Positions 1 to 64,000 of a stretch of 64,000 nucleotides of DNA are shown piece by piece; positions within the stretch are counted from its first letter, which is position 1, and the number at the start of each line of letters is the position of its first letter. The notes under the pieces are model-generated. The model did not search any database. It had not been told where the DNA came from and worked only from the letters and a program-made list of their open reading frames with translations. Where the stretch lies: sequence record NC_014467.1; one strand, 5' to 3'. The DNA is from Escherichia phage RB16. Made by a program: the position numbers and the translations under genes.

Positions 1-909
1 TTAGTAATGACTGAACCCTGCGGTTACATCAGTCATCACCTGATAACGGCATACACGCATTTTGGCGTTGTCGTAATCTACGGGAATAGCTACCACATCG
101 CGAGGATTTACCTTAACCTGAATCACTCGCCCACGTCCACCACCATAGTGAGGGAGATACGATTTTGCGGCAACATGCAGACCGCATGAACAGGTTTTGT
201 GTTTGTCTTCGTCTACCTGGTTGCGAGGCATTTTGACGATAGCGCCAGGGCTGTTATCGAACTTGCCTGTTGCCATATCCTTATAGTCTTCGCTAACGCG
301 TTTCCATGCGTAGAAATCACCGTCATCAGCTAATTCGATATCGTTATGCACCAGGAAGCCATAAAGCTGATACACAGCATCACGGGACGGGTTTTGCATC
401 AACTTTTCGAAGAAGTTGACCAGATGTTCGTATGGGCGTTCGTTGTACATTTCACGAACAATACGCTGCGTGATCCCGCTGTCAAACACGACATCTTTAT
501 ACATGACTTTGTGACCGATGATCTTGATATTGCCTTTGCTGAACACCTTCAACGCCTGTTTGGTATTCAACAGCGCGGCTACACCTTCAATATCACCTTT
601 AGTCAGAAGAACATGCGCCTTTTCAAAGTTCGGATGGTTTGAATCAGCGGTGATAATCTCACCGTTTCGCACCAGAGTAATGAATGATTCAGAACCAATC
701 ATCTTAGAACCCGTATCCGTTTTCGGTAGCGGTTTCTGTTCTTCGTGTGCATATTTCGCGTGTTGTTCGGTAATAACGCGCCCGATTGTTCGGACGCTTA
801 CACCAAATTGTTTAGCCAGTGCGGTTTTGTTTGCGCTGGTTAGAAAGCCCTCATAGACTGCTTTCTTTTGTACATCATCAAGGATCTTAACAGTTCTCAT
901 TATTTCCAC
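1..909 (-). CDS. rIIB: rIIB membrane-associated lysis-inhibition/exclusion protein
   Basis: 302 aa complete ORF; C-terminal region resembles T4 rIIB (NPS..AV..L..FLV.NDIE); lies directly downstream of rIIA as in T4. Confidence 0.8.
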   Translation of the reverse strand: MEIMRTVKILDDVQKKAVYEGFLTSANKTALAKQFGVSVRTIGRVITEQHAKYAHEEQKPLPKTDTGSKMIGSESFITLVRNGEIITADSNHPNFEKAHVLLTKGDIEGVAALLNTKQALKVFSKGNIKIIGHKVMYKDVVFDSGITQRIVREMYNERPYEHLVNFFEKLMQNPSRDAVYQLYGFLVHNDIELADDGDFYAWKRVSEDYKDMATGKFDNSPGAIVKMPRNQVDEDKHKTCSCGLHVAAKSYLPHYGGGRGRVIQVKVNPRDVVAIPVDYDNAKMRVCRYQVMTDVTAGFSHY

Positions 910-3149
910 CGTATTAATTTTACCATATCATCAGTCATCGCTTTATCTTCCAGAATATACCGGATTTGATAGCCATCACTGTTTCTCAGGATTCGAGCAA
1001 TTAACGGATTGCGTTTAGCGAAAATCTCATATTGTTCGTCAACGCGTTCAATCATTGCATGTTCCATTTCTTCATGTCGGGCCTGTGCCACACGAATAGA
1101 CGGGTTCTTTGCTTCTGTCGTTTCACCGTCTTCTGTAGTCTGCATCAACACTTTACCATCAAGCGTGTTCAGAATGTTATAACGACGCGAATCATAACGG
1201 TTTTTAACCATGCGATCAAGGCTAATACCCAAATTTTCGTATAGTTCTTTAACGGAACCACGATACTTTTTCGAAACAAAAGCCGGATACCAGTTAGGTT
1301 TCATTTCTTTTGCAGTCTTGCAGAACAATTCAGCAAGGAACGTATCAAGACAAATCATTCTGCTGTCTGGGATCTTATTCCATAACGAATTACGGAGTGT
1401 ATACACCACACGAACACCAGAGATTTCCATCACAGTAGCCAGGTTATTCATGATGCTTGACATCGAGAAGTTATTCGACTCACTCAACGAACTGTAATCA
1501 TCAACACCATACAGACGCAATGCGTATGCAGATTCGAGGTTTACAAACTCCGCTTTCGTGAGGAACAAATCTTCTTTGTTCAAATCGCCATTGATCCCGA
1601 CCGTGTAACGGTATGCTGTCGGCGTTTTCGGACGCGGTTCAGAATCTTTATCGATTGTTTCGCGTGTTGCTCTCCAGCGACGGCGATCCTCAGTATAAAC
1701 TTCCAGTTCTTCCGTCATTTCACTGGTTTTCAGATAAACGATTTCAGATTCATCATAGTAACCGTTTTTGATGAAGTTCTGTAAATTATCCTGGTTTCTG
1801 TTCGGATCGTATTCAACAAAGTTCATACGGTCAGTTTTGTGAAGCATACAGTACCCGATAGCATACGCACGTACAGACTTCGCGTTGTTATCGTTCTGTA
1901 ACAGATACAGGTTTCTTTGCTTCCACGGGTGCAACATACGCGTAATATCCTGGCGGCGCATGGTTTCTGATTTAAACGTTACCCAACGACAACCGGAACC
2001 TGTACGCTCAAAGCTGCAATCTTTCCCGTCATACGTGTTCGCCCAGTATCCCCAGATTTGCATATTCGTAATCAGGTCTTTACTGTTGAAGTGCATCACC
2101 AGATCCGAAAGCGTAATATTACCAACTCTGAATTTCTTATCGCGGGTAACGAATGATTGCAGCATAGTAGGAAGATTCTGATACCAGATCACCTTTTCAC
2201 GCGTCGTTTTCAGTTTCGCAAAGTCTTCCGTCAGTTCAGAATAGTAACATTCGTTAATACCTTTCAGGCGATCCAGAATAGCTTGCTTGGTGATTTTATC
2301 CAGACTTAGTTCTTCACGGGACGGCATGAAGTCCAGAGTACCCAGGGGGAAATCCAGAATGTAAGCATAATCGCTGTTCTGATAACAATAGAACAGTGAA
2401 TCCCTGAACATATCCAAATCGATCGGATAGCAGATATTACCCATACGAGCGAACAGGCCAGAATAATGTTTTGACTTATAACGGATGATCCCGCGATTAT
2501 TTGCTTCTGTCGGTTGCCAGTTGATATCCAGTTGAACACCAATAAAGCGAGGACGAATAGTTGTAAACGCTTCGTAAACACGAGCGGCTTCACGTTCCCA
2601 TTCTGGGATATCTTCGACGTTAACCGGAACTGTTACCTGAACGCCGTTAGGTTCATCAGTTTCTACAGCATACAGCGGGTCAATGTACGGTTCGCCGTCT
2701 TCATTGAGGTAAGCAGTATAACCGCGCTTCATGCCGTCCTGAATTGATTCTACTGTGAATGTTGAGGTGTAGCAGAACGGGGATTTGCTACCCAGCCCCA
2801 GCGCCCCGATCAGGTCGTCGGTGTCGGTTTTGGTTGATTCGAAATAAACGGTGAATACTTCGTTCACCATGTAATCACTCAGGCCAGTACCGTAATCACG
2901 AACGATGAAACGAGGATCGAGAACGGTCGGTAACTGAACGTCAAAGCGATCCATGTTACCCGCTACGATATGACCATCAATCGCGTTACAAGAAATCTCA
3001 CGAATGATTGCGCGGATCTTGTATTTGTAGATTGTGGATGAAAGGATTTTGAACGCTTTCTTACCTGCTCTCATTCCAAAAGCTCTACGGCTTCCAGACT
3101 CGATACCTACACGATGGACTGTGCTTGCTTGGCTTTCGCGTAACTTCAT
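900..3149 (-). CDS. rIIA: rIIA protein (GHKL-type ATPase-like N-terminus)
   Basis: 749 aa ORF (T4 rIIA is 725 aa); N-terminal ATPase-like motifs; overlaps rIIB start by 10 nt. Confidence 0.8.
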   Translation of the reverse strand: MKLRESQASTVHRVGIESGSRRAFGMRAGKKAFKILSSTIYKYKIRAIIREISCNAIDGHIVAGNMDRFDVQLPTVLDPRFIVRDYGTGLSDYMVNEVFTVYFESTKTDTDDLIGALGLGSKSPFCYTSTFTVESIQDGMKRGYTAYLNEDGEPYIDPLYAVETDEPNGVQVTVPVNVEDIPEWEREAARVYEAFTTIRPRFIGVQLDINWQPTEANNRGIIRYKSKHYSGLFARMGNICYPIDLDMFRDSLFYCYQNSDYAYILDFPLGTLDFMPSREELSLDKITKQAILDRLKGINECYYSELTEDFAKLKTTREKVIWYQNLPTMLQSFVTRDKKFRVGNITLSDLVMHFNSKDLITNMQIWGYWANTYDGKDCSFERTGSGCRWVTFKSETMRRQDITRMLHPWKQRNLYLLQNDNNAKSVRAYAIGYCMLHKTDRMNFVEYDPNRNQDNLQNFIKNGYYDESEIVYLKTSEMTEELEVYTEDRRRWRATRETIDKDSEPRPKTPTAYRYTVGINGDLNKEDLFLTKAEFVNLESAYALRLYGVDDYSSLSESNNFSMSSIMNNLATVMEISGVRVVYTLRNSLWNKIPDSRMICLDTFLAELFCKTAKEMKPNWYPAFVSKKYRGSVKELYENLGISLDRMVKNRYDSRRYNILNTLDGKVLMQTTEDGETTEAKNPSIRVAQARHEEMEHAMIERVDEQYEIFAKRNPLIARILRNSDGYQIRYILEDKAMTDDMVKLIRWK

Positions 3150-3159
3150 TGTTTATATC

Positions 3160-3393
3160 TCACTTGTTGAAAATAATGTTTTCGCATGAATATTTTGTCG
3201 GTTTCTTGTCGATACCGTATTCAAGCGGTGTACACATACGATCCATATAATCGTAAATTTCTTGTTTGCGTTTTTCGTCCTTTTTCATTTCAAGGATACC
3301 AAAAACGATAGCAGTCACAAAACACATAGCGATAGTTGAAAGAATAACGATAGCTACGTATTTTGATGTGTTTGGTGCGCTGCATGGTCTCAT
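3160..3393 (-). CDS. small membrane protein (rIIA.1 position)
   Basis: 77 aa; hydrophobic segment YVAIVILSTIAMCFVTAIVFGIL; tightly packed upstream of rIIA. Confidence 0.45.
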   Translation of the reverse strand: MRPCSAPNTSKYVAIVILSTIAMCFVTAIVFGILEMKKDEKRKQEIYDYMDRMCTPLEYGIDKKPTKYSCENIIFNK

Positions 3394-3932
3394 TGTAACA
3401 CCTTCGCAAATTCCTGTGAAGTCAGTTTACGGGCAACTAAACGCCCTTTTGTTGATGCTTTATGGCCTACCATATACATCGTGGAAATGTTGCGTTTTCC
3501 TGATTGGATTTCATTATACATCTTTTCCGGCATGGTTGATTGATAAACTTCACCGTTTGATGTTTTCAGGAACATAGCATAAACATGGTCATCTTTCTTT
3601 TCGATGATTTCTTTTTCACGAACACGAACCTTAGACGATGTTGGTTTAGCACCCAATTCAATAGCCTTTCTTTGCCATACAGGTCCGTGTCCAGCACCAT
3701 AACCAACAAGGGCATGTGCGATTTCGTGCATAAGAGTATCCAAAATACAATCGTAGGTATCTTCTTCAACATGTTTCCGGCGTAACTGGATCTCTCTTTT
3801 GGAGTAACTGCAACAACCCAGAGTACGCTTGAAACGTCCGTTGATTTTGAAAGACCAATGAGATAAGCCATGCTTCGCCATGATGCTTTTGGCCCAAATG
3901 GTTATTTCCATATCGCTACGAGTTTTGAACAT
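3390..3932 (-). CDS. SprT-like zinc metalloprotease domain protein
   Basis: 180 aa; HEIAH (HExxH) motif with SprT-like N-terminal region; 4-nt overlap with downstream gene. Confidence 0.6.
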   Translation of the reverse strand: MFKTRSDMEITIWAKSIMAKHGLSHWSFKINGRFKRTLGCCSYSKREIQLRRKHVEEDTYDCILDTLMHEIAHALVGYGAGHGPVWQRKAIELGAKPTSSKVRVREKEIIEKKDDHVYAMFLKTSNGEVYQSTMPEKMYNEIQSGKRNISTMYMVGHKASTKGRLVARKLTSQEFAKVLQ

Positions 3933-3959
3933 TTTATATCCTCCCCAATCAGTGAGGAC

Positions 3960-3988
3960 ACTATAACAAAAAGCCTCCCGCGATGCAA
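3960..3988 (-). promoter_or_regulatory. sigma70-like promoter embedded in stem-loop (PeSL-like): -35 TTGCAT, 17-bp spacer, -10 TATAGT
   Basis: Read on minus strand; the -35 lies inside hairpin AGCCTC...GAGGCT followed by TTTTTGT; upstream of the SprT-like gene. Confidence 0.45.
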
Positions 3989-4004
3989 GAGGCTTTTTGT
4001 AAAT

Positions 4005-5294
4005 TTATTTCAATTTCTTCGAAAGTTCTTTCAAATCATTGAGATATTCAGTTTTCGGGGTCGTTTCTTCCCAGTATTTCAGTTGCTTACGCAGTTCATT
4101 CGCTTCGTCTTCCAGCTTTTGACGTTCATCCGTGGTTAAATGGTAGATGTTCATCGCAACCAGGATTTCGGCGTGGTTCTCGCAACCCGCCCACGTAGAG
4201 ACAAGTTTAACCGCTTCGCTGCGACTAAGCCCCTTCAATGCGTCAGGCTGTGCGATCATCTGGTCGATGAAGTCAACCTTCGCCAGCGCTTTATCTAACG
4301 CTTCCTTAGTCTCCTGGATGCGTTTATCAATACGCTGTTGGTAAACACCAATACGGATATCAACGAAGTCTTTCAGCAACGTTTCAGGCCGCTCGTATGA
4401 ATGCAGTTTCCCGTTAAAGATAACGTTGATGTTCGGGTTTGAGTTCTCAATCAATCCGAAATCTTTCAGGATCTTCTCACGGGTAAGCCCGTTTGCGTAC
4501 TCACGTTTCAGGGTGATTTCGTAGCGGAAATCTTCTTTCGATAGATCCTTATAGCTTACGATATACCCTTTCTCTTCCAGCTTATCCAGAATAGAAATAT
4601 ATTTCACGCGATCATACTTGACCGGAATCTCTGTGATCACCAGTTTGGTTTTACCCTGGAGTTCGTACTTGCCGTACATCGTACCGTTTTCAATGTCACC
4701 TTTGAAATGCGGGTATTTCAGATCCAGCGTGAAATCTTTCCCGTTCAGGTAACTAACGCATCCATTCAGAACCGATACCGGATCATGTGGTGGAATGTTG
4801 GTAGCGTATGCTTTCGCGATCCCGCTGAACCCGTTAACCAATACCATCGGAATGATAGGCAGATAATAGGCAGGCGGTACGTGTTCAGGGTCTTCATGCG
4901 GAAGAGTTAAATCTTCGTCCATGTAGATAGCCTTGAACAGCGGAGACAGCTTACATTTGATGTAACGCGGTGCGCCTGGCTTCTTAACCAGACGGGAACC
5001 AAAGAACCCATCACGTTCGAAAAGCGGGATGTTGTTGCACCAGTGCGCCGCCATGAGAGACAACGCTTCTTCAACGGATGTTTCCCCGTGGTGATAACCA
5101 TACATAGCAACACCGCCAGCGATAGAGGCTACTTTCTGGAAGCCTGTACCGCCTTTTGCAGCGGAATGTATGAAGAAACGGTGAACGGGTTTGAACCCGT
5201 CTACCAGGTGCGGGATCGCACGAGAATAAATTGTGTAAAGGGCAAACGTAAGCCCTTCAACCTGCACAACGTCTTTAATACTTCGTTCCATCAA
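4005..5294 (-). CDS. 52: DNA topoisomerase II medium subunit (GyrA-like, gp52)
   Basis: 429 aa; GyrA N-terminal-like sequence; size matches T4 gp52 (442 aa); adjacent to gp39. Confidence 0.8.
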   Translation of the reverse strand: MMERSIKDVVQVEGLTFALYTIYSRAIPHLVDGFKPVHRFFIHSAAKGGTGFQKVASIAGGVAMYGYHHGETSVEEALSLMAAHWCNNIPLFERDGFFGSRLVKKPGAPRYIKCKLSPLFKAIYMDEDLTLPHEDPEHVPPAYYLPIIPMVLVNGFSGIAKAYATNIPPHDPVSVLNGCVSYLNGKDFTLDLKYPHFKGDIENGTMYGKYELQGKTKLVITEIPVKYDRVKYISILDKLEEKGYIVSYKDLSKEDFRYEITLKREYANGLTREKILKDFGLIENSNPNINVIFNGKLHSYERPETLLKDFVDIRIGVYQQRIDKRIQETKEALDKALAKVDFIDQMIAQPDALKGLSRSEAVKLVSTWAGCENHAEILVAMNIYHLTTDERQKLEDEANELRKQLKYWEETTPKTEYLNDLKELSKKLK

Positions 5295-7192
5295 TCAACC
5301 CTTGAAAATCTATGTTTTCCGTTTACCCAGTCTTTACGCGGATCGGAATCATCACCGAAACACAGTTCCAGAACGTCTTTGTATTCGTCGCCCAGTACGA
5401 TTGTATCGTATTTCAACTGGTCGCCCAACACCCGATCGTAATCTTCTTTACGCAAAGAACCCAGCCCTTTGATGTATCGTGCCTCTTTCGCTTTATCACG
5501 GAAAGGCGTGAAATCGTCCAGAGAGTAGAACCATTTTTCTTCACGTCCGACTTTCGCAATGATAATCGGTGTGCGAATATACCGGATCTTTTTCTTCGCG
5601 AACAACTCAGGCCAACGGCTAAAGAATGCAATTAACAGGGTGAGAATATCGCCCCCGTCAACGTCAGCATCCACCATGATCCCGATGTTGTCGTAAGTCA
5701 TTTCGGACGAGTCGCCTGGATGGAGATTCAGGATCGCCATTAACTCGAATAATTCTTTGTTTTTGAGAATGTCGGAATTGCTCATTCCCCAGGTGTTCAA
5801 CGGTTTGCCACGTAGCGGAAACGCGCCTTGTGTCTCTTCGTTTCTGCACTCGATAAACTGCCCCACAGCGGAATCACCTTCCGTCAGAAACAAAGTGGTT
5901 TCTACTCCATCGGTATCAATTCCTGATGCTGGAACATGTTTTGCAACCTTCGCCTTTTTCGCTTTCTTTTTCGCTTTCGTAATGGCTGCTGCTTCTGCTG
6001 CCTGTTTGCGAATCAAAGCGGACTCGATGATCGGAGTGATTATTTCAGAAGTATCCATAATCTGTTTCGCGATCTTCTTGTAGTTCAGTCCGGCGTGGTT
6101 GTTGAACTCCCCAGCAGTGTTTGTCAGTTTTTCTTTCGTCTGACTATCAAAAGCTGGTGCATTGAAGTTATGCAAAAACACGACCAAAGTCAAACATTCT
6201 TTTACACGGGCTTTCGGGATCTCGATAGCGTGTTTCTTCTTGATCATCGGTTCCAGTTCGGTATAGATACCATCGATCATGCAATCGACGTGTACACCAC
6301 CGTTTTTTGTGTCCAGACCGTTGACAAATGATTTCTGTTTGAACCCGTCTTCTGTGCTTGCCAGGATGAAACTGATTTTGTTGTTTGTCTGAACAATCGT
6401 TTTCTCTCCGTACATCGCACCATACATCGCGAATTTATTCGGGAGAACTTCATTGTTGTACGTAAATTTAACCGAAGGGAATGCCACTGCAAGCGCCATA
6501 AGGCGATCTTTGATGACTTCCTTTGTTTCTTCGTCGATACCATCCACACCGAAAATTGAGAAATCAGGGGTAAACTTAACAGTAGTTCCCTGTTCTTTCG
6601 TCGGGCTGGTTCGGTAATCCATATTCTGTGCGCCGTCAGTACAGTTGATCGTGACTTTGCGCTTACCGTTGGATGTCTCACCGATAAAGATTGAACTGTA
6701 ACAGTTAGTCAGGAAAGAACCTACACCGTTCATCCCCATTGTTACGCGGTTTTCATCATCGAAGTTTGAACCTGATTTTGCCATAGTCCAGGCTGCAACA
6801 GGTTTAGGGACAATTTTCCCTTCCGGCGTTCTCACGTCATCTTGTGGAATACCGCGCCCGTTATCTGAGATTGTCACCAAATTATGATCAATCTTCACTT
6901 CGATTTTGTTCGCGAATTTAAAATCTGTACGGATCGCTTCATCGATAGAGTTATCGAGGATTTCGTTGATGATTTTCACCAGACCTTCGACGTATTCCAC
7001 TTTGCGGAACTTACCCTGAATGAAGCGTTCGTGTGCTTCTCGGTTCACTGAACCCACATACATGTTAGGACGTTTGCGAATGTGATCGCGATCACTTAGG
7101 CAGAATGATTCATCGACTTCCACGCCTTTTGGCGTTTCCGGTACTTTCTGCGGTTCTTCTTCGTCCATTAAGAAATCTAAACTCATATTCAC
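5291..7192 (-). CDS. 39: DNA topoisomerase II large subunit (GyrB-like, gp39 with gp60 portion fused)
   Basis: 633 aa; GHKL ATPase motifs (ILDNSIDEA, DNGRGIP), TOPRIM region; length equals T4 gp39+gp60. Confidence 0.85.
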   Translation of the reverse strand: MNMSLDFLMDEEEPQKVPETPKGVEVDESFCLSDRDHIRKRPNMYVGSVNREAHERFIQGKFRKVEYVEGLVKIINEILDNSIDEAIRTDFKFANKIEVKIDHNLVTISDNGRGIPQDDVRTPEGKIVPKPVAAWTMAKSGSNFDDENRVTMGMNGVGSFLTNCYSSIFIGETSNGKRKVTINCTDGAQNMDYRTSPTKEQGTTVKFTPDFSIFGVDGIDEETKEVIKDRLMALAVAFPSVKFTYNNEVLPNKFAMYGAMYGEKTIVQTNNKISFILASTEDGFKQKSFVNGLDTKNGGVHVDCMIDGIYTELEPMIKKKHAIEIPKARVKECLTLVVFLHNFNAPAFDSQTKEKLTNTAGEFNNHAGLNYKKIAKQIMDTSEIITPIIESALIRKQAAEAAAITKAKKKAKKAKVAKHVPASGIDTDGVETTLFLTEGDSAVGQFIECRNEETQGAFPLRGKPLNTWGMSNSDILKNKELFELMAILNLHPGDSSEMTYDNIGIMVDADVDGGDILTLLIAFFSRWPELFAKKKIRYIRTPIIIAKVGREEKWFYSLDDFTPFRDKAKEARYIKGLGSLRKEDYDRVLGDQLKYDTIVLGDEYKDVLELCFGDDSDPRKDWVNGKHRFSRVD

Positions 7193-7230
7193 CTCTTTGT
7201 TAGTTCAGTCATTATATAGGGTTCTATGAA

Positions 7231-7251
7231 AAAGAAAACCCCTTTCGGGGT
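7231..7251 (-). terminator. intrinsic terminator hairpin (minus-strand sense AACCCC-GAAA-GGGGTT + U-run)
   Basis: GC stem with GNRA loop on the sense strand followed by TTTTCTTTTT; immediately after the stop of 7252..7461. Confidence 0.5.
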
Positions 7252-7461
7252 TTAAGCATCTTTGATTTTTTGAAGAATGGGTATCAGTTCTTCAACTTGC
7301 ATTCGCGTTAACGCGATCTCAAAACCGTATTGGTTAATTCGAGTGATTTGCGACACCGATTCTGAATCAAATTCAACAATCAGTTTGTCGCAATATTCTT
7401 GCGGTTGAAACCCATCAGCATACCCGTAATCGTCGGGTATGGTTTCGTTTATTTTAGACAT
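7252..7461 (-). CDS. hypothetical protein
   Basis: ORF with RBS AAGGTGG before the second Met of the track ORF; start overlaps the stop of the upstream zinc-ribbon ORF. Confidence 0.4.
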   Translation of the reverse strand: MSKINETIPDDYGYADGFQPQEYCDKLIVEFDSESVSQITRINQYGFEIALTRMQVEELIPILQKIKDA

Positions 7462-7615
7462 AGGGAAAGCCACCTTTTACCATTTGGGGCTTATCAACTG
7501 TTCGATGTGCTTCGCCCCCGCATTCACAGTCCTTTGGTGCATCGCGGGTCGCAATGCTGGACATTTTCGGGAACTCTTTTTCACACTTTTTGCATTTATA
7601 GGTATAAGTCGGCAT
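7454..7615 (-). CDS. small zinc-ribbon protein (CxxC-x18-CxC), 53 aa
   Basis: Not in ORF track (<60 aa); hand-translated MPTYTYKCKKCEKEFPKMSSIATRDAPKDCECGGEAHRTVDKPQMVKGGFPYV; TAATG overlap with upstream stop and 8-nt overlap with downstream start. Confidence 0.45.
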   Translation of the reverse strand: MPTYTYKCKKCEKEFPKMSSIATRDAPKDCECGGEAHRTVDKPQMVKGGFPYV

Positions 7616-8052
7616 TAATAGATCTCTTTTAAACTCAACATATCAATAAGATTAGCTCTACGCATATCAAACACACATTGTGATTTACCTGCATACAACC
7701 GATCAACTTCATATACCATACAAACGAAACCACAATTGTGTAAGCGTTCGCGTTCGTATTTGTTAAACCATTTTGACAGTTTAGGCAATGAAGCAAATCC
7801 GAAATGAAATCCGTCGAAACCGCCACCATTAAGACTACGAGAAAGTCGCAGATCTTCCCAAGGGGCCGGATGTCGGTCGTCGTCAATGGATACACAAGGA
7901 CGAGGATTAATATAAAATTGTTCTAACCATTTTAACGTTTTGTTGTTTATTACTTGCGTTACGTATGGCCCGATATTGCGAGTCCATTGCGTTTTTCCAC
8001 AATTCTGATCACGAATAACAGAAACGTTCAATTCAACACGGTAGACTAACAT
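7615..8052 (-). CDS. hypothetical protein
   Basis: 145 aa ORF in tightly packed minus-strand operon; no recognisable motif. Confidence 0.45.
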   Translation of the reverse strand: MLVYRVELNVSVIRDQNCGKTQWTRNIGPYVTQVINNKTLKWLEQFYINPRPCVSIDDDRHPAPWEDLRLSRSLNGGGFDGFHFGFASLPKLSKWFNKYERERLHNCGFVCMVYEVDRLYAGKSQCVFDMRRANLIDMLSLKEIY

Positions 8053-8072
8053 TATATAATCCTCACAATTGA

Positions 8073-8711
8073 TTAACTACAGGTATCGTACCACTTCTGT
8101 AGTTTCTTCGCAACAAGTTTATTCACTACTTGCGCGATTTCGTGCGTTCCGTGGGTTGCGTTCAGTTCCAGGTTGATGACATCCAGAGCACACAGGATCA
8201 CATCAACGCTTTCCTCTACGATGTTACCGCCTCGCTGGGGCTGAATGATACATTCAGACACTTCCCCAACTTCTGCCGCCATGTGATGCACTACGTCGCT
8301 TTTGTGGCGTTTCTTAACCCGGTGCGCAACCTTAAAGAAGTCATCCAGCACAACAGAGGTTGATTCACGCGGGGCGACCTCGCCTCCTGCATTTGCTTCT
8401 TCCAGAATTTTTCTGAATAGTTCCGGGACAACCACATCGTTTCTTGTCGCTTCTGCTTCTTCGCGTGTTGCGATGTATACCGGATTAAACAGGGTTTTCA
8501 GCGTGTCAAACGTAACCGGACACGGGATGCCCTCAAGATAAACTGAGTTCAGCATTACAATGCTGATTTTACGCGGCGCGTTGAAGTCCATCGGATTCTT
8601 GCGCAATGCTTCATAGATACGACGAACCGGATCGGTCGGTTTGCACGTTTGCACAACCGCCAAGAAAATTGATTTTGGGGCGTACATGTCGCCTACTTTA
8701 TACTTGCTCAT
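8073..8711 (-). CDS. hypothetical protein, possible MazG-like all-alpha NTP pyrophosphohydrolase fold
   Basis: Start placed at MSKYKVGD (TAATG coupling with upstream stop); C-terminal acidic pattern AEVGEVSE...EESVDVILCALDVINLE is MazG/HisE-like; weak. Confidence 0.3.
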   Translation of the reverse strand: MSKYKVGDMYAPKSIFLAVVQTCKPTDPVRRIYEALRKNPMDFNAPRKISIVMLNSVYLEGIPCPVTFDTLKTLFNPVYIATREEAEATRNDVVVPELFRKILEEANAGGEVAPRESTSVVLDDFFKVAHRVKKRHKSDVVHHMAAEVGEVSECIIQPQRGGNIVEESVDVILCALDVINLELNATHGTHEIAQVVNKLVAKKLQKWYDTCS

Positions 8712-8982
8712 TAACAATGCCTTTATAGTAACCAAAAATAAAACAGTTCACGGTCGGGCGTTCACCAGGGAAATGAACACATTGCATGATGCGTTCTGCC
8801 ATTAAAACATCGTCAAGATAAACACACGTTGTTTCTTCGTTATAATGGCTGTCATATGATGTACGCTTAACCATGCCAGGCAAACCAGCAATGTGCATGA
8901 ATTTGGCGTTGCTGCACGGCTTTCCTGGCTTATCGTCGTAACATAACACTACATTCGTTTTGCTGTTCTTTGGTCTGCTCAT
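8698..8982 (-). CDS. hypothetical protein
   Basis: 94 aa; ATGA start/stop coupling with upstream gene. Confidence 0.4.
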   Translation of the reverse strand: MSRPKNSKTNVVLCYDDKPGKPCSNAKFMHIAGLPGMVKRTSYDSHYNEETTCVYLDDVLMAERIMQCVHFPGERPTVNCFIFGYYKGIVNEQV

Positions 8983-9569
8983 TTGTTTACAACCTCATTA
9001 TATGTTTTCAAATTCCATTCATGCACTTCCGGCACTTTGGAGTAATGATCCAGAAAGATTAACTGGACTTGCATAACGGTAGCACGATCCATATTGAAAA
9101 GGAAGCGCTGCGGGGAAGAAATGCAAAGATAATCATCTGTTGCTCCCCTGCTGGCGCTAAACTCTTTTGTTTCTCCACCGTCGAATTTAGCATAAACCTT
9201 TGTGTAAAAGTACGGGGCGAAAAGATTACGCTTTTCGTCGTCAGTAATCGCGCTAAAACAGGCGCTGGCGAGTTTTCCGCTACCTTCCCTTGTGATGGTG
9301 AAGGTTGTTCCCTTCGTGCGTCCCAAGACGTTCACAACGCGTTCTGTGACATCACCGAAAGCGTTCGTATAATTAACAGTTTCGACAAATCCGTGATCGC
9401 GCCTTTCCTGCAACATCTTTTCATGTTGGGCTATTGAATCTTGTTCAGCGGCGTGTTCAGCTGCTTGATAAACTGCTTTATTCGGATCTCTTGATTGCCA
9501 TGCGAAGAAAAACACTCCAGCGGCTATCAGTCCAAAAATTGCAAATCGTGCGGTTCCTGATAGTTTCAT
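8979..9569 (-). CDS. membrane-anchored hypothetical protein
   Basis: Start placed at MKLSGTARFAIFGLIAAGVFFFA (N-terminal TM/signal anchor); the longer 298-aa track ORF overlaps a separate upstream gene. Confidence 0.45.
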   Translation of the reverse strand: MKLSGTARFAIFGLIAAGVFFFAWQSRDPNKAVYQAAEHAAEQDSIAQHEKMLQERRDHGFVETVNYTNAFGDVTERVVNVLGRTKGTTFTITREGSGKLASACFSAITDDEKRNLFAPYFYTKVYAKFDGGETKEFSASRGATDDYLCISSPQRFLFNMDRATVMQVQLIFLDHYSKVPEVHEWNLKTYNEVVNK

Positions 9570-9603
9570 TTTCTTTTCCAGAAAGGGGCCGAAGCCCCTT
9601 AGT

Positions 9604-18615: not shown

Positions 18616-18822
18616 TTATCGGGTACTTTTTACAACCCATCGAGAGAATGCAGGAAATACACCTACAACAGCAACGGTAATCACCACCCATACAGCGATT
18701 TTACCCACAGTCAATAGAATCAGCGGAGAGAATACCCACCACCAGGAAGCAGTAGCCATAAGGCCAACTTGTGCGAGTTTTAAACCCAACAGGATCAGAA
18801 ATACAACGGATAAAATTTTCAC
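18616..18822 (-). CDS. small membrane protein (GTG start)
   Basis: 68 aa, highly hydrophobic; GGGGCCGTAGCCCC hairpin immediately upstream. Confidence 0.4.
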   Translation of the reverse strand: MKILSVVFLILLGLKLAQVGLMATASWWWVFSPLILLTVGKIAVWVVITVAVVGVFPAFSRWVVKSTR

Positions 18823-18850
18823 AGTTTACCTTTAGGGGGCCGTAGCCCCG

Positions 18851-20287
18851 TTAAAATTCAATGTTCATAGATTTTGCGGCTTCGGCTAACTTACTTCTGT
18901 TACCCTCTGCCTGTTTTACCATAGCGCCTTGTGCTTCTTCAACAGTTTTCGGCATCTGACGACCTTTATAATCAGATTTAAACCCGATATCGCTGTTGTC
19001 GGTATCCATCCAGCGCTGATTTCCCTTACGTACTTCAAGTTTGAAATGGTTGAAATGATTCTTGTCACCATAACGAGACTTGATTTGCTTAAACACCTGC
19101 AAGCCCTGATCGGCTAGTTCATCCGTTTCAATCACCGCTAACATAAAGTCGGCAGTAGCTGGCAAACCAGCAGACTCCGCAACATCACCCATGCTAATAT
19201 CAGAAGCATCCCACGCTGCACGGGTTGTCTGTGCGCCAGTCCACATTACTGTATTAGTTTCGACAGCTAAACCGCGAAGTTCTTCGGCAATCGCTTTAAC
19301 CAGAATGTATGTGTTTTCAGCACCACGCACACGGGTAGAAGCACAGATCCCCAGGTAATCGATAATGATTACATCAGGAACAAAGTTCTTCTTCAATTTA
19401 AGCTCTTTAATCAGCGCTTTGAAGTGGTTTGCGTTTGCCCCTGCTGTTGGGTACTGCTTAACGATTAAACGCCCGACCTTAGTCTGTTTGAGGCGTTCCA
19501 TGCGGTTTTTATAGTCCGCATAGGTGATATTACCATTGTCGATATCATCAAGCGATACATCAAGTAAATTCGCATCAATACGTTTAGAACAAACATGTTC
19601 AGCCATTTCCATGCTGATGTAGAGAACGTTTTTACCTGATTGCAGATAATCAGCGGCAAGAGAACACAGCCCTAATGATTTACCAACGTTAACACCAGCC
19701 ATAAGGATGTTCAATGTTCCTCGTTCCGCACCGCCTTTTGTAATGGCGTTCAGGATCGGGATATTGAAAGGGATCTTCATCGCTTTGGACTGGTAAAGCA
19801 TCCAGCGTTTTTCGTAGTCTTCGAAGTAATCATGACCGACCGAACTATCGAAGCTAATCGCCAACGCCTCAGCCATAATATCAGGGATAGCCCCAACATC
19901 AGGGATTTTGTTGTTGCGTTCGCCAGCAGGTTTTTCCGCGTTTGCCTGGATCTCGATTGCGCGTGACAGGGCGCGATACATCGCTTTGTCTTTGCAATAC
20001 GTTTCCGTTTCCTTCATCAACCAATCTAAATCTTCCGGTGCATTTTTCATGCTGCGGATCATCTTCTTGGTGTCTTCGTAAACTACATCGCTAAGACTCC
20101 GTTTTTCAAGAGCAACCTCTAACGCTGTCTGTGAAGGAATGCTGTTGAATTCCTGTACGTGCTTGTCCATCAGATCATAAAGGACTTGCGCGTTACCTTC
20201 GAAATAGTCGCGTTTTAAATGGGGCCATGCCTGAACAAAATACGTGCCATTAAAAACCAGATTTGAAAATATTGTTTCGACGATCAT
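18851..20287 (-). CDS. 41: replicative DNA helicase (gp41, DnaB-like)
   Basis: 478 aa; Walker A GVNVGKS; size and order match T4 gp41. Confidence 0.9.
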   Translation of the reverse strand: MIVETIFSNLVFNGTYFVQAWPHLKRDYFEGNAQVLYDLMDKHVQEFNSIPSQTALEVALEKRSLSDVVYEDTKKMIRSMKNAPEDLDWLMKETETYCKDKAMYRALSRAIEIQANAEKPAGERNNKIPDVGAIPDIMAEALAISFDSSVGHDYFEDYEKRWMLYQSKAMKIPFNIPILNAITKGGAERGTLNILMAGVNVGKSLGLCSLAADYLQSGKNVLYISMEMAEHVCSKRIDANLLDVSLDDIDNGNITYADYKNRMERLKQTKVGRLIVKQYPTAGANANHFKALIKELKLKKNFVPDVIIIDYLGICASTRVRGAENTYILVKAIAEELRGLAVETNTVMWTGAQTTRAAWDASDISMGDVAESAGLPATADFMLAVIETDELADQGLQVFKQIKSRYGDKNHFNHFKLEVRKGNQRWMDTDNSDIGFKSDYKGRQMPKTVEEAQGAMVKQAEGNRSKLAEAAKSMNIEF

Positions 20288-20296
20288 TATTACCTC

Positions 20297-20602
20297 TTAA
20301 ACCAGATTGGCGAACATTTGAAAGAAATTGTACAGCTTTACTTTCAATGCCGCCCATAAGGTCTTTTCAGGCTTTGGGAGATTTGGCGCTATCTGTGCGT
20401 AAATTGCATCATGCACCAATGGGATCAGTGCTTCTTTGTTTTCATCCGGCGTACTGAATTCAACTTTTAAACCGTTGTCCCAGTAAACCTTATGAATGTA
20501 TACTAAATGCGCAACATCATTTTCATCGTTGATCAGAAGTTCTTGAATAACGTCCTGCATTGCTTCATCGAGAATGTTTTGTGTTTTTTGTTCAATGTCC
20601 AT
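20297..20602 (-). CDS. hypothetical protein
   Basis: 101 aa ORF between gp41 and uvsX. Confidence 0.4.
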   Translation of the reverse strand: MDIEQKTQNILDEAMQDVIQELLINDENDVAHLVYIHKVYWDNGLKVEFSTPDENKEALIPLVHDAIYAQIAPNLPKPEKTLWAALKVKLYNFFQMFANLV

Positions 20603-20640
20603 GATTCACCTGTTAAGGGGGCAAAAGCCCCCAGTTATTA

Positions 20641-21786
20641 TTACTCTTCCATCAGATCTACATCATCGGGAATATCATCATCGAAATCAACTTTATTTGA
20701 TTCGACAACATCATCAGAATAAAGATCTTCGAGTGCTGCACCATCAGTGATTTCTTTATCAGGAATCCGGTATTTGTCCTGAATAGCGTCGATGAACGGC
20801 TGATGTTTAAACAGAGGTTTCCAGAACTCGATGCAGTTGGTTTCTGCTTCGCGCCATTTCTTTTCTTCCAGTTCCAGTTCACCCGTTTCCGTGTTCAGGA
20901 ACGCACGACCACGCCAGCCTTTAGTTGGAGTCTGAACGAAGTTCATTTCCATAGCCAGATCCAGAAGACCAGAGAACATACTGATACCACCCTCATACGT
21001 AACATGAAGAGGGAATTTCGATTTTTCTTTCACGAAACGAGATTTCTCAACGTTCATAATGAAGTCATAACCGACAACCTCAGTACCTTCTTTCACCTGC
21101 TGTTTGCCCAGGATAATAGCAGTATCAGCGGAGTACATCAAACCCGTACCACCTGAAATGACCTTCTTGCTGTACATTTCTTGCGTGTCGTAAGTGTGGC
21201 AGATACACACCATCGGGATATCAATGTCAGCCAGGTAAGGCGTTACCATACGGAACATACCTTTCAGGGCTTTGGCTCGCGTCATATCCTGTTTGTCGTT
21301 GTCTTCCAGAGCGTCTTTAAGCTCTTTCTTACTCGCGGTGTTGCCTACAGAGTCCACGAAAATGATCACTTTGTCGCCGCGTTCAAGCGCGTCAAGCTGG
21401 CTTACAACATCATTACGAAGTTGTTCAACTGTCGTGATACGAGTATACACAACACGATCCGGGTCAACGCCCATTGATTTCAGATAGGACTTAGTAACGC
21501 CTTTCTCTGAATCATAGAACAGACATACAGCGTCCTCATTCGCTTTGAGATACGCCGCAACTGCAACCAGTCCCAGATTCGATTTGAAGTGTTTCGACGG
21601 ACCAGCGATCAGCGTTAAGCCGGAGGTAAGGCCACCATCAAAAGCACCAGATAGAACGAGGTTCAAGATTGGTACACGGGTTCGGGTTTTGGTGATGTTA
21701 TTAAAAACATCGCTTTCAGACAGAATTGACGCAGATTGACTATTCGAATTTTTGATCAGTTTTTTCAGGAGTGCTTTATTAGACAT
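20641..21786 (-). CDS. uvsX: UvsX recombinase (RecA-like)
   Basis: 381 aa; RecA-fold Walker A GPSKHFKS; acidic C-terminus; T4 UvsX is 391 aa. Confidence 0.9.
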   Translation of the reverse strand: MSNKALLKKLIKNSNSQSASILSESDVFNNITKTRTRVPILNLVLSGAFDGGLTSGLTLIAGPSKHFKSNLGLVAVAAYLKANEDAVCLFYDSEKGVTKSYLKSMGVDPDRVVYTRITTVEQLRNDVVSQLDALERGDKVIIFVDSVGNTASKKELKDALEDNDKQDMTRAKALKGMFRMVTPYLADIDIPMVCICHTYDTQEMYSKKVISGGTGLMYSADTAIILGKQQVKEGTEVVGYDFIMNVEKSRFVKEKSKFPLHVTYEGGISMFSGLLDLAMEMNFVQTPTKGWRGRAFLNTETGELELEEKKWREAETNCIEFWKPLFKHQPFIDAIQDKYRIPDKEITDGAALEDLYSDDVVESNKVDFDDDIPDDVDLMEE

Positions 21787-21865
21787 TTATTTTTCCGGTT
21801 TATATACACGCATAATATTTTCCTCACAAGTTTATATAAAAGGGGCATTTCTGCCCCATCAGGTC

Positions 21866-24571
21866 TTACCAGTCATCACCGAACAAAGTATTCAGGGATG
21901 CGCGTTTTTCGTAATCAATTTTACATGCTTCCGTGATGTTTTGCAATGGACTGATTACATGTTTTTCAAATAATCCGTTGTAGTCAACCCATTTGAGAAT
22001 ATCACTTTCAATCTCAACAGGTAAACGGCTACCGGATTGCCATGCGATACAATCAGCTTGCCACGGGTTTTTATCACGCAACGGCAGAACCATAACCTTT
22101 TCACCTTCCATAATCTGAGTGACTCCAGGAATCCCCTTCGTATGGCGGTTAAAGAACAGTACGCCTTTAATGTGGTTTGGTGTGCCTTTAATCGGGTATC
22201 CCATACCATCATTATATTTCGTGATGTTGTTTGCCGATGATACACCAGCAATCTCGCGATAGTCAAGCGCCTTATACTCTTCCTCAAAAACTTTGAAGGA
22301 TTCGTGTAATGACTCTTCACCTTCTTGCAGGATGCGACGGATCGCCTCTTTCAAGAATTTTTTAACCGCTGTTGGTGTACTGCTTCGCTGGGTTTCCATT
22401 CCCATGATTTTTAATTTAGGCTTCTCGTAGCGGGTTCCTTCGGAGTCCCACACGTTAGCCGCATAACGTTTCTTCGCAGTCCAGAAACTACCCAACCCTT
22501 TCGAACCCAACGGAGGGCCGGAAATGATTTCACGATCCATGAACATCAAGTGTTCTACGTTGTTCATGTATTCGCACAGTTCGCGATAGCCCTTATCAAT
22601 GATAGGTTCCATGCGCTCACGACTGAATTTATCCAGGAAATCAACCCAGTGATTGTTGTCTCTGAACTTGCTTTCGCCGCCCACTTTCTCGATCACGTTA
22701 TCCATACATACATAGATTGAATCCGTGTCGCAGTAGCGAACGTAAGCGTAATCCGTGGTGTTGCACAACTGGTTCAGATATTCGTTAACCTTGCGCTCAA
22801 TCCACTGGATAGCCAATTGACCGAACATGGTGATCGCGCTGGCGTTTCGAATATCAAAGTACCGGAAGTGTTCGTTACCCAACGCACCATAAAGGGAGTT
22901 GATACTGATCTTACGGTTAAGCTGTGCGGTGTTCGCCTGTGCGATTTTCTTCTCACAAACTTTCTTCACGGCTTTAAGCATTTGCTTAGTCAGCGTTTTA
23001 AGAACCGCTTTCGATTCATCACTGAAATCAGTATAGAAATCGAAATCAGGATCAATCATCTGGTTATGCGCATCCGTCAGGTGTTCGAGTTCATGTTTGA
23101 TTAATTCAAGATTTCTCTCACCCGCCATCATTCGTTTTTTCCACATCTTACGCTGATCGAATACTTTCTTGATCTCGACTGGGATCACGCCTTTAACGTC
23201 ACGCCGGAACATCCACCCGTTAGGAGAGCAGCTAAATTCATCGCTAGGACGTGGAGCGGTCTTATTGATGTATTCGTGCATAGGACGCACCGCAAAGCTG
23301 TTAGCGATTGTCTCAGGGCTTATATTCACCTGTCTGATGATAGACGGGTACAGACTGGTTAAGTCGAACGATACAATGTATTTGTATGGAGCAACAACCG
23401 GATCTTTAACATACGCACCATCATAAGGCGTTTTAGTGTGGCGTTTGTTTTCTGGGATTACAATCTTATCTTCTCGCAAAGAGTTATATATGATTGCGTC
23501 CCACGTTTTCAACGGCGACATTACACCAGGGAAGTTGATCTTCGCATAGTACGCCACAGACAGAACCAGTTCGATGAAGTTACGCTTACCATCAATATCA
23601 AGTACGCGGATTACGTCAACGATGTTGTACGTGATGTATTTCTGGTGATCCGCTTGACGCAGTTCAGACAGAGAACCTTCGTAATCAACTTTGCTCTTAC
23701 CTGTTTCATATTCAGCGATCGCGCCCAGTCCGTAAGACGGTTGCGGGGTGAAACTGAACTTCTTATACAGATCCATGCCGTCCATCTGAGAAACGCCATA
23801 AATCTCATATCCCAGTTGTTCGTTCCCGTACTGGTCGGTCGTTGTCTTCGCTGTCACCTTACCGAACGGGCTAAAATGACGAACCACGTTTTGCCCGAAA
23901 ATATTCAGGTAACGTGTGATGATGTATGCGATATCGAATTTGTTTGAGTTCCAGCCCGTAACAATAACAGGTGTGCGCTCTTTCCAGTCTTTGATGTACG
24001 CAGACAGCAACGATTTTTCAGTTGAGAATGAACGATATACAACCTTTTTCAAATCCTCTTCACTGATTTCATTTTCAGTGTCAACCTTTGAGGCTACCCA
24101 CTCGTCTAAACCACCCTCGACCAGATCATACACAAAGAACTTATCTTCAACGCTGTCATAGTGGGTGATTGCGTCGATAGCATATTTTGCTTCGCGTGGA
24201 TCAGGGAATTCAGGCGCGGTAACTTCGATATCGAGTGAAGCGATACGGATTCTTTCGCGGTTATAGTCGATCTCAGTTCGATAGGTGTCTGAAATGTACG
24301 CAAGGCGATAGTCATCCATCCCCAGAGCTTCCATCCCTACATCCTTCATTCGCTGCATCCAGCTTTTAGCATCCTTAATGCTATCAAACTTTTTCTTAAT
24401 GCACGTCTTACCGTAGATGTCTTTGTATGGCGAGTCTACACCCGCCATAGCGTGTTGATACATCGTTGGTTCATATTTTGTTTTGCGAACTTGTTCGCGT
24501 CCCTCAGAGTCAATGAAGCGCTCATAGATATGATCGCCCATTTGCTCAACTGATAGATAAAATTCAGTCAT
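21866..24571 (-). CDS. 43: DNA polymerase (gp43, family B)
   Basis: 901 aa; N-terminus MTEFYLSVEQMGDHIYERFID parallels T4 gp43; exonuclease and polymerase motifs (YCDTDS); no intein or intron gap. Confidence 0.9.
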   Translation of the reverse strand: MTEFYLSVEQMGDHIYERFIDSEGREQVRKTKYEPTMYQHAMAGVDSPYKDIYGKTCIKKKFDSIKDAKSWMQRMKDVGMEALGMDDYRLAYISDTYRTEIDYNRERIRIASLDIEVTAPEFPDPREAKYAIDAITHYDSVEDKFFVYDLVEGGLDEWVASKVDTENEISEEDLKKVVYRSFSTEKSLLSAYIKDWKERTPVIVTGWNSNKFDIAYIITRYLNIFGQNVVRHFSPFGKVTAKTTTDQYGNEQLGYEIYGVSQMDGMDLYKKFSFTPQPSYGLGAIAEYETGKSKVDYEGSLSELRQADHQKYITYNIVDVIRVLDIDGKRNFIELVLSVAYYAKINFPGVMSPLKTWDAIIYNSLREDKIVIPENKRHTKTPYDGAYVKDPVVAPYKYIVSFDLTSLYPSIIRQVNISPETIANSFAVRPMHEYINKTAPRPSDEFSCSPNGWMFRRDVKGVIPVEIKKVFDQRKMWKKRMMAGERNLELIKHELEHLTDAHNQMIDPDFDFYTDFSDESKAVLKTLTKQMLKAVKKVCEKKIAQANTAQLNRKISINSLYGALGNEHFRYFDIRNASAITMFGQLAIQWIERKVNEYLNQLCNTTDYAYVRYCDTDSIYVCMDNVIEKVGGESKFRDNNHWVDFLDKFSRERMEPIIDKGYRELCEYMNNVEHLMFMDREIISGPPLGSKGLGSFWTAKKRYAANVWDSEGTRYEKPKLKIMGMETQRSSTPTAVKKFLKEAIRRILQEGEESLHESFKVFEEEYKALDYREIAGVSSANNITKYNDGMGYPIKGTPNHIKGVLFFNRHTKGIPGVTQIMEGEKVMVLPLRDKNPWQADCIAWQSGSRLPVEIESDILKWVDYNGLFEKHVISPLQNITEACKIDYEKRASLNTLFGDDW

Positions 24572-24884
24572 TACGTTTTTCTTTCTCCGCGTTTAATCGT
24601 ATCAGAAATGATACACCAGCCAGCTTGATCAGATCAAGTGAACGCTGTGCAGAATCACGAAGGGTTTTATGTCCTTCAATCGAATTCAACTGATTTACCA
24701 GCAGTGTATATTCATTCATGATACGTTTATAGAAATTGGGGAAGTAGTTCTGTGCGTAATTATAGGTACGCAGATCAGAGAGATTGCAAGTCAGAGACAG
24801 ATCGATTTCGTCGCGGTGCAGACGGATAATCAAATGGTCGTCTGTTTTGAGAGATTTAAGAATTTCTTCAATACTAATTTTCAT
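24564..24884 (-). CDS. hypothetical protein
   Basis: 106 aa ORF between regA and gp43. Confidence 0.4.
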   Translation of the reverse strand: MKISIEEILKSLKTDDHLIIRLHRDEIDLSLTCNLSDLRTYNYAQNYFPNFYKRIMNEYTLLVNQLNSIEGHKTLRDSAQRSLDLIKLAGVSFLIRLNAEKEKRND

Positions 24885-24913
24885 AATTTAGTCCTCACAA
24901 TTGGTGTACAACC

Positions 24914-24942
24914 AATATAACAAAGCCCTTGCAGAAATGCAA
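24914..24942 (-). promoter_or_regulatory. PeSL-like promoter: -35 TTGCAT inside hairpin AGCCCTTGCA/TGCAAGGGCT, 17-bp spacer, -10 TATATT
   Basis: Same architecture as other copies; located after the regA stop. Confidence 0.5.
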
Positions 24943-24953
24943 GGGCTTTTTGA

Positions 24954-25322
24954 TTAATGTCCGATCCGGTACTTGTATTTCAAAGTCCATTCGGCTTTTT
25001 GTGCGTGGGTCAGTACGCGGAAGTTATTCTCTTCAGAGAATTTCAGATCCGGCGTAAGGATTTCGATCATTCCCCACTCTTCCAGAAGTCGCGCAATGTT
25101 GTTGCGGCGTAATTCGTCGTCTTCGGTCATGTCAACCTGGCGACCGTCCAGCCTCAAAAGTTCTTTGAAGTGTACGATAAAATAGCGCCCTTGCTTCTGT
25201 AAGATGTGGCAAGACTGCCACAGCATTTTCTTTTTATTGTTTGCGATCCCGATACGGGTTAGCGTTTCGCGAATTTTTAAAAAACTGTCGTCGCTGGACA
25301 GTTTGATTTCGAGCATGTTCAT
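24954..25322 (-). CDS. regA: translational repressor RegA
   Basis: 122 aa; close match to remembered T4 RegA (LTRIGIANNKKKMLWQSCHILQKQGRYFIVHFKELLRLDGRQV). Confidence 0.85.
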   Translation of the reverse strand: MNMLEIKLSSDDSFLKIRETLTRIGIANNKKKMLWQSCHILQKQGRYFIVHFKELLRLDGRQVDMTEDDELRRNNIARLLEEWGMIEILTPDLKFSEENNFRVLTHAQKAEWTLKYKYRIGH

Positions 25323-25325
25323 ATA

Positions 25326-25898
25326 TCACCATTTCTTTATTAATTGTTCAACCTTTTTCTGGTCGGTTTTATTTTTCACAACATCAGCCAACACAGATAT
25401 AGCAACTTTCATATTTTTCCGCTTCCACTCGTCCAGTTTTTCAAGCTGTTTGAGTTCTTCGTAATATTCCATTGCGATACGTGTATTTACGCCATACCGT
25501 TTTTGGAGAACATGAAGGATAACTTTAATTTCGTTATCTTCGGTGAGTTTAGCCCACGCCCCGAACCGCTTACCTTTGCGCACCGTATGCAGGTAATAAT
25601 CAAAGTGCGCCTGGTCAGGTAAACCGGAACCGATCATATTCATTGTGTATGCAGGGATCAGCGTTTCGATATGCTGGCTCATTGCATTGTCAATGAAATA
25701 CTTGTCGTATGAATCAAGGCCAGAAATACGCAATGGTTTCTTTCCTGTATTCAATTCTTCGAGAACCATAAACAAGGTGTTTTCCTTGTCTTTGGTGTAC
25801 TCTTTCACAAGCCCTTCGATCTTGTCCCAGTCTTTAGAACGCCAGGCCGCTTCATGTTCGTTCAGTTCTTCTTCATCGAGAAAAGCAGCCAATGACAT
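25326..25898 (-). CDS. 62: clamp loader small subunit (gp62)
   Basis: 190 aa; position between gp44 and regA; size matches T4 gp62. Confidence 0.75.
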   Translation of the reverse strand: MSLAAFLDEEELNEHEAAWRSKDWDKIEGLVKEYTKDKENTLFMVLEELNTGKKPLRISGLDSYDKYFIDNAMSQHIETLIPAYTMNMIGSGLPDQAHFDYYLHTVRKGKRFGAWAKLTEDNEIKVILHVLQKRYGVNTRIAMEYYEELKQLEKLDEWKRKNMKVAISVLADVVKNKTDQKKVEQLIKKW

Positions 25899-25899
25899 T

Positions 25900-26898
25900 T
25901 TAAGCCTCCCACGCGAGGGTAAGCATTAACCCCATGAACAGATATTGCAGGTGAATTTCTTTGTTCACTGCCAGCCCGTATTGTGCGTTGTTTTCGCCAA
26001 TTGCCTGAATCAATGCAACCTTAGATTCGTTGGTGACGATCGGGTATATAGCATCAAGCAGTTTAGACAGGAACGTTTCATACTCAGGCGCGTACTTGAT
26101 TGCTTCGGCTCGCAGTGCTTTGAAGTTCTTCGCTTTAAGCCCCTCAATCACTGGTGTGATGTCCGAACCAACAATCTCACTCAAGATACCCGCATCAATT
26201 TTACCGCGCTTAGAATAGAACCCAAGAGCTTTTACGATGGATCGTGCATCAGGGTAGTGCTTCTTAACGAACGCCGCGATCACCTGCTGGTCATATTCGA
26301 TTCCTTCGATTTCGAGGATACCGAAACAACGCTTGATCATCTGCTTCATCAGTTCAATTCGTTCTTCCTTCGACGGGGAACCGAACTTAACCGGAGGGCA
26401 ACGAGACAACAGCGCCGGATGAATACCATTGATATTGTTTGCGGTGACGATAACGGTTACGTTCTTGCTGTATGCTTCGATAAAGCTACGCATGTGTTTC
26501 TGTGCTTCTGCCATGCCAGGGCGATCGAATTCGTCAATCAGGATAATTTTGCCGCCTTTCTTCTGAGTCATCGAAGAGGCGAAACGATCCATTTCGTTAC
26601 GGATGAAGTTCACACCACAATCTGAACCGTTGACAAACATCACTTCTGCGTCAACTTCATTACCCAGAACCAGCGCCAGTGTTGTTTTACCCGTACCAGG
26701 GGAATCAGAAACCAGAGTCATGTTATCAATGCGACCGGACTTGATAAACCCGCGCATCGTTTCTTTATCAGCAGCAGGGAGAATACATTCATCAATCGTT
26801 GTCGGGCGATAGCGTTGATCCCATGCGAATTCATCGGGAGATTGGGAGATTTTGCCGTATTTGGTGTCAATCAGTTGTACGTTTTCACTAAGTTCCAT
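25900..26898 (-). CDS. 44: clamp loader large subunit (gp44, AAA+ ATPase)
   Basis: 332 aa; Walker A SPGTGKTT; Walker B ILIDEFD. Confidence 0.85.
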   Translation of the reverse strand: MELSENVQLIDTKYGKISQSPDEFAWDQRYRPTTIDECILPAADKETMRGFIKSGRIDNMTLVSDSPGTGKTTLALVLGNEVDAEVMFVNGSDCGVNFIRNEMDRFASSMTQKKGGKIILIDEFDRPGMAEAQKHMRSFIEAYSKNVTVIVTANNINGIHPALLSRCPPVKFGSPSKEERIELMKQMIKRCFGILEIEGIEYDQQVIAAFVKKHYPDARSIVKALGFYSKRGKIDAGILSEIVGSDITPVIEGLKAKNFKALRAEAIKYAPEYETFLSKLLDAIYPIVTNESKVALIQAIGENNAQYGLAVNKEIHLQYLFMGLMLTLAWEA

Positions 26899-26958
26899 AA
26901 TATACCTTCAAATGTTATCAAAAAGGGGCCGTAGCCCCTTCGTTACCGATTGTTTATC

Positions 26959-27630
26959 TTACTTGAACTGGCTGGTTGCTTCAAGTACAACCACGTAAGC
27001 CACGCCGTTTTCGGAAGAGAATTTAGCCGCGCCTTGTGCAGAGATTTCAACTTTGTAATCGCTGTTGATGAACTGCATGTTATCAATCTTCATATCGAAG
27101 TTGAACACGTTATCACCTTCGTAATCGCCAACTTCTACAGAGAAGGTTGACTGGCTTTCTTTGCTTTTCGCAGTGATTACCAGTTTGCCGTTGATTGGTT
27201 CGACGGACAGGTCGGTCAGTTTCATCATGCGTGATGCTTTGATCAGTTTTTCAAAGTCGCTTGCGCTAATCTGGAACACCAGATCCGCAACTGGCATCTG
27301 CAAGCGTTTTTTCGGCTTGACGATTGTTGTTGGGTCGCATGAACGGTCAACGATCTTCATTTTGTCGCCGCGAATGATGATTTCGCCAGTAGACAGATCG
27401 TGAGTTACTTCGGCATCAGCGCCGACGATGTTCAGCATACTAAGGAATGAGTTCAGATCATAGATACCGACATCTTCATCAATCACATCAGGAATTTCAG
27501 CTTCCGCGTAAACTACGCTGTTGATGGTTTTCGTCATGATGAACGAACCTTTGGTCAACATGATTGATGGGTTGATCTGAGAGAAGTTTTTCAGGATATC
27601 GATAGTTTGTTTTGAGAATTTCATATTCAA
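26959..27630 (-). CDS. 45: sliding clamp (gp45)
   Basis: 223 aa; resembles T4 gp45 along its length. Confidence 0.85.
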   Translation of the reverse strand: MNMKFSKQTIDILKNFSQINPSIMLTKGSFIMTKTINSVVYAEAEIPDVIDEDVGIYDLNSFLSMLNIVGADAEVTHDLSTGEIIIRGDKMKIVDRSCDPTTIVKPKKRLQMPVADLVFQISASDFEKLIKASRMMKLTDLSVEPINGKLVITAKSKESQSTFSVEVGDYEGDNVFNFDMKIDNMQFINSDYKVEISAQGAAKFSSENGVAYVVVLEATSQFK

Positions 27631-27644
27631 CCTATAGTTTTCAA

Positions 27645-27929
27645 TTAGGCAAAAGTGCCGTTAATCAGGGAGTTTACAACGATTTGCGCCGCAGTGTCAA
27701 AAATCTTTTTGTGTTCTGCGTCGTTCAGTTTTTTGCCGGAGTTGTGTGCGTCTGCAACCACTTTTTCGCGTACTTCGATCACAGCTTCATCAATTCGTTT
27801 ATAATGCTCGAAGCGTTCAGCTTGAGGCATTGCACGAAACATTTCTTTGATGTTATCTGGGGTTTTGCTTACCCATGATTTGCGAACGTTGTTCAGGTGC
27901 GCAACGTATACATTTTGTTCTAAATTCAT
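27645..27929 (-). CDS. hypothetical protein
   Basis: 94 aa ORF between gp32 and gp45. Confidence 0.4.
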   Translation of the reverse strand: MNLEQNVYVAHLNNVRKSWVSKTPDNIKEMFRAMPQAERFEHYKRIDEAVIEVREKVVADAHNSGKKLNDAEHKKIFDTAAQIVVNSLINGTFA

Positions 27930-27974
27930 ATCTACCTCAAACTTTCAAATTGGGGGCTTACGCCCCCGTAAGCA

Positions 27975-28958
27975 TTACAGATCCAGCAGTTTATCCAGGT
28001 CGTCATCACCTGAACCTTCGTTCAGATCAAACGGCGGGGTATCATCTTCCGGTACGCTTCCGCCTACGTTCAGTTGACTTACGCCACCAGATTCTTTAGC
28101 ACCTTTGGACTGGTTGCTATTATCGAAGTTTTTCAGATCGTTGTCAAATGAATTCAGTTCAGAATCCAGATCAGCACCAGCGCTTGCGCCAGCACCCAGA
28201 GCAGCACCGCCACCGAATACTTTAGTGAAACGTGCGGTCAGTTCAGCAGCAGGTTTAAACTGGTCTGGTGCAGTAATCGGACGGAGATCACTCATACCTT
28301 CGAAAATCGCTTTCTGAACGGCTTCTTCGTCGATACCTTTAATCGGGCCAGGTACGCCGAATGTGCTGTCGTCATAGTTAGGCCATTCGCCTACTTTCTT
28401 CGCTTTCAGAGTGAAGTTAGCACCACCGAACGGACACGTTACAGCAATACCAGGTTCATCCAGATCAGGGTTGCCAGCGATGGTTGCGGTGATTTTGTCC
28501 ATGATCTTCTTACCGAAGCGGAACTTAAACACTTTACCTTCATTTTCCGGTGCGCCAGGATCTTTGATTACCAGGATGTTAGCCCAGAACGATTGTTTAC
28601 GTCCGATTTGTCCCAGCAGTTTATCGGCTTCACCGCCTTTATTTGCTTTCGCTTTTTCGAACAGGTCGTTGTCAGAAATATACTGACATACCGGACAACC
28701 ATCGTAATCGCCGTGAGTAGACGGGCAGTTTTCGATATACCACTGATTTTGTTTTTTGAATGAATGGCTAACGATACGCACGAACGCCAGTTCATCATCG
28801 GAGCGGTTAGGCAGGAAACGAATCACAGCGGAACCGTTTTTCTGTGCATCCAGAGTGAGTTTCCACTCTTTTTCATCTTTCTGGAAGCCGGAAGAACCTT
28901 TCAGGGCTGCAACTTGTTCTTGTAATTTGGTCGGGTCTTGACGTTTAAAAAATGACAT
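27975..28958 (-). CDS. 32: single-stranded DNA-binding protein (gp32)
   Basis: 327 aa; zinc-site region STHGDYDGCPVCQY and KVFKFRFGKKI match T4 gp32; acidic C-terminal tail. Confidence 0.85.
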   Translation of the reverse strand: MSFFKRQDPTKLQEQVAALKGSSGFQKDEKEWKLTLDAQKNGSAVIRFLPNRSDDELAFVRIVSHSFKKQNQWYIENCPSTHGDYDGCPVCQYISDNDLFEKAKANKGGEADKLLGQIGRKQSFWANILVIKDPGAPENEGKVFKFRFGKKIMDKITATIAGNPDLDEPGIAVTCPFGGANFTLKAKKVGEWPNYDDSTFGVPGPIKGIDEEAVQKAIFEGMSDLRPITAPDQFKPAAELTARFTKVFGGGAALGAGASAGADLDSELNSFDNDLKNFDNSNQSKGAKESGGVSQLNVGGSVPEDDTPPFDLNEGSGDDDLDKLLDL

Positions 28959-28961
28959 GGA

Positions 28962-29627
28962 TTATTTCTCGTTTAGTTTAGTTAAGGTTTGTTTCATTAA
29001 ATTTCGGTATTTTACGATTTCTTCGTCACTGATTTCTACTAATTTTCTGTATGCGTTTAGTTTTTTGCTAAATTCATTCCAGACGAAATCCGTTGCGATT
29101 TCATCGTGTTTATTTATGATGTCTAAAAATGAGTCGAGAATCAAGAATGATTCGTAAGAAATCACTCCAGACTGAACGAGTTTACTGATATAAGAAGTGG
29201 ATGATTTTACGCTATACTGAAACACCGTTGAGAGGGGAATACCTTTCATGCGGGAAAATTCATACAGGTTTTTTACATCGTCCACGAAAATATTATCAAT
29301 TCGTCGCAACTTACCAATGTATTGACGATAAAACACGATCGTATCTTCGTCTATATCCCCAACCCAAAAGTCGGGGTTAGCCACCATGTTGCAGAGTAGT
29401 ATAAGGTAAATTTCCTTGAAAGTAAACCTTTCGGCTAACTTTGTGAAAAAATACCTATCTTTTCTCTTTTGGAACGCTTGTTCAGTGATCTTTATTTCCC
29501 ATTTGTACTTGATCGCGTCATACCTTCCCGCAAAGTGATTTTTCATCACCAGATACAGTTTGTATACCGCAATCGGTTTCAAACGGGAATTAGCGTCTGA
29601 ACTTCCAAACGGGGTTTTAAATTTCAC
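28962..29627 (-). CDS. 59: helicase loader (gp59)
   Basis: 221 aa; resembles T4 gp59 (VYKLYLVMKNH, YFFTKL, LDSFLDIINKHDE). Confidence 0.8.
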   Translation of the reverse strand: MKFKTPFGSSDANSRLKPIAVYKLYLVMKNHFAGRYDAIKYKWEIKITEQAFQKRKDRYFFTKLAERFTFKEIYLILLCNMVANPDFWVGDIDEDTIVFYRQYIGKLRRIDNIFVDDVKNLYEFSRMKGIPLSTVFQYSVKSSTSYISKLVQSGVISYESFLILDSFLDIINKHDEIATDFVWNEFSKKLNAYRKLVEISDEEIVKYRNLMKQTLTKLNEK

Positions 29628-29875
29628 ATGAAATCATCCAGAGTTTGCGTTGTTGTGTGGTCTTTAGCCACAGAAGGACGCAACAAATTATTTTTGATTG
29701 CTTCATCGCTAATCTTGTCAATGATAGCTTTCGGAACAGTTTTATTCAACATGGAATAGTCGATACTATTTTCATCCATCCACTGTAACGTTGCTTCCAT
29801 GTAGGTTGCCCCTTCTGAGGCAACCAGATTTTCGATGTACAAGCCTACTTCGGTTTTATTTCCGATTTCGCTCAT
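29624..29875 (-). CDS. 33: late transcription co-activator (gp33)
   Basis: 83 aa; motifs YMEAT..W..EN and LLRPSV shared with T4 gp33. Confidence 0.65.
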   Translation of the reverse strand: MSEIGNKTEVGLYIENLVASEGATYMEATLQWMDENSIDYSMLNKTVPKAIIDKISDEAIKNNLLRPSVAKDHTTTQTLDDFM

Positions 29876-29876
29876 T

Positions 29877-30140
29877 TTACGCCTTATCGATCACATCGTA
29901 AAGTTCGATCAGTTCGTTGTTTTGTTCTTCGAACTCGGTACGCGCCTGGTTGTGATACAGGTTGAACAGCTTGCTAAACGTTTTACCGTCGATGCCGTAG
30001 TCAGTTTTCGCTTTGGATTTGATATCTTTCAACGTACCCTGATGGATCTCGATCTGGGTTTTCACGTTGGACGCTTCTTTGATCATGTCTTTGATTGCTT
30101 TTGCAATTTCAGGGTTTTCTTGCAGTAATTCAATGCTCAT
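29877..30140 (-). CDS. dsbA: double-stranded DNA-binding protein DsbA
   Basis: 87 aa; resembles T4 DsbA (IKEA.NV..QI..H..TLKDIK..AKT..G.DGK.F.KL). Confidence 0.65.
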   Translation of the reverse strand: MSIELLQENPEIAKAIKDMIKEASNVKTQIEIHQGTLKDIKSKAKTDYGIDGKTFSKLFNLYHNQARTEFEEQNNELIELYDVIDKA

Positions 30141-30148
30141 TTGTTACC

Positions 30149-31084
30149 TCAAAAGTCACTTAATTTTTCAAACATACGGACAAGTTTGTTTTCCATGAAG
30201 TATTTCTCCATTTTAGCCTTGTTGCCCGATTTCGGATTATTGTACGCCTTTTCGATTTCATCTGCAACATCTTTTGGAATAAAATCGAAATCACGTAGTT
30301 CTTCGTTTTCCCTGTACCTTGCGGCCCACTCAGGGGTCATATGGACAGTAGGGTCGTCCGCATCCAGCCACAATTCCAGTTCATTAGCGCGGATTTGCGG
30401 GGCGCGTTCACCTTCAACTTTCGTAACAATATAGTCGTTTCTCATTTTAATACAAGCGATACTATCTTTTTTATCGCCCTTAATGATCTTCATACGTAAA
30501 TCATTACGAGGTGTACCGTATTTCGGCGTAACCCATTTCTTTTGGGTAGGCGACCATTGTCGAACACCCTGATATTTTTGCAGCGCGGTAAAGTCACTAT
30601 CCGCTGATACAATCAGGACTCGCTTACCTTGCGCTACTGCGTTTTTCGTAACGACACCGATAATATCATCGGCTTCTGCGAAGTCAACCCTCAAACCTTT
30701 GTACGGAAGATTCTCGCGGATCTCGTCGTAGGTCGGATGAAGGAAACCGTTCAAAAAATCCCAGTCCCATTCGGATTCCGCGTGTTCCATTTGTCGTTTC
30801 TTTTTGTAGTACCAGGCTTTACTTCTTCGCCAATACTTGTTATCATCAAAGGCCAAGACAATTTCTGGGTACTCACCTTTGAATTTAACCACGTTGTACC
30901 TGATTGTGTCAAGAACAATGTGACGAATAATTTGTTGATTGATGTCTTTCTGGTCTTTCGGCTTGAAGTTGTTCATCAACGTTGCTACCGAAAGGTTTGA
31001 AATATCTATACACATCACATCAACAGGATCATCTTCATTGCTCATTAAACTGTTCAGATTGAACATTGAAGCAAATGAACTCAT
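30149..31084 (-). CDS. rnh: RNase H (FEN-1-like 5'-3' exonuclease)
   Basis: Start placed at MSSFASMF (RBS GAGG); motifs YWRR, EADD, SSDGDF-like, KGDKKD match T4 RNase H. Confidence 0.8.
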   Translation of the reverse strand: MSSFASMFNLNSLMSNEDDPVDVMCIDISNLSVATLMNNFKPKDQKDINQQIIRHIVLDTIRYNVVKFKGEYPEIVLAFDDNKYWRRSKAWYYKKKRQMEHAESEWDWDFLNGFLHPTYDEIRENLPYKGLRVDFAEADDIIGVVTKNAVAQGKRVLIVSADSDFTALQKYQGVRQWSPTQKKWVTPKYGTPRNDLRMKIIKGDKKDSIACIKMRNDYIVTKVEGERAPQIRANELELWLDADDPTVHMTPEWAARYRENEELRDFDFIPKDVADEIEKAYNNPKSGNKAKMEKYFMENKLVRMFEKLSDF

Positions 31085-31406
31085 TTCAATACCTCGTTGT
31101 TGTTGAATGAAGCTGATTATAGTGATCACTTTTTCAAAGTCAATAGATCATTTCAAGATTCTGAGCGAAGCGAAGGACACGAACGAAGTGAGTGTCTAAC
31201 TACATAACTACACTTTTAAATTTTTATATTTTATATATAGAGAAAAATGTAGTTTTTGGTATGTTTTTTAACCAATCTTACCTATCCGTTTCGCTTCGCT
31301 CACGGAAACGCTTCGCGTTGATTTTATTAAATAATATAGATTGGAAGTAGGTTTGAAACCTGTAATTCCATCAGCTATAATGAATGTATTCAATTTGGAG
31401 AATATA

Positions 31407-31922
31407 ATGACTACTAAGATTTATGCAGATAATGATAAGCTGTATCCGGTTATGTGTAAGTGGAAACAGCAGATCCGTGAAACTGGAGATCGCAAAATGC
31501 CTGATGACCTGGGTATTGCAATCATGAACATCGCTCACGGTTTGGCCCGTCGATACAACTTCAACCGTTATTCCGAAGATTGGAAAATGGATATGATCGA
31601 TGATGGTATTTCCGCTACGATTTCCGGTTTACACAACTTTGATGAAACCAAATATACAAACGTTTATGGGTATATCAATAAGGCTTGCTGGCAAGCGTTT
31701 GTAACCCGCATTCTCTACGAAAAGAAAGAGAACGCGAAGAAATACAAATACTTCCTGGAACACGTTTACGATAGTGACGATGCTGATATGACTTCGATAG
31801 CTGATGAAACTTTCATTCAGGATATTCATGATAAATTAAATCAGTATGAAGAGTCCGCGAAAAAACCGAAGGATAAAATCGAGGTTGTGGACGAATCGCC
31901 AACTTTGGAAATGTTTCTATGA
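31407..31922 (+). CDS. 55: late-transcription sigma factor (gp55)
   Basis: Start placed at MTTKIYADND (RBS GGAG); KGLHNFDETKY and DETFIQDI.DK..YEES match T4 gp55. Confidence 0.8.
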   Translation: MTTKIYADNDKLYPVMCKWKQQIRETGDRKMPDDLGIAIMNIAHGLARRYNFNRYSEDWKMDMIDDGISATISGLHNFDETKYTNVYGYINKACWQAFVTRILYEKKENAKKYKYFLEHVYDSDDADMTSIADETFIQDIHDKLNQYEESAKKPKDKIEVVDESPTLEMFL

Positions 31923-32146
31923 AAATTAAAATTGACCTGAACAAAATTTTAGCAGACGCTGAAAACGAAATTGATCTGCTTCCGTACCTCGTGAAATTAG
32001 AGTTGCAGAACGTAGGGGTTCCGGTTATTATCGACCCTACTGATGTACGAGATCCAGACTTTGCTATAGAAAGCGGACGACTGGACTATGTAATAAATGC
32101 CGAAACAATGATCATGGAGATCACTTACTATGACCGAGCAGCATGA
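31919..32146 (+). CDS. hypothetical protein
   Basis: 75 aa; 4-nt overlap coupling with gp55. Confidence 0.4.
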   Translation: MKIKIDLNKILADAENEIDLLPYLVKLELQNVGVPVIIDPTDVRDPDFAIESGRLDYVINAETMIMEITYYDRAA

Positions 32147-32477
32147 AGTATTAGACGAAGTGGCGCACGAGAAAACAGCAACAGAACTTCGTGAAGAAGA
32201 ACTGGAATCCCTGAAAGGTACGCGTGTTGAACAGGAAGCGCTAAGCAAAGCACAGAAGTATATGCGAAAGAACCGCGCTGAATGGAAACGACTTCACAAA
32301 CACGCAGAAAATGCCCTGTTTGATGGTAACAAAGCACAGTATGTGTACGCTATCAAAAAGATGCGTGATATGCTTAAACAGCCATACAACGATGAACTGA
32401 TTGAAACGATGTGGATCACTTCAAATCAACAGCTTAAAGATCTATTCGTAATGGCTTCCGAAAAATACGGCAAATAA
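32130..32477 (+). CDS. hypothetical protein
   Basis: 115 aa; followed by terminator hairpin AACCCCTTCGGGGGTT. Confidence 0.45.
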   Translation: MTEQHEVLDEVAHEKTATELREEELESLKGTRVEQEALSKAQKYMRKNRAEWKRLHKHAENALFDGNKAQYVYAIKKMRDMLKQPYNDELIETMWITSNQQLKDLFVMASEKYGK

Positions 32478-32503
32478 ACCCCTTCGGGGGTTTTGAGGTA
32501 TAT

Positions 32504-33523
32504 ATGAATTATGTGTTAATTGGCGATACACATGCAGGTCTTCGCCAGGATAACCCCTGGAACGAAGATAACCTGTATGAAGTATTCAAACAGATAGTAG
32601 CGTATTGCAAAGAACATGGGATCACTCGCGGTTTCCATGCGGGTGATTTCTTTGATGTTCGAAAAGCAACCACGCAGACAACGATGAATTTCGTTCGTGA
32701 AAAGCTGGTTCCTCTTCTGACTGAGGCTGGGATCGTTATCGATACTTTGGTTGGCAACCACGATTGCCAATTTAAAGACAAAATCCGGCCCAACGCGCCG
32801 CGCGAGATACTCAGTCAGTATGAATGCTTTAATGTCATCGACGAACCGACCACAGTCGATTTAGGCGGTGGAAAATCGATTGACCTGATCCCGTGGATTT
32901 GTCAGGAAAACAGTCATAGGATTTTCGAGTTTATCAAACAGTCAAAATCAAATTTCTGTCTGGGACACTTCGAACTTTCTGGTTACTATTTCTACAAAAA
33001 CAGTAAAGCGGATCACGGGCTTGAACCGGACTTCTTGAAAAAGTATGAACGCGTTTACTCTGGACACTATCACCATGCAAACGAAGGTGATAACGTGTTT
33101 TACATCGGTACACCGCTTACTATGAGCGCCAACGATGAAGACGAAACACGCGGGTTTTATGTGTTCACTGGTACGCCTGAATTAACGTTCATCGCTAACC
33201 CTGTCTGTCATCATCGCCGGATTTCATACCCAGCGCAGAAAGATGTTGATCTTGAACAATTCCGTAACTGTGCGGTACGTCTGATCGTCAGTGAGGTTGA
33301 TTCAAACCTTGCCAAGTTCCAAACCAAAATTGAAGAAATCGCCTACGAAATCAGTATCATTGACAACGTGAAAACTGATTCTGATGTGGATACCGATTTC
33401 GAAATTAAAACGGTTCGTGGGCTTATGGGTGAGTATGTCGCAAACATGCAGATCACCGATGACGAAAAAGAAGACGTTAATCGTATGATTAGCGAACTTT
33501 ACGCCGAGGTGTCTGGTGCATAG
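32504..33523 (+). CDS. 47: recombination endonuclease subunit (gp47, Mre11/SbcD-like)
   Basis: 339 aa; phosphoesterase motifs GDTHAG, GNHD, GHYHH. Confidence 0.85.
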   Translation: MNYVLIGDTHAGLRQDNPWNEDNLYEVFKQIVAYCKEHGITRGFHAGDFFDVRKATTQTTMNFVREKLVPLLTEAGIVIDTLVGNHDCQFKDKIRPNAPREILSQYECFNVIDEPTTVDLGGGKSIDLIPWICQENSHRIFEFIKQSKSNFCLGHFELSGYYFYKNSKADHGLEPDFLKKYERVYSGHYHHANEGDNVFYIGTPLTMSANDEDETRGFYVFTGTPELTFIANPVCHHRRISYPAQKDVDLEQFRNCAVRLIVSEVDSNLAKFQTKIEEIAYEISIIDNVKTDSDVDTDFEIKTVRGLMGEYVANMQITDDEKEDVNRMISELYAEVSGA

Positions 33524-33797
33524 CAGATATGAAAAATATTTCGGTGAGAACCCCCGATATTCTCACCTGTTGCGTATGCTGGGAATGAAACATATCATTG
33601 CCACTTCTGACGAAGCAGGGGAAACCAGCGCAGTTTGTTTGACCATCATGAAGGGTGCATGGCATTCATCACGAACATGGTCAATCTTCATGCTTGATAC
33701 ACTGGACGACGATACGCTATCATATACTATTGATTCATCGGTTGTTCAATTGATCACTGAATTATGTGAACGGATTTTAAATGAAACTAAAAACTAA
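33516..33797 (+). CDS. hypothetical protein (GTG start)
   Basis: 93 aa track ORF beginning on GTG; may be a remnant next to the homing endonuclease insertion. Confidence 0.25.
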   Translation: MHSRYEKYFGENPRYSHLLRMLGMKHIIATSDEAGETSAVCLTIMKGAWHSSRTWSIFMLDTLDDDTLSYTIDSSVVQLITELCERILNETKN

Positions 33798-34311
33798 ATC
33801 ACATGGAGGTGGAAACCGAACAATTGATGATGAAATTTCTTCAATAAATGAACTACTTCCTATGTTGGATGTTGATGTTGTATTAGGAAAGATATACTGG
33901 AAAAACTCACCTCGTAAGAGCGTCCCTGCTGGAACTGAAGCAGGGAGTAAGACAAAACATGGTTACGTTGCTATCGGGTATAAAAAGACGTATTATAGAC
34001 GACATCGAATAATATTTTACGTCGCTAATGGTTATCTTCCTCTCGTAGTAGATCACAAACACGGTGTTGAATCTGGTGATGGAATAGATAACCTGCAAGA
34101 CATCACGCAACAACAAAACTCCGTTAAAATGAGAATGAGTAGAAGGAATTCTTCTGGGTTTAGAGGGGTTTCCTTTCACCAAAAATCAGGAAAATGGCAA
34201 TCATGTATTGTGTATAATAGAAAAACAATATATCTTGGTTTGTATGAAACACCAGAACTTGCACATAGTGCATATACAGACAAGCGAAAAGAATTATTTG
34301 GTGAAATATGA
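33781..34311 (+). CDS. HNH-AP2 homing endonuclease (Mob-like)
   Basis: 176 aa; HNH_3-type core YLPLVVDHKHGVESGDGIDNL and AP2-type DNA-binding region GVSFHQKSGKWQSCI...YLGLYETPELAHSAY; inserted between gp47 and gp46. Confidence 0.7.
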   Translation: MKLKTKSHGGGNRTIDDEISSINELLPMLDVDVVLGKIYWKNSPRKSVPAGTEAGSKTKHGYVAIGYKKTYYRRHRIIFYVANGYLPLVVDHKHGVESGDGIDNLQDITQQQNSVKMRMSRRNSSGFRGVSFHQKSGKWQSCIVYNRKTIYLGLYETPELAHSAYTDKRKELFGEI

Positions 34312-36005
34312 AATTAAATTTCCGTAAAATTAAGTATCAAAACATCTTATCAGTGGGTAATACCCCGATCGAACTTGAATTCGATACTGCAAAGAAAACC
34401 CTGATCACGGGTAAAAATGGTGGTGGTAAATCCACACTGATCGAAGCGTTGACGTATGCTCTTTTTGGTAAATCATTTCGTGATTTAAAAGTCGGGCAAC
34501 TGGTAAACAGTGTCAACAAAAAGAAATGTCTGGTTGAACTGGATATTGAATACGGGAAAGATTCGTACAAAGTCGTTCGCGGACAAAAGCCGAAAGTATT
34601 CGAGATCTGGAAAAACGGTGATAAGTTAGCAGAAGATTCAGCAGCGGGTGATTATCAATCTCAGCTTGAATCCATGCTCAATATTAACCTGGTTGGATTC
34701 AAACAGGTAATCGTGTTGGGTACTGCTGGCTATACTCCATTCATGGAACTGAAAACACCGGATCGCCGTAAACTGGTTGAAGACCTGTTGTCGCTATCGG
34801 TTATCAGTGAAATGGATAAGCTGAACAAATCATATGTCCGTGGTGTTAATCAGCAGTTGGATACCCTGTCAATGCAGGTTAACCACATCCAGCAGCAGAT
34901 CGCTACACACCAGCGCTTCATTGATGAACAGCGAGCTAAAGCGAACCAGAACAACGCACGATACAAAGAGATCTACGATAGCCACGTTGAAACCGCTAAG
35001 AACATCAAAGCACAGCTTATGCAGTTGCAAGCGGAGATCGCAGAAACGGTGATCACTGGTGCAGACCGAACGGAAGATATAAACAAACTCCGTGATGGCT
35101 ATACGCGCCTCTCTATGACTGTAGAACAGTTTAAAAAGCTGGAAGTGATGTATCAGAAAGGTGGTGAGTGTCCGGCCTGTAAACAGGCGATTAAGCCCAC
35201 TCCTGAACGCATGGAAGAGATCGCAAACAACATCAAAGCGGGTACGCAACGATTAACGCTGATCAAAACCAAACAGGACGAGTTGCAAGGCATTATGAAC
35301 GAGTTGCTTCAACAGCAACGCGCACTGAATGCTATGAAAACGAAATACGAAGCCCTGAAAGGTACGCTGCAAAATGAAGTTGCCAACGCTAAACGCGCAC
35401 AAGCGATCATGGAACAGGCAAGCGCGGAAGTTGTTATTGATGAAGAACCTGTTAAGCAGTTACAACAACAGGAAGCAGATCTGAACGATAAACGTCAAGG
35501 ATATGTGAAAGAAAAATATATCCGTGGTATCGTTACAGATATGTTAAAAGATTCTGGTGTAAAAGCCAGCATCGTAAAACGTTATATCCCGTACTTCAAC
35601 AAGCAGATCGCATACTATCTGGATCTGTTGGGCGCTGACTACCAGTTCACTTTAGATGATGAATTCAACGAATCAATCAAATCACTGGGGCGCGATGATT
35701 TTAGTTACGCATCATTTAGCCAGGGTGAACGCGCACGAATCAACCTTGCGTTGCTTATGACCTGGCGTGATGTAACAAGTAAAGTTTCTGGTGTTGATTT
35801 ATCGCTTCTGGTACTAGATGAAATCTTTGATGGTGCAATGGATAAAGAAGGTGGATTTGCAGTCAGAGCATTACTGGATGATATTGAAGGTAATGTTATT
35901 GTAATCAGTCATCAGGATTTAGATCCACAAGAATTTCATCGACATATTGTTATGTCTAAAGTAGGGAGATTCACCAAATGCAAGATAGTAAACAATGATT
36001 ACTAA
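34308..36005 (+). CDS. 46: recombination endonuclease subunit (gp46, Rad50/SbcC-like ATPase)
   Basis: 565 aa; Walker A GKNGGGKST; coiled coil with zinc hook CPACK; Walker B/D-loop LLVLDE. Confidence 0.85.
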   Translation: MKLNFRKIKYQNILSVGNTPIELEFDTAKKTLITGKNGGGKSTLIEALTYALFGKSFRDLKVGQLVNSVNKKKCLVELDIEYGKDSYKVVRGQKPKVFEIWKNGDKLAEDSAAGDYQSQLESMLNINLVGFKQVIVLGTAGYTPFMELKTPDRRKLVEDLLSLSVISEMDKLNKSYVRGVNQQLDTLSMQVNHIQQQIATHQRFIDEQRAKANQNNARYKEIYDSHVETAKNIKAQLMQLQAEIAETVITGADRTEDINKLRDGYTRLSMTVEQFKKLEVMYQKGGECPACKQAIKPTPERMEEIANNIKAGTQRLTLIKTKQDELQGIMNELLQQQRALNAMKTKYEALKGTLQNEVANAKRAQAIMEQASAEVVIDEEPVKQLQQQEADLNDKRQGYVKEKYIRGIVTDMLKDSGVKASIVKRYIPYFNKQIAYYLDLLGADYQFTLDDEFNESIKSLGRDDFSYASFSQGERARINLALLMTWRDVTSKVSGVDLSLLVLDEIFDGAMDKEGGFAVRALLDDIEGNVIVISHQDLDPQEFHRHIVMSKVGRFTKCKIVNNDY

Positions 36006-36570
36006 AAACTGGGACGACGAATTTCAAGCCGAGATTCGTCGTCGGTTTTACCATGTAAACGGGGTTTTGTATCACAAGACGGAGAGTAAACAAACTGCTT
36101 TTTCTCCGGCGGGATACTATTTCAAACCTGGTGATATGGTGAAATGTCACAAAACTAGGAAAAAGACTCCATATTTACAGATTTGTATGCGATATGAAGG
36201 GAAGTCTAACTATCTATACGTACATAGGGTTGTGTGGTTTCTTGAATATGGGTATCAGGTTGATACGATCGACCATATCGATCTAAATCCTTTAAATAAT
36301 GATCCATCGAATCTTAGAGAAGCAAGCACACAGCAGAACCATTACAACAAAAATGGAAAACCTAACACTTCCTCCACTTACAAGGGTGTATCATGGGATA
36401 AATCAACTTGCAAATGGAAAGTGGGTATTCAGCATAATAAGAAAAAGATTCATTTAGGATATTTTGATGATGAAGTCGAAGCGGCTAAGGCATACGATGC
36501 AAAGGCAATTGAAATTGGTGGACAATATGCGAGGTTAAACTTCCATGATTATGTTAGAACGAGAATTTGA
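35995..36570 (+). CDS. HNH-AP2 homing endonuclease (Mob-like)
   Basis: 191 aa; HRVVW...IDHIDLNPLNNDPSNLR HNH_3 motif and AP2-like KGVSWDKSTCKWKVGI...LGYFDDEVEAAKAY. Confidence 0.7.
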   Translation: MITKNWDDEFQAEIRRRFYHVNGVLYHKTESKQTAFSPAGYYFKPGDMVKCHKTRKKTPYLQICMRYEGKSNYLYVHRVVWFLEYGYQVDTIDHIDLNPLNNDPSNLREASTQQNHYNKNGKPNTSSTYKGVSWDKSTCKWKVGIQHNKKKIHLGYFDDEVEAAKAYDAKAIEIGGQYARLNFHDYVRTRI

Positions 36571-36742
36571 ATTGATGACCTCTCCAGAAGCGGAGAGGTT
36601 TTATCTTCATAACGAACTGTTGGAAGAAAAACACGTTGTCTCTATGGAAGATGTCAAAGAAGCCTTTAAAGACAATCAGTTAGAGCTAACGCGAATACTG
36701 AATAATAAATCGTCTATGTGGTTTCTCGAAAAAATCTATTGA
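36545..36742 (+). CDS. hypothetical small protein
   Basis: 65 aa ORF overlapping the end of the endonuclease gene; weak. Confidence 0.25.
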   Translation: MIMLEREFELMTSPEAERFYLHNELLEEKHVVSMEDVKEAFKDNQLELTRILNNKSSMWFLEKIY

Positions 36743-36767
36743 CATCAGAACATAAATACCTTAAAGT

Positions 36768-36800
36768 TGCCCGTGTACTGAGATGCACGGGCTTTTATTT
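36768..36800 (+). terminator. rho-independent terminator (GCCCGTG...CACGGGC + TTTTATTTT)
   Basis: Perfect 7-bp GC stem followed by T-run. Confidence 0.6.
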
Positions 36801-36813
36801 TGAGGAACGGAAA

Positions 36814-38511
36814 ATGATTAACGAAAAAATGACACACCGCGAAGCGTTGGAAATCTTAGGGGCCACGGGTACTGAATCCAAAGCTGAAATGTCCAAACTC
36901 TTCAAACGTGCTTCTCTGCGTAATCACCCCGATCGTGGTGGTAGCACAGAACTCATGCAAAAAATTAACCAGGCATATGACGTAGTAACGAGAACAAACA
37001 GTTCTGGTGAAACTATGATGGATATGCGAGCGCGTCACGCAGCGAATAAAAAAGCGTGGGAAGAAAAACTGGATGCGTATTTTGTTGTTGCTAAGAACTA
37101 TTTCAGCACGAAATTTAACGCACAGGAATTCGCTGAATACTTCACCAAATACACCGGACAGCCGACGACCTTCACACAGGTAGTCAAGAAAGATACAATT
37201 TCCGTATCTGCTGTGTTCCGTTTCACTTCTGGTGATGCTCACTTTGATTTCGCTTTCTACTGCAAGCCAGAAGAAGGTAAAGGTTTGATGTCTCCTGATG
37301 CAAGCGCATTGGGTAGTGTTTCTGTCAATACTCTGGTACTGGTTGGAACCAAAAAACATAAAATGGCAAGCCGTGAATATCAATGGGGCAAAAACCCAGA
37401 TAAGATCACACCGGAAAGCCTGTTCCCGTCCAAGAAACTTGCATCAATTTTCAGCCCGACACAAAAGAACCTCAAGTTCAAACGTGCTGACTATATGACT
37501 TCTTTCCGCAAGCACTTAGACGCAGAAATCAGCGGCAATGATATCTATGTTCCTGTAGGCGACCTGAAAGTTCGTTTCTATCGTCATGTAATGATGCGTA
37601 AAGGTGCGTATGTGTTTAGTGCGGTATACGACCCAGCGGTAAGTAAATTCCGTTCTGCTGCAAACCTTCGCGGTACTATGTTTGAAGACGAAGACGGCGC
37701 ATGTTTGGATATGATTATCGACACTTTCAAAGAAATGCAGAAAGCAAAACCGAACGTTAACGGTATTGTCAGTATCATTGACAAGATGAACGCAGAATTC
37801 GCAGCGGGACACCGTTCAGCATCTTTCGTCAAACGTATGGCACAGCAAGCAGCAGCACCGAAGCCGGAAGAAAAGCCGAAACGCACTGTTAACCGTATCA
37901 GCAAAGATGATTATTTCAACGCATTGAAACAAGCGGGTGCAACATTCCGTAGCAACTACGGTGAGTTTGATAACGGCGCTGGATTGACGTTCCACTTCAA
38001 ACGCGAGATCAGCAACCGTAAAGGCTTCTGGAGTTTCAGCAGTTTTAATTTCATGCACTCCGGTCAAAGTCATGTTGAATGGTTGAAAGATATCGACATT
38101 GACGAAGACAGCAAAGGTGCAAGTATCGGTCTGATGGTTGATACTCTGAAACAGTTGCGTGGTGTTGCTGATTGGTATACTGCAAGAAAGATCCTGGAAG
38201 CGATGCGCGATAACTTCAAAGCTGGTAAGTTCTCCGCACCACACGTTAAGAAAGAAGCCGAACAGAAACGCACTGAGGCGCAAGCTAAGGACGAGTTAGG
38301 CGCACAGCCTACCAAACCCCAGGGAGCGAAGAAAGAAGCCCCAGCAGTTGATAAGGCTCACGAGGCACAGATGGATCGTGAGAAGTCACAGATGAATGCA
38401 ACCATTCGTTCTATGCTCTCTGCCCTGGTTAAAGCCGGACGCAAAGACACGCCGGAAGAAATTAAAAAAGCAGTCGATGAAGCAATCGCTCTTTGGCGCT
38501 TGAAACACTAA
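36814..38511 (+). CDS. J-domain (DnaJ-like) protein, about 566 aa
   Basis: Start placed at MINEKMTHREALEILG (RBS GAGGAA); canonical J-domain with HPD motif (LRNHPDRGGSTELMQKINQAYDVV); the remaining ~490 aa have no recognised domain. Confidence 0.6.
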   Translation: MINEKMTHREALEILGATGTESKAEMSKLFKRASLRNHPDRGGSTELMQKINQAYDVVTRTNSSGETMMDMRARHAANKKAWEEKLDAYFVVAKNYFSTKFNAQEFAEYFTKYTGQPTTFTQVVKKDTISVSAVFRFTSGDAHFDFAFYCKPEEGKGLMSPDASALGSVSVNTLVLVGTKKHKMASREYQWGKNPDKITPESLFPSKKLASIFSPTQKNLKFKRADYMTSFRKHLDAEISGNDIYVPVGDLKVRFYRHVMMRKGAYVFSAVYDPAVSKFRSAANLRGTMFEDEDGACLDMIIDTFKEMQKAKPNVNGIVSIIDKMNAEFAAGHRSASFVKRMAQQAAAPKPEEKPKRTVNRISKDDYFNALKQAGATFRSNYGEFDNGAGLTFHFKREISNRKGFWSFSSFNFMHSGQSHVEWLKDIDIDEDSKGASIGLMVDTLKQLRGVADWYTARKILEAMRDNFKAGKFSAPHVKKEAEQKRTEAQAKDELGAQPTKPQGAKKEAPAVDKAHEAQMDREKSQMNATIRSMLSALVKAGRKDTPEEIKKAVDEAIALWRLKH

Positions 38512-38527
38512 CTGGTTATGCTATAAT
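38500..38527 (+). promoter_or_regulatory. sigma70-like promoter with extended -10: TTGAAA, 16-bp spacer, TGcTATAAT, overlapping the terminator hairpin 38528-38557
   Basis: Near-consensus hexamers; hairpin GGGAACTG...CAGTTCCC + TTTTTT directly downstream. Confidence 0.5.
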
Positions 38528-38568
38528 GGGAACTGTTGAAAAGCAGTTCCCTTTTTTATGAGGTGAGT

Positions 38569-38796
38569 ATGATTATTCAGGTATCGGTTCAGGGCAATAC
38601 CCTGACAGTAACAAATTCCATTATGACCGCTATGGCTGCATGTCGTGATCATGTCATGTCAAACCCTCCGGTAACGGAAATTCTGGAAATTGATGTATGG
38701 GAAGATGGTGTGATCGAAGAATCCTTTGGTTTCACTCCGTTAGAGGAAGATTTACGCAAAATGGAACAATGGCTATGGCAAACTGTACCCCAATGA
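38569..38796 (+). CDS. hypothetical protein
   Basis: Start placed at MIIQVSVQ (RBS GAGGTGAG). Confidence 0.4.
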   Translation: MIIQVSVQGNTLTVTNSIMTAMAACRDHVMSNPPVTEILEIDVWEDGVIEESFGFTPLEEDLRKMEQWLWQTVPQ

Positions 38797-39050
38797 AACT
38801 ACCAAAACACACAACCCTGTTAACCCGCGAAAAACTTCATTCTGTTGAATGGAGTCCGTTAGATGTGATGGTGTTCGATCTGGAATCCAAAATCATTAAC
38901 GCTCATGTTAACGGATTGAGTATCTTTTCTGTTGAATTTGAAAAGATTCGCGGGTACAATGAAGCCTGTAAAGACAAATTGCGCGTCATGGTTGAAGCTA
39001 TGGGCTACATCGTGACTATTGAAGACAACAAAATGTGGATCGCGCTATGA
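38793..39050 (+). CDS. hypothetical protein
   Basis: Start placed at MKLPKHTT; ATGA coupling on both sides. Confidence 0.4.
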   Translation: MKLPKHTTLLTREKLHSVEWSPLDVMVFDLESKIINAHVNGLSIFSVEFEKIRGYNEACKDKLRVMVEAMGYIVTIEDNKMWIAL

Positions 39051-39628
39051 GCAAAGTAAAAGCAGTTTTCGCCGTTGGTCATGATATGTACGAAGTGGAC
39101 TATGCTTTCGGTTATGAACAGGGTTTGCCGTGGGGCCACTGCAAAGAGGATTTGCAGAACTTCAAAGCAGAAACCGCAAATAGCGTCCTGATCATGGGTG
39201 CGAACACTTTTACTTCTCTGCCTGGTAAATTGCCAGGGCGAGTGCATTGCGTTCTGTCTGCGTCCGGTCAACGTCTGGTAACGAAGAACGGGAATACCGC
39301 TGATTACATCATCCACGGCGGCGGGTTGTCTGCTGCAATCGACGTGATGAAAGCAACGCATCCAGATAGTGATGTGTGTATCATTGGCGGTAAGGGGTTG
39401 CTTCTGGAAGCAATCAATAATAAACTGGTTGATGAAGTGGTTGTGACCCACATTTACGGACATCATGCATATAATGCACCCGCGTTTAAACGTGATGTTT
39501 CGTTCACTGTTCCTGAATTCTGCGAAGCGGTTCTGAAATATGAACTGACCGATTTCAAAATTCAACAGATCGAATCAAACGAACGCGTCAGAAAAATTAT
39601 CGTCGATCGACATACGAAAAAGGCATAA
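39047..39628 (+). CDS. frd: dihydrofolate reductase
   Basis: DHFR motifs (LPW, GxxTF); sits before td as in T4. Confidence 0.8.
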   Translation: MSKVKAVFAVGHDMYEVDYAFGYEQGLPWGHCKEDLQNFKAETANSVLIMGANTFTSLPGKLPGRVHCVLSASGQRLVTKNGNTADYIIHGGGLSAAIDVMKATHPDSDVCIIGGKGLLLEAINNKLVDEVVVTHIYGHHAYNAPAFKRDVSFTVPEFCEAVLKYELTDFKIQQIESNERVRKIIVDRHTKKA

Positions 39629-39629
39629 A

Positions 39630-40484
39630 ATGAAACAATATCTTGATATCGTCAACACCGTTCTAACACACGGTACTGAATCAACCGATCGTACTGGTGT
39701 TGGTACATTGCGCATCTTCGGGATGCAAGCACGTTGGAACCTCGCAGAAGGTTTCCCAGCGACTACCAGCAAACAGCTATTCTTCAAACCGTGTAAGCAT
39801 GAATTACAATGGTTCCTCGAAGGTTCTACCAACGTGGAAACACTGCGTAAAATGACGTGGGGTGAAGATAGCGATAAGCGGACGATCTGGGACGATAACT
39901 ACGAAAATCAGGCTAAAGCGCTGGGTTATACGCATGGTTATCTGGGACCGATCTACGGGCATCAATGGCGCTCATTTGGTGCGGAAGGTTCATTCAGTGG
40001 TGTTGACCAGATTGCTCGAATCGTCAAAGAACTGAAAGAAAAACCAGACGATCGCGGGATCATCGTTTCCGCCTGGAACCCTGTTGATCTTGATGATATG
40101 GCTTTGCGTCCGTGTCACTGTTTCTTCCAGTTCGTCGTAATCAACGGTAAACTGTCTCTACAGTGGTATCAGCGTTCAGTTGATGTCTTCTTAGGGTTGC
40201 CGTTCAATATCGCCTCCTACGCTCTCCTGACGCATATTATCGCTGATATTTGCGGGTATGAAGTGGGTGATCTGGTTTGGACTGGTGGCGATGTCCATAT
40301 CTACAAAAACGCAGTAGAACAAGCGAAAGAGTTGTTGAAGCCGGAACGCGCACCGCTTCCACTTCCGACCCTTTATATGCCGAAGGTAAATAGCTTACTT
40401 GATTTGGATCAAGAATTCTTTGACTCCATCCATTTGAAAGACTATAATCACCACGGCTCGCTAAAAGCAGCTATGGCAGTATAA
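39630..40484 (+). CDS. td: thymidylate synthase
   Basis: 284 aa; ThyA motifs (RIFGMQARW, catalytic-Cys region LRPCHCFFQF); uninterrupted. Confidence 0.9.
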   Translation: MKQYLDIVNTVLTHGTESTDRTGVGTLRIFGMQARWNLAEGFPATTSKQLFFKPCKHELQWFLEGSTNVETLRKMTWGEDSDKRTIWDDNYENQAKALGYTHGYLGPIYGHQWRSFGAEGSFSGVDQIARIVKELKEKPDDRGIIVSAWNPVDLDDMALRPCHCFFQFVVINGKLSLQWYQRSVDVFLGLPFNIASYALLTHIIADICGYEVGDLVWTGGDVHIYKNAVEQAKELLKPERAPLPLPTLYMPKVNSLLDLDQEFFDSIHLKDYNHHGSLKAAMAV

Positions 40485-40524
40485 ACAAAGGGGGCGAAAG
40501 CCCCTTTCTTAACAAGGTAAGATA

Positions 40525-42777
40525 ATGAGTGATATTAAAACAGTAGTAAAATCTTCTGGCGTAAGTCAGACATTTGAAAAAGAAAAACTGTTCAAAGTCC
40601 TTAATTGGGCGAGTGCTGGAAAGAATATTGATGTTAACGCATTCCTTGAAAATGTTGTTGACCTGCTTCGTGATGGTATGACTACCAAACAGATCCAGGC
40701 TGTAGCAATCAAGTATGCAGCGGATCGAATCTCCGTTAAAGAACCTGACTGGCAGTATGTAGCGGCTAACCTCGAAATGTTCGCCCTTCGTAAAACCGTT
40801 TACGGGCAGTTTGACCCGATCCCGTTCTACGAACACATCACTAAGCTGGTTGAGGCAGGAAAATACGATAAAGAAATCCTGACCAAATGGACTAAATCCG
40901 ATATCGAATATTTCGAAGAGAATATTAATCACGATAAAGATTTTGAATTCTCTTATGCTGGCGTTCAACAGTTGATCGGGAAATATCTGTTGCAGGATCG
41001 CACCAACGGCGATATCTACGAAACACCACAGTATGCATTCATGCTGATTGCGATGTGTTTACACCAGGATGAACCGCGCACCCTGTCGGCGTTTAATCAT
41101 GTGGTTGACTTCTATAACGCAATTTCGGATCGTAAACTGTCATTACCTACGCCTATTATGGCGGGTGTGCGTACTCCTACGCGTCAGTTCTCCAGTTGTG
41201 TTGTAATCGAATCTGGTGATTCTCTGGGTTCTCTGAACGCTGTTACGTCCGCGATCGTGAAATATATCTCTCAACGTGCGGGTATCGGTGTCAACGCCGG
41301 ACACATTCGCGCTATGGGTTCAAAAATCCGTGGTGGTGAAGCAGTCCATACAGGCGTTATCCCGTTCTGGAAACACATTCAGACGGCGGTTAAATCTTGT
41401 TCCCAGGGTGGCGTTCGTGGTGGTGCAGCAACCCTGTATTATCCGATCTGGCATCTTGAAGTTGAAAACCTGCTGGTTCTGAAAAATAACCGTGGCGTTG
41501 AAGAAAACCGTATTCGTCACCTGGACTATGGCGTACAGCTTAACGATTTGATGTATAAGCGTTTAATCAATAACGATTACATCACTCTGTTCAGCCCTGA
41601 CGTTGCGAATGATCGCCTCTATGACGCGTTCTATCAAGCGGATCAGACTGAGTTTGAAGAACTCTATACCAGTCTGGAAAAAGACCCAGCGGTACGCAAG
41701 AAACGTATTAAAGCGGTAGATCTGTTCCAGTTGCTTGTTCAGGAACGCGCACAGACCGGACGCAAATACATTTTCAACAGTCACCATGTAAACCAGCAGG
41801 GTAGTTTCTCTGTTCCGATTCGTATGTCGAACCTGTGCTGTGAAATCGCGATCCCAACTTCACCGCTGGATGATGATGATAAACTGGCTGGCGAAATTGG
41901 ACTGTGTACGCTTATGGCGATCGTTCTCGATAATGCCGATATAAGCGAATTCCCAGCCCTTACACGCATCGCAGTACGCGCACTGGATAACTTGCTGGAT
42001 TACCAGAACTACCCTGTTGCGGCGGCTCTGAAAGCCAAACAGCGTCGTTCTCTGGGTGTGGGTATCACCAACTATGCATCATGGCTGGCAAGCAACTATT
42101 GCGACTACTCCGAAGCATACGCCGGAAACGTTCATGAGTTGATGGAAGCGTTTCAATTTAACCTGCTGGTTGCCTCTATGGAACTCGCACAGGAACGCGG
42201 TGCATGTGGACTGTTCCACGAAACGAAATATGCACAAGGGCTGTTGCCTATTGACTGGTACTGCAAAAACGTTGATGAACTGGCATCACCTGTGTATAAC
42301 TGCGACTGGGAATGGTTACGCGGTGAAATCAAAAAACATGGCTTGCGTAACTCAACACTTTCTGCTTTAATGCCTTGTGAAAGTAGCTCACAGGTGAGTA
42401 ACTCAACCAACGGGATCGAACCTCCACGCGGCCCTGTGAGTGTGAAATCTTCTAAGGAAGGTTCATTCAATCAGGTAGTACCGAACCAGAATAATCAGAT
42501 TGACTTCTATGATTATCTCTGGACAATGGCAAAACGCGGAAATAAAGGTTATCTGGCTCACGTAGCGGTTATGCAGAAGTTTGTTGATCAGGCTATCTCT
42601 GCAAACACCAACTATGATCCGGCTAACTTCCCAGATGGTAAAGTGAAATCTGAAATCATCCTTGAAGATCTGCTGTATGCAAACTATTTCGGCATCAAAA
42701 CGCTGTACTACCACAACACCCGCGACGGTGCAGGTGAGGAAGAAGCGGAAGATTCATGTGAGGGATGCAAAATTTAA
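40525..42777 (+). CDS. nrdA: ribonucleoside-diphosphate reductase large subunit (class Ia)
   Basis: 750 aa; N-terminal ATP-cone; catalytic region NLCCEI; C-terminal Cys pair CEGCK. Confidence 0.9.
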   Translation: MSDIKTVVKSSGVSQTFEKEKLFKVLNWASAGKNIDVNAFLENVVDLLRDGMTTKQIQAVAIKYAADRISVKEPDWQYVAANLEMFALRKTVYGQFDPIPFYEHITKLVEAGKYDKEILTKWTKSDIEYFEENINHDKDFEFSYAGVQQLIGKYLLQDRTNGDIYETPQYAFMLIAMCLHQDEPRTLSAFNHVVDFYNAISDRKLSLPTPIMAGVRTPTRQFSSCVVIESGDSLGSLNAVTSAIVKYISQRAGIGVNAGHIRAMGSKIRGGEAVHTGVIPFWKHIQTAVKSCSQGGVRGGAATLYYPIWHLEVENLLVLKNNRGVEENRIRHLDYGVQLNDLMYKRLINNDYITLFSPDVANDRLYDAFYQADQTEFEELYTSLEKDPAVRKKRIKAVDLFQLLVQERAQTGRKYIFNSHHVNQQGSFSVPIRMSNLCCEIAIPTSPLDDDDKLAGEIGLCTLMAIVLDNADISEFPALTRIAVRALDNLLDYQNYPVAAALKAKQRRSLGVGITNYASWLASNYCDYSEAYAGNVHELMEAFQFNLLVASMELAQERGACGLFHETKYAQGLLPIDWYCKNVDELASPVYNCDWEWLRGEIKKHGLRNSTLSALMPCESSSQVSNSTNGIEPPRGPVSVKSSKEGSFNQVVPNQNNQIDFYDYLWTMAKRGNKGYLAHVAVMQKFVDQAISANTNYDPANFPDGKVKSEIILEDLLYANYFGIKTLYYHNTRDGAGEEEAEDSCEGCKI

Positions 42778-42806
42778 CGGAGAAGCCCCGAAAGGGGCTT
42801 TTTGAT

Positions 42807-43295
42807 ATGATAACACAATCGCGATTGAAAGAATTATTGACGTATGACAAAGAAACTGGTATTTTTCACTGGAAAGTAAAACTGAATAACAACCATGACA
42901 TAACAAAACCTGCTGGCGTTGTGTATGATGGATATGTTAGGATACAGGTAGACGGTAAAAAATATCGAGCGCACCGATTAGCGTGGTTGTATGTATATGG
43001 CTATATGCCAGAACTTATCGACCACAAAAACGGAATAACTACCGATAATTGGATAGATAATTTGCGGATTGCTTCATGCACTCAAAATCAATACAACAGC
43101 AAGATTCGAAAAGATAACACGTCTGGAATCAAAGGCGTTTCTTTTCATAAAAGAACTGGAAAATGGCAAGCAAAATGCCGTGTTGATGGAATAGTTCATT
43201 ATTTGGGATTATTCCACACAACAACCGAAGCCGAATCCGCTGTAATTGCGTTTCGACATAAACACCATCAAGAATATAGTAACGACGGGAAATAA
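42807..43295 (+). CDS. mobE: HNH-AP2 homing endonuclease between nrdA and nrdB (MobE position)
   Basis: HNH_3 motif HRLAW...IDHKNGITTDNWIDNLR and AP2-like GVSFHKRTGKWQAKC; T4 also carries mobE between nrdA and nrdB. Confidence 0.7.
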   Translation: MITQSRLKELLTYDKETGIFHWKVKLNNNHDITKPAGVVYDGYVRIQVDGKKYRAHRLAWLYVYGYMPELIDHKNGITTDNWIDNLRIASCTQNQYNSKIRKDNTSGIKGVSFHKRTGKWQAKCRVDGIVHYLGLFHTTTEAESAVIAFRHKHHQEYSNDGK

Positions 43296-43296
43296 T

Positions 43297-44472
43297 ATGC
43301 TTACAGTAATGAATACAAACCCAGATCACAAACACTTAGAACAGCCTATGTTCTTTGGCGAAGATACTGGGGTTGCGCGATACGAAGAACAAAAGCATCG
43401 TGTGTTTGAAAATCTTACGGAAAAACAGTTATCCTTCTTTTGGCGTCCAGAAGAAATTGACTTATCGATCGACCGTATGCAGTACGCGAAAATGCCGGAA
43501 CACGAAAAAATCATTTTCGATTCGAACCTGCAATATCAAACCCTGTTGGATACCATTCAGGGGCGCGGCCCTAACCTGGCTTTCCTCCCTATCGCTTCCG
43601 ATGTCTCGATGGAAACGTGGATCGAAACATGGGCGTTCAGTGAAACAATCCATAGCCGCAGTTATACGCACATTCAGCGCAACCTACACATCGACCCGTC
43701 AAAAGAGTTCGATAAAATTCTGCGCAACGAAGCGATCATGAAACGTTCGGCTTCCATGACAAAATACTACGATGACCTGATCGCAGAATGTCACGAACTG
43801 AAAAACATTGTGCTCAAAATCGAAATGTTAACGTCCCACGGATACCCAGACGAATCGATCGCAGAGTACGAAAAGAAACGCAAAGAGCAAATGCGTAAAT
43901 GTAAGATTGCTCTGTACCTGTGTATGCACGCTGTCAACGCTCTGGAAGCGATCCGCTTCTACGTGTCGTTTACCTTCACGTTCAACTTTGCCGAACAAGG
44001 TAAGATGGAAGGTAACGCGAAGATCATGCGTCTGATTGCCCGTGATGAAGCACTTCATCAGAAAGGTACTCAAAGCAAGATCCGACTCTGGCAAATGGGT
44101 AAAGACGACCCAGAAATGGCAGAAATCGCATTCCAGTATGAAGAGGAAGCGACACAGATTTTCCTTGAAGTATACGAACAGGAAAAAGAATGGGCTGAAC
44201 ACCTGTTCTCTATCGGTGACGTAGACGGCGTATCCCTGAAAAGTACGATCGCCTATATCGAACACCTGACGGATCAGCGTATGCGAGCGGTTGGCCTACA
44301 GTCTCCATTTAAACCTTCACCGAACCCGTATCCGTGGATGAATAAATGGTTGAAGTCAGACAACGTACAGGTAGCCCCGCAAGAGGTAGAAGTAAGTTCT
44401 TACCTGGTTGGCAACCTTAACACTGAGATCAGCGACGAAGCCTATGCAAAATGGCGACAAAAATACGCGTAA
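43297..44472 (+). CDS. nrdB: ribonucleoside-diphosphate reductase small subunit
   Basis: Start placed at MLTVMNTNPD; di-iron ligand helices (E...H, EALH) present; uninterrupted. Confidence 0.85.
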   Translation: MLTVMNTNPDHKHLEQPMFFGEDTGVARYEEQKHRVFENLTEKQLSFFWRPEEIDLSIDRMQYAKMPEHEKIIFDSNLQYQTLLDTIQGRGPNLAFLPIASDVSMETWIETWAFSETIHSRSYTHIQRNLHIDPSKEFDKILRNEAIMKRSASMTKYYDDLIAECHELKNIVLKIEMLTSHGYPDESIAEYEKKRKEQMRKCKIALYLCMHAVNALEAIRFYVSFTFTFNFAEQGKMEGNAKIMRLIARDEALHQKGTQSKIRLWQMGKDDPEMAEIAFQYEEEATQIFLEVYEQEKEWAEHLFSIGDVDGVSLKSTIAYIEHLTDQRMRAVGLQSPFKPSPNPYPWMNKWLKSDNVQVAPQEVEVSSYLVGNLNTEISDEAYAKWRQKYA

Positions 44473-44481
44473 GGACATAAC

Positions 44482-45039
44482 ATGATTGATGCGATTCCCG
44501 TTTATACGGGAGTCCATCACAATCTATACGCATACCTGGCGGGTTGTGTTGATTGTGATGGATGGATTAGTGAAAAAGGAAAGAATGGTTATCTGGTTGG
44601 GCTTACACAGCATATTCAACTATGGGATGATATGGTTAGCATTCAATCTGATTTGATTAACGATGGTGTTGATGCAAAATTATATGAAAGAACCAGTAGA
44701 ACAGGATTAGGTAATACGTTGATGTGCAACCTAATTATTCAAAAATCATCGGATCTCTTGATTCTGTTACCGAGAATCATTCCATACCTTCGATTTAAAA
44801 AGCAAAAAGCAGTTGACGCATATTTTAATTTGTGTAAACATTCAGATCTTAATGCAAGTTCATCCGATAATGATATGAAAGGAAGTAAACGAAAGTATTG
44901 GAAGCCGGAAGAAATATCCGAACTAATTCGTTTACATTCGGAGGGTTACAACAACCCAGCGATAGGGATTAAAATGAATCGTTCTACCGATTCAATAAGT
45001 CATAAGTTGCATCGGTTGGGTATCATGAGAAACGAATGA
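44482..45039 (+). CDS. LAGLIDADG-like endonuclease with C-terminal helix-turn-helix
   Basis: 185 aa; motif YLAGCVDCDGWIS fits LAGxxDxDG near the N-terminus; C-terminal sigma-region-4-like HTH. Confidence 0.5.
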   Translation: MIDAIPVYTGVHHNLYAYLAGCVDCDGWISEKGKNGYLVGLTQHIQLWDDMVSIQSDLINDGVDAKLYERTSRTGLGNTLMCNLIIQKSSDLLILLPRIIPYLRFKKQKAVDAYFNLCKHSDLNASSSDNDMKGSKRKYWKPEEISELIRLHSEGYNNPAIGIKMNRSTDSISHKLHRLGIMRNE

Positions 45040-45446
45040 TGGAATCGAAAGTTTATAGAATGTCTCTTGACAAATGCGGTCGAATAGACCGCAGTTTTAT
45101 CAAGTGTGGTGAGTTAAGAAATTGCGTTTACTGTATTGAAATCGACGGCGTGATCGTGTATGTTGGTAAAGCAAAAGACATGTGGAAGCGATTAGATACG
45201 TACAGGAATTCAAAATACTGGAGGGAAGCAAACCCCAGCAACATTTTGAAAACCGCACGTCTGGAAATGGCAATCAAAAAACGTAAGCGTGTGAATCTCA
45301 TTGTGACAACACACGACGAAAACACATATCATAATTTTGAAATAAACATGATCCGAAAAATTAATCCTGAATGGAATAAACAGCACTATGACAAAGCTAA
45401 CCAAAAACCAGAAAACACTCTTCAACCAATTAATGAAGTTGTGTAA
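45036..45446 (+). CDS. denA: endonuclease II (DenA, GIY-YIG family)
   Basis: 136 aa (same as T4 EndoII); VYVGKAKDMWKRLDTYR and C-terminal INPEWNKQH resemble T4 DenA. Confidence 0.7.
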   Translation: MMESKVYRMSLDKCGRIDRSFIKCGELRNCVYCIEIDGVIVYVGKAKDMWKRLDTYRNSKYWREANPSNILKTARLEMAIKKRKRVNLIVTTHDENTYHNFEINMIRKINPEWNKQHYDKANQKPENTLQPINEVV

Positions 45447-46545
45447 CGAAACCGAATGCTTTTACTTTATTGACCAAAAAACCGTAATGCAAACCCACGT
45501 TCGCATTTTCAACTATCGTATGGCAAGTTACAGCGATTGGTTGAAACCTGGTGCGCTGGAGTGTCGCGGTATTATGTTTGCGATGGATGGAGACACCCCC
45601 GTAAAACTCGTCAGCCGTCCTATGGAGAAGTTTTTCAACTATGCTGAGGTAAAGGCATGGGAAGCACTTAAAGAGGCTCCTGTGACGATTGGCGACACCG
45701 TAGTTGATGTGATGATCAAAGAAGATGGTTCCTTAATCTCAACCTTCTGCGATTCCGGCTATCTGGGCGTTAAATCTAAAGCGTCAGTTCAGTCTGAACA
45801 GGCTATGGATGCTATGAGCGTGATCCAATCTAACCGCGCATTGTTCGATCGCCTGACCGAACTGGTGGTTGATGGGTTCACCGTTAACATGGAATACGTC
45901 GCACCGACTAACCGCATTGTAATTGGTTATCAAGACCCCGCTGTTGTGATCCTGAACATCCGTAATAACGACACGGGCGAATACGTCGATTATCAGGACA
46001 TCTTCGCAGATAGTGTATTACGTCCGTTCCTTGTTGAGCGTGAGAAAATCGAAGTCACCGATCTGGATGCATTCATTACCGAAGCCTACACGAAAGAAGG
46101 TTTTGAGGGTTACGTAATCAAAACTGATAAAGGGTTCGTGAAAGCGAAAACTAACTGGTACGTAAACCTACACCGCACGAAAGATAGCATCAACAATAAT
46201 AAGGATCTGTTCTTAAATATTGTTGAAAATACCGTCGATGACCTGAAACAAATGTTCCTCGATGATATGTACGCACTCAAGAAAATTGACGCATTCGAAA
46301 CGTTATTCCTTGATAGTCTGAATCGTCTGACTGCAAAAGCATTCCAGTCAATCGAAGACACGAAAGGCAAATCACGCAAAGATTACGCGATCGCCCTGAG
46401 TTCTGACTTAACCCCTGACGGTCGTATCATCTTCGGGCCTATGATGCGTTATTTTGATGATACCGATAAGCAAAAGCTGGTCGATAACATCGTTGCATTA
46501 ATGGCGAAGAACTACGAACAGTTTATACCGGAAGAATATAAATGA
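45388..46545 (+). CDS. rnlA: RNA ligase 1
   Basis: 385 aa; strong resemblance to T4 Rnl1 (YSDWLKPGALECRGIMF.MDG, VAPTNRIV, EGYV, KIDAFET, FIPEEY). Confidence 0.85.
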   Translation: MTKLTKNQKTLFNQLMKLCNETECFYFIDQKTVMQTHVRIFNYRMASYSDWLKPGALECRGIMFAMDGDTPVKLVSRPMEKFFNYAEVKAWEALKEAPVTIGDTVVDVMIKEDGSLISTFCDSGYLGVKSKASVQSEQAMDAMSVIQSNRALFDRLTELVVDGFTVNMEYVAPTNRIVIGYQDPAVVILNIRNNDTGEYVDYQDIFADSVLRPFLVEREKIEVTDLDAFITEAYTKEGFEGYVIKTDKGFVKAKTNWYVNLHRTKDSINNNKDLFLNIVENTVDDLKQMFLDDMYALKKIDAFETLFLDSLNRLTAKAFQSIEDTKGKSRKDYAIALSSDLTPDGRIIFGPMMRYFDDTDKQKLVDNIVALMAKNYEQFIPEEYK

Positions 46546-46868
46546 CATTACCCGCCTTTCCAAAGTTAACTTCTTTGGTGTGGCCTGTACTTGTTGCCCT
46601 GTCTCTGGCAGGGCTTTTGTACATGACAATCACGCTGAAAAGTGAAAACGATCAATTGGCTAAAGATATCAAAGAGTTACGCGATGATGTCAAAAAAGTC
46701 AAAGAGACAAACAACACCAATACGGTGATCTACGTCGAACAAAAAGCGAAGGATCAGCAGTTGGTCAAGGATGCCGGACGTAAAGACCTGCTGTTCAAGA
46801 AACCAGGACTGATCGAAATCAAGATCAATAAATCCTTCGAAGAGTATATGAGAGATTTCGAAAAATGA
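46542..46868 (+). CDS. i-spanin (inner-membrane spanin subunit)
   Basis: 108 aa; N-terminal TM followed by charged coiled-coil region; directly upstream of lipoprotein ORF. Confidence 0.5.
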   Translation: MTLPAFPKLTSLVWPVLVALSLAGLLYMTITLKSENDQLAKDIKELRDDVKKVKETNNTNTVIYVEQKAKDQQLVKDAGRKDLLFKKPGLIEIKINKSFEEYMRDFEK

Positions 46869-47191
46869 AAATAACGACATTAGCCCTTGTTCTGGGCGTT
46901 CTGTTGGTCGGGTGTGCTGAGAAGCCCCCTGAAAAGATTTTGCCGACTTTACCCGCTAAGGTAAACCCTGTTGATGTGAAATGGAAAGTAATAGCGGAAG
47001 TAAGGGAAATCGACGGGAAGAAATATCTCGTTATGCCGTTTGACGGCAACCCATACGTTGCGCTATCATATCCAGACTCATTGATTTTTCGTAGCTGGAT
47101 GAATGACGTTAAGCGACAGAAAGATCAAACCGATAATATCCTATGTGCCGTGGGATATTCTGAAAAATGTAAATTGAGAGATTCTAAATGA
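46865..47191 (+). CDS. o-spanin (outer-membrane lipoprotein spanin subunit)
   Basis: 108 aa; signal peptide with lipobox LLVGC; 4-nt coupling with i-spanin. Confidence 0.55.
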   Translation: MKITTLALVLGVLLVGCAEKPPEKILPTLPAKVNPVDVKWKVIAEVREIDGKKYLVMPFDGNPYVALSYPDSLIFRSWMNDVKRQKDQTDNILCAVGYSEKCKLRDSK

Positions 47192-48075
47192 ACTTGTTTA
47201 TTACTGTAGGCGTACCAGGTAGCGGGAAAACTACATGGGCGAAAGAAAAAGCGCGTCAACTGGGGAACACTCTGACTGTTTCCCGTGACGATATCCGTCG
47301 AACCCTTTATTGTGCTGGCGGTGATCTAACTGGCTACCGCTTCACCGAAGAGAAAGAAAAACTGGTAACTCAGATGCAAACCAATATTGTTCTTAGTGCT
47401 CTGGGGCATGGAAAGAACGTTATTGTACACAATACGCATCTTAAACCAGGCGACCATATCTTCTGGAAAGAACTCGCGAAAGGAACAGGCGCGGAGTTGC
47501 ATTTCGAATACTTTGATGTTGATATCGTCGAACTGCTGAAGCGCAACCATAAACGCGGTGTAAATGCTTTGCCTGTCTCCCGTGTATGGGAAATGTTTAC
47601 ACAGTATCGTAAATTGCGTGGTTGGGTTCCGGCTATACAGTACGCAGATCCAAACAAACCAAAATGCGTTATCTTCGACGTTGACGGAACGTTAACCAAA
47701 GTTGGACAGCGTAGCCCGTATGACTTCACGAAGGTAATCGACGATCCTGCTAACCCTCCGGTTCAGGAACTGTTCAGGATGTATAAAGCCGCTGGTTATG
47801 CCTGTGTTGTTGTATCGGGGCGTGAGGGTACTGTACAGTGCGCACATGATACCGCTGCAAGCCTGATCGGGTATGATGTTGACCTGAGTGATGGTATTTT
47901 CATGCGTGAAGAAGGTGATCACCGTCACGATTTTCACGTAAAAGAGCAAATACTTGTTGAAAAGATTCTCGATAAGTATTATCCTGTTCTTGCAGTGGAC
48001 GACCGAGACACCCCTACCGGAATGTGGCGAATGAACGGTATCCCATGTTTCCAGGTTGATTACGGCGACTTCTAA
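47188..48075 (+). CDS. pseT: polynucleotide 5'-kinase/3'-phosphatase
   Basis: 295 aa; kinase P-loop GVPGSGKTT and HAD phosphatase motif VIFDVDGTL, with C-terminal DDR. Confidence 0.85.
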   Translation: MNLFITVGVPGSGKTTWAKEKARQLGNTLTVSRDDIRRTLYCAGGDLTGYRFTEEKEKLVTQMQTNIVLSALGHGKNVIVHNTHLKPGDHIFWKELAKGTGAELHFEYFDVDIVELLKRNHKRGVNALPVSRVWEMFTQYRKLRGWVPAIQYADPNKPKCVIFDVDGTLTKVGQRSPYDFTKVIDDPANPPVQELFRMYKAAGYACVVVSGREGTVQCAHDTAASLIGYDVDLSDGIFMREEGDHRHDFHVKEQILVEKILDKYYPVLAVDDRDTPTGMWRMNGIPCFQVDYGDF

Positions 48076-48081
48076 AAACAG

Positions 48082-48109
48082 TTGACAGTGATTGCTGGTA
48101 TGATAAGAT
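48082..48109 (+). promoter_or_regulatory. sigma70-like promoter: TTGACA, 16-bp spacer, TGaTAAGAT
   Basis: Consensus -35 and extended -10 upstream of 48135 ORF. Confidence 0.4.
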
Positions 48110-48134
48110 ACCCGCACACAAAAGGAGATATATT

Positions 48135-48401
48135 ATGATCGAACGTGAAAATGTAAATGTAATGGTTGAACTGGGTGATCGTGTTAATGTTGATAATCCG
48201 GTTGATTTACAACTGAAACTGAACCAGTTAGGCCAGCGTCTTGTTGATCGGCTTCCTGCTGGTTACAACGTGAAACTTGTCCGTGACGGTCAGTTCTCCT
48301 TCCTGCTGGGGATTATTAGTCAACGTGGTATCGTTGAACAACAGTTCGGAATCCAATGGAATCCGGTTTCTAAATTCGTAACGTGGGCTGGTGTATTATG
48401 A
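48135..48401 (+). CDS. hypothetical protein
   Basis: 88 aa; RBS AAGGAG. Confidence 0.45.
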   Translation: MIERENVNVMVELGDRVNVDNPVDLQLKLNQLGQRLVDRLPAGYNVKLVRDGQFSFLLGIISQRGIVEQQFGIQWNPVSKFVTWAGVL

Positions 48402-48649
48402 ACGAAGCTAAAAAGATCCATCAAGCATGGTTGTTGATGGATACCCGAATGGTTCGATATGGTTGTGTTTTTGGTTTGGTTGACAACGATCCGAAATTGG
48501 ATATTGTAACAAGTCCGGTTGTTGAATACGAAATTCCTAGTGATAATTCGTATGTGATCGTGAAAACTCGTTCTGGTAGTACATATCATATTGTCGAACC
48601 AGACAACAATTTTCTGAAAGACCTTCTGAAATACATGGGCGACCGATGA
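48398..48649 (+). CDS. hypothetical protein
   Basis: Start placed at MNEAKKIH (ATGA coupling). Confidence 0.4.
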   Translation: MNEAKKIHQAWLLMDTRMVRYGCVFGLVDNDPKLDIVTSPVVEYEIPSDNSYVIVKTRSGSTYHIVEPDNNFLKDLLKYMGDR

Positions 48650-49170
48650 AATTACTTCATATGATCCGCGCCATACAACACAGCCAGGGTTCTCGATGTA
48701 TATCGACCCGTGTTGGTGCGGTTATTGTAATGAATGGGCGCGTGGTGTCCCAGGGTTCGAATAATACGGTTGATTCTGATTGTCGTTGTGCTGATCATAA
48801 CGAGCACATGCTGAATGATGAAGGTAAGCTGAAAGCTGTTCACCGTCCAGAACATTCAGCATGGTCGAACGACAACGAGATCCACGCCGAAATGAAAGCG
48901 TTGCTAAGTGCTCATACTAATGGTATCATGCTTAACAACGCAGAGTTGTACACAACCGCTTCACCGTGTCCGAATTGTGCAAAACACATCGAATGGTATG
49001 TTGCGATTGGTGCAATAACTGCTGTATACTACCTCGATAAATACGATCGTGGTAATGACGAATGGATTTCACGTTTGCAAAAATATGGTTGCAGAGTGGA
49101 ACAAATTAAACGGGAAGAGTTGGAACCTCATATCAACTTTTCTAATTTAGTGTTTAACAACAATGAGTAA
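48646..49170 (+). CDS. cd: dCMP deaminase
   Basis: 174 aa; zinc-binding deaminase motifs HAEMKAL and PCPNCA. Confidence 0.8.
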   Translation: MKLLHMIRAIQHSQGSRCISTRVGAVIVMNGRVVSQGSNNTVDSDCRCADHNEHMLNDEGKLKAVHRPEHSAWSNDNEIHAEMKALLSAHTNGIMLNNAELYTTASPCPNCAKHIEWYVAIGAITAVYYLDKYDRGNDEWISRLQKYGCRVEQIKREELEPHINFSNLVFNNNE

Positions 49171-49174
49171 CAAA

Positions 49175-49519
49175 ATGTCTGAATTGAAAGTAAAAGCATC
49201 TTTTGAATACGTGATTATCGAAGCAACTGCTCGACCGCAGGGTTCCGAAATCGTATCATCAACTGGCATTGTAGTAGGTGTGCGTCAACACGGGGAACAA
49301 CCGTATTTTGGTAAAGTTGTTTCTGTAGGGCCGGAAGTACCGGAAGAAAACGCAAAAGCCCTGCTGGGTAAAATGGTTCCGCTTCCACATGCTCAAATGG
49401 CGAATGTTCCAGATCCAGACCTGGTTGCTGGCTACATTTCCGAAAAAGAAGCAAAAGAGAAAGAAACGAAATACGTTTCCGCACATTACAAAGCAATCCA
49501 GGCAATCTACGAGATCTAA
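49175..49519 (+). CDS. 31: co-chaperonin (gp31, GroES-like)
   Basis: Start placed at MSELKVKA; C-terminal VSAHYKAIQAIYEI resembles T4 gp31 C-terminus; follows cd as in T4. Confidence 0.65.
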   Translation: MSELKVKASFEYVIIEATARPQGSEIVSSTGIVVGVRQHGEQPYFGKVVSVGPEVPEENAKALLGKMVPLPHAQMANVPDPDLVAGYISEKEAKEKETKYVSAHYKAIQAIYEI

Positions 49520-49521
49520 AA

Positions 49522-49773
49522 ATGGCTAAATCAATTCAAGCAATTATCGCTGATACCGTCAGCAAATCCAAAAAGCTGTTCGACAAAGGCGAAATTCTGG
49601 AAGCCCCAGCGCGTATTGACGTAATGACAGCAATGATCATTGATGCGCATCAGGGTAAACTTAAATCCCGTACCGATGAAGTCATGGCGTACATCGTCCA
49701 GTTCGAAGACGTATGTAAGTACGCGAAAGATGTTGATCCGCTGGTTCGCGAAATCTATCGCAAACAGTTCTAA
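49522..49773 (+). CDS. rIII: rIII-like lysis-inhibition accessory protein (by position and size)
   Basis: 83 aa (T4 rIII is 82 aa) directly after gene 31 as in T4; sequence similarity not verified. Confidence 0.4.
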   Translation: MAKSIQAIIADTVSKSKKLFDKGEILEAPARIDVMTAMIIDAHQGKLKSRTDEVMAYIVQFEDVCKYAKDVDPLVREIYRKQF

Positions 49774-49780
49774 AAATTCC

Positions 49781-49857
49781 GGCCCTTTAGCTTAATTGGT
49801 TAGAGCGGGTGACTCATAATCGCGCGGTTGCTGGTTCGAATCCAGCAGGGGCCACCA
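49781..49857 (+). tRNA. tRNA with anticodon CAU (Met, or Ile if lysidine-modified)
   Basis: Hand-folded cloverleaf: acceptor GGCCCTT/AGGGGCC, T-loop GGTTCGAATCC, anticodon loop CTCATAA, 3' CCA encoded. Confidence 0.75.
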
Positions 49858-49862
49858 AATAC

Positions 49863-49938
49863 GCAGGTGTAGTTCAATTGGTAGAATATCTGGTTTCCAT
49901 CCAGATTGTTGAGGGTTCGAGTCCCTTCACCTGCTCCA
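49863..49938 (+). tRNA. tRNA-Gly (anticodon UCC)
   Basis: Acceptor GCAGGTG/CACCTGC, T-loop GGTTCGAGTCC, anticodon loop TTTCCAT, 3' CCA encoded. Confidence 0.75.
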
Positions 49939-50087
49939 ATTCGGGTGCGTAGCGCAATGCCGTTAAATGGTTCGGAATATGCAACCTTATCGTATGCGAT
50001 AGGCTCTGTTGGTATCCGGTAATAGGTTCCCCGGAATGCGGGGTGAAGTAAAGAAACTTCCAGCCCACAAATTTAAAAGAGAAAAAT

Positions 50088-50510
50088 ATGAAAGGTCTTC
50101 AAAAGCTGTTTGATTTAACCCCACAAATTCGCGAAATCACTACCTCTGGTAAAAGCGACAATGAAATCAATAATGCATTGATGAAGTTTTTCACCGAAGA
50201 AATTGATGATTTCGAAACTCTGTTCCGTCACGCGTTAGAAGCGTATTCCGTGAACGGGTTCTTTGCATCACCACAGGTGAACAGCAAGAAACAATGCCAT
50301 CGTCGATTCTTCGACTGGTCGATCGTAAACGTGGTTCGCCGTACTGACATCGAACCAACAAATCACCAGTTGATGTCTGTTGATTCTGCTGTGTTTATCA
50401 TCCAGTATCTTATCAGCGGCGGTTTCAAATCGAACGATATTCCGTTCACAAATGAAGCTCTTATGGAAGAGTTTGCAGAAGCCCATAAGTACATCAAAGC
50501 AATTCGTTAA
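50088..50510 (+). CDS. hypothetical protein
   Basis: 140 aa; RBS GAGAAA; followed by terminator. Confidence 0.45.
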   Translation: MKGLQKLFDLTPQIREITTSGKSDNEINNALMKFFTEEIDDFETLFRHALEAYSVNGFFASPQVNSKKQCHRRFFDWSIVNVVRRTDIEPTNHQLMSVDSAVFIIQYLISGGFKSNDIPFTNEALMEEFAEAHKYIKAIR

Positions 50511-50515
50511 TCATC

Positions 50516-50541
50516 AGGCTATCTTCGGATAGCCTTTTTTC
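50516..50541 (+). terminator. rho-independent terminator (AGGCTATC-TTCG-GATAGCCT + TTTTTT)
   Basis: 8-bp stem, UUCG tetraloop, T-run. Confidence 0.6.
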
Positions 50542-50552
50542 TGGAGAAGCAC

Positions 50553-51122
50553 ATGCGCTTTTTAAAATACGCAAGCTGGCTTGTACTGGTTCCACTGGAT
50601 ATTCTTTCTGGTGTTCTGGCTATTCTGCTGGCTCCTTTCGTGGTTCCGTTCTATAGTGAAGAAACCGGACACTTACCTAAAGGGTTCCGTTGGATGGAAA
50701 CATTCGATAACCCGATCGATGGTGATGGTGGACATATCCGGCGTTGGGCTAACATCCGGTATCACTTAGGCGCTCTGGGTGTGTATACGCAACGTGTAGG
50801 CTGGTTGTGGCGTAACAAGGCGTACAACTTCGCTTATCACGTCTTAGGGCGTGAAGCACAATCAGACTTCGCCTGGAAGGGCAACCCGAAAACAGAAGGT
50901 GGTTCCGATCCATCACGTCACGGTTATCTGTTGATGTGGAATGATTCGGCATGGGGGCTTTATGTCTTCAAACCGTGGCTTAAAGTCGGAAAGGTTCAGT
51001 TCTGCTTACGCGTGTATTGCGGGTGGAAACTGAAACAGGAAGTAACTGACCCGAACGGGCTGGATCGTGCAATGCTGGCGTTCCATATCAACCCGTTGCG
51101 TTATTATGTCGTAGAAAGGTAA
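50553..51122 (+). CDS. membrane protein, unknown function
   Basis: 189 aa; N-terminal TM helices ([25 protein letters not shown]). Confidence 0.5.
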
Positions 51123-51126
51123 TACA

Positions 51127-51489
51127 ATGAAAGCATATCAGATTTTAGAAGGTTTACACACTGGCACAATCTACATGGAAGAAGGTAATGATGTTCGTGT
51201 GGTGGTATCCAAAACCCTCGAAATGGATTCAGTGATCGGTAAAGCTCGCGTTGCTCCATTCGCAAAACGTGAAGTCGATATTGAATTTCAACCCACTGTT
51301 AAAGTGGAAGGTGGACAACACTTAAACGTAAACGTGTTGCGCCGCGAAACTCTGGAAGATGCTGTGAAGCATCCAGAAAAATACCCACAGTTAACGATCC
51401 GTGTGTCCGGCTATGCAGTGCGTTTCAATTCACTGACTCCTGAACAACAGCGCGACGTTATCGCCCGAACCTTTACAGAGAGTCTATAA
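51127..51489 (+). CDS. autonomous glycyl-radical cofactor (GrcA/YfiD-like)
   Basis: 120 aa; C-terminal ~65 aa carry the glycyl-radical motif [25 protein letters not shown] and appear near-identical to enterobacterial GrcA/pyruvate formate-lyase C-terminus. Confidence 0.8.
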
Positions 51490-51770
51490 TGGCGATTGAA
51501 GACGTACAGGGCTATAAGCCCCATTCAAAAGAAAAGATCGACAAAGTAAACCGCATCAAGGCCGCTGAAATTGCCCTGGGCGAAATCTTCAAAGAACTGG
51601 ATGAAGAGTATTCAAGCGATTACGCGGTATCAGATACCGATTCATTCACCACAGAAGAACTCGATGCGATGCTTGAACGTGTCCATCAAATCCAACTGGC
51701 GAAAGACCGACTGAAAGAAGCCTCTATGTGGGCGTGTCGTGCGGTGTTCCAGCCAGAAGAAAAGTATTAA
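51489..51770 (+). CDS. hypothetical protein
   Basis: 93 aa; ATGG coupling with upstream gene; followed by terminator. Confidence 0.45.
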   Translation: MAIEDVQGYKPHSKEKIDKVNRIKAAEIALGEIFKELDEEYSSDYAVSDTDSFTTEELDAMLERVHQIQLAKDRLKEASMWACRAVFQPEEKY

Positions 51771-51774
51771 AATC

Positions 51775-51808
51775 CAGCCGTTGCCGAAAGGTAGCGGCTT
51801 TTTTCGTT
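51775..51808 (+). terminator. rho-independent terminator (10-bp stem with G-U wobbles, GAAA loop, U-run)
   Basis: AGCCGTTGCC-GAAA-GGTAGCGGCT followed by TTTTTTCGTTTTT. Confidence 0.55.
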
Positions 51809-51825
51809 TTTATGCAAAATAATGC

Positions 51826-51854
51826 TTGCACTGAATCAGGCTTTCTTGTATCTT
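51826..51854 (+). promoter_or_regulatory. sigma70-like promoter: -35 TTGCAC (within aATGCTTGCAc), 17-bp spacer, -10 TATCTT
   Basis: Shares the aATGCTTGCA -35 context with promoters at 9966-9994 and 56209-56238. Confidence 0.4.
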
Positions 51855-51895
51855 TAACCACGTAGGCAAGACAACTTAACTTTGAGGATGACATT

Positions 51896-52189
51896 ATGAA
51901 AACTTACAACATGAAAGACCTGGTTTGCTTCAAAACTCGCCGTGAAGCCCGTGCGTATGTTTTGGCGGCTGGTAAGAATACCTCTGCTGTAATCGACCTG
52001 GGTACTGATAAAGAGGTTGGTGCTCGTTGGGCTGCTGTTGTGGTTATCGCTGCTCCTGTGACTCCTGTTAAAACTCTGGTTCTGGGTGCGCGTAAAGCCG
52101 AAACTCTGAAAACCAGCACTTGCGGGGCGGGTGGTGTTCATAATGTTACGGTCATTCGAAAAAGATCTTTTAATCGAGTCGGTGTATGA
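51896..52189 (+). CDS. hypothetical protein
   Basis: 97 aa; RBS GAGGA; overlapping minus-strand ORFs judged spurious. Confidence 0.4.
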   Translation: MKTYNMKDLVCFKTRREARAYVLAAGKNTSAVIDLGTDKEVGARWAAVVVIAAPVTPVKTLVLGARKAETLKTSTCGAGGVHNVTVIRKRSFNRVGV

Positions 52190-52279
52190 AGGTATACGGG
52201 GAAAACAGAAAGAACAATCTCCGAAGAGATTGATGTAATCAATGAATTTCTATGTAGACCATACGTTAAGAGAGTTATT

Positions 52280-52720
52280 ATGAATATTGGTAGTGGTGAT
52301 TCATACCCATCATGCGCATTGAGCAACTTCGCCCCGCATCCGTTTACGTTTGACGGGGTAGAATGTGCATCAATGGAGGGCTTTTTACAAAGTCTGAAAT
52401 TCAGCAATCCAGATATGCAAGCGCATGTGTGTACGCTGGTTGGTAAAGCCGCCAAGTTCAAAGGCAAGAAAAAGAAATGGTATCGCGATCAGACCCTATA
52501 CTGGAAGGGTATGCCGATTCACCGTGAATCAGAAGCATATCAAATTCTGATTGAAAACGCATATAATGCGTTATTCCTTAATGAAGGGTTTCGCCGTGCG
52601 CTGGCAGCAACCGGAAAAAGTACCTTGACACATTCAATGGGAAAGAATAAGATGAATGAAACGGTACTCACTGAACGTGAGTTTGTCCGAAATTTAACCC
52701 GATTGAGAGATCTGTTATGA
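52280..52720 (+). CDS. NADAR (YbiA-like) domain protein
   Basis: 146 aa; motif LSNFAPHPFTFDGVECASMEGFLQSLKF fits the NADAR N-terminal signature; FRRALAATG...LTHS fits the C-terminal part. Confidence 0.55.
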   Translation: MNIGSGDSYPSCALSNFAPHPFTFDGVECASMEGFLQSLKFSNPDMQAHVCTLVGKAAKFKGKKKKWYRDQTLYWKGMPIHRESEAYQILIENAYNALFLNEGFRRALAATGKSTLTHSMGKNKMNETVLTEREFVRNLTRLRDLL

Positions 52721-52995
52721 TAGGTTATAAAGATTATGATGAAAGAGTAGAATGCGCGTTCCTGTTCAAAGGCGCGATTAACCCGTTGGCATTACTCCAC
52801 GCACAGGGCGCTTTGAGTTCTACCCTGATTATGGGTGTTATCTACAAAGCGGGTGTGTATTACGTCACCATCGGCGCGAACAACATTAACGTGATCAACA
52901 GCTACGTTGAAAAATGTAAGCTGAAAGATATCGTGTTCGATAAAGTCGAAATGGATGTTCCTGGCTTCGACGCTGTTTATATGTACAAGGGTTGA
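52717..52995 (+). CDS. hypothetical protein
   Basis: 92 aa; 4-nt coupling. Confidence 0.4.
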   Translation: MIGYKDYDERVECAFLFKGAINPLALLHAQGALSSTLIMGVIYKAGVYYVTIGANNINVINSYVEKCKLKDIVFDKVEMDVPGFDAVYMYKG

Positions 52996-53219
52996 TGATG
53001 GGTTACGTGGTTTATTTCGATTGTTCGGATCTTGATCCGTTCGTTCTGCAACAGGCAAAGAAATATCATCAAGATATCACTGGTATCAGTGTCACGAACG
53101 ATGATATGCTGTGTATCGAATTTGATTATTATCGTACATTTGAGCGTGACAAATTCCTTGCGGATATTGAAGCGTTTAAGAGTACCCTTTTCTTTGATCG
53201 TTATGAGGTTAAATCTTGA
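52992..53219 (+). CDS. hypothetical protein
   Basis: 75 aa; 4-nt coupling. Confidence 0.4.
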   Translation: MMMGYVVYFDCSDLDPFVLQQAKKYHQDITGISVTNDDMLCIEFDYYRTFERDKFLADIEAFKSTLFFDRYEVKS

Positions 53220-53821
53220 AACCAGTTATTCTTACCGACATTGACGGGATCGCCGTAAAATGGCAGTCGGGGTTGCCGTTCTTTTTGTCTAAACACAACA
53301 TGCCGACCGATATCGCGCTGGATATGGTTACGGATGAAAAGTTCCGCGATATGACCGAAATCTTCGGGTGTGATCACCAACTGGCGAAAATTCTCATGGA
53401 AGAATACAACAACAGTTCGTTTATTCGCTATCTAAGCGCGTATGACGATGCGTTGATTGTGATCAACCGTCTGAAAGCAAAGTATGATTTCGTGGCTGTC
53501 ACGGCGCTGGGAACTACTCCTACGGCAAGCCTGAACCGTATTGCGAACCTGAACACGCTGTTCCCTTCTGCATTCAAAGAGGTTTGTGTTGTCGGTCACG
53601 GCGAAACGAAAGTACATCGTTACCTGGAAGCCAAAGCAAAATATGGCGATCGTTTAGTATGTTTCATTGATGACCTTGCAGTAAACTTGAATGAGTGTCA
53701 TAACGTCATCAGTCAGTTGCCGTTATTCCATATGTTGCGTGGCGAACGTAGTGAACCGAGTGTACCTCATACTAAAGTGAATAACTGGCATGAAATTGAA
53801 AAAGCAATTGAGAACTCTTGA
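53216..53821 (+). CDS. HAD-superfamily hydrolase, putative 5'(3')-deoxyribonucleotidase
   Basis: 201 aa; N-terminal DxDG motif (ILTDIDGI) and late DD motif (VCFIDDLAVN). Confidence 0.5.
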   Translation: MKPVILTDIDGIAVKWQSGLPFFLSKHNMPTDIALDMVTDEKFRDMTEIFGCDHQLAKILMEEYNNSSFIRYLSAYDDALIVINRLKAKYDFVAVTALGTTPTASLNRIANLNTLFPSAFKEVCVVGHGETKVHRYLEAKAKYGDRLVCFIDDLAVNLNECHNVISQLPLFHMLRGERSEPSVPHTKVNNWHEIEKAIENS

Positions 53822-54341
53822 TGAAGAAACGCAAGGTATAGAAAACCTACTACAATGTATTCGAGTAGAACCAGAAACCGGAAAATGTTTCTGGTTGGAA
53901 AAGAGAAGTAATAAAATTCCTGCTGGAAGTGAAGCAGGTTCTTTTCATAAATCAAGTGGATATACGCGAATAAAATTCGAAAATGCGATGTACATCCGGT
54001 CAAGGGTGATATTTTATTACGTTAATGGTTATCTTCCAGTGATGGTTGACCATGTTCACGGTGTTGAATGCGGTGATATGATTTCTAATCTAAGGGAGTC
54101 CAATCAGGTAACAAATCAACAAAACCGCACACGGAATAAAAATAATACCGTTGGGTTTAAGGGCGTGTCATTCAACAAGAAATCGCAAAAATATAGCGCC
54201 AAAATCACTTTACATGGAGTGACTAAGTGGTTAGGATTTTATGATTCTGCCGAGGAAGCAAGTGAAGCATATAAGGCCAAAGCACTCGTTTCCTTTACAC
54301 ATAATGAAAGGTACTTAAATGATCTTACAGATTCTGAATGA
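53790..54341 (+). CDS. HNH-AP2 homing endonuclease (Mob-like)
   Basis: 183 aa; YLPVMVDHVHGVECGDMISNL and GVSFNKKSQKYSAKI...WLGFYDSAEEASEAY; paralog of 33781..34311; inserted upstream of DNA ligase. Confidence 0.7.
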   Translation: MKLKKQLRTLDEETQGIENLLQCIRVEPETGKCFWLEKRSNKIPAGSEAGSFHKSSGYTRIKFENAMYIRSRVIFYYVNGYLPVMVDHVHGVECGDMISNLRESNQVTNQQNRTRNKNNTVGFKGVSFNKKSQKYSAKITLHGVTKWLGFYDSAEEASEAYKAKALVSFTHNERYLNDLTDSE

Positions 54342-55842
54342 ACTTGCTTCGACTCTGAAAACATCAGAGAAAGAAGCGATCCTTAAACGTAATGCAGGTA
54401 ATGACCTGCTGAAAGAGATTTTCCGCATTACGTACACGAAACAGATTATGTTTCACATCAAGAAGTTCCCGCAGGTTGACGGGAAGCCAGGCACAACACC
54501 GCTATCGAATGCTATCGCGGATTTAATGTCTGATCTGGCAACGCGGAAGTATACAGGCAATGCAGCCCGTGATCGTCTTCTGGATATCGTTTCATCGGTA
54601 AACGAAAACGACCGCGAAGTGTTACGCCGTATCATTAATCGCGATCTGGAATGTGGTGCTGGTACAACGTTACCGAACCGAGTATGGAAGAAACTCATTC
54701 CAGAACAGCCCCAGTGCCTCGCTACGCCGTTCAGTGAGAAAGCCTTAAAACGTATTCGCTTCCCTGCTTACTCTCAGCTTAAAGCCGATGGTGCGCGTTG
54801 TATGTCCGATCTGTTAGAAGACAAGATCCGCAAAGCATCCCGCGCGGGGAATGAGTATGAAGGTTTATTGAATCTGGACAAGGGTCTGAAAAAGATTCGT
54901 GAATATCTGGGTTATGATGTTGTACTTGATGGAGAACTGATTTATGTCCCTGCTGAAAAAACTGCTGTCGTTCCTTCAAACAGCGTTCCATTTAGTCTTG
55001 CTGGGTTTATGGGCGATGACGACGATTCTGTTTCTGACCTTGTGGCAGATGTTAGGCGGGAAGCTACCGAGAACGAGACACAAGCGGAAGCGAAACGCGA
55101 AGAGGGCAACGGGATTGTAAACAAATCCCTGAAAGGTACTATCAGCGACGAAGAACAGCGCAATATCGTTTATGTTGTCTGGGATATCGTACCGTATGAA
55201 GTATACTATGGTGATGCTCCGAGTGTTCAGCCATATTGCGATCGTTTCTCTATTCTGGAAGGTGCGCTGGCTGGCTCTGGTGTAACGTCAGTTAAGCTGA
55301 TCCCTTCTATCCTGGTGCAGAACTACGCGGAAGCGAAAAAGGATTACAACAATTACCGAAATGAAGGTAAAGAGGGTTCAATCCTGAAAAACGTTGATTT
55401 CAAATGGAAAGATTCACGCGTTGCGGATCAGGTGAAGTTGAAGAACAAAACCCCGATTGAACTGCGAATCATCGACGTGTACGAACACACCAAAGAAGCT
55501 CATAAGGTCGGAGGGTTCGTGGTTGAGGACTTATCAGGAGAAGCCAGAACAAACACAGGTTCCGGTCTGACTGATACGGACTACCGATACGATGAAGACG
55601 GTATTAACCGCGTGTACATCCCGTTAGAAGAACGTGGTGAACTGGATCGCGAATACATCATGGCGAACAAAGATGACTATATCGGCGCTATCGTCGAAAT
55701 GGAAGTTGACGGACTCCAGAAGTCTAAAACGCGTAAGAAGGGCGAACCTGAGTTCAGTTTCTTCTTGCCAATCATCAAGAAGATCCGACGCGATAAGACC
55801 GAACCGGATGATATTCACGTTATCTTCGCTGATCTGTTTTAA
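54319..55842 (+). CDS. 30: ATP-dependent DNA ligase (gp30)
   Basis: 507 aa; N-terminus MILQILNELAS parallels T4 ligase; adenylation motif KADGAR; motifs DGELIY and EG.ILK. Confidence 0.85.
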   Translation: MILQILNELASTLKTSEKEAILKRNAGNDLLKEIFRITYTKQIMFHIKKFPQVDGKPGTTPLSNAIADLMSDLATRKYTGNAARDRLLDIVSSVNENDREVLRRIINRDLECGAGTTLPNRVWKKLIPEQPQCLATPFSEKALKRIRFPAYSQLKADGARCMSDLLEDKIRKASRAGNEYEGLLNLDKGLKKIREYLGYDVVLDGELIYVPAEKTAVVPSNSVPFSLAGFMGDDDDSVSDLVADVRREATENETQAEAKREEGNGIVNKSLKGTISDEEQRNIVYVVWDIVPYEVYYGDAPSVQPYCDRFSILEGALAGSGVTSVKLIPSILVQNYAEAKKDYNNYRNEGKEGSILKNVDFKWKDSRVADQVKLKNKTPIELRIIDVYEHTKEAHKVGGFVVEDLSGEARTNTGSGLTDTDYRYDEDGINRVYIPLEERGELDREYIMANKDDYIGAIVEMEVDGLQKSKTRKKGEPEFSFFLPIIKKIRRDKTEPDDIHVIFADLF

Positions 55843-55860
55843 ATAGCACTTTTTGCTAAA

Positions 55861-55896
55861 AAGCCCCTTGCATGAGTAAGGGGCTTTTGTTATATT
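55861..55896 (+). promoter_or_regulatory. PeSL-like cassette: terminator hairpin AAGCCCCTT...AAGGGGCTT containing -35 TTGCAT, TTTTGT, -10 TATATT
   Basis: Part of 55841-55935, near-identical to 10641-10737 (reverse complement), including 5'UTR ACATCGAAACGAAACAGACAAAAGGAAC. Confidence 0.55.
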
Positions 55897-55933
55897 ACAA
55901 ACATCGAAACGAAACAGACAAAAGGAACATCCC

Positions 55934-56206
55934 ATGCAAATCACTAAAGAACTCGAAGGCAAAGTAATCGTTCTGGTAAATGAAGACCGTTTGGCACAAC
56001 TGGGTAACGGTGGTGAAAAACTGCCAGCGGACGCACTCGAAAGCCTTTCTAAAATGCGCGTGATGCGTGTTACTGACGGTTGGGTTACTTGTCTGCCTCT
56101 GAACGACGAAGACAAAGCCGTATACGATGCACAAGCGGATTCATGGGATATCGAAGTACCTCTGGTAAACATCGAAGTTGAAGAGTGCTACGAAATCGAA
56201 AAATAA
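55934..56206 (+). CDS. hypothetical protein
   Basis: 90 aa; RBS AAGGAAC; first gene downstream of PeSL cassette. Confidence 0.45.
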   Translation: MQITKELEGKVIVLVNEDRLAQLGNGGEKLPADALESLSKMRVMRVTDGWVTCLPLNDEDKAVYDAQADSWDIEVPLVNIEVEECYEIEK

Positions 56207-56208
56207 TG

Positions 56209-56238
56209 CTTGCTTCCTGGGTAATGTAGTGGTACATT
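56209..56238 (+). promoter_or_regulatory. sigma70-like promoter: -35 TTGCTT (aATGCTTGCtt), 18-bp spacer, -10 TACATT, within 10-bp perfect hairpin GGGTAATGTA...TACATTACCC
   Basis: Followed by 5'UTR ATATCGAAACGAAAGGAG shared with the PeSL copies. Confidence 0.4.
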
Positions 56239-56267
56239 ACCCATATCGAAACGAAAGGAGAAACATC

Positions 56268-56447
56268 ATGAAAATTATGCACACTGCAAATCAACTTCAA
56301 AACGGCAACTACGCTATCCACGATGCTATCGGTGCGCTGGTTGGGGTTTATCTTCATGGTATCAAACTCCTTGAAGTAAGTGGGAATACCTTTTATGGTG
56401 TTGAAAACATCGAAGCAGCGATGGAAATTATCGGTGACCTGAAATGA
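56268..56447 (+). CDS. hypothetical small protein
   Basis: 59 aa from MKIMHTANQ; RBS AAGGAG. Confidence 0.4.
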   Translation: MKIMHTANQLQNGNYAIHDAIGALVGVYLHGIKLLEVSGNTFYGVENIEAAMEIIGDLK

Positions 56448-56635
56448 GTAAGAAACTCGAAATATTCGAAACTATCAGCGAAGACCCTAATCATCGCTGG
56501 TGCTGTGCGAAAACTGGTTTTGATGCTGCATGGGGTGATACTCCAGAACAGGCGCGTAAAAACTGGGAACACCAACAATTGTTTTTTGCCTGTCGGGTTC
56601 CTACCAATTATGAGGGGAGTCAATTGTTAGCATGA
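56444..56635 (+). CDS. hypothetical protein
   Basis: 63 aa; 4-nt coupling. Confidence 0.4.
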   Translation: MSKKLEIFETISEDPNHRWCCAKTGFDAAWGDTPEQARKNWEHQQLFFACRVPTNYEGSQLLA

Positions 56636-56928
56636 AAAATAAAGAATATGACCCAATAGAAGTTAAAGAGCGGTTATCGGTAGCAAGAAGATTCCTTGAA
56701 TCTATCGACCCTGATAAACTTGGAAAATGCCCTGATACGATTTGCCTTAATTGTGGGCGATCCGTAATGGTTGGAAAGTGCTGTGATAATCAGAATATCG
56801 TTATCATGGACAGGAAAGAAGTTTCACCGGAAGTGTGGGATCGGATTCAAGAGATCATCAAAAACCCACCTGAACCGACGAAACGTTTACGCGAACTTAT
56901 GAGCAGGAAACCACGTTATGAAAAATGA
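56632..56928 (+). CDS. hypothetical protein with Cys-rich putative zinc-binding motif
   Basis: 98 aa; CPDTICLNCG...GKCCD. Confidence 0.4.
   Translation: MKNKEYDPIEVKERLSVARRFLESIDPDKLGKCPDTICLNCGRSVMVGKCCDNQNIVIMDRKEVSPEVWDRIQEIIKNPPEPTKRLRELMSRKPRYEK

Positions 56929-64000: not shown

Follow-up and report, generated by a model that had tools for sequence, protein, structure and literature searches.

The stretch of DNA analyzed here (referred to as the window) comprises 64,000 nucleotides of Escherichia phage RB16 (NC_014467.1), an RB43-type T4-like phage of the genus Pseudotevenvirus with Enterobacter phages EC-W1 and Nando as best matches (98%). The region of interest follows a pair of tRNA genes, and its features are all on the + strand:

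48646-49170, +: dCMP deaminase (cd)
49163-49519, +: gene 31 co-chaperonin
49522-49773, +: rIII-like ORF
49781-49857, +: tRNA(CAT), Met (ARAGORN; Rfam tRNA, 60.6 bits); upstream neighbor in the same transcription unit
49863-49938, +: tRNA-Gly(TCC) with encoded CCA (ARAGORN; Rfam tRNA, 69 bits); its 3' end abuts the element described below
49939-50087, +: gap of 149 nt, up to the start codon at 50088, the first one downstream to have a ribosome binding site
49939-49942, +: AU-rich 5' flank AUUC, from alignments (AAUU-N in relatives)
49941-50068, +: conserved core, the element
50067-50087, +: AU-rich 3' flank, then ribosome binding site AAGAGA of the next gene; outside the conserved RNA
50088-50510, +: 140-aa ORF downstream of the element (phrog_6955, no assigned function); Yersinia phage JC221 lacks it
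50516-50535, +: Rho-independent terminator ending the unit; the same hairpin lies directly 3' of the element in JC221

The tRNA(CAT) gene, which ARAGORN assigns to Met, appears as tRNA-Ile2(CAT) in the authors' annotation of Citrobacter phage Citrof4.

The initial annotation described two tRNAs followed by a 149-nt non-coding gap up to the ribosome binding site of the gene at 50088, and ARAGORN, Rfam and the sequence itself agree with that layout. A protein-coding gene was rejected as an identity for the gap: stop codons occur in all three + frames of the core and no frame is conserved across relatives, as expected from the claim that no convincing sense ORF is present. The only long ORF in the gap is indeed antisense, a GTG ORF at 49874-50068 that overlaps tRNA-Gly. 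The GC hairpin that had been pointed out, CCCCGGAATGCGGGG, was found at 50029-50043, where it corresponds to helix P3 of the fold presented below. The gap is also not a tRNA cloverleaf, since ARAGORN detects none and the Rfam tRNA model has no match there even at E ≤ 10.

The element adjoins tRNA-Gly directly on the same strand, with no promoter detected between them. No promoter or terminator of its own was found for the element in the window, where the sigma-70 promoter scan stayed at background level, and no copy of the T4 late-promoter motif TATAAATA occurs anywhere in the window.

Segment-by-segment comparison with eight relatives showed 85-100% identity over the core 49941-50068. In the same comparisons, the downstream ORF reaches 53-78% identity and is missing from JC221, while the 3' flank 50067-50087 ranges from 53 to 100% identity, with a sharp fall-off in distant relatives. 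In more distant phages, tRNA-Met retains 77-83% identity and the spacer to the start codon decays fast. The span originally proposed, 49939-50087, is wider than the structured part, which is the core, and the remainder up to 50087 is AU-rich spacer and ribosome binding site. The core is a full-length match to the family covariance model (R1; cmsearch, 152.5 bits, E = 4e-44) and is its sole copy in the window.

On the window sequence alone the fold is no better than that of shuffled sequences (z = -1.15; 26 of 200 shuffles were as good), so the case for a structure rests on comparison with relatives. A consensus fold was calculated with RNAalifold from 13 distinct sequences and refined, after which 16 distinct sequences were re-aligned with a covariance model. 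The resulting elements are as follows:

49943-49946 (GGGU) with 50063-50066 (GCCC), +: P1, closing stem of 4 bp; 100% paired in 16 sequences
49952-49960, +: P1a, mini-hairpin GCG-CAA-UGC of 3 bp; 100% paired
49961-49971, +: junction CGUUAAAUGGU, nearly invariant; GUUAAAUG identical in 16 of 16 sequences
49972-49983, +: P2 5' strand UCGGAAUAUGCA, pairs with 50007-50019
49985-50003, +: variable hairpin Pvar, caps P2; sequence and length vary freely, pairing is kept
50007-50019, +: P2 3' strand UGUUGGUAUCCGG, pairs with 49972-49983
50020-50028, +: junction UAAUAGGUU, nearly invariant in the alignment
50029-50043, +: P3, hairpin CCCCG-GAAUG-CGGGG; 100% paired
50044-50062, +: A-rich 3' segment UGAAGUAAAGAAACUUCCA

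Across the 16 distinct sequences, 96.1% of the proposed pairs are standard and 13 of the 34 pairs have changed on both sides. The covariation score of 0.240 compares with 0.079 for shuffles, none of 500 of which reached it (a control that ignores relatedness), and with at most 0.055 for slid registers. The covariation analysis with related phages that had been proposed as a check came out in favor of a structured RNA, with a signal far above chance. The sequences come from only a handful of lineages, so the compensatory events that are independent of one another are few.

Compensatory changes are spread over the helices. In P1, a G-C pair is replaced by U-A in five sequences of the podovirus and POP12 lineages. 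P1a shows G-C to A-U in a podovirus contig (L059) and G-U alternating with G-C in four sequences. The 11 pairs of P2 are 98.9% paired and four of them have compensatory changes, one pair being seen as CG, GC, AU and UA. Pvar is the most changeable, with compensatory changes in five of its six pairs; its stem occurs, as judged by eye, as CCUUAUCG/CGAUAGG, CCCGGA/UCCGGG, CCAA/UUGG and UCUUG/CAAGA. P3 has C-G to U-A in RB43 and in L034. A further hairpin, P4 (GAAGU/ACUUC, 50045-60), is doubtful, being 87.5% paired with two of its five pairs often broken. The helices are linked by almost invariant, single-stranded junctions (CGUUAAAUGG, UAAUAGGU and GUAAAGAAAC). Two candidate long-range pairs were noted, each resting on single events; one of them, a possible tertiary pair of A50024 with U50058, is based on an A-U to C-G change in the T4-like contig L044.

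Several G-U pairs of the element are invariant, and the other strand would give A-C at these positions. In every genomic context the RNA strand is also the coding strand of the flanking genes. Both observations point to the + strand RNA as the functional form. Family members are 125-134 nt long, close relatives differ by 1-2 nt and the open frame shifts between members, so that no reading frame is conserved. By comparative sequence analysis, the element is shown to be a conserved, covarying sense-strand RNA fold of ~125 nt, that is, a functional RNA. With respect to the suggestion of a small stable RNA, a conserved, structured, non-coding, sense-strand element that is not a tRNA was borne out, while a relationship to the small stable RNAs of T4 was not.

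The 149-nt stretch is present in about 180-190 GenBank phage records. Its T4-like carriers are Pseudotevenvirus, Slopekvirus (KP15, KP27, Miro and others), JC221 and Pectobacterium phage POP12, and the stretch is 100% identical in phages with only 90% identity over the surrounding kilobase. A further copy was found in L044, a T4-like contig of 27.5 kb. Outside the T4-like phages, a diverged copy (~80% identity) occurs in five Drulisvirus podoviruses, which are T7-like Klebsiella phages: Kp_Pokalde_001, K40PH129C1, cp48, mtp6 and NTUH-K2044-K1-1, between the capsid-operon terminator and the gene for tail tubular protein A; their relatives KP34 and KP-Rio/2015 are without exactly this insert. 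At this site, two 44-kb podovirus contigs from IMG/VR have copies that have diverged further. In many other Drulisvirus phages (for example VLCpiA1n, KpV17Sklif and ZX22) this site is occupied by an HNH endonuclease gene, marking it as an insertion hotspot. In the Klebsiella phage CPRSB, a 5-nt insertion (GCGGGCGGGTG) interrupts the P3 3' strand (L016, ~1105-1115); it is probably a sequencing error or a damaged copy, and neighboring genes in that record are fragmented in the annotation.

No match to the element was found in E. coli genomes or plasmids, and a first pattern scan of the genomes of 100,044 species returned none. A looser pattern gave at least 120 matches in the species' genomes; the 81 examined among those listed were all heptamer repeats of the (TTGGTAA)n type, belonging to cyanobacteria, Chloroflexi and others, and none matched the model. 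In metagenomes and IMG/VR, scanned by pattern rather than by model, the element turned up only in the same phage lineages. Within the E. coli genomes, plasmids and 100,044 species' genomes scanned, the element is phage-only.

In many GenBank records the element is unannotated or lies under spurious or over-extended CDS calls. The annotated start of tail tubular protein A in Kp_Pokalde_001 and NTUH-K2044-K1-1 (L004 2600-3223 and L040 748-1434) is inside the element, and the KP34-type ATG of this gene lies downstream of it. Judging by record labels, T4-like phages such as VAC66 and Roth22/27/90 have spurious ORFs over the element called 'putative tail tubular protein A' or 'hypothetical protein', and in some Roth phages a feature labeled 'anti-CBASS protein acb2' overlaps it.

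The neighbors of the element differ from lineage to lineage on both sides, and small ORFs come and go there. Upstream, the tRNA-Gly of the window is replaced by a different tRNA in KP27 (annotated Gln; Gln or Leu in other Slopekvirus records). In RB43 the second tRNA is missing and the element, which is retained, follows tRNA-Met, while in CfP1 ~275 nt, apparently holding a small ORF, separate it from tRNA-Met. In L044 and POP12, whose loci lack tRNA genes, an ORF stop codon precedes the element; in the podoviruses, which have no tRNA nearby, the capsid-operon terminator does so. Adjacency to tRNA genes, taken initially as part of the likeness to T4, is therefore not a trait of the family. Downstream genes are of at least five different kinds across lineages, among them phrog_6955 in the window, phrog_3723 in Slopekvirus and leB-type phages, tail tubular A in the podoviruses and a DUF1328 membrane protein in L044. 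In several members the next gene is also set apart by transcription signals. In POP12, a strong terminator lies 14 nt after the element and is followed by a promoter-like site (TTGCAA-16-TATAAT) and then the next gene; a hairpin lies between element and next gene in L044. In JC221, the terminator directly after the element (L005 2125-2146) is the same hairpin (GGCTATCTTCGGATAGCC plus a T-run) as the one at 50516-50535 of the window, which identifies the 140-aa ORF as an indel between element and terminator. The element is independent of its neighbors and is present horizontally in two phage families.

These arrangements bear on the possibility that the element is a cis-acting leader of the downstream mRNA, a 5' domain left after tRNA cutting that would protect against RNase E, tune translation or serve as a riboswitch aptamer. 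Such a role would fit the position of the element: in Slopekvirus, RB43, the podoviruses and the window itself, 20-31 nt separate its end from a ribosome binding site and start codon on the same strand. The junction nucleotides, in addition, show a degree of conservation like that of ligand-binding RNAs. Nevertheless, the gene that would be controlled varies, the spacer and ribosome binding site are unconserved and do not pair with the element, and the signals in POP12, JC221 and L044 separate it from the next gene. A riboswitch with a terminator platform was considered for JC221 and rejected: that terminator was left behind when the ORF was lost and is thus not an expression platform. Neither a stable class of downstream gene nor an expression platform pairing with an aptamer was found, and no riboswitch family of Rfam matches. 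A leader is accordingly an unlikely explanation. The differing neighbors and the terminators of POP12 and JC221 argue against a regulator dedicated to the gene at 50088 and favor an RNA that functions by itself; conservation that does not depend on this gene likewise speaks against the element being merely its 5' UTR, which had been named as an alternative. In our reading, the element is an RNA gene in its own right and not the leader of the gene at 50088. As it ends 20-30 nt before the ribosome binding site in the window and in most T4-like members, it may still exert a cis effect on the next gene in these phages.

Other origins are less probable still. That the element is a decayed tRNA or a diverged homolog of T4 rnaC or rnaD is suggested by its position after tRNA genes and by a size near that of rnaC (139 nt) and rnaD (119 nt), but this idea is largely refuted and is the least probable of those weighed here. 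Neither ARAGORN nor the Rfam tRNA model RF00005 finds anything in 49939-50087; there is no T-arm and no acceptor-like 3' end, and the element is better conserved than the adjacent real tRNAs. The kinship to rnaC and rnaD implied by the initial annotation fails as well, since model R1 has no match in the T4 tRNA/rnaC/rnaD locus (L003) at E ≤ 10 and the local alignments to the two RNAs (scores 17 and 14) are no better than those of shuffles (means 14.8 and 14.4). An element acting as DNA, that is, a conserved recombination anchor or homing target kept by phage exchange with no function as RNA, would account for the mosaic flanks, for 100% identity where neighbors have 90%, for the Drulisvirus site that takes HNH endonuclease genes in other phages and for the small ORFs that vary on either side. 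However, four helices show compensatory changes and the invariant G-U pairs are strand-specific, which points to selection on a folded single strand, and Pvar varies in sequence and length yet keeps its pairing, unlike a DNA recognition site; we regard this explanation as very improbable.

An equally slim chance is given to an RNA anti-CRISPR of the Racr type, in which P3 and its flanks would mimic the repeat hairpin of type I-E CRISPR and trap Cas6e or Cascade subunits. The hosts are Enterobacterales, which often carry type I-E systems, and GGUUCCCCG-loop-CGGGG has GUUCCCCG and CGGGG in common with the E. coli I-E repeat GAGUUCCCCGCGCCAGCGGGGAUAAACCG. Racrs are known to exist in phages (PMC10651486). 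The resemblance, however, comes down to the 8-mer GTTCCCCG and its forced complement CGGGG, and 36 of 1000 shuffles score as well; loop and 3' handle differ, and the Rfam CRISPR-DR models have no match at E ≤ 10. The Klebsiella repeat matches no better than chance, and no full-length resemblance was seen to either of these two repeats. In addition, a stem pair has changed in RB43 and the loop in the podovirus copies, and the ~100 other conserved, covarying nucleotides would be superfluous for a solitary repeat. Two further likenesses were pursued and dropped. E. coli RNase P RNA has GGGUGCG in common with the element, but the alignment scores below the shuffle mean. The GTPase-associated center of 23S rRNA (1051-1108) has the words UGUUGG, GUAAUAG and UAAAGAAA in common with it, a result equaled by 52 of 2000 and 103 of 2000 shuffles, and other 23S windows have more in common.

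The Rfam scan proposed at the outset revealed no family. With Rfam 15, nothing in 49939-50087 matches at E ≤ 10, including riboswitches, ribozymes, sRNAs and CRISPR repeats; at the gathering score the whole window yields the two tRNAs only, and the divergent copies in L005, L044 and L059 yield nothing at E ≤ 1. A literal literature search for the sequence of the element returned nothing relevant, and no description of the family was found. We rate the element as a new RNA family within a known kind, the small structured RNAs of phages; its unusual feature is that it is common to unrelated T4-like and T7-like phages.

Several RNAs of this kind invite comparison. RNAC (species 1) and RNAD (species 2) of T4 are, like the element, non-coding, 119-139 nt long and adjoin tRNA genes on the same strand; both derive from transcription of the tRNA region, and what they do is still unknown (PMC3014915, PMC9697503). 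In contrast to them, the element is located downstream of cd, gene 31 and the rIII-like gene, has no detectable homology to either in sequence or structure, and lacks the tRNA-like T-arm sequence (GGGTTCGAATCCC) near the 3' end of rnaC; its family extends to T7-like podoviruses, and a position beside tRNA genes is not a constant feature of it. Racrs are similar in being small phage non-coding RNAs built around a GC hairpin, located in accessory regions and spread across unrelated mobile elements (PMC10651486). A Racr is essentially one repeat, whereas the GC hairpin of the element belongs to a covarying fold of ~125 nt that has five helices.

Larger RNAs offer a second comparison. ROOL and GOLLD are structured phage and prophage RNAs of several hundred nucleotides that often adjoin tRNA genes and constitute Rfam families. 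They resemble the element in being phage-associated, of unknown function and found by conservation and covariation; the element differs from them in its length of ~125 nt and in having no Rfam family. Enterobacterial sRNAs processed from polycistronic or 3' UTR transcripts form a general class, and many of the Hfq-binding ones end in an AU-rich stretch and a terminator hairpin. As with these, no promoter of its own was detected for the element, which is located at the 3' end of an operon or close to it, and the POP12 and JC221 copies are followed by an AU-rich stretch and a terminator hairpin. In the window and in most members, however, an ORF lies between element and terminator, and it is structure that is conserved in the element, not a linear seed.

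The explanation we prefer, with moderate confidence, is that 49941-50068 (+) encodes a phage-only, structured non-coding RNA of ~125 nt that is released and acts in trans as a self-contained module; we infer both the processing and the action in trans. The element would be part of a transcript that also covers cd, gene 31, the rIII-like gene and both tRNAs. Its AU-rich flanks would then be cut by the host nucleases responsible for maturing the neighboring tRNAs, at CCA|AUUC on the 5' side and at ACAAAUUU on the 3' side, the enzymes presumably being those that trim the tRNA 3' trailer. The 5' flank 49939-49942 is accordingly proposed as a nuclease entry site and might also provide a weak extension of P1. 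Cutting would release the element as a discrete small RNA, stabilized by P1, which would tie both ends together. The released RNA would be self-contained and would act in trans on some factor of the host or the phage, and the gene at 50088 would not be under its control. The distribution in two unrelated phage families suggests a function that works alone in any phage background.

The element is located in an accessory region, and an Acb2-like anti-CBASS gene is among its neighbors there. The encoded protein, with an Acb2/Tad1-hairpin domain of the anti-CBASS sponge family (PF24729, E = 2e-17), is at 51489-51770, 1.4 kb downstream of the element, and is preceded by a small glycyl-radical (GrcA-like) protein (PF01228, 51127-51489). 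In JC221 the Acb2-like gene comes directly after the terminator of the element.

Because of these accessory and anti-defense neighbors and the transfer between unrelated phages of the same hosts, a host-directed role of the element, for example as a decoy or sponge, is plausible and seems the most likely one. A more specific version, which we put forward tentatively and with rather low confidence, is that of a self-contained, horizontally exchanged, trans-acting anti-host RNA, for example a decoy or sponge for a host defense or RNA-processing protein or for an immune signaling molecule, whose gene would have passed on its own between the T4-like myoviruses and the T7-like podoviruses that infect Enterobacterales. 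If true, it would represent a new class of RNA-based counter-defense or host-takeover factor. A review of 2010 stated that no trans-acting small RNA or riboswitch had been functionally characterized in T4 and its relatives (PMC3014915). The element is a clean candidate for functional study, as it is among the best-conserved stretches of the locus, has a fold backed by covariation and is small enough to mutate and restore. Moreover, two unrelated phage families with the same hosts carry it as a bare insert, and many Klebsiella phage isolates are among the carriers.

Additional RNAs appear to accompany the element in some relatives. JC221 has a further non-coding stretch of 146 nt between tRNA-Gly and the element (L005 1845-1990), with a folding energy of -51 kcal/mol (z = -4.09; none of 200 shuffles as good) and a closing stem of 7 bp (GGAGUCG/CGGCUCC). 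It looks like a second small RNA, for which blastn found no relatives and comparison with rnaC and rnaD no significant similarity. The resulting layout of tRNA, RNA, RNA and terminator is reminiscent of tRNA-Arg, rnaD and rnaC in T4.

In the 44-kb podovirus contig L059, the element has a long hairpin (ACAACAGGTAAGAGCA...TGCTCTTTCCGTTGTG, 4512-4602) on its upstream side. About 40 other phages contain the final 28 nt of this region, which extend into the P1 strand GTTGTGGTG, with 93-96% identity. Among these sites are the Q-to-holin late leader of the P22-like phage IME10 (L191 1140-1228) and a position just upstream of two tRNAs in the Klebsiella siphovirus ZCKP8 (L190 1110-1228). The interiors there match neither Rfam nor model R1. 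At these sites GTTGTGGTG has a downstream counterpart, CACCACAAC, and the two enclose a different interior; the arrangement looks like a common scaffold for different RNA cargos.

Follow-up and report, generated by a model that had tools for sequence, protein, structure and literature searches.

The nine genes between the tRNA genes and the DNA ligase gene of Escherichia phage RB16 probably represent the Pseudotevenvirus/Slopekvirus version of the T4-like region of non-essential small genes upstream of the ligase gene, and the mechanisms that we propose for them are drawn from characterised orthologues. Judging from sequence, two of their products, o4 and o6, are closely related to phage proteins with a proven counter-defence role, respectively the signal sponge Acb2 and the DNA de-ADP-ribosylase AdfN.

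A conserved array of genes upstream of DNA ligase

The window that we analysed comprises 64,000 nucleotides of RB16 (NC_014467.1), a Pseudotevenvirus-type T4-like phage with 96% identity to Escherichia phage UPEC03. All nine ORFs noticed by a previous sequence-only reading were found between the tRNAs and DNA ligase, at positions 50088-53821. They share one strand (+), which is also that of the terminators, endonuclease gene and non-coding element described below; tRNA-Met and tRNA-Gly (49781-49938) are at one side and an HNH endonuclease and the DNA ligase gene at the other. In comparisons with their homologues from Slopekvirus, RB43 and Lw1, the nine ORFs showed purifying selection, with dN/dS values of 0.04–0.48 (0.10 for DNA ligase), and are thus genuine genes. 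Four have orthologues in T4, namely o3 (Vs.6/Y06I), o4 (Vs.4/Acb2), o6 (gp30.3/AdfN) and o9 (gp30.2), and the other five are the DUF7338 gene o2 and four clade-specific orphans, o1, o5, o7 and o8. The equivalent annotated region is that of Cronobacter phage GAP161/Escherichia phage RB16, and the GAP161 record already names the homologues Vs.6, Vs.4, gp30.3 and gp30.2.

The idea that T4 has different small genes at this place has to be corrected, because T4 30.3 and 30.2 occupy the same position, with vs.6 and vs.4 located elsewhere in T4. As with the T4 gene 31-gene 30 interval (rIII, 30.9 to 30.1), the block lies between gp31 and DNA ligase and keeps the order and strand of 30.3 and 30.2, although here, unlike in T4, their orthologues are separated by the orphans o7 and o8. 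In the place of T4 rIII and 30.9-30.4 there are the two tRNAs, o1, the DUF7338 gene, the vs.6-vs.4 (GrcA-Acb2) pair and o5, and the HNH endonuclease takes the place of 30.1.

All eight Pseudotevenvirus and Slopekvirus loci that we compared have the nine genes in identical order, and individual genes or block DNA were matched in 173–176 phage records; about 175 sequenced relatives already carry the block, which is thus largely ordinary. Nevertheless, ORFs were gained or lost at five junctions among near-identical phages, and there are natural losses of single genes: the GrcA gene is missing from the close relative Lw1, RB43 has a short Acb2 gene and R2_1 carries a truncated o1. Comparison across relatives, which had been proposed as a check on the accessory nature of the region, consequently gave a mixed answer, with a conserved order on one side and indels and gene losses on the other. 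The reading of the block as an accessory region with anti-defence cargo is likewise partly supported: the Acb2 and AdfN orthologues, the surrounding indels, the exchange of o1, the gene losses and a mobile HNH endonuclease agree with it, but the conserved backbone, with four of nine genes shared with T4, does not. The region, which shows mosaic breakpoints, probably evolves by replacement of the o1 cassette, by endonuclease homing and through small ORFs that are inserted or lost at fixed junctions.

Two genes related to phage counter-defence genes

Gene o4 (51489..51770; 93 aa), whose start shares 1 nt with the o3 stop, had been counted among five unknown ORFs, but it is identified by orthology as the cyclic-oligonucleotide sponge (anti-CBASS) Acb2/Vs.4. 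Its product matches Pfam PF24729 (Acb2_Tad1_hairpin; 2e-17, 63.6 bits with a cut-off of 27) and T4 Vs.4 (53% identity; PDB 7UQ2, E 2.3e-23), and also PaMx33 Acb2 (E 0.04). It shares with Acb2/T4 Vs.4 (PDB 7UQ2; PaMx33 Acb2, PDB 8H2J and 8IXZ) the hairpin domain, a similar length and the cyclic-dinucleotide-binding Tyr and Lys, with Y9 and K24 aligning with Acb2 Y11 and K26; in Acb2, the Tyr stacks on cyclic dinucleotides and the Lys forms a salt bridge with them (PMC10312549). Conversely, conservation does not extend to the equivalents of PaMx33 R67 and T74, in the cyclic-trinucleotide pocket, and o4 may therefore have a narrower ligand range. By analogy, o4 would assemble as a hexamer and sequester the cyclic dinucleotide signals of host CBASS, such that the effector would never be switched on.

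Gene o6 (52280..52720; 146 aa) likely encodes, by orthology, the NADAR-type DNA ADP-ribosylglycohydrolase gp30.3/AdfN (anti-DarTG1). Its proposed assignment to NADAR was borne out by a full-length match to PF08010 (Phage_30_3; 4e-56) and 42% identity to T4 gp30.3; however, it scores below the Pfam NADAR threshold (15.3 vs 35.1 bits) and is recognised solely through the phage-specific gp30.3 model. [quoted passage not shown] Like T4 AdfN, and unlike the RB69 allele, o6 has a full-length C-terminus with this helix, and it retains the catalytic Glu and Lys (E33 and K40, aligned with T4 E36 and K43). Its identity to the T4 protein is just 42%, and its role in counteracting DarT is a prediction, by which o6 would strip the ADP-ribose that host DarT1 places on phage-DNA guanines and phage replication would be restored.

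The o4 gene follows GrcA directly and is near AdfN, whereas its T4 counterpart is in the regB-vs region; the two proven counter-defence families are around 0.5 kb apart in RB16 and around 65 kb apart in T4. This proximity raises the possibility, which we consider rather unlikely, that the block in its entirety is an island dedicated to anti-defence in which o1, o5, o7, o8, the DUF7338 protein and the gp30.2 HAD protein are also counter-defence factors; the substrate hydrolysed by gp30.2, for instance, might be a nucleotide-derived immune signal or the product of de-ADP-ribosylation. In line with this, gp30.2 is beside AdfN or close to it in T4 and this clade alike, the orphans are very narrowly distributed, and o1 combines the highest dN of the block with allele exchange and a confident fold lacking a solved relative. 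However, we found no homology, motif or structural link from any orphan to a known anti-defence protein, DUF7338 proteins, for which no role is known, occur widely among unrelated groups of phages, and the function of GrcA is metabolic. The only database label of this kind, 'acb2' on the Roth88 homologue of o1, is backed by neither sequence nor fold. As no function can be assigned to five genes (o1, o2, o5, o7 and o8) out of nine, an anti-defence designation fits at most part of the content. We favour the T4-like small-gene region.

Genes of probable metabolic function and a membrane protein gene

The product of o3 (51127..51489; 120 aa, as T4 Vs.6) had been described as GrcA-like, and it is indeed a GrcA-type autonomous glycyl radical cofactor, orthologous to T4 Vs.6/Y06I (76% identity). 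As in E. coli GrcA/YfiD and T4 Y06I (Vs.6), it contains a glycyl radical domain (Gly_radical, 2.5e-18) with the radical site, G95, in an RVSGY motif. Residues 61-120 are 100% identical to residues 68-127 of E. coli GrcA, and the 3' half of the gene shows 83.9% identity to grcA in all 5426 E. coli genomes (5426/5426); the N-terminal 59 residues, in contrast, are divergent and phage-specific, and the score is under the NCBIfam GrcA equivalog cut-off (155.6 vs 170). From the published function of Y06I/YfiD (PMC8683613), o3 would be activated by the host PFL-activating enzyme and would take the place of the glycyl-radical domain of host pyruvate formate-lyase once oxygen has cleaved it, so that fermentative energy metabolism might be sustained in microaerobic hosts.

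Gene o9 (53216..53821; 201 aa) has a TTG start that overlaps the o8 stop codon, and its product is a gp30.2 orthologue, 47% identical to T4 gp30.2 over the first 198 aa of the latter and without its C-terminal extension of around 80 aa. Its assignment to the HAD superfamily of hydrolases holds: motifs I-IV are invariant, with D8, D10, G11, D152 and D153 shared by all of 37 homologues and T96 and K132 by nearly all, and the AF2 model (pLDDT 95.4) retrieved with Foldseek 3BWV (deoxyribonucleotidase-like) as the best match, followed by many HAD hydrolases (E around 1e-7). No Pfam or NCBIfam HAD model was matched. The more specific claim of a nucleotidase was not confirmed, its support being the top Foldseek match and a weak profile match to 2JAO (E 0.033). 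As in the 5'(3')-deoxyribonucleotidases 3BWV and 2JAO, o9 has the DxDG nucleophile, Thr, Lys and DD motifs and a predicted Rossmann-like core with a helical cap, but TM-scores of just 0.57–0.66 and around 16% identity do not allow substrate specificity to be read from these structures. By analogy, o9 would be a HAD phosphohydrolase with an intact active site, probably acting on nucleotides and possibly, from its model, a 5'(3')-deoxyribonucleotidase.

Gene o2 (50553..51122; 189 aa) encodes a DUF7338 protein (PF24027, 5e-65), correctly anticipated as a membrane protein, with an N-terminal hydrophobic anchor at residues 6-36 (Kyte-Doolittle 19-residue maximum of 2.35). It was matched in 605 phage records, among them those of FelixO1-like phages, Aeromonas phages and further T4-like phages, and has no counterpart in the two T4 regions compared.

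These genes might also indicate a lineage-conserved early-gene region devoted chiefly to host takeover and metabolic support, and not a hyperplastic cargo bay, with GrcA providing energy, the HAD enzyme acting on nucleotide pools, and Acb2 and AdfN being simply two conserved residents. This is compatible with the conserved order in two genera and the many matching records, with purifying selection similar to that on ligase in all genes, with neighbours involved in nucleotide metabolism (dCMP deaminase, polynucleotide kinase) and with the constraint of the functional half of GrcA to identity with the host protein. Still, we judge it unlikely, in view of two residents with documented T4 counter-defence functions that are dispensable on defence-free hosts, the losses of single genes in natural isolates, the five variable junctions and the exchange of o1 as a cassette. 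Additionally, the backbone is not retained outside the clade, and T4 shares just 30.3 and 30.2 at this position.

Orphan genes

The most divergent gene of the block is o1 (50088..50510; 140 aa), which shows its highest dN and is swapped between phages as an allelic cassette; its predicted fold is confident and has no solved structural neighbour. Gene o5 (51896..52189; 97 aa; phrog_7596) stands alone between the second terminator and o6, and appears in 176 phage records, all from this clade (30 protein clusters, no Pfam domain); its residues 45-65 form a hydrophobic segment (Kyte-Doolittle 1.87), and its dN/dS values are 0.25–0.48. Both o7 (52717..52995; 92 aa), coupled translationally to o6, and o8 (52992..53219; 74–75 aa), also translationally coupled, lack PDB and Pfam matches. 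Their sole family matches are phrog_7604 for o7 (75–100% identity among relatives, dN/dS around 0.10) and phrog_6222 for o8 (84–99%, 0.07–0.16), and the likely start of o8 is the ATG at 52995, overlapping the o7 stop codon. That some small ORFs (o5, o7, o8) arose by chance could be argued from their length (75–97 aa), their lack of Pfam, NCBIfam or PDB matches and the TTG starts of o8 and o9 in the mechanical ORF list, but is highly improbable considering their dN/dS of 0.07–0.48 with dS up to 1.4, their 75–100% amino acid identity across two genera, a dedicated PHROG family for each (E 1e-40 to 1e-58) and the overlap of start and stop codons with those of neighbouring genes.

Proposed transcription units and flanking elements

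The nine ORFs had been thought to be separated by their own terminators and promoters, which is not what we observed. There are only two strong intrinsic terminators, both with a T-run. The one after o1 (50516-50535, within a feature at 50516..50545) has a TTCG loop on an 8-bp stem (AGGCTATC/GATAGCCT), and the one after o4 (51776-51799, within a feature at 51776..51808) has a GAAA loop on a 10-bp stem that includes six GC pairs. We counted 8 sigma-70-like sites, which is no enrichment over the 9.2 expected, and none falls within an intergenic gap of the block, in which there is also no TATAAATA late promoter. Of the eight junctions, six overlap or are no longer than 4 nt, and from this spacing most junctions appear to be translationally coupled. 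The two terminators would divide the block into about four units instead of nine separate ones: the tRNAs, a small RNA and o1; o2-o3-o4; o5; and a translationally coupled unit from o6 through to ligase. As no promoter was located, these units are deduced solely from terminators and gene spacing.

Just outside the block, an HNH-AP2 homing endonuclease gene (RB16 4-type; 53790..54341) runs from within the end of o9 into the start of the ligase gene; its product matches phrog_99 (1e-51), with Pfam HNH_3 and AP2 matches under threshold. It was found in UPEC03, SemperBestia and R2_1, but not at this site in GAP161, leB, Lw1 and Roth88, and RB43 carries, upstream of o9, a different HNH (35% identity). 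The endonuclease is 96–100% identical in Slopekvirus R2_1, whose ligase is around 80% identical.

At the other end, also outside the block, a non-coding element (49939..50068) that immediately follows tRNA-Gly and precedes o1 is a candidate structured small RNA. It has no Rfam match and a single-sequence z-score of just -0.87; it is conserved in eight related loci (91–100% identity), and RNAalifold predicted 38 pairs, five of them with compensatory changes.

Nine constrained genes in a conserved order

The block at 50088-53821 (+) belongs to a plus-strand series made up of polynucleotide kinase, dCMP deaminase, the gp31 co-chaperonin, an 83-aa ORF, tRNA-Met(CAU), tRNA-Gly(UCC), nine ORFs (here o1 to o9), an HNH-AP2 endonuclease and DNA ligase; the syntenic interval of T4, between genes 31 and 30, contains rIII and 30.9 to 30.1. 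All nine ORFs had been proposed in an earlier, sequence-only reading of this DNA. Each of them lies exactly where it had been placed and is a real gene, as judged from the PHROG families (every ORF has its own, E 1e-27 to 1e-82) and from dN/dS values of 0.04-0.48 (dS reaching 2.6), calculated pairwise against Slopekvirus Roth88 and against RB43 and Lw1. The DNA ligase next door gave a similar value (0.10). Constraint was weakest in o5 (51896-52189; dN/dS 0.25-0.48), and dN was by far the highest in o1 (50088-50510; 0.34-0.53).

A 4.7-kb stretch around the block aligns end to end with Escherichia phage UPEC03 at 96.4% identity, and shows 93-97% identity to many T4-like phages of Cronobacter, Enterobacter, Klebsiella and Citrobacter, with 176 matching records. 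The matching phages are classified as Pseudotevenvirus (for instance, GAP161, leB, RB43 and Lw1), and Slopekvirus phages have a recognisable form of the region too. We scored all ORFs by tblastn in eight related loci, from UPEC03, GAP161, leB, SemperBestia, RB43, Lw1 and the Slopekviruses Roth88 and R2_1, and the full ORF-by-ORF matrix refers to these eight. The nine ORFs occur in identical order in all eight loci, and hence in two genera, barring three single-gene exceptions: Lw1 has no GrcA, RB43 has a shortened Acb2 homologue and R2_1 a truncated o1. Likewise, o1 and o5 match 173 and 176 phage records, respectively, from the same clade as the block DNA. The sequence-only reading had stated that T4 carries different small genes here and had implied that there is no conserved backbone; both points are wrong or overstated, because the gene order is common to all eight loci apart from single losses and because T4 has 30.3-30.2 at the same position. 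Nevertheless, the comparison that it proposed as a check does reveal variable content, both in the loss of GrcA from Lw1 and at five fixed junctions where ORFs are gained or lost (tRNA/o1, o1/o2, o5/o6, o6/o7 and o9/ligase). That such regions are plastic is a familiar result of comparing T4-like genomes.

The o5/o6 junction spans 90 nt in the window (52190-52279) and contains no extra ORF, as is also the case in GAP161 and UPEC03, whereas three to eight added small ORFs (~35-97 aa) are found there in leB, SemperBestia, RB43, Lw1 and the Slopekviruses (for example, positions 4468-5797 of our leB locus sequence and 9411-10740 of that from RB43). Because more distant relatives carry the long form, the short one probably arose by deletion. 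Outside the clade only parts of the block are shared: in T4, vs.6-vs.5-vs.4 lie ~65 kb from 30.3-30.2, and a Jiaodavirus has the grcA-acb2 pair in yet another context.

Orthologues of two counter-defence proteins

The sequence-only reading listed five unknown ORFs, a count that is wrong because one of them, o4 (51489-51770), corresponds to Acb2/Vs.4. Its product matches the Pfam model PF24729 (Acb2_Tad1_hairpin) with 63.6 bits (cut-off 27, E 2e-17) and, through residues 3-93, the structure of T4 Vs.4 (PDB 7UQ2, E 2.3e-23); the match to PaMx33 Acb2 has an E of 0.04. Residues Y9 and K24 of o4 align to Y11 and K26 of the cyclic-dinucleotide pocket of PaMx33 Acb2, residues that stack on the cyclic dinucleotide and form a salt bridge with it, mutants in these positions losing binding (PMC10312549). 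The cyclic-trinucleotide pocket residues R67 and T74 of PaMx33 are not kept in o4, where their place is taken by His/Gln and Asp/Arg, according to which alignment is used. These positions vary among Acb2 homologues, with T4 retaining T74 only (PMC10312549), and their conservation is not a requirement for membership of the family. Since the equivalents of R67 and T74 are not conserved, we infer a dinucleotide-centred ligand range for o4, as reported for T4. From these alignments, o4 is an orthologue of Acb2/Vs.4, for which hexamer formation and nanomolar cGAMP binding are predicted.

The product of o6 (52280-52720) matches PF08010 with 189 bits (cut-off 36, E 4e-56, residues 9-144) and is 42% identical to T4 gp30.3. 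It falls below the cut-off of the general NADAR model PF08719 (15.3 versus 35.1 bits, E 0.025), and by its profile matches it is a member of a divergent NADAR branch that is recognised via a phage-specific model. T4 gp30.3 is known as AdfN, a DNA ADP-ribosylglycohydrolase of the NADAR type that clears phage DNA of the modification made by DarT1; its catalytic residues are E36 and K43, and a truncated allele from RB69 is inactive (PMC11825919). Both catalytic residues are present in o6 as E33 and K40 and are invariant in the homologue alignment. The C-terminus is also full, aligning through the end of T4 gp30.3 with the C-terminal helix intact. According to a transposon study, T4 30.3 is dispensable on K-12 and needed when DarTG1 is present. 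By homology, o6 is thus an AdfN orthologue, with a putative role in removing ADP-ribose from DarT1-modified DNA. The Aravind survey of NAD/ADP-ribose systems makes no statement on gp30.3 or gp30.2.

A GrcA-type protein and a HAD hydrolase

The GrcA-like ORF of the sequence-only reading, o3 (51127-51489), is borne out as a GrcA-type glycyl radical protein by its Pfam match and by its identity to T4 Vs.6. It scores 67 bits against PF01228 (Gly_radical; cut-off 22.2, E 2.5e-18), has the RVSGY motif at residues 92-96 and shows 76% identity across all 120 residues to Vs.6, which is called GrcA in the T4 record and is also known as Y06I. Residues 61-120, RVSGY included, match E. coli GrcA at 100% identity, and the first 59 residues are divergent and phage-specific. 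Because of this divergent N-terminal half, o3 remains under the cut-off of the NCBIfam equivalog TIGR04365 (155.6 versus 170 bits). At the DNA level, its 3' half matches grcA with 83.9% identity in each of the 5,426 complete E. coli genomes. Phage GrcA thus looks chimeric, with a host-identical C-terminal part of 60 aa and a phage-specific N-terminal part of 59 aa. The two 'spare part' proteins that have been validated as restoring pyruvate formate-lyase after its cleavage by oxygen are T4 Y06I and YfiD of E. coli (PMC8683613).

The last ORF, o9 (53216-53821), is 47% identical to the first 198 residues of T4 gp30.2, of which it is an orthologue, and has no match in the Pfam or NCBIfam models. 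Its TTG start overlaps the stop codon of o8 and is needed to include the catalytic DxD motif, which is lost in the UPEC03 record because the gp30.2 CDS begins downstream. Among 37 diverse homologues, HAD motifs I-IV (DxD, Thr/Ser, Lys and DD) show D8, D10, G11, D152 and D153 as invariant and T96 and K132 as nearly so. The AF2 model is confident (pLDDT 95.4) and retrieved 128 Foldseek matches in the PDB with E <= 0.001, the best 50 of which are all HAD-fold proteins, nearly all annotated as HAD-family hydrolases. From the motifs, the model and the Foldseek matches, the assignment of o9 to the HAD superfamily is solid. It had been described more narrowly as a HAD nucleotidase, and here the evidence points neither way: the best Foldseek match is the deoxyribonucleotidase-like 3BWV (E 9e-8) and a profile search gave a weak match to 2JAO, mouse 5'(3')-deoxyribonucleotidase (E 0.033), but dehalogenases and other phosphatases match the model equally well. 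A putative nucleotidase specificity is a reasonable guess.

The remaining ORFs

The product of o2 (50553-51122) is a DUF7338 protein (E 5e-65) with a strongly hydrophobic N-terminus (residues 6-36), found in 605 phage records that include FelixO1-like, other T4-like and Aeromonas phages; beyond DUF7338, searches of PADLOC, NCBIfam and PDB sequences gave nothing usable. Searches with o1, o5, o7 (52717-52995) and o8 (52992-53219) in Pfam, NCBIfam, PADLOC and PDB sequences returned nothing informative. The o1 family has 11 representatives among 1.84 billion proteins, and its fold is predicted confidently and is without a solved relative; the genomic surroundings of distant o1 homologues consist of small unknown ORFs only. 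A correspondence of o2 with T4 vs.8, and of o1 with T4 vs.7, was rejected for lack of similarity. Single-linkage clustering also joined o1 to the 93-aa ORFs that lie beside it in relatives, as if they were paralogues; direct BLASTP shows no similarity, and the cluster probably reflects extended ORF calls rather than homology. In o5, a hydrophobic segment (residues 45-65) is followed by a basic tail, so that its product may be a small protein that crosses the membrane once.

Transcription signals and a conserved tRNA-linked element

The sequence-only reading described the ORFs as separated by their own terminators and promoters. We found only two convincing intrinsic terminators, after o1 (50516-50535) and after o4 (51776-51799). 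Sites resembling sigma-70 promoters were not enriched (8 versus 9.2 in shuffled sequence), with none in the intergenic gaps, and the T4-type late promoter TATAAATA does not occur in the block. A MotA-box-like AATGCTTGCA upstream of o5 was rejected as a promoter, its spacing to the only TAnnnT being ~5 nt too long by the MotA-box consensus and spacing that we used. The gap between o2 and o3 is 4 nt, and o3/o4, o6/o7, o7/o8, o8/o9, o9/HNH and HNH/ligase overlap. With two terminators, no enrichment of promoters and these overlaps, separate transcription of each ORF does not hold up; judging from spacing only, the block would be better read as about four transcription units.

Directly 3' of tRNA-Gly there is a non-coding element of ~130 nt, at window positions 49939-50068 (+). 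Conservation of the element across eight related loci is 91-100% and extends to loci with another flanking tRNA set and another o1 allele, and RNAalifold predicts 38 pairs, five of them with compensatory double changes. The element has no Rfam match. Its position is like that of rnaC and rnaD, the stable RNAs that follow the T4 tRNA cluster, but the likeness in sequence is short and patchy, concerns rnaD alone and does not establish homology. We consider it a conserved, tRNA-linked candidate small RNA. Nearby, the tRNA at 49781-49857 is called Met(CAU) by ARAGORN and tRNA-Ile or Ile2(CAT) in the annotation of some relatives, and Stx2-converting phages have tRNA-Ile genes that are ~85% identical to it; given these labels and this identity, it may encode tRNA-Ile2 with a lysidine modification, and not an elongator tRNA-Met.

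Mosaicism and endonuclease homing

A profile of identity in 200-nt sliding windows revealed several recombination joints, with breakpoints near 49400, 50000 and 50550. The dCMP deaminase/gp31 segment (48001-49400) is 98-100% identical to Lw1 and 70-91% to GAP161 and UPEC03; from ~49400, in the tRNA segment, the window becomes GAP161-like. Over the o1 stretch (50001-50550), identity is 98-100% to leB and SemperBestia and 76-88% to GAP161 and UPEC03, and the remaining block is 96-100% identical to all phages of the gap161/leB type. Between 48001 and 50550 the phage is, then, a recombinant of Lw1-type, GAP161-type and leB/SemperBestia-type pieces.

Downstream, the last ~200 nt of o9 and the HNH-AP2 endonuclease (53601-54341) share 96-100% identity with Slopekvirus R2_1, but identity to R2_1 is only ~80-87% in the flanking parts of o9 and the ligase gene. 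The endonuclease is not at this site in GAP161, leB, Lw1 or Roth88. Since the high identity to R2_1 is limited to the endonuclease and the end of o9, and since its presence is patchy, this pattern indicates recent cross-genus homing of the endonuclease, with co-conversion of its flank.

A possible counter-defence island

Two genes of the block, Acb2 and AdfN, are orthologues of experimentally proven counter-defence proteins. The sequence-only description of a plastic accessory region with anti-defence cargo therefore holds in essence for some of what the block carries, given these two orthologues, the exchange of cassettes, the indels and the natural loss of genes; in implying that a conserved backbone is lacking, it is wrong or overstated. 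Indirect hints that the region may be dispensable on a permissive host come from T4 30.3, which K-12 infection does not require, and from the single genes that relatives have lost naturally. It is conceivable, albeit unlikely, that Acb2 and AdfN are gathered in Pseudotevenvirus and Slopekvirus in a single counter-defence island, of which at least one uncharacterised resident would be a new anti-defence factor. A candidate would be o1, which is fast-evolving, allele-swapped and confidently folded without a solved relative; others would be o5, small and hydrophobic, and the gp30.2 HAD hydrolase, which accompanies AdfN from T4 onwards.

The block predicts resistance to CBASS (cyclic-dinucleotide types) and to DarTG1 in this phage and in ~175 relatives, which infect Klebsiella, Enterobacter, Cronobacter and Citrobacter, and such resistance would bear on host range in the choice of therapeutic phages. 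Nothing here is new in kind, because the GAP161 record of 2012 already named homologues of Vs.6, Vs.4, gp30.3 and gp30.2 and because the T4 proteins have published functions; as the characterised genes are orthologues of these proteins, the scientific addition is small. The interest that remains lies in the juxtaposition of Acb2 and AdfN, unlike in T4, in the orphans alongside, o1 above all, and in the RNA element. The useful leads are thus a short list of conserved orphans adjoining proven counter-defence genes and a conserved tRNA-linked candidate small RNA.

Several database labels look wrong in the light of these comparisons, and can be corrected. In Roth88, the label 'anti-CBASS protein acb2' is misplaced on the o1 homologue (6001-6423 of our locus sequence) and the true Acb2 homologue (7404-7673) is labelled hypothetical. 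Likewise, in the UPEC03 locus the DUF7338 protein (3351-3920) is labelled 'holin', gp30.3/AdfN (5078-5518) is labelled 'putative homing endonuclease', and the gp30.2 CDS (6097-6618) is truncated by a start too far downstream, leaving it without the catalytic aspartates.

Follow-up and report, generated by a model that had tools for sequence, protein, structure and literature searches.

The GrcA/YfiD-like protein of Escherichia phage RB16 shares its entire C-terminal half, residue for residue, with E. coli GrcA, and from the comparison of codons and flanking genes we conclude that this identity is most plausibly owed to strong purifying selection, acting on a gene long resident in phages, and not to recent capture from the host. 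The gene is in all likelihood an orthologue of T4 vs.6 (Y06I) belonging to the RB16/RB43 lineage, and would encode a GrcA/YfiD-like stand-alone spare part for pyruvate formate-lyase (PFL) that is kept under constraint. In sister lineages the same half of the gene carries host-like DNA, and the pattern observed there differs from that of RB16.

RB16 (HM134276) is an RB43-type relative of T4 which was isolated on E. coli B/5 and has a genome of 176,789 bp (Petrov et al. 2010, PMC2993671). In the phage collection, the records closest to RB16 were ~92% identical and included Cronobacter phage GAP161 together with Enterobacter and Klebsiella phages. Both the gene class and the RB16 genome were already known, and biochemical characterisation of the T4 orthologue dates from 2001; RB16 itself adds one more copy of a known phage gene, with a host identity that is probably the product of purifying selection on a PflB-mimicking domain. 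The analysis covered sequence identity and homology, the pattern of selection, composition, and the context of the gene within the 64-kb stretch of RB16 DNA that is called the window below.

Gene neighbourhood and family assignment

The GrcA-like gene belongs to a three-gene unit located between two terminator-like hairpins, with a DUF7338 gene on its 5' side and an Acb2/Tad1-hairpin gene on its 3' side (Table 1). The stop codon of the DUF7338 gene (51120–51122) leaves a gap of 4 nt to the GrcA-like ATG, and the start of the Acb2/Tad1-hairpin gene overlaps the GrcA-like stop (TAATG), the two genes being translationally coupled. The product of this third gene belongs to a family which we take to be anti-CBASS nucleotide sponges; T4 vs.4 matches the Acb2_Tad1_hairpin family too (E = 7e-20). 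With its own ATG and Shine-Dalgarno-like site, and with neighbours 4 nt upstream and overlapping downstream, the GrcA-like frame stands alone and is no fragment of a larger enzyme. The antisense ORFs across the region in the ORF list were short (30–53 aa) and unsupported. A sigma-70 promoter scan around the gene found none, and such a scan says little for a T4-type phage.

Table 1. Coordinates of the features in the RB16 window and, where a locus is named, in related phages
Feature	Position	Strand	Remarks
HNH_3 + AP2 ORF, homing-endonuclease-like	33781–34311	+	
HNH_3 + AP2 ORF, homing-endonuclease-like	35995–36570	+	
nrdA	40525–42777	+	aerobic class Ia ribonucleotide reductase
nrdB	43246–44472	+	aerobic class Ia ribonucleotide reductase
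tRNA-Met (CAT)	49781–49857	+	
tRNA-Gly (TCC)	49863–49938	+	
Hairpin similar to that at 51776–51799	50516–50535		precedes the three-gene unit; consensus scan only
DUF7338 gene	50553–51122	+	189 aa; Pfam PF24027, E = 5e-65; PHROG 2143
Shine-Dalgarno-like AAAGG	51115–51119	+	7 nt 5' of the ATG; read from the sequence
GrcA-like CDS (vs.6/Y06I-type)	51127–51489	+	120 aa; ATG start, TAA stop included; ORF list
N-terminal half, codons 1–59	51127–51303	+	phage-type; putative counterpart of the YfiD disordered half that binds cleaved PFL
C-terminal half, codons 60–120	51304–51486	+	structured glycyl-radical domain; protein alignment
Gly95 codon, RVSGYAV motif	51409–51411	+	predicted radical-bearing Gly; PflB Gly734 equivalent via PflB alignment and PMC8683613
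Acb2/Tad1-hairpin gene	51489–51770	+	Pfam PF24729, E = 2e-17; T4 Vs.4 homologue
Terminator-like hairpin and T-run	51776–51799	+	closes the three-gene unit; consensus scan only
HNH_3 + AP2 ORF, homing-endonuclease-like	53790–54341	+	weak, below Pfam cut-offs
T4 vs.6 CDS	L002 2860–3219		scored against TIGR04365
vs.6 C-half, E. coli-like, T4	L002 3037–3222		
vs.6 with E. coli-like C-half, RPN187	L141 1369–1731		
vs.6 with E. coli-like C-half, IMG/VR loci	L004–L007, L015, L016		
grcA-like gene, Yersinia jumbo phage fHe-Yen9-04	L142 1495–1857		

Two tRNA genes occur 1.2 kb 5' of the GrcA-like gene, and the GrcA-like homologues of Aeromonas phage 44RR2.8t and of the T5-like phage DT57C likewise adjoin tRNA clusters. 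The nrdA and nrdB genes are situated 8–10 kb 5' of the gene, and nrdD was not found among the ten large ORFs of the window that were scanned with Pfam. Since a published nrdD phylogeny includes RB16 together with RB43 (PMC3653736), an RB16 nrdD would sit elsewhere in the genome. Of the three homing-endonuclease-like ORFs in the window, two are located on either side of an SMC/AAA (gp46-like) gene and the other adjoins the DNA ligase gene, in line with a published account of RB16 as rich in such genes (PMC2993671).

The initial annotation had named the gene class, GrcA/YfiD-like, from the sequence letters, and profile searches bore this out. The RB16 protein matched Pfam Gly_radical PF01228 with E = 2.5e-18 (67 bits against a cut-off of 22.2), and a phmmer comparison with the E. 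coli GrcA structure PDB 6OWR gave E = 3e-42. The alignment with PflB that had been proposed as a check placed residues 689–759 of the enzyme (PDB 1H16), its last 71, against RB16 residues 50–120 with E = 1.6e-26. The RB16 protein is separate and small compared with the 759-aa enzyme, and the residues that distinguish GrcA from PflB (e.g., a 12-residue GrcA stretch vs MNREMLLDAMEN) are of the GrcA type in RB16. The RVSGYAV motif was kept in all aligned homologues. This motif, the stand-alone size of ~14 kDa and the duplication of the PflB C-terminus were all found, as in the broad GrcA/YfiD class (InterPro IPR011140-like).

The profile of the bacterial GrcA equivalog, NCBIfam TIGR04365 (spare_glycyl), has a cut-off of 170 bits. 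E. coli GrcA scored 234 bits, while the RB16 protein (155.6 bits, with a match limited to profile positions 23–126) and T4 Y06I (151.1 bits) fell below the cut-off because of their divergent N-halves, so that by this score the RB16 protein falls outside the equivalog. Such below-cut-off scores may contribute to the uneven annotation of the phage copies as hypothetical protein, pyruvate formate-lyase, or acetyltransferase. On sequence grounds, the RB16 protein is best placed in the phage Vs.6/Y06I subfamily, since it has the phage-type N-half (a 14-residue stretch followed further on by SKT), matches PHROG 1209 over its full length (E = 1.2e-59, residues 1–120 over 121 profile positions), and is encoded in the vs/regB-proximal early region with a Vs.4 (Acb2) homologue adjoining. 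Enterobacter phage vB_Ecl_id4496 has the same gene order, the GrcA-like gene being followed by the Vs.4/Acb2 homologue.

The existence of a T4 homologue, from which the initial annotation had argued that the class was not new, was thereby confirmed as an orthology with T4 vs.6. Both proteins are 120 aa long and belong to PHROG 1209, with 53% identity in the N-half and 98% in the C-half, and the neighbourhood near the Acb2/Vs.4 homologue is shared. However, residue 73 is His in T4 and Arg in RB16 and E. coli, and vs.4 follows vs.6 in T4 only after a further small gene, vs.5, which RB16 lacks.

The host-identical protein half and its coding sequence

E. coli grcA was taken from a RefSeq chromosome and T4 vs.6 from NC_000866, and the sequences were compared by global alignment. 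RB16 residues 60–120 (VEGGQ...TESL, 61 aa) corresponded to E. coli GrcA residues 67–127 and were identical at 61/61 positions; the C-terminal ~65 residues had therefore rightly been called host-like, and the N-terminal ~55 residues do differ, as had also been stated. The N-halves of RB16 and E. coli GrcA were identical at 14/52 aligned residues (27%; BLASTP E = 2e-5), whereas bacterial N-halves were 52–100% identical to that of E. coli, with a median of 73% among the matches listed. The RB16 N-half does not have a conserved 14-residue bacterial motif and shows EG.H.GTIY in its place; nor does the protein carry the conserved bacterial N-half that is recognised by a 23-residue sequence. Apart from the identical half, the RB16 and E. 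coli proteins have in common the stand-alone size and the RVSGYAV motif, but the RB16 protein is 7 aa shorter, and its gene is part of a virulent phage operon whereas E. coli grcA adjoins ung. The boundary of host identity at RB16 residue 60 (YfiD residue 67) is close to the YfiD domain boundary.

Judged by these alignments, the RB16 N-half is homologous to the bacterial N-half and lies far outside the bacterial range. A tblastn search with the N-half alone as the query revealed the phage-type N-half in ~1000 phage records, and it was also recognisable in T5-like and jumbo phages. Comparison of RB16 with the KP15-type phage copy gave a dN of 0.09 against a dS of 1.2 for the N-half, which points to purifying selection on this segment as well.

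At the nucleotide level, the C-half of RB16 was 82–84% identical to E. coli grcA. Synonymous differences from E. coli were present in 29/60 codons and non-synonymous differences in none, which corresponds to 29 of ~44 synonymous sites (pS 0.66, dS ~1.6, dN 0). In each of the complete E. coli genomes (5426/5426), grcA was 80–90% nt-identical to the RB16 C-half, and none was higher. The initial annotation had offered recent capture from the host or strong constraint, and it is extremely improbable that the RB16 C-half was recently captured or overwritten by recombination from the grcA of the current host, E. coli. A host-derived C-half apparently did arise in relatives, namely in T4, in 489 phage records compared with E. 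coli and in 77 Klebsiella phage records compared with K. pneumoniae, all with 95–99% identity. In RB16, however, the identity to every E. coli genome and the dS are those given above, RB16-specific synonymous codons (TTA, GTA, TTG, GGA) occur throughout the C-half tract, and there is no compositional step. The GC3 was 0.46 in the C-half, 0.32 in the N-half and 0.44 ± 0.06 in the flanking phage genes; the compositional island test found none for the RB16 C-half, whose GC3 was within the range of the flanking genes, and the GC comparison that had been put forward as a check for capture consequently spoke against it. E. coli was thus rejected as a recent donor on identity and dS. A hidden short E. 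coli conversion patch in RB16 was likewise rejected, as the longest shared run of ~20 nt equals, by our own estimate, what chance would give at 84% identity over 183 nt.

A sample of bacterial grcA genes was collected with a back-translated pattern of 31 invariant residues and consisted of at least 120 loci, with 119 species usable; the selection on this invariant 31-aa stretch inflates the apparent conservation of that stretch. Among the matches listed from the 119 species, the best bacterial identity to the RB16 C-half was 84.2% nt, a value inside the bulk of the bacterium-versus-bacterium comparisons of the grcA C-half (median 82.5% nt among the matches listed). The last 60 aa were the same as in E. 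coli in at least 27 of the 119 listed bacterial species, at 80–98% nt identity, so full protein identity with saturated synonymous sites is normal in this domain. Further, the pS between the RB16 C-half and each of 10 bacterial sequences (9 species) tested was at least 0.65. The low nucleotide identity, the dS of ~1.6 and the GC3 in the phage range together suggest that the C-half match reflects purifying selection; of the two explanations first offered, constraint stands for RB16 and capture falls.

Recent capture of the C-half from an unsampled bacterium is also very unlikely. Salmonella, Cronobacter, Yersinia, Proteus, and Providencia were absent from the bacterial sample and would be candidate donors, and close RB16 relatives infect Cronobacter, Enterobacter, and Klebsiella. 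However, Siccibacter and Franconibacter, the nearest sampled relatives of Cronobacter, reached only 80–81% nt identity, the GrcA proteins of Klebsiella and Enterobacter have L/M..E for E..K at two positions, with 78–81% nt identity, and an RB16-specific 23-mer (CACTTAAACGTAAACGTGTTGCG) had 0 matches in the metagenome collection. Moreover, the phage-type 3' end (ACAGAG..CTATAATG) is common to RB16 and to the otherwise Klebsiella-converted contig L008, which suggests that the RB16-type sequence is the older phage state. As regards the sampled species, a donor among the hosts of related phages (Klebsiella, Enterobacter, Siccibacter, and Franconibacter; 77–81% nt) was rejected.

Long residence under purifying selection, the reading preferred here for RB16, can be set beside the distribution of the gene in phages. 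The RB16 allele was 97.8–100% identical in related phage contigs and 89.6% identical in KP15-type phages. In an earlier survey, vs.6 was kept in 6/6 diverse T4-like genomes and was among the few T4 ORFs of unknown function that were so conserved (PMC1524935).

Host-like tracts in related phages

T-even-type and Mosigvirus coliphages had a vs.6 C-half 96–98% nt-identical to E. coli grcA, with a dS of ~0.1, in contrast to the values for RB16, whose C-half was 82% identical to that of T4. The last 62 codons of T4 vs.6 showed 95% nt identity to E. coli grcA, and the dS over the last 60 codons was 0.096, compared to 0.23 between E. coli and E. albertii. Over the C-half, T4 vs.6 was 97–98% nt-identical to E. 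coli grcA, and across the genome set its identity was 95–99% in 5426/5426 E. coli genomes, with a best value of 98.4%. The compositional test was positive in T4 vs.6, where the N-half had a GC3 of 0.19 and the C-half one of 0.41. In KPV15-type Klebsiella phages, the C-half was 95–97% nt-identical to K. pneumoniae grcA; in the 77 Klebsiella phage records (~166 kb) retrieved with the K. pneumoniae query, the start of the match was constant at nt 199–202.

The extent of the tracts could be read from ungapped comparison. Counted back from the last nucleotide of the stop codon, E. coli-like DNA extended from 183 nt to ~8 nt in T4 and Mosigvirus RPN187, and K. pneumoniae-like DNA from 183 to 21 nt in the KPV15-like IMG/VR contig L008 (167 kb). 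The L008 tract had 2 mismatches in 163 nt against K. pneumoniae ATCC 13883 (L099), and the last 20 nt of the L008 gene were phage-type sequence resembling that of RB16. Retention of this phage-type 3' end argues for the replacement of a patch inside an existing phage gene. In T-even and KPV15-type phages, the sharp boundaries of the tracts suggest that host DNA was recently brought into the phage gene by conversion; recent capture, as first proposed, fits these phages (95–99% nt to host grcA) and not RB16 (80–90%). The KP15-like contigs L010 and L014 were the same as RB16 at both ends of the C-half and had a central cluster of differences in codons 76–107. This central patch encodes the Klebsiella-type residues L76 and E80, its synonymous sites were close to no sampled Klebsiella, and it may stem from conversion, either older or over a short stretch, or from convergent change.

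Taken as sequence comparisons, these results indicate that gene conversion from host to phage has occurred repeatedly and only in the conserved half, the RB16-type allele looking unconverted. We favour, with moderate confidence, a scheme in which the C-half of the gene in T4-like phages has been repeatedly patch-overwritten by the grcA of the current host through homologous recombination between phage and chromosome, RB16 being the unconverted baseline and the N-half being phage-adapted. The distribution of tracts under this scheme suggests E. coli DNA in Tequatrovirus and Mosigvirus, K. pneumoniae DNA in KPV15-type phages, and a small Klebsiella-type patch in KP15-type phages. For auxiliary metabolic genes, the exchange of gene segments between host and phage is known from cyanophage psbA. 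The T-even and KPV15-type vs.6 genes are similar to that case in having a host-like DNA patch with sharp boundaries, and differ from it in that the hosts are enterobacterial and the gene is grcA; the RB16 copy has no tract. In the literature searched, which did not reach the older T4 papers, no description of nucleotide-level host identity or of conversion of vs.6 was found.

Two routes may accordingly lead to host-identical phage proteins, saturated synonymous sites being the mark of constraint and identity of both protein and DNA the mark of recent conversion, so that codon-level checks are needed before transfer is called. The conversion pattern in the sister lineages came up beside the main question, and vs.6 may offer a naturally occurring model for how virulent phages recombine with the chromosome of their host. 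It also bears on phage typing. The grcA gene has been chosen as a core-gene qPCR tag for typing E. coli Straboviridae (PMC12845203, 2026); in T-even-type phages the conserved half is 96–98% identical to host grcA, and primers placed there risk amplifying host DNA.

Predicted role of the RB16 protein

In PMC8683613, YfiD and T4 Y06I are given as the two validated PFL spare parts (citing Wagner 2001 and Bowman 2019), which bind PFL cleaved at Gly734 and restore its activity once PflA has installed the glycyl radical; YfiD residues 61–127 are described there as structured and copying the PFL C-terminus, and residues 1–60 as disordered and promoting both the binding of cleaved PFL and radical installation. 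By analogy with YfiD and T4 Y06I, PflA, the enzyme that activates PFL in the host, would install the radical on Gly95 of the RB16 protein, and the structured C-half, as a copy of the host PflB C-terminus, would dock into PflB after its cleavage by oxygen at Gly734. Since the structured half is identical to that of E. coli, docking and activation can be expected to proceed alike. The N-half would be a phage-specific conserved variant of the YfiD segment that aids the binding of cleaved PFL. Because the C-half must fit both host PflB and host PflA, it would be under extreme purifying selection despite DNA at synonymous saturation.

Conversion of pyruvate to acetyl-CoA and formate would thus be restored in infected cells exposed to traces of oxygen, which may keep the fermentative ATP supply going in low-oxygen habitats and keep up formate for the class III (anaerobic) ribonucleotide reductase. 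Formate serves this enzyme as reductant, and a putative link between formate and NrdD would agree with the presence of RB16 and RB43 in the nrdD phylogeny (PMC3653736). It is reasonable to expect PflA activation, PFL rescue, and a benefit to the phage for RB16.

It is unlikely that the protein serves another glycyl-radical enzyme (TdcE or phage NrdD) or acts as a decoy for PflA or cleaved PFL, with an N-half that confers a new specificity. The distance of the N-half from its bacterial counterparts (27% identity vs the median of 73% among the matches listed), its purifying selection and its conservation in ~1000 phage genomes would be consistent with such a role, as would the position of a grcA-like gene between nrdD and nrdG in one jumbo phage; spare parts for other glycyl-radical enzymes are a subject of speculation in PMC8683613. 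However, the structured half is 100% identical to that of E. coli GrcA, the best match among the enzymes was the PflB C-terminus at the E-value given above, with the others at E = 1e-12 or worse, and T4 Y06I, whose N-half is of the same type, reconstitutes PFL in vitro after cleavage (Wagner 2001, cited in PMC8683613). The jumbo phage in question is Yersinia phage fHe-Yen9-04, in which the grcA-like gene has a phage-type N-half and is located between nrdD (g130) and nrdG (g135), an arrangement that hints at a functional link of PFL-derived formate with anaerobic dNTP synthesis.

Follow-up and report, generated by a model that had tools for sequence, protein, structure and literature searches.

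Gene content of the adfN region

We analyzed a 64,000-nucleotide stretch of the Escherichia phage RB16 genome (NC_014467.1), referred to below as the window. The original prediction, made from the sequence alone, had described a 146-aa protein with a NADAR signature at 52280–52720. An ORF search of the window returned an ATG-initiated reading frame of 146 aa with exactly these coordinates on the + strand, and both motifs of the signature were present in its translation. The stretch LSNFAPHPFTFDGVECASMEGFLQSLKF fits the pattern SNF...F.FDG.E..S.E.F.Q..KF at each residue, and FRRALAATG represents the LRALLxAT-like segment, lying opposite LRALLLAT of YbiA in the hhalign comparison described below. 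The ATG coincides with the N-terminus of many homologs in the family alignment. The features of the region are as follows:

49781–49857, + strand, tRNA-Met (CAT)
49863–49938, + strand, tRNA-Gly (TCC), adjacent to tRNA-Met
50553–51122, + strand, DUF7338 protein (218.9 bits), upstream of the Acb2 gene beside the GrcA-like ORF
51127–51489, + strand, GrcA-like autonomous glycyl-radical cofactor (PF01228, E = 2.5e-18), directly 5′ of the Acb2 gene
51489–51770, + strand, Acb2/Tad1-family ORF, 93 aa (PF24729, 63.6 bits, E = 2e-17)
51776–51799, + strand, intrinsic-terminator-like hairpin (10-bp stem, 6 GC pairs, T-run)
51896–52189, + strand, orf97, 97 aa (PHROG 7596; no Pfam match)
52267–52273, + strand, weak Shine-Dalgarno-like AAGAGAG, read from the sequence, 6 nt 5′ of the adfN ATG
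52280–52720, + strand, adfN (gene 30.3 ortholog), 146 aa plus stop, predicted single-domain NADAR-fold protein
52717–52995, + strand, orf92, 92 aa (PHROG 7604; no Pfam match)
52992–53219, + strand, orf75, 75 aa (PHROG 6222; no Pfam match)
53216–53821, + strand, gp30.2 ortholog (HAD-like), syntenic marker 3′ of adfN (47% identity over 198 aa to T4 gp30.2, E = 2e-64)
53790–54341, + strand, HNH and AP2 homing-endonuclease-like ORF (both Pfam matches sub-threshold)
54319–55842, + strand, ATP-dependent DNA ligase (gp30), syntenic marker and last gene of the unit (PF01068; 40% identity to T4 gp30)
55859–55888, strong terminator 3′ of the ligase gene

Across the adfN region, identity is 98% with Escherichia phage UPEC03 and 90% with the Pseudotevenvirus Citrobacter phage Miller, whose ortholog CPTMiller_0091 is already annotated as "T4 gp30.3-like". 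From the upstream hairpin, which is the probable 5′ boundary of the adfN transcription unit, the order is orf97, adfN, orf92, orf75, the gp30.2 ortholog, the HNH-AP2 endonuclease, ligase gp30 and the strong terminator, followed by baseplate genes; the T4 order 30.3-30.2-(30.1)-30 is kept. The three small ORFs flank adfN, apparently within one transcription unit, and are missing from the T4 30.x cluster; their location makes them candidate accessory or anti-defense genes. The adfN stop overlaps the start of orf92 in the ATGA at 52717–52720, which suggests translational coupling. In the 90-bp gap 5′ of adfN, the hairpin was no more stable than those of shuffled sequence (z = -0.87). Between the terminator and orf97, within 51822–51854 (+ strand), the sequence aaTGCTTgcA resembles by eye a T4 MotA box and stands 5′ of a TAnnnT-like TATCTT at a spacing of 17 bp, longer than the canonical 11–13 bp. 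Together these elements may form a putative middle-type promoter for the adfN unit.

Several smaller observations concern the surrounding genes. Two tRNAs are listed for RB16 in published tables, and Miller carries tRNA-Met in the equivalent region. The gp30.2 ortholog, annotated "HAD-like" in Miller, has a TTG start and 201 aa and matches only the first 198 residues of T4 gp30.2 (278 aa), without any equivalent of its C-terminal ~80 residues. The HNH-AP2 ORF overlaps both the gp30.2 ortholog and the ligase gene and sits where T4 has gene 30.1; RB16/RB43 genomes are known to carry AP2-type homing endonuclease genes (Petrov 2010). T4 30.3 is annotated with an internal alternative-frame ORF, 30.3′, of 75 aa. 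In the window adfN, the same relative (+1) frame holds just a 41-aa ORF (52425–52550, + strand) with no evident similarity; 30.3′ thus seems not to be conserved.

Assignment to the gp30.3 family and the NADAR superfamily

Profile searches placed the protein in the Pfam family PF08010 (Phage_30_3, "Bacteriophage protein GP30.3") with 189 bits (E = 4e-56, cutoff 36), residues 9–144 matching positions 2–138 of the 138-position model. It also matched PHROG 652 (E = 1e-52), and its homologs comprise 4495 protein clusters and 1506 phage records. Because of this score and the breadth of the homologs, membership of the gp30.3 family, as judged by sequence, is far beyond chance. Some family representatives are far longer, at 290–559 aa (P0126, P0147, P0194, P0208, P0192, and P0195), and some of the long ones contain two or three matched stretches. 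The multiple stretches suggest tandem NADAR repeats or fusions with other domains; alternatively, the long representatives could be gene-calling run-ons. A weak PADLOC match, to PDC-M42C (E = 0.004), was also recorded.

The prediction of a NADAR domain was confirmed, with one caveat. A direct match to the Pfam NADAR profile PF08719 scored 15.3 bits (E = 0.025), below the gathering threshold of 35.1, and taken literally the question of whether a significant NADAR profile hit is lacking is borderline for this protein. The link to the NADAR superfamily was therefore tested independently by profile-profile and fold comparison. These comparisons were also required because searching the PDB directly by sequence gave no match, and the family profile gave a marginal match only, to YbiA (2b3w, E = 0.1).

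For the profile-profile comparison, alignment A1 was built from the window protein, T4 gp30.3 and 48 diverse family members, drawn from the 4495 homologous clusters (1165 representatives at 50% identity), and alignment A2 from YbiA/NADAR sequences seeded with Escherichia coli YbiA. Comparison of A1 with A2 by hhalign gave a probability of 97.8% (E = 1.1e-12) over 141 columns and paired window E33 and K40 with YbiA E48 and K55. In several genuine YbiA homologs, the PF08010 and PF08719 matches overlap. This sequence comparison strongly supports membership of the NADAR superfamily. An AlphaFold2 model computed from A1 had a pLDDT of 97.5 and a pTM of 0.92, with each residue above 90. When it was searched against the PDB with Foldseek, the top three matches were all NADAR structures, namely 2b3w (YbiA, E = 3e-5), 8bau and 8bat, and the remainder were noise. 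The same three PDB structures, with similar Z, were reported for T4 gp30.3 (PMC11257639). The model thus points strongly to a NADAR fold, and the specific family indicated by the profiles is PF08010/gp30.3, not PF08719.

A nucleotide-salvage enzyme had been put forward as an alternative to counter-defense. In such a role the protein would be a YbiA/RibX-like N-glycosidase acting on riboflavin intermediates or other nucleotides in salvage or damage control, for which the common fold, the marginal match to 2b3w and a sub-threshold match to TIGR02464 (YbiA-type N-glycosidase, E = 0.0018) might be adduced. The TIGR02464 score of 18.5 bits is, however, below the cutoff of 73.7. The C-terminal block that is invariant in YbiA (E125, T127, D130, Y132, W133, D135–G137, and N143 in alignment A2) has no counterpart, the motif E..T..D.YWGDGG...N being absent from the window protein, which has HSMGKNKMNETVLTEREF in its place according to A1 and hhalign. 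The clade-defining Glu of YbiA is replaced by His, and riboflavin or NAD-salvage genes are absent among the ten flanking ORFs. We accordingly consider a salvage role very improbable.

Catalytic residues, integrity and selection

The characterized member of the gp30.3 family is T4 AdfN, to which the window protein is 42% identical end to end (BLASTP, 149 aligned columns, E = 1e-35). The residues and the structural element compared with T4 AdfN and YbiA are encoded as follows:

52376–52378, + strand, codon GAG, Glu33, aligned by BLASTP and hhalign with T4 AdfN catalytic E36 and YbiA E48
52397–52399, + strand, codon AAA, Lys40, aligned by BLASTP and hhalign with T4 AdfN catalytic K43 and YbiA K55
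52631–52633, + strand, codon CAT, His118, aligned by BLASTP with T4 H123 and placed by hhalign at YbiA E125/H126
52673–52714, + strand, predicted C-terminal alpha-helix, residues 132–145, intact (DSSP helix, pLDDT >95)

E33, K40 and H118 are each at least 90% conserved in the gp30.3 family (alignment A1). The last-strand residue of NADARs is His in the phage clade, Glu in YbiA-type and Asp in DarG1-type proteins (PMC11125620, PMC12945103), and by alignment His118 is the residue that marks the phage gp30.3 clade. More broadly, the window protein has the consensus (majority) residue at 43/43 columns conserved at 80% or more. The dN/dS values against five close orthologs of the same length were 0.075–0.114; the ORF is under purifying selection.

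RB69 carries an adfN allele that is frameshifted and lacks the last 15 residues, which correlates with sensitivity to DarTG1 (PMC11257639). That a natural inactive allele exists raises the question of whether the window gene is likewise a decayed or non-functional copy kept through linkage, particularly as some relatives seemed to align over residues 1–136 only. In tblastn, coverage for some close relatives did end at residue 136. An RB69-like C-terminal truncation in these relatives was rejected, since the CDS of Taquito measures 441 nt and P0010 has 146 aa, and the apparent truncations are local-alignment artifacts. The alignment of the window protein reaches the last residue of T4 AdfN, and the full length, the C-terminal helix, the retention of all conserved residues and a dN/dS of ~0.1 argue against decay, which we regard as highly unlikely. 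As far as can be read from sequence, the window gene is an intact, full-length adfN ortholog.

Probable substrate and anti-defense function

The name adfN, for "anti-DarT factor NADAR", was given to T4 gene 30.3 by Johannesman et al. (preprint PMC11257639; Nat Commun 2025, PMC11825919), and the gene family, the fold and the anti-DarTG1 function are already published (2024–2025). In that work, crosses between phages traced DarTG1 resistance to 30.3, and deletion of adfN made T4 and T2 ~10^4-fold (about 4 logs) sensitive to DarTG1. RB69 was rescued by ectopic AdfN but not by the E36A and K43A mutants, purified T4 AdfN stripped ADP-ribose from DarT1-modified DNA, and the thymidine-specific DarTG2 was not countered (PMC11257639, PMC11825919). 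The T4 protein hydrolyzes guanosine-ADPr but not thymidine-ADPr in vitro (PMC11125620) and is inactive on cytidine-ADPr (PMC12945103). All NADAR clades, YbiA included, hydrolyze G-ADPr in vitro, yet YbiA gives no protection in vivo (PMC11125620); conserved chemistry alone is therefore no proof of the biological target. The preprint raised the idea that AdfN prefers hmC DNA (PMC11257639). RB43-type phages lack gene 42 (hmC) (Petrov 2010), and we dropped hmC preference as an issue for them because unmodified T4-GT7 is still AdfN-dependent and DarTG1-resistant (PMC11825919), a result that overturned the idea.

In our judgment, this AdfN (T4 gene 30.3) ortholog from a T4-like phage of the RB16/RB43 type is quite probably a G-ADPr hydrolase that restores replication against DarTG1. 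The protein would be a minimal, single-domain NADAR-fold ADP-ribosylglycohydrolase, expressed during infection from an accessory-gene unit that begins at ~51.8 kb and ends with the ligase terminator at 55.9 kb. In a DarTG1 host, DarT1 would ADP-ribosylate guanine bases of the phage DNA and block replication; AdfN would hydrolyze the ADP-ribose-guanine N-glycosidic bond through its conserved Glu33/Lys40/His118 center, and replication would proceed on the restored, unmodified DNA. AdfN would in this way act as an "orphan antitoxin" without binding the toxin. The substrate, guanine-ADPr in DNA rather than thymidine-ADPr, and the anti-DarTG1 phenotype are attributed by analogy with the T4 ortholog. 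Against this assignment stand the identity of just 42% to the single characterized member, the sub-threshold PF08719 match and the apparent need of T4 AdfN for a further T-even factor, discussed below. The original suggestion of counter-defense against DNA ADP-ribosylation by DarT gains support from the T4 experiments together with full-length orthology and retention of the catalytic residues, and reading the sequence alone had recovered a true counter-defense gene. It had also reported no DarT-like partner nearby, and we found no DarT-like or DUF4433 domain among the ten ORFs flanking adfN, consistent with the orphan antitoxin concept.

The neighborhood bears on what else the enzyme might act on. 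The 93-aa Acb2/Tad1-family ORF lies ~500 bp 5′ of adfN and ends directly before the terminator at 51776–51799. It is an ortholog of T-even Vs.4 (~53% identity; annotated vs.4 in phage PP01), a family of anti-CBASS nucleotide sponges. The window protein might hydrolyze soluble molecules derived from ADP-ribose (second messengers of immunity or by-products of RNA repair) or ADP-ribosylated RNA, instead of or besides DNA-ADPr, and form an anti-signaling islet with the Acb2 sponge. A soluble-signal or RNA role was proposed for phage NADARs from genomic context, before experiments (Iyer et al., PMC9503650), and all NADAR families remove G-ADPr from RNA in vitro (PMC12945103). The nearby sponge gene lends slight support, but the terminator parts it from adfN, and among 80 IMG/VR loci and the T4 locus the two genes are adjacent in the RB16/RB43 lineage only. 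Moreover, T4 genetics and biochemistry link the phenotype to DarT1-modified DNA (PMC11257639, PMC11825919), and we found no report in the literature of activity on a soluble substrate for a gp30.3-clade enzyme. Such a role thus seems improbable.

The modification that AdfN reverses or edits could also stem from ADP-ribosyltransferases of the phage itself (Alt/ModA/ModB-like) instead of host toxins. T4 30.3 lies ~3 kb from alt, and NADARs are co-expressed with ADP-ribosyltransferases as early genes in T4-like phages (Iyer et al., PMC9503650). In the window, however, no such transferase gene adjoins adfN, and the terminator and baseplate genes follow the ligase. Alt/Mod enzymes act on proteins (and on RNA ends) rather than on guanine N2, and DarT1 explains the T4 phenotype (PMC11257639, PMC11825919). 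We judge this origin of the substrate most unlikely.

T4 AdfN is fully active only in T-even infection and appears to need a further T-even factor (PMC11825919); we therefore searched for genes linked to gp30.3 homologs. The sample comprised 81 loci (80 from IMG/VR plus the T4 locus) and was searched by single-sequence tblastn, the sensitivity of which is limited. A gp30.2 gene lay within 6 kb of the gp30.3 homolog in 10 of the 81 loci and a ligase gene in nine. The block content common to T4 and the window is AdfN, gp30.2 and ligase only, and orf97, orf92 and orf75 were found only in RB16/RB43-type loci (L005–L011). No conserved linked partner was found among the 81 loci by this search. RB16-type AdfN may differ from T4 AdfN, being either autonomous, like AdfN-Bas32 and AdfN-Bas60, or reliant on a partner encoded by orf97, orf92 or orf75. 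Since they lie 3′ of Acb2/Vs.4 and flank AdfN, the three small ORFs could themselves be new anti-defense genes, with 51.5–53.2 kb then constituting a small anti-defense islet. We think this reading unlikely.

Comparison with known NADAR systems

The window protein differs from YbiA-type enzymes in scoring under the curated thresholds of both PF08719 and TIGR02464, in addition to the His and C-terminal differences described above. DarG1 antitoxins, such as the G. lovleyi NADAR (PDB 8bat; Schuller et al., Mol Cell 2023, PMC11543638), are 219 aa with an N-terminal extension, whereas the window protein is 146 aa with none. DarG1 has Asp in the last strand where the window protein has His, and it is encoded in an operon with DarT1, whereas the window adfN has no adjoining DarT. 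By operon, extension and Asp alike, the window protein falls outside the DarG1 antitoxins. T4 AdfN is no substitute for DarG1 in uninfected cells (PMC11825919, PMC11125620).

AdfN-Bas32 and AdfN-Bas60 resemble the predicted RB16 enzyme in being phage-encoded orphan NADARs that are specific for guanine-ADPr and counter DarTG1 (PMC11825919). They differ in being independently acquired and belonging to other NADAR branches, whereas the window protein groups with the gp30.3 clade, and they neutralize DarT1 even without infection (PMC11825919).

The closest resemblance is to T4 AdfN. Both proteins belong to PF08010, consist of the NADAR core domain only (146 aa in the window, 152 aa in T4) and share the catalytic Glu/Lys, the clade-specific His and, by prediction, an intact C-terminal helix. 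Both genes lie 5′ of 30.2 and the ligase gene, and both are orphans without a DarT partner. In contrast to T4, the window phage, a Pseudotevenvirus of the RB16/RB43 type, lies outside the Tevenvirinae and belongs to a lineage without gene 42 (Petrov 2010); it has two lineage-specific small ORFs between adfN and 30.2, and apparently no conserved counterpart of 30.3′. The window protein is 59–76% identical to homologs in IMG/VR contigs and in Klebsiella, Enterobacter, Aeromonas and Vibrio phage records, and the T-even proteins are more distant from it than these. T4 AdfN is in this sense a divergent member of the family, many non-T-even homologs being closer to the window protein. The RB16-type ortholog thus bears on whether anti-DarTG1 activity and T-even dependence hold for the bulk of the family, a point of relevance when therapeutic Klebsiella, Enterobacter or E. 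coli phages are to be judged for their ability to escape DarTG1.

What the first reader, a model, noticed from the sequence alone, without database searches (positions are those of the whole stretch)
55841..55935. Near-identical ~95-bp promoter/stem-loop cassette present on both strands (PeSL-like mobile regulatory module)
55841-55935 (plus) and 10641-10737 (minus) share almost the same string: TAGCACTTTTTGCTAAA, a GC-rich hairpin carrying a TTGCA -35, TTTTGTTATATTACA (-10 TATATT), then the 5'UTR CATCGAAACGAAACAGACAAAAGGAAC and ATG. Partial copies occur at 9934-9995, 10214-10290 and 56205-56267. The two full copies precede unrelated small ORFs in different genome regions, which is what is described for PeSL cassettes that shuffle genes in T4-type phages.
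Basis: partly seen in the sequence, partly recalled or inferred. Interest (0 to 1): 0.7.

Follow-up and report, generated by a model that had tools for sequence, protein, structure and literature searches.

The report
Repeated promoter-terminator cassette in phage
Two nearly identical ~95-base stretches between genes of an RB43-type T4-like phage are real copies of a portable "stop the upstream gene, restart the next one" control cassette of the known PeSL kind, and the same cassette unexpectedly also occurs in unrelated T1-like phages.

Summary
Window 55842-55928(+) and 10736-10649(-) align over 88 bp at 90.9% identity (E=2.7e-22).

Each full copy has, in order:
- the upstream gene's stop codon inside a dyad, TAGCA-N5-TGCTA;
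- a GC-rich terminator hairpin that contains a TTGCA -35;
- a TGn-TATATT extended -10;
- an invariant A/C-rich leader, CATCGAAACGAAACAGACAAAAGGAAC;
- a Shine-Dalgarno sequence and ATG.

The downstream ORFs are unrelated and of unknown function.

Relatives show the cassettes acting as recombination joints:
- RB43 carries denV between two cassettes, and the window's copy B is the fused empty-site form.
- IME-CF2 has an extra ORF bracketed by two cassettes after DNA ligase.
- Lw1 has an ORF indel and a gene replacement that abut copies C and E.
- Identical hairpin alleles sit at different loci in different phages.

Every sequence-level PeSL criterion is met. Promoter activity, termination and mini-circles were not tested.

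Unexpectedly, the same motif (TAGCAC-N5-GYTAAA, fixed spacer, -10, CATCGAAAC) is the commonest recognisable upstream motif in T1-like siphoviruses, including T1 itself. Its leader also occurs in a Certrevirus. No flanking gene sampled is shared, and no copy lies in a host chromosome.

Verdict: a new member of a known kind, with a noteworthy cross-family distribution.

The parts
55840..55936 (+). Cassette A, full copy: from the stop codon of DNA ligase gp30 to the ATG of a 90-aa ORF of unknown function (55934-56206).
   Evidence: It is 100% identical in Pseudotevenvirus phages such as GAP161 and Banach and is always placed right after the ligase gene.
55844..55858 (+). Dyad TAGCA-CTTTT-TGCTA within the 17-mer TAGCACTTTTTGCTAAA. 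It holds stop codons (TAA 55840, TAG 55844, TAA 55857, which together close all three frames). Its T-tract and A-tract fall at about -53..-41, where a UP element would lie.
   Evidence: 3 exact copies, 0.25 expected. (folds as a small 5-bp hairpin); the arms are conserved in 141 T1-like instances while the spacer is TTTTT (55%) or GAATT (33%).
55859..55888 (+). Intrinsic-terminator-type hairpin AAAAGCCCCTTGC-ATGA-GTAAGGGGCTTTT (13 pairs), followed by a T-rich tail.
   Evidence: terminator scan, 13 pairs, 6 GC. (-24.8 kcal/mol, z=-5.5, 0 of 200 shuffles as stable). The RB43 orthologue was called a terminator by TransTerm at 57704-57725, '30-->ORF096w' (PMC1524935 supplement).
55868..55873 (+). 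Predicted -35 hexamer TTGCAT, embedded in the 5' arm and loop of the hairpin.
   Evidence: It lies 17 bp from the -10. CTTGC is invariant in 13 related hairpins.
55888..55896 (+). Extended -10, TGT-TATATT.
55902..55933 (+). Conserved leader CATCGAAACGAAACAGACAAAAGGAAC, with predicted +1 at A55903 and SD AAGGAA at 55922-55927.
   Evidence: The 27-mer is exact in a Certrevirus, and its first 24 nt are exact in Webervirus AYM.
10641..10737 (-). Cassette B, full copy: stop TAA 10737-10735, 17-mer 10734-10718, hairpin 10718-10689, -35 TTGCAA 10709-10704, TGT-TATATT with -10 at 10686-10681, ATCGAAAC from 10674, ATG 10643-10641 of a 53-aa ORF.
   Evidence: It corresponds to the fusion of the two cassettes that flank denV in RB43.
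10211..10290 (-). Cassette C: 17-mer 10287-10271 (its TAG is the stop of the upstream ORF), hairpin GGGGTAGCT/AGTTACCCC 10262-10238 spanning the -10 TATAGT (10249-10244), ATCGAAAC from 10237, GTG 10213. It has the short spacing class, 21 nt between GCTAAA and the -10. No -35 is recognisable.
   Evidence: -18.9 kcal/mol, z=-3.4. 59 of 72 identical to a T1-like instance (L031), and close to phage T1 1451-1540. The Lw1 gp015 indel abuts it.
9931..10003 (-). Cassette D, promoter and leader only: -35 TTGCAA 9994-9989, -10 TATATT 9971-9966, ATCGAAAC from 9959, ATG 9933. No hairpin and no 17-mer.
   Evidence: z=+0.6. Its -35 to +1 segment is B-like in the window, C-like in Lw1 and a third allele in RB43.
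56204..56270 (+). Cassette E: stop TAA 56204, -35 TTGCTT 56210-56215, hairpin 56218-56243 spanning the TGG-TACATT -10 (56233-56238), ATCGAAAC from 56245, ATG 56268.
   Evidence: -15.6 kcal/mol, z=-3.2. In Lw1 the gene content changes directly after its ATG.
3950..4005 (-). Site with the same design (terminator hairpin containing TTGCAT, then TGT-TATAGT) but without the 17-mer or the ATCGAAAC leader. It lies between gp52 and a small ORF.
   Evidence: -26.4 kcal/mol, z=-7.4. RB43 equivalents are Pe:4005 and terminator 3977-3995.
11415..11460 (-). Site with the same design: AAAACCCTTGCA-TTCG-TGCAAGGGTTTT, then GT-TATTTT. The scan calls it a bidirectional terminator.
   Evidence: -20 kcal/mol, z=-6.6.
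24905..24960 (-). Site with the same design between regA and the small ORF upstream of DNA polymerase gp43: AAAGCCCTTGCA-TTTC-TGCAAGGGCTTT, then GT-TATATT.
   Evidence: -21.7 kcal/mol, z=-4.7. PeSL-like sequences near g43 of RB43 were mentioned in PMC2839356.

Best explanation
The element is a composite boundary between transcription units, of the PeSL type, in an RB43/RB16-type T4-like phage (Pseudotevenvirus). Reading 5' to 3', the upstream ORF ends in a block rich in stop codons (TAA.TAGCACTTTTTGCTAAA). A GC-rich hairpin plus T-run then terminates or attenuates read-through. Host sigma-70 RNA polymerase re-initiates from a promoter whose -35 (TTGCA) lies inside the hairpin and whose -10 is of the extended type (TGnTATATT). 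The T- and A-tracts of the upstream 17-mer sit where a UP element would. The transcript starts at about A of ATCGAAAC and carries an unstructured A/C-rich leader with AAGGAA, so whatever ORF lies downstream is translated. Because 25-90 bp of the cassette are identical between copies, the phage's own homologous recombination can cross over between cassettes. That deletes, inserts or swaps the ORFs lying between them and homogenises parts of the cassettes themselves. Shown by sequence: the repeat, the anatomy, the stability and conservation of the hairpins, and the recombination footprints in relatives. Inferred: promoter activity, its early timing, the transcription start site, termination efficiency, and that the cassettes cause the rearrangements rather than merely mark them.
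For: Repeat significance.

Promoter geometry (17-bp spacer, TGn).

Hairpins: A -24.8 kcal/mol (z -5.5), B -18.5 (z -2.7), C -18.9 (z -3.4), E -15.6 (z -3.2). All 13 related sites keep a stem. The basal pairs show compensatory changes (G-C to A-T, C-G to T-A), and the partners of the invariant CTTGC change on one side only.

Prior predictions in RB43: the orthologous hairpin of A was called a terminator, and the neighbouring sites were predicted as overlapping early promoter plus terminator (PMC1524935 supplements).

Recombination footprints:
(a) RB43 has denV between two cassettes, with the direct repeat GTATATTAC(G/A)CACAT at both ends. The window's B equals the left half plus the right half.
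(b) IME-CF2 has an extra 255-bp ORF after ligase, bracketed by two cassettes that share ACACACATCGAAACGAAACAGA and then, with one base missing in the second copy, AAAGGAAC.
(c) The 168-bp Lw1 gp015 indel ends 3 nt from TAGCAC of C.
(d) The Lw1/window gene difference begins at the ATG of E.
(e) D carries B-type, C-type or a third -10/+1 segment in three phages that are otherwise 90-97% identical.
(f) The hairpin allele GCCTCTTGCAATGCAGGGGGC sits at locus B in Lw1 and RB43 but at locus A in KP15.

The cassettes lie in runs of small ORFs of unknown function.

PeSL promoter, terminator and mini-circle functions were shown experimentally for RB49/phi1 (PMC2839356).
Against: There are no transcript data for this phage group at these sites. 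The -35 matches TTGACA at only 4 of 6 positions. Copy A (8 of 12 hexamer matches) falls below the 9-of-12 threshold of the promoter scan. The RB43 orthologue of A is not among the 43 early promoters predicted in 2006. Copy A is positionally conserved in every relative, so it is not moving. Indels that leave viable phage must fall between genes anyway, so abutting a cassette is weak evidence that the cassette caused the event. Only BP1 and BP13 of the 13 window/Lw1 differences touch family cassettes, 3 more touch other hairpin/promoter sites, and 4 are HNH+AP2 endonuclease-like ORFs. The 99-100% identity patch around A (54.9-57.5 kb vs Banach) is not bounded by cassettes. C and most T1-like copies have no recognisable -35, and only 30% of the T1-like copies have TGn. 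Plain sigma-70 recognition may therefore not be the whole story.
Confidence: 0.75

Rival explanations
1. It is an ordinary promoter plus terminator kept similar by purifying selection alone. On this view the copies are not substrates or products of recombination, and the near-identity reflects functional constraint at every position.
For: Copy A sits at the same locus in all relatives and is 87-100% conserved. The promoter hexamers, the stem and the SD are the best-conserved parts. Most indels against Lw1 lie at plain gene junctions or are homing-endonuclease-like ORFs.
Against: A and B share 27 of 27 leader bases and the 17-mer, whereas other predicted early promoters in the same window (for example 31353+, 48082+, 18603-, 31143-) have neither. 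The denV and IME-CF2 arrangements have cassette sequence as direct repeats at both junctions. The same hairpin allele occurs at different loci in different phages, and D swaps segments between B-type and C-type. Selection alone predicts none of these.
Confidence: 0.15
2. It is a T4-type middle (MotA/AsiA-dependent) promoter. The homologous sites are labelled this way in the Klebsiella phage KP27 record.
For: KP27 (HQ918180) annotates the homologous sites as 'putative middle promoter; discovered using MEME'. TTTGCTAAA in the 17-mer and aaTGCTTGC in D and E resemble the Mot box TTTGCTTTA.
Against: No motA orthologue and no middle-promoter consensus were found in RB43 (PMC1524935; PMC3486835). 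The Mot box must lie 11-13 bp from the -10, but GCTAAA lies 20-31 bp away. In D and E a TTGC-type hexamer sits at exactly 17 bp, the sigma-70 spacing. The KP27 label came from motif discovery only (PMC5219037). T1-like phages carry the same motif.
Confidence: 0.04
3. The conserved dyad TAGCA-N5-TGCTA is an operator or activator site for a dedicated DNA-binding protein (phage or host) placed at a fixed distance from the -10. The cassette would then be a regulated promoter class rather than a constitutive early one. The conserved leader could likewise be the target of an RNA-binding regulator.
For: The arms are conserved and spacer length is fixed while spacer sequence varies (TTTTT or GAATT) in 141 instances. 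The distance to the -10 falls into two classes, 20-21 nt and 30-31 nt, one helical turn apart. Most short-class copies lack both a -35 and TGn, so some upstream contact seems needed. GC positions inside the motif are conserved, which a pure A/T-tract UP element does not explain.
Against: tblastx found no shared protein between a T1-like genome and the window, although the window is only about a third of the T4-like genome. The composite motif is absent from enterobacterial chromosomes, so it is not a known host regulon site. The motif doubles as stop codons and as A/T tracts, which could by itself explain some of the conservation.
Confidence: 0.2
4. It is a non-coding RNA gene or a cis-regulatory RNA (a small RNA ending at the terminator, or a riboswitch-like leader), and not primarily a promoter.
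For: It has a stable hairpin with a U-tail, a strongly conserved 27-nt leader, and two weak Rfam hits.
Against: The Rfam hits are far below gathering score: 21.9 vs 80.4 bits and 21 vs 55 bits, with E=0.05 and 0.8. The leader is predicted to be unstructured. No promoter is positioned to make a discrete small RNA ending at the hairpin. The hairpin loop is the most variable part.
Confidence: 0.03

Closest known systems
PeSLs (promoter-early stem-loops) of T4-type phages RB49/phi1, PST/T4 and nt-1/KVP40 (Arbiol et al. 2010, PMC2839356; Comeau et al. 2014, PMC4122927)
   Same: It is a composite of upstream stop codon, AT-rich stretch, sigma-70-like -35 and -10, a stem-loop that can overlap the -35 or the -10, SD and start codon. 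It is repeated on both strands, lies in variable regions ahead of small ORFs of unknown function, and is found at indel and replacement junctions between close relatives. Degraded 'half' copies exist (D here).
   Different: The sequence family is different. The -35 is TTGCA rather than TTGACA. There are two extra invariant modules: the 17-mer dyad and a 27-nt leader. Spacing is strict. The same family also occurs outside T4-type phages, in Drexlerviridae and a Certrevirus, which the PeSL papers do not report. In RB43 they mention only unspecified 'PeSL-like sequences' near g43. Promoter, terminator and mini-circle activities were measured for RB49/phi1 and not here.
RB43 early promoters and TransTerm terminators predicted by Nolan et al. 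2006 (PMC1524935)
   Same: The hairpin of the RB43 orthologue of A is their terminator 57704-57725. Sites homologous to the B region and to 3988 and 24942 appear as overlapping early promoter plus terminator pairs. They describe G at -33, G or C at -36 and an A-rich -40..-44, and this cassette has C at -36 and AAAAA at about -45..-41.
   Different: They listed promoters and terminators separately. They did not describe the repeated cassette, its leader or the dyad. The orthologue of A is not in their list of 43 early promoters.
Morons of lambdoid phages (independent promoter-gene-terminator units inserted between genes)
   Same: Small accessory genes carry their own transcription signals and are gained or lost as units between conserved genes.
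   Different: Morons are defined by the inserted gene unit. Here the conserved, repeated part is the non-coding linker, and different genes (denV and ORFs of unknown function) occupy the slots.
Upstream motif of T1-like siphoviruses (Drexlerviridae), as found here; no description was found in the searchable literature
   Same: The architecture is identical: AATAGCAC-N5-G(C/T)TAAA, 20 nt that usually form a hairpin, TATAGT or TATTAT, TACCCC, CATCGAAAC, SD, ATG. The window's copy C matches one instance at 59 of 72 positions and is close to phage T1 1451-1540. Copy A shares 75 of 93 positions and a 24-nt exact leader with Webervirus AYM.
   Different: In T1-like phages the spacer is 10 bp shorter, there is no TTGCA -35, and the hairpin usually lacks a T-run, so it is not a canonical terminator. 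There are up to 6 strict copies per 44-53 kb genome, against about 5 per 177 kb in the T4-like phage.

Membership tests
PeSL (promoter-early stem-loop) cassettes of T4-type phages | Sigma-70-like -35 and -10 boxes at about 17 bp spacing | tested here: met
   A: TTGCAT-17-TATATT with TGn. B: TTGCAA-17-TATATT with TGn. D: TTGCAA-17-TATATT. E: TTGCTT-17-TACATT with TGn. C has a -10 with TGn but no -35.
PeSL (promoter-early stem-loop) cassettes of T4-type phages | A stable stem-loop within or next to the promoter (five positional subclasses) | tested here: met
   A and B overlap the -35; C and E span the -10. Energies run from -15.6 to -24.8 kcal/mol and z from -2.7 to -5.5. D has none and counts as a 'half' copy.
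PeSL (promoter-early stem-loop) cassettes of T4-type phages | Begins with the stop codon of the upstream gene in an AT-rich stretch and ends with SD and the start codon of the downstream gene | tested here: met
   The stops are TAA 55840, TAA 10737, TAG 10287, TAA 10003 and TAA 56204. SD and ATG or GTG follow 22-31 nt after the predicted +1.
PeSL (promoter-early stem-loop) cassettes of T4-type phages | Repeated motif, preferentially in hyperplastic regions upstream of ORFs of unknown function | tested here: met
   There are five family copies in two clusters, 9.9-10.7 kb and 55.8-56.3 kb. All precede ORFs whose PHROG families have unknown function. Two more copies lie at about 92 kb of the source genome.
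PeSL (promoter-early stem-loop) cassettes of T4-type phages | Associated with insertion, deletion or replacement of ORFs between closely related phages, with crossovers inside the motif | tested here: met
   denV slot in RB43, extra ORF in IME-CF2, Lw1 gp015 indel at C, gene difference after E. The association is partial: 2 of 13 window/Lw1 differences touch family copies.
PeSL (promoter-early stem-loop) cassettes of T4-type phages | Demonstrated promoter strength, terminator activity and formation of mini-circles | not testable with these tools
   Needs reporter assays, 5'/3' end mapping and inverse PCR.
T4 MotA-dependent middle promoter | Mot box (a/t)(a/t)(a/t)TGCTT(t/c)A placed 11-13 bp upstream of the -10, and a motA gene in the phage | tested here: not met
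   TTTGCTAAA lies 20-31 bp from the -10. No motA or middle-promoter consensus exists in RB43 according to PMC1524935 and PMC3486835. motA was not searched for directly in the window.
Rho-independent (intrinsic) terminator | GC-rich stem-loop followed directly by a T-run | tested here: met
   A: 13-pair stem then TTTTGTT. B: stem then CTTTTGTTAT. C and E are not met, because ACCCCATCG or ACCCATATCG follows the stem with no T-run.
Sigma-54 promoter (TGGCAC-N5-TTGCW) | GG and GC elements exactly 10 bp apart | tested here: not met
   TAGCAC-N3-TTGCT has AG in place of GG and a spacing 2 bp too short. The conserved -10 and +1 lie far downstream of where a sigma-54 start would fall (read directly).
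Any Rfam RNA family | Score at or above the family's gathering threshold | tested here: not met
   The best hits are 21.9 bits (threshold 80.4) and 21 bits (threshold 55).
Host chromosomal regulatory site or prophage element | Presence of the cassette in bacterial chromosomes | tested here: not met
   There is no BLAST hit in 5,426 complete E. coli genomes. The composite motif occurs in only 7 stretches among 100,044 species genomes. Six look like T1-like phage contigs and one is a chance hit in coding sequence.

The most novel reading that the evidence does not exclude
The cassette belongs to one non-coding 'expression linker' family that has been exchanged horizontally among unrelated virulent phage families of enterobacteria, without the flanking genes. 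These are T1-like Drexlerviridae, where it is the common upstream motif; RB43-type Straboviridae; and, for the leader module, a Certrevirus. Such shared linkers would give otherwise non-homologous phages short homology tracts through which genes could move. The fixed-spacing dyad TAGCA-N5-TGCTA and the invariant +1 CATCGAAAC may also define an uncharacterised way of recruiting host RNA polymerase, or an unknown factor, to promoters that lack a -35.
Probability: 0.5. Interest if true: 0.65.

Novelty: new member of a known kind. Interest (0 to 1): 0.5.

Why it matters
For this phage group the result turns anonymous intergenic repeats into an explicit map. It shows where early transcription units probably begin and end. 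It also shows where accessory genes are swapped in and out, including denV, a UV-repair gene of known function.

It corrects a database label: 'middle promoter' in KP27-type records.

If the cross-family sharing reflects exchange, then short regulatory linkers, and not only genes, form a common currency between unrelated lytic phages that meet in the same hosts. That bears on how mosaic genomes arise. It also bears on the safety and stability of therapeutic phage cocktails that mix T1-like and T4-like Klebsiella or Enterobacter phages.

The cassette is also a compact, apparently host-portable part (stop, terminator, promoter, leader) for phage engineering.

Tried and rejected
1. MotA middle promoter (the KP27 annotation): rejected on spacing and on the reported absence of motA.

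2. Sigma-54 and sigma-32 look-alikes (TAGCAC..TTGCT; CCCCAT in some discriminators): spacing and position do not fit, and CCCCAT is not universal.

3. Known RNA family: nothing near threshold.

4. Host origin: no hit in E. coli genomes, and effectively none in 100,044 species genomes.

5. A shared regulator or shared flanking genes between T1-like and T4-like phages: tblastn and tblastx found none in the loci and window examined. blastn finds only the leader.

6. Whether the 99-100% identity patch around A (relative to Banach and EcL22g) is bounded by cassettes: it is not. It starts inside the ligase gene and fades gradually.

7. A formal column-wise covariation count on the hairpin: abandoned. 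Loop lengths differ, so the ungapped MAFFT alignment puts the 3' arms out of register. It was replaced by per-sequence folds anchored on CTTGC.

8. Literature search for the sequence strings and for T1-like promoter motifs: only unrelated primer coincidences and no relevant paper. The T1 and Rtp genome papers are not in the searchable library, so prior description there cannot be excluded.

9. The 12-mer CATCGAAACGAA on its own at 2 mismatches is not enriched.
Full report
**What the window is.** The first 25 kb match Escherichia phage Lw1 (Pseudotevenvirus, the RB43 group of T4-like phages) at 97.7% identity over 99% of the query. Positions 39-64 kb match other Pseudotevenvirus phages (GAP161, EcL22g, Banach) at about 91%, with a patch of 99-100% identity from about 54.9 to 57.5 kb. 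An IMG/VR genome of 176,788 bp carries both full cassettes with identical sequence and is presumably the source. From memory, that length is that of phage RB16. Genes run leftward up to about 31 kb and rightward after that. This is why the two copies lie on opposite strands.

**The observation.** It is correct.
- In a self-BLAST of the window, A (55842-55928, plus) against B (10736-10649, minus) is by far the strongest repeat: 88 bp, 90.9% identity, E=2.7e-22. The only other repeat is a 23-nt exact match between B and D.
- Half of the differences between A and B lie in the hairpin loop or at the stem edge beside it.
- The 17-mer TAGCACTTTTTGCTAAA occurs exactly three times, against 0.25 expected even when 3 mismatches are allowed.

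**Anatomy of copy A (coordinates).**
- Ligase stop codon: TAA 55840-55842.
- Dyad: TAGCA-CTTTT-TGCTA, 55844-55858.
- Hairpin: 55859-55888, 13 pairs, followed by TTTTGTT. The terminator scan finds it. It folds at -24.8 kcal/mol with z=-5.5.
- -35: TTGCAT 55868-55873, inside the hairpin.
- Spacer: 17 bp.
- Extended -10: TGT-TATATT, 55888-55896.
- Predicted +1: A55903.
- Leader: CATCGAAACGAAACAGACAAAAGGAAC.
- ATG: 55934.

B has the same layout. C keeps the 17-mer, but its hairpin (GGGGTAGCT/AGTTACCCC) spans the -10, it has no -35, and its spacer is 10 bp shorter. E has a hairpin across the spacer and the -10. D has no hairpin.

Three further sites in the window, near 3988, 11452 and 24942 on the minus strand, use the same design of a -35 inside a terminator followed by TGT-TATAnT. 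They lack the 17-mer and the leader.

Other predicted early promoters in the window are of the TTGACA type and lack all of these extras. The cassette is therefore a distinct sub-family, not simply the consensus early promoter.

**The downstream ORFs.** The ORFs downstream of A and B are unrelated. All ORFs adjacent to the cassettes fall in PHROG families of unknown function.

**Conservation of the hairpin.** Thirteen orthologous or paralogous sites all fold into a stem, at -12 to -23 kcal/mol. Anchoring on the invariant CTTGC of the -35 shows two patterns. The basal pairs show two-sided changes (G-C to A-T, C-G to T-A). The partners of the fixed -35 bases vary on one side only (T-A to T-G, G-C to G-T). 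The loop is the most variable part.

**Evidence that cassettes are recombination joints.**
1. In RB43, denV (486 bp) lies between the orthologues of the genes that flank B.
   - On its left is TAGCAC, a hairpin and GTATATTACGCACAT.
   - On its right is a second promoter ending GTATATTACACACATCGAAAC.
   - The window's B is exactly the left half joined to the right half.
2. In IME-CF2 and its relatives, an extra 255-bp ORF follows the ligase gene. Two cassettes bracket it. They share ACACACATCGAAACGAAACAGA and then, with one base missing in the second copy, AAAGGAAC.
3. The only indel between the window and Lw1 in the B-D cluster is a 168-bp ORF. Its end lies 3 nt from the TAGCAC of C.
4. After E, the window has two ORFs that Lw1 lacks. 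The difference starts at the ATG of E, on a short repeat ATGAAAA(T/A)TA.
5. D carries a B-type -10/+1 segment in the window, a C-type segment in Lw1 and a third type in RB43, although the flanks are 90-97% identical.
6. The hairpin allele GCCTCTTGCAATGCAGGGGGC occurs at locus B in Lw1 and RB43 and at locus A in KP15.

**Limits of that evidence.** Of the 13 structural differences between the window and Lw1:
- two abut family cassettes;
- three abut other promoter or terminator hairpins;
- four are HNH_3+AP2 endonuclease-like ORFs;
- the rest are junction-to-junction ORF indels with microhomology.

Viable indels must fall between genes in any case. The high-identity patch around A is not bounded by cassettes. 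A itself sits directly after the ligase gene in every Pseudotevenvirus relative checked.

**Comparison with what is known.** The PeSL papers define a composite made of the following parts:
- an upstream stop codon in an AT-rich stretch;
- a sigma-70-like promoter;
- a stem-loop in one of five positions relative to the promoter;
- an SD and a start codon.

PeSLs are concentrated in hyperplastic regions ahead of ORFans. They are found at indels between sister phages. Promoter, terminator and mini-circle activity were demonstrated for RB49/phi1. Every sequence-level criterion is met here, and the experimental ones cannot be tested with these tools.

For RB43 those authors mention only 'PeSL-like sequences' near g43. 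Nolan et al. (2006) had separately predicted the hairpin of the RB43 orthologue of A as a terminator. They had also predicted overlapping promoter and terminator pairs at sites homologous to the B region and to 3988 and 24942.

The KP27 record calls the homologous sites 'putative middle promoters' on the basis of MEME alone. That label conflicts with the reported absence of motA in RB43 and with the spacing.

**The unexpected part.** BLAST of the 93-bp cassette finds 333 phage records and 1,123 places.
- RB43-type myoviruses have 3-9 places per genome.
- There are single near-full-length matches in T1-like siphoviruses of 44-53 kb: Webervirus AYM, 75 of 93 positions; Veterinaerplatzvirus; F20; LF82-11.
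- The 27-nt leader is exact in the Certrevirus PcCB7V, behind that phage's own hairpin, which contains TTGACT.

Most are on contigs of 44-53 kb, with up to 6 copies per genome.

AYM has six copies with identical spacing, all ahead of genes in its non-structural regions. Phage T1 itself carries the motif.

Across 141 unique T1-like instances:
- the consensus is aAATAGCAC-tttTT-GcTAAAac, about 16 variable nt, GgTATa.T, tacccCATCGAAACgaAaca;
- the variable segment forms a hairpin in 73% of cases, against 7% of shuffles;
- TGn is present in only 30%;
- no -35 lies at a usable distance.

The window's C matches one T1-like instance at 59 of 72 positions and resembles T1 1451-1540.

Flanking genes are not homologous across families. 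tblastx finds nothing shared between AYM and the window, and blastn finds only the leader. The cassette is absent from 5,426 E. coli genomes. It is effectively absent from 100,044 species genomes apart from mis-binned T1-like contigs.

Fifteen leader bases beyond the family core are identical between AYM and the window. Across roughly 700 instance-by-copy comparisons this is very unlikely by chance (my estimate, about 1e-6). This favours common descent or exchange over convergence for at least that module. For C, part of the similarity is forced by the pairing of GGGGTA with the conserved TACCCC.

**Mechanism and confidence.** The best-supported reading (0.75) is a PeSL-type unit that terminates upstream transcription, restarts it, and supplies a leader. 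Its long identical tracts let the phage's recombination system swap the genes between copies.

What recognises the dyad is open. UP-element-like A/T tracts explain part of it. The conserved GC positions, the two spacing classes one helical turn apart, and the lack of a -35 in the short class leave room for a dedicated factor (0.2).

**Verdict.** As a PeSL it is a new member of a known kind. Its cross-family distribution is the part worth following up.

Noticed in passing
window 33781-34311, 35995-36570, 42765-43295, 53790-54341 (all +): Four ORFs of 176-191 aa with HNH_3 plus AP2 domains, resembling homing endonucleases. They sit between gp47 and gp46, after gp46, between nrdA and nrdB, and just upstream of DNA ligase. 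All four are absent from Lw1 or replaced there (Lw1 has mobE at the second site). The nrdA/nrdB one follows a hairpin-plus-TGATATGAT site whose +1 region, AACACAATCG, resembles the cassette.
   Followed up: partly
window 44482-45039 (+): A 185-aa ORF with a LAGCVDCDG motif (LAGLIDADG-like by eye) and a weak HTH_38 match. It replaces different sequence in Lw1 between nrdB and denA.
   Followed up: partly
window 1-64000 versus relatives: Strong mosaicism. Positions 1-25 kb are 97.7% identical to Lw1. Positions 39-64 kb are only 74-95% identical to Lw1 piecewise but about 91% to Pseudotevenvirus phages such as GAP161, with a 99-100% patch at about 54.9-57.5 kb and 60-80% stretches at 59.1-59.8 and 60.1-60.7 kb (baseplate genes).
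   Followed up: partly
L002 (KP27 HQ918180 8868-10533): The public record labels the homologous cassettes 'putative middle promoter; discovered using MEME', overlapping 'putative terminator'. The label is probably wrong for a phage group reported to lack motA.
   Followed up: yes
L145-L148 (NZ_VSMK01000220.1, 46,669-bp contig in a Nitratidesulfovibrio liaohensis assembly); L142, L144 (short MAG contigs assigned to Bacillota and Dysgonomonas): These contigs carry one to five strict copies of the T1-like cassette. They look like T1-like enterobacterial phage DNA that was co-assembled or mis-binned into unrelated genomes.
   Followed up: partly
L026 (AYM) 40746-40606, minus strand; L008 (vB_EcoS-12469I) 1501-1760: In T1-like phages two cassettes lie in tandem 110-190 nt apart, with only a 16-25-codon ORF between them. 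This could be an emptied gene slot or a leader peptide.
   Followed up: no
L116 (source genome, about 91.5-93.4 kb, outside the window): There are two further family copies in the same genome. One is of the long class (…AAACCCCTTGCCTATGGTGAGTGGTTTTGTTATATTACACACATCGAAACGAAACAGACAAAAAGG). One is of the short class with a GAATT spacer (TTAGCACGAATTGCTAAAAC…TGTTATTGTACACACATCGAAACGAAGGAGG).
   Followed up: partly
window 38480-38570 (+): TTGAAA-N16-TGC-TATAAT is followed by the hairpin GGGAACTG…CAGTTCCC and a T-run, then SD and ATG. This has PeSL-like layout with the stem-loop downstream of the -10. Lw1 has an extra 330-bp ORF inserted exactly between this SD and the next ATG.
   Followed up: partly
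window 62758-62777 vs AYM 35095-35114: A 20-nt exact match between the window and the T1-like phage lies outside the cassette family (E=0.003). The AYM copy is a terminator-like AAAAAGGGGC…GCCCCTTTTT context. This is probably chance.
   Followed up: no
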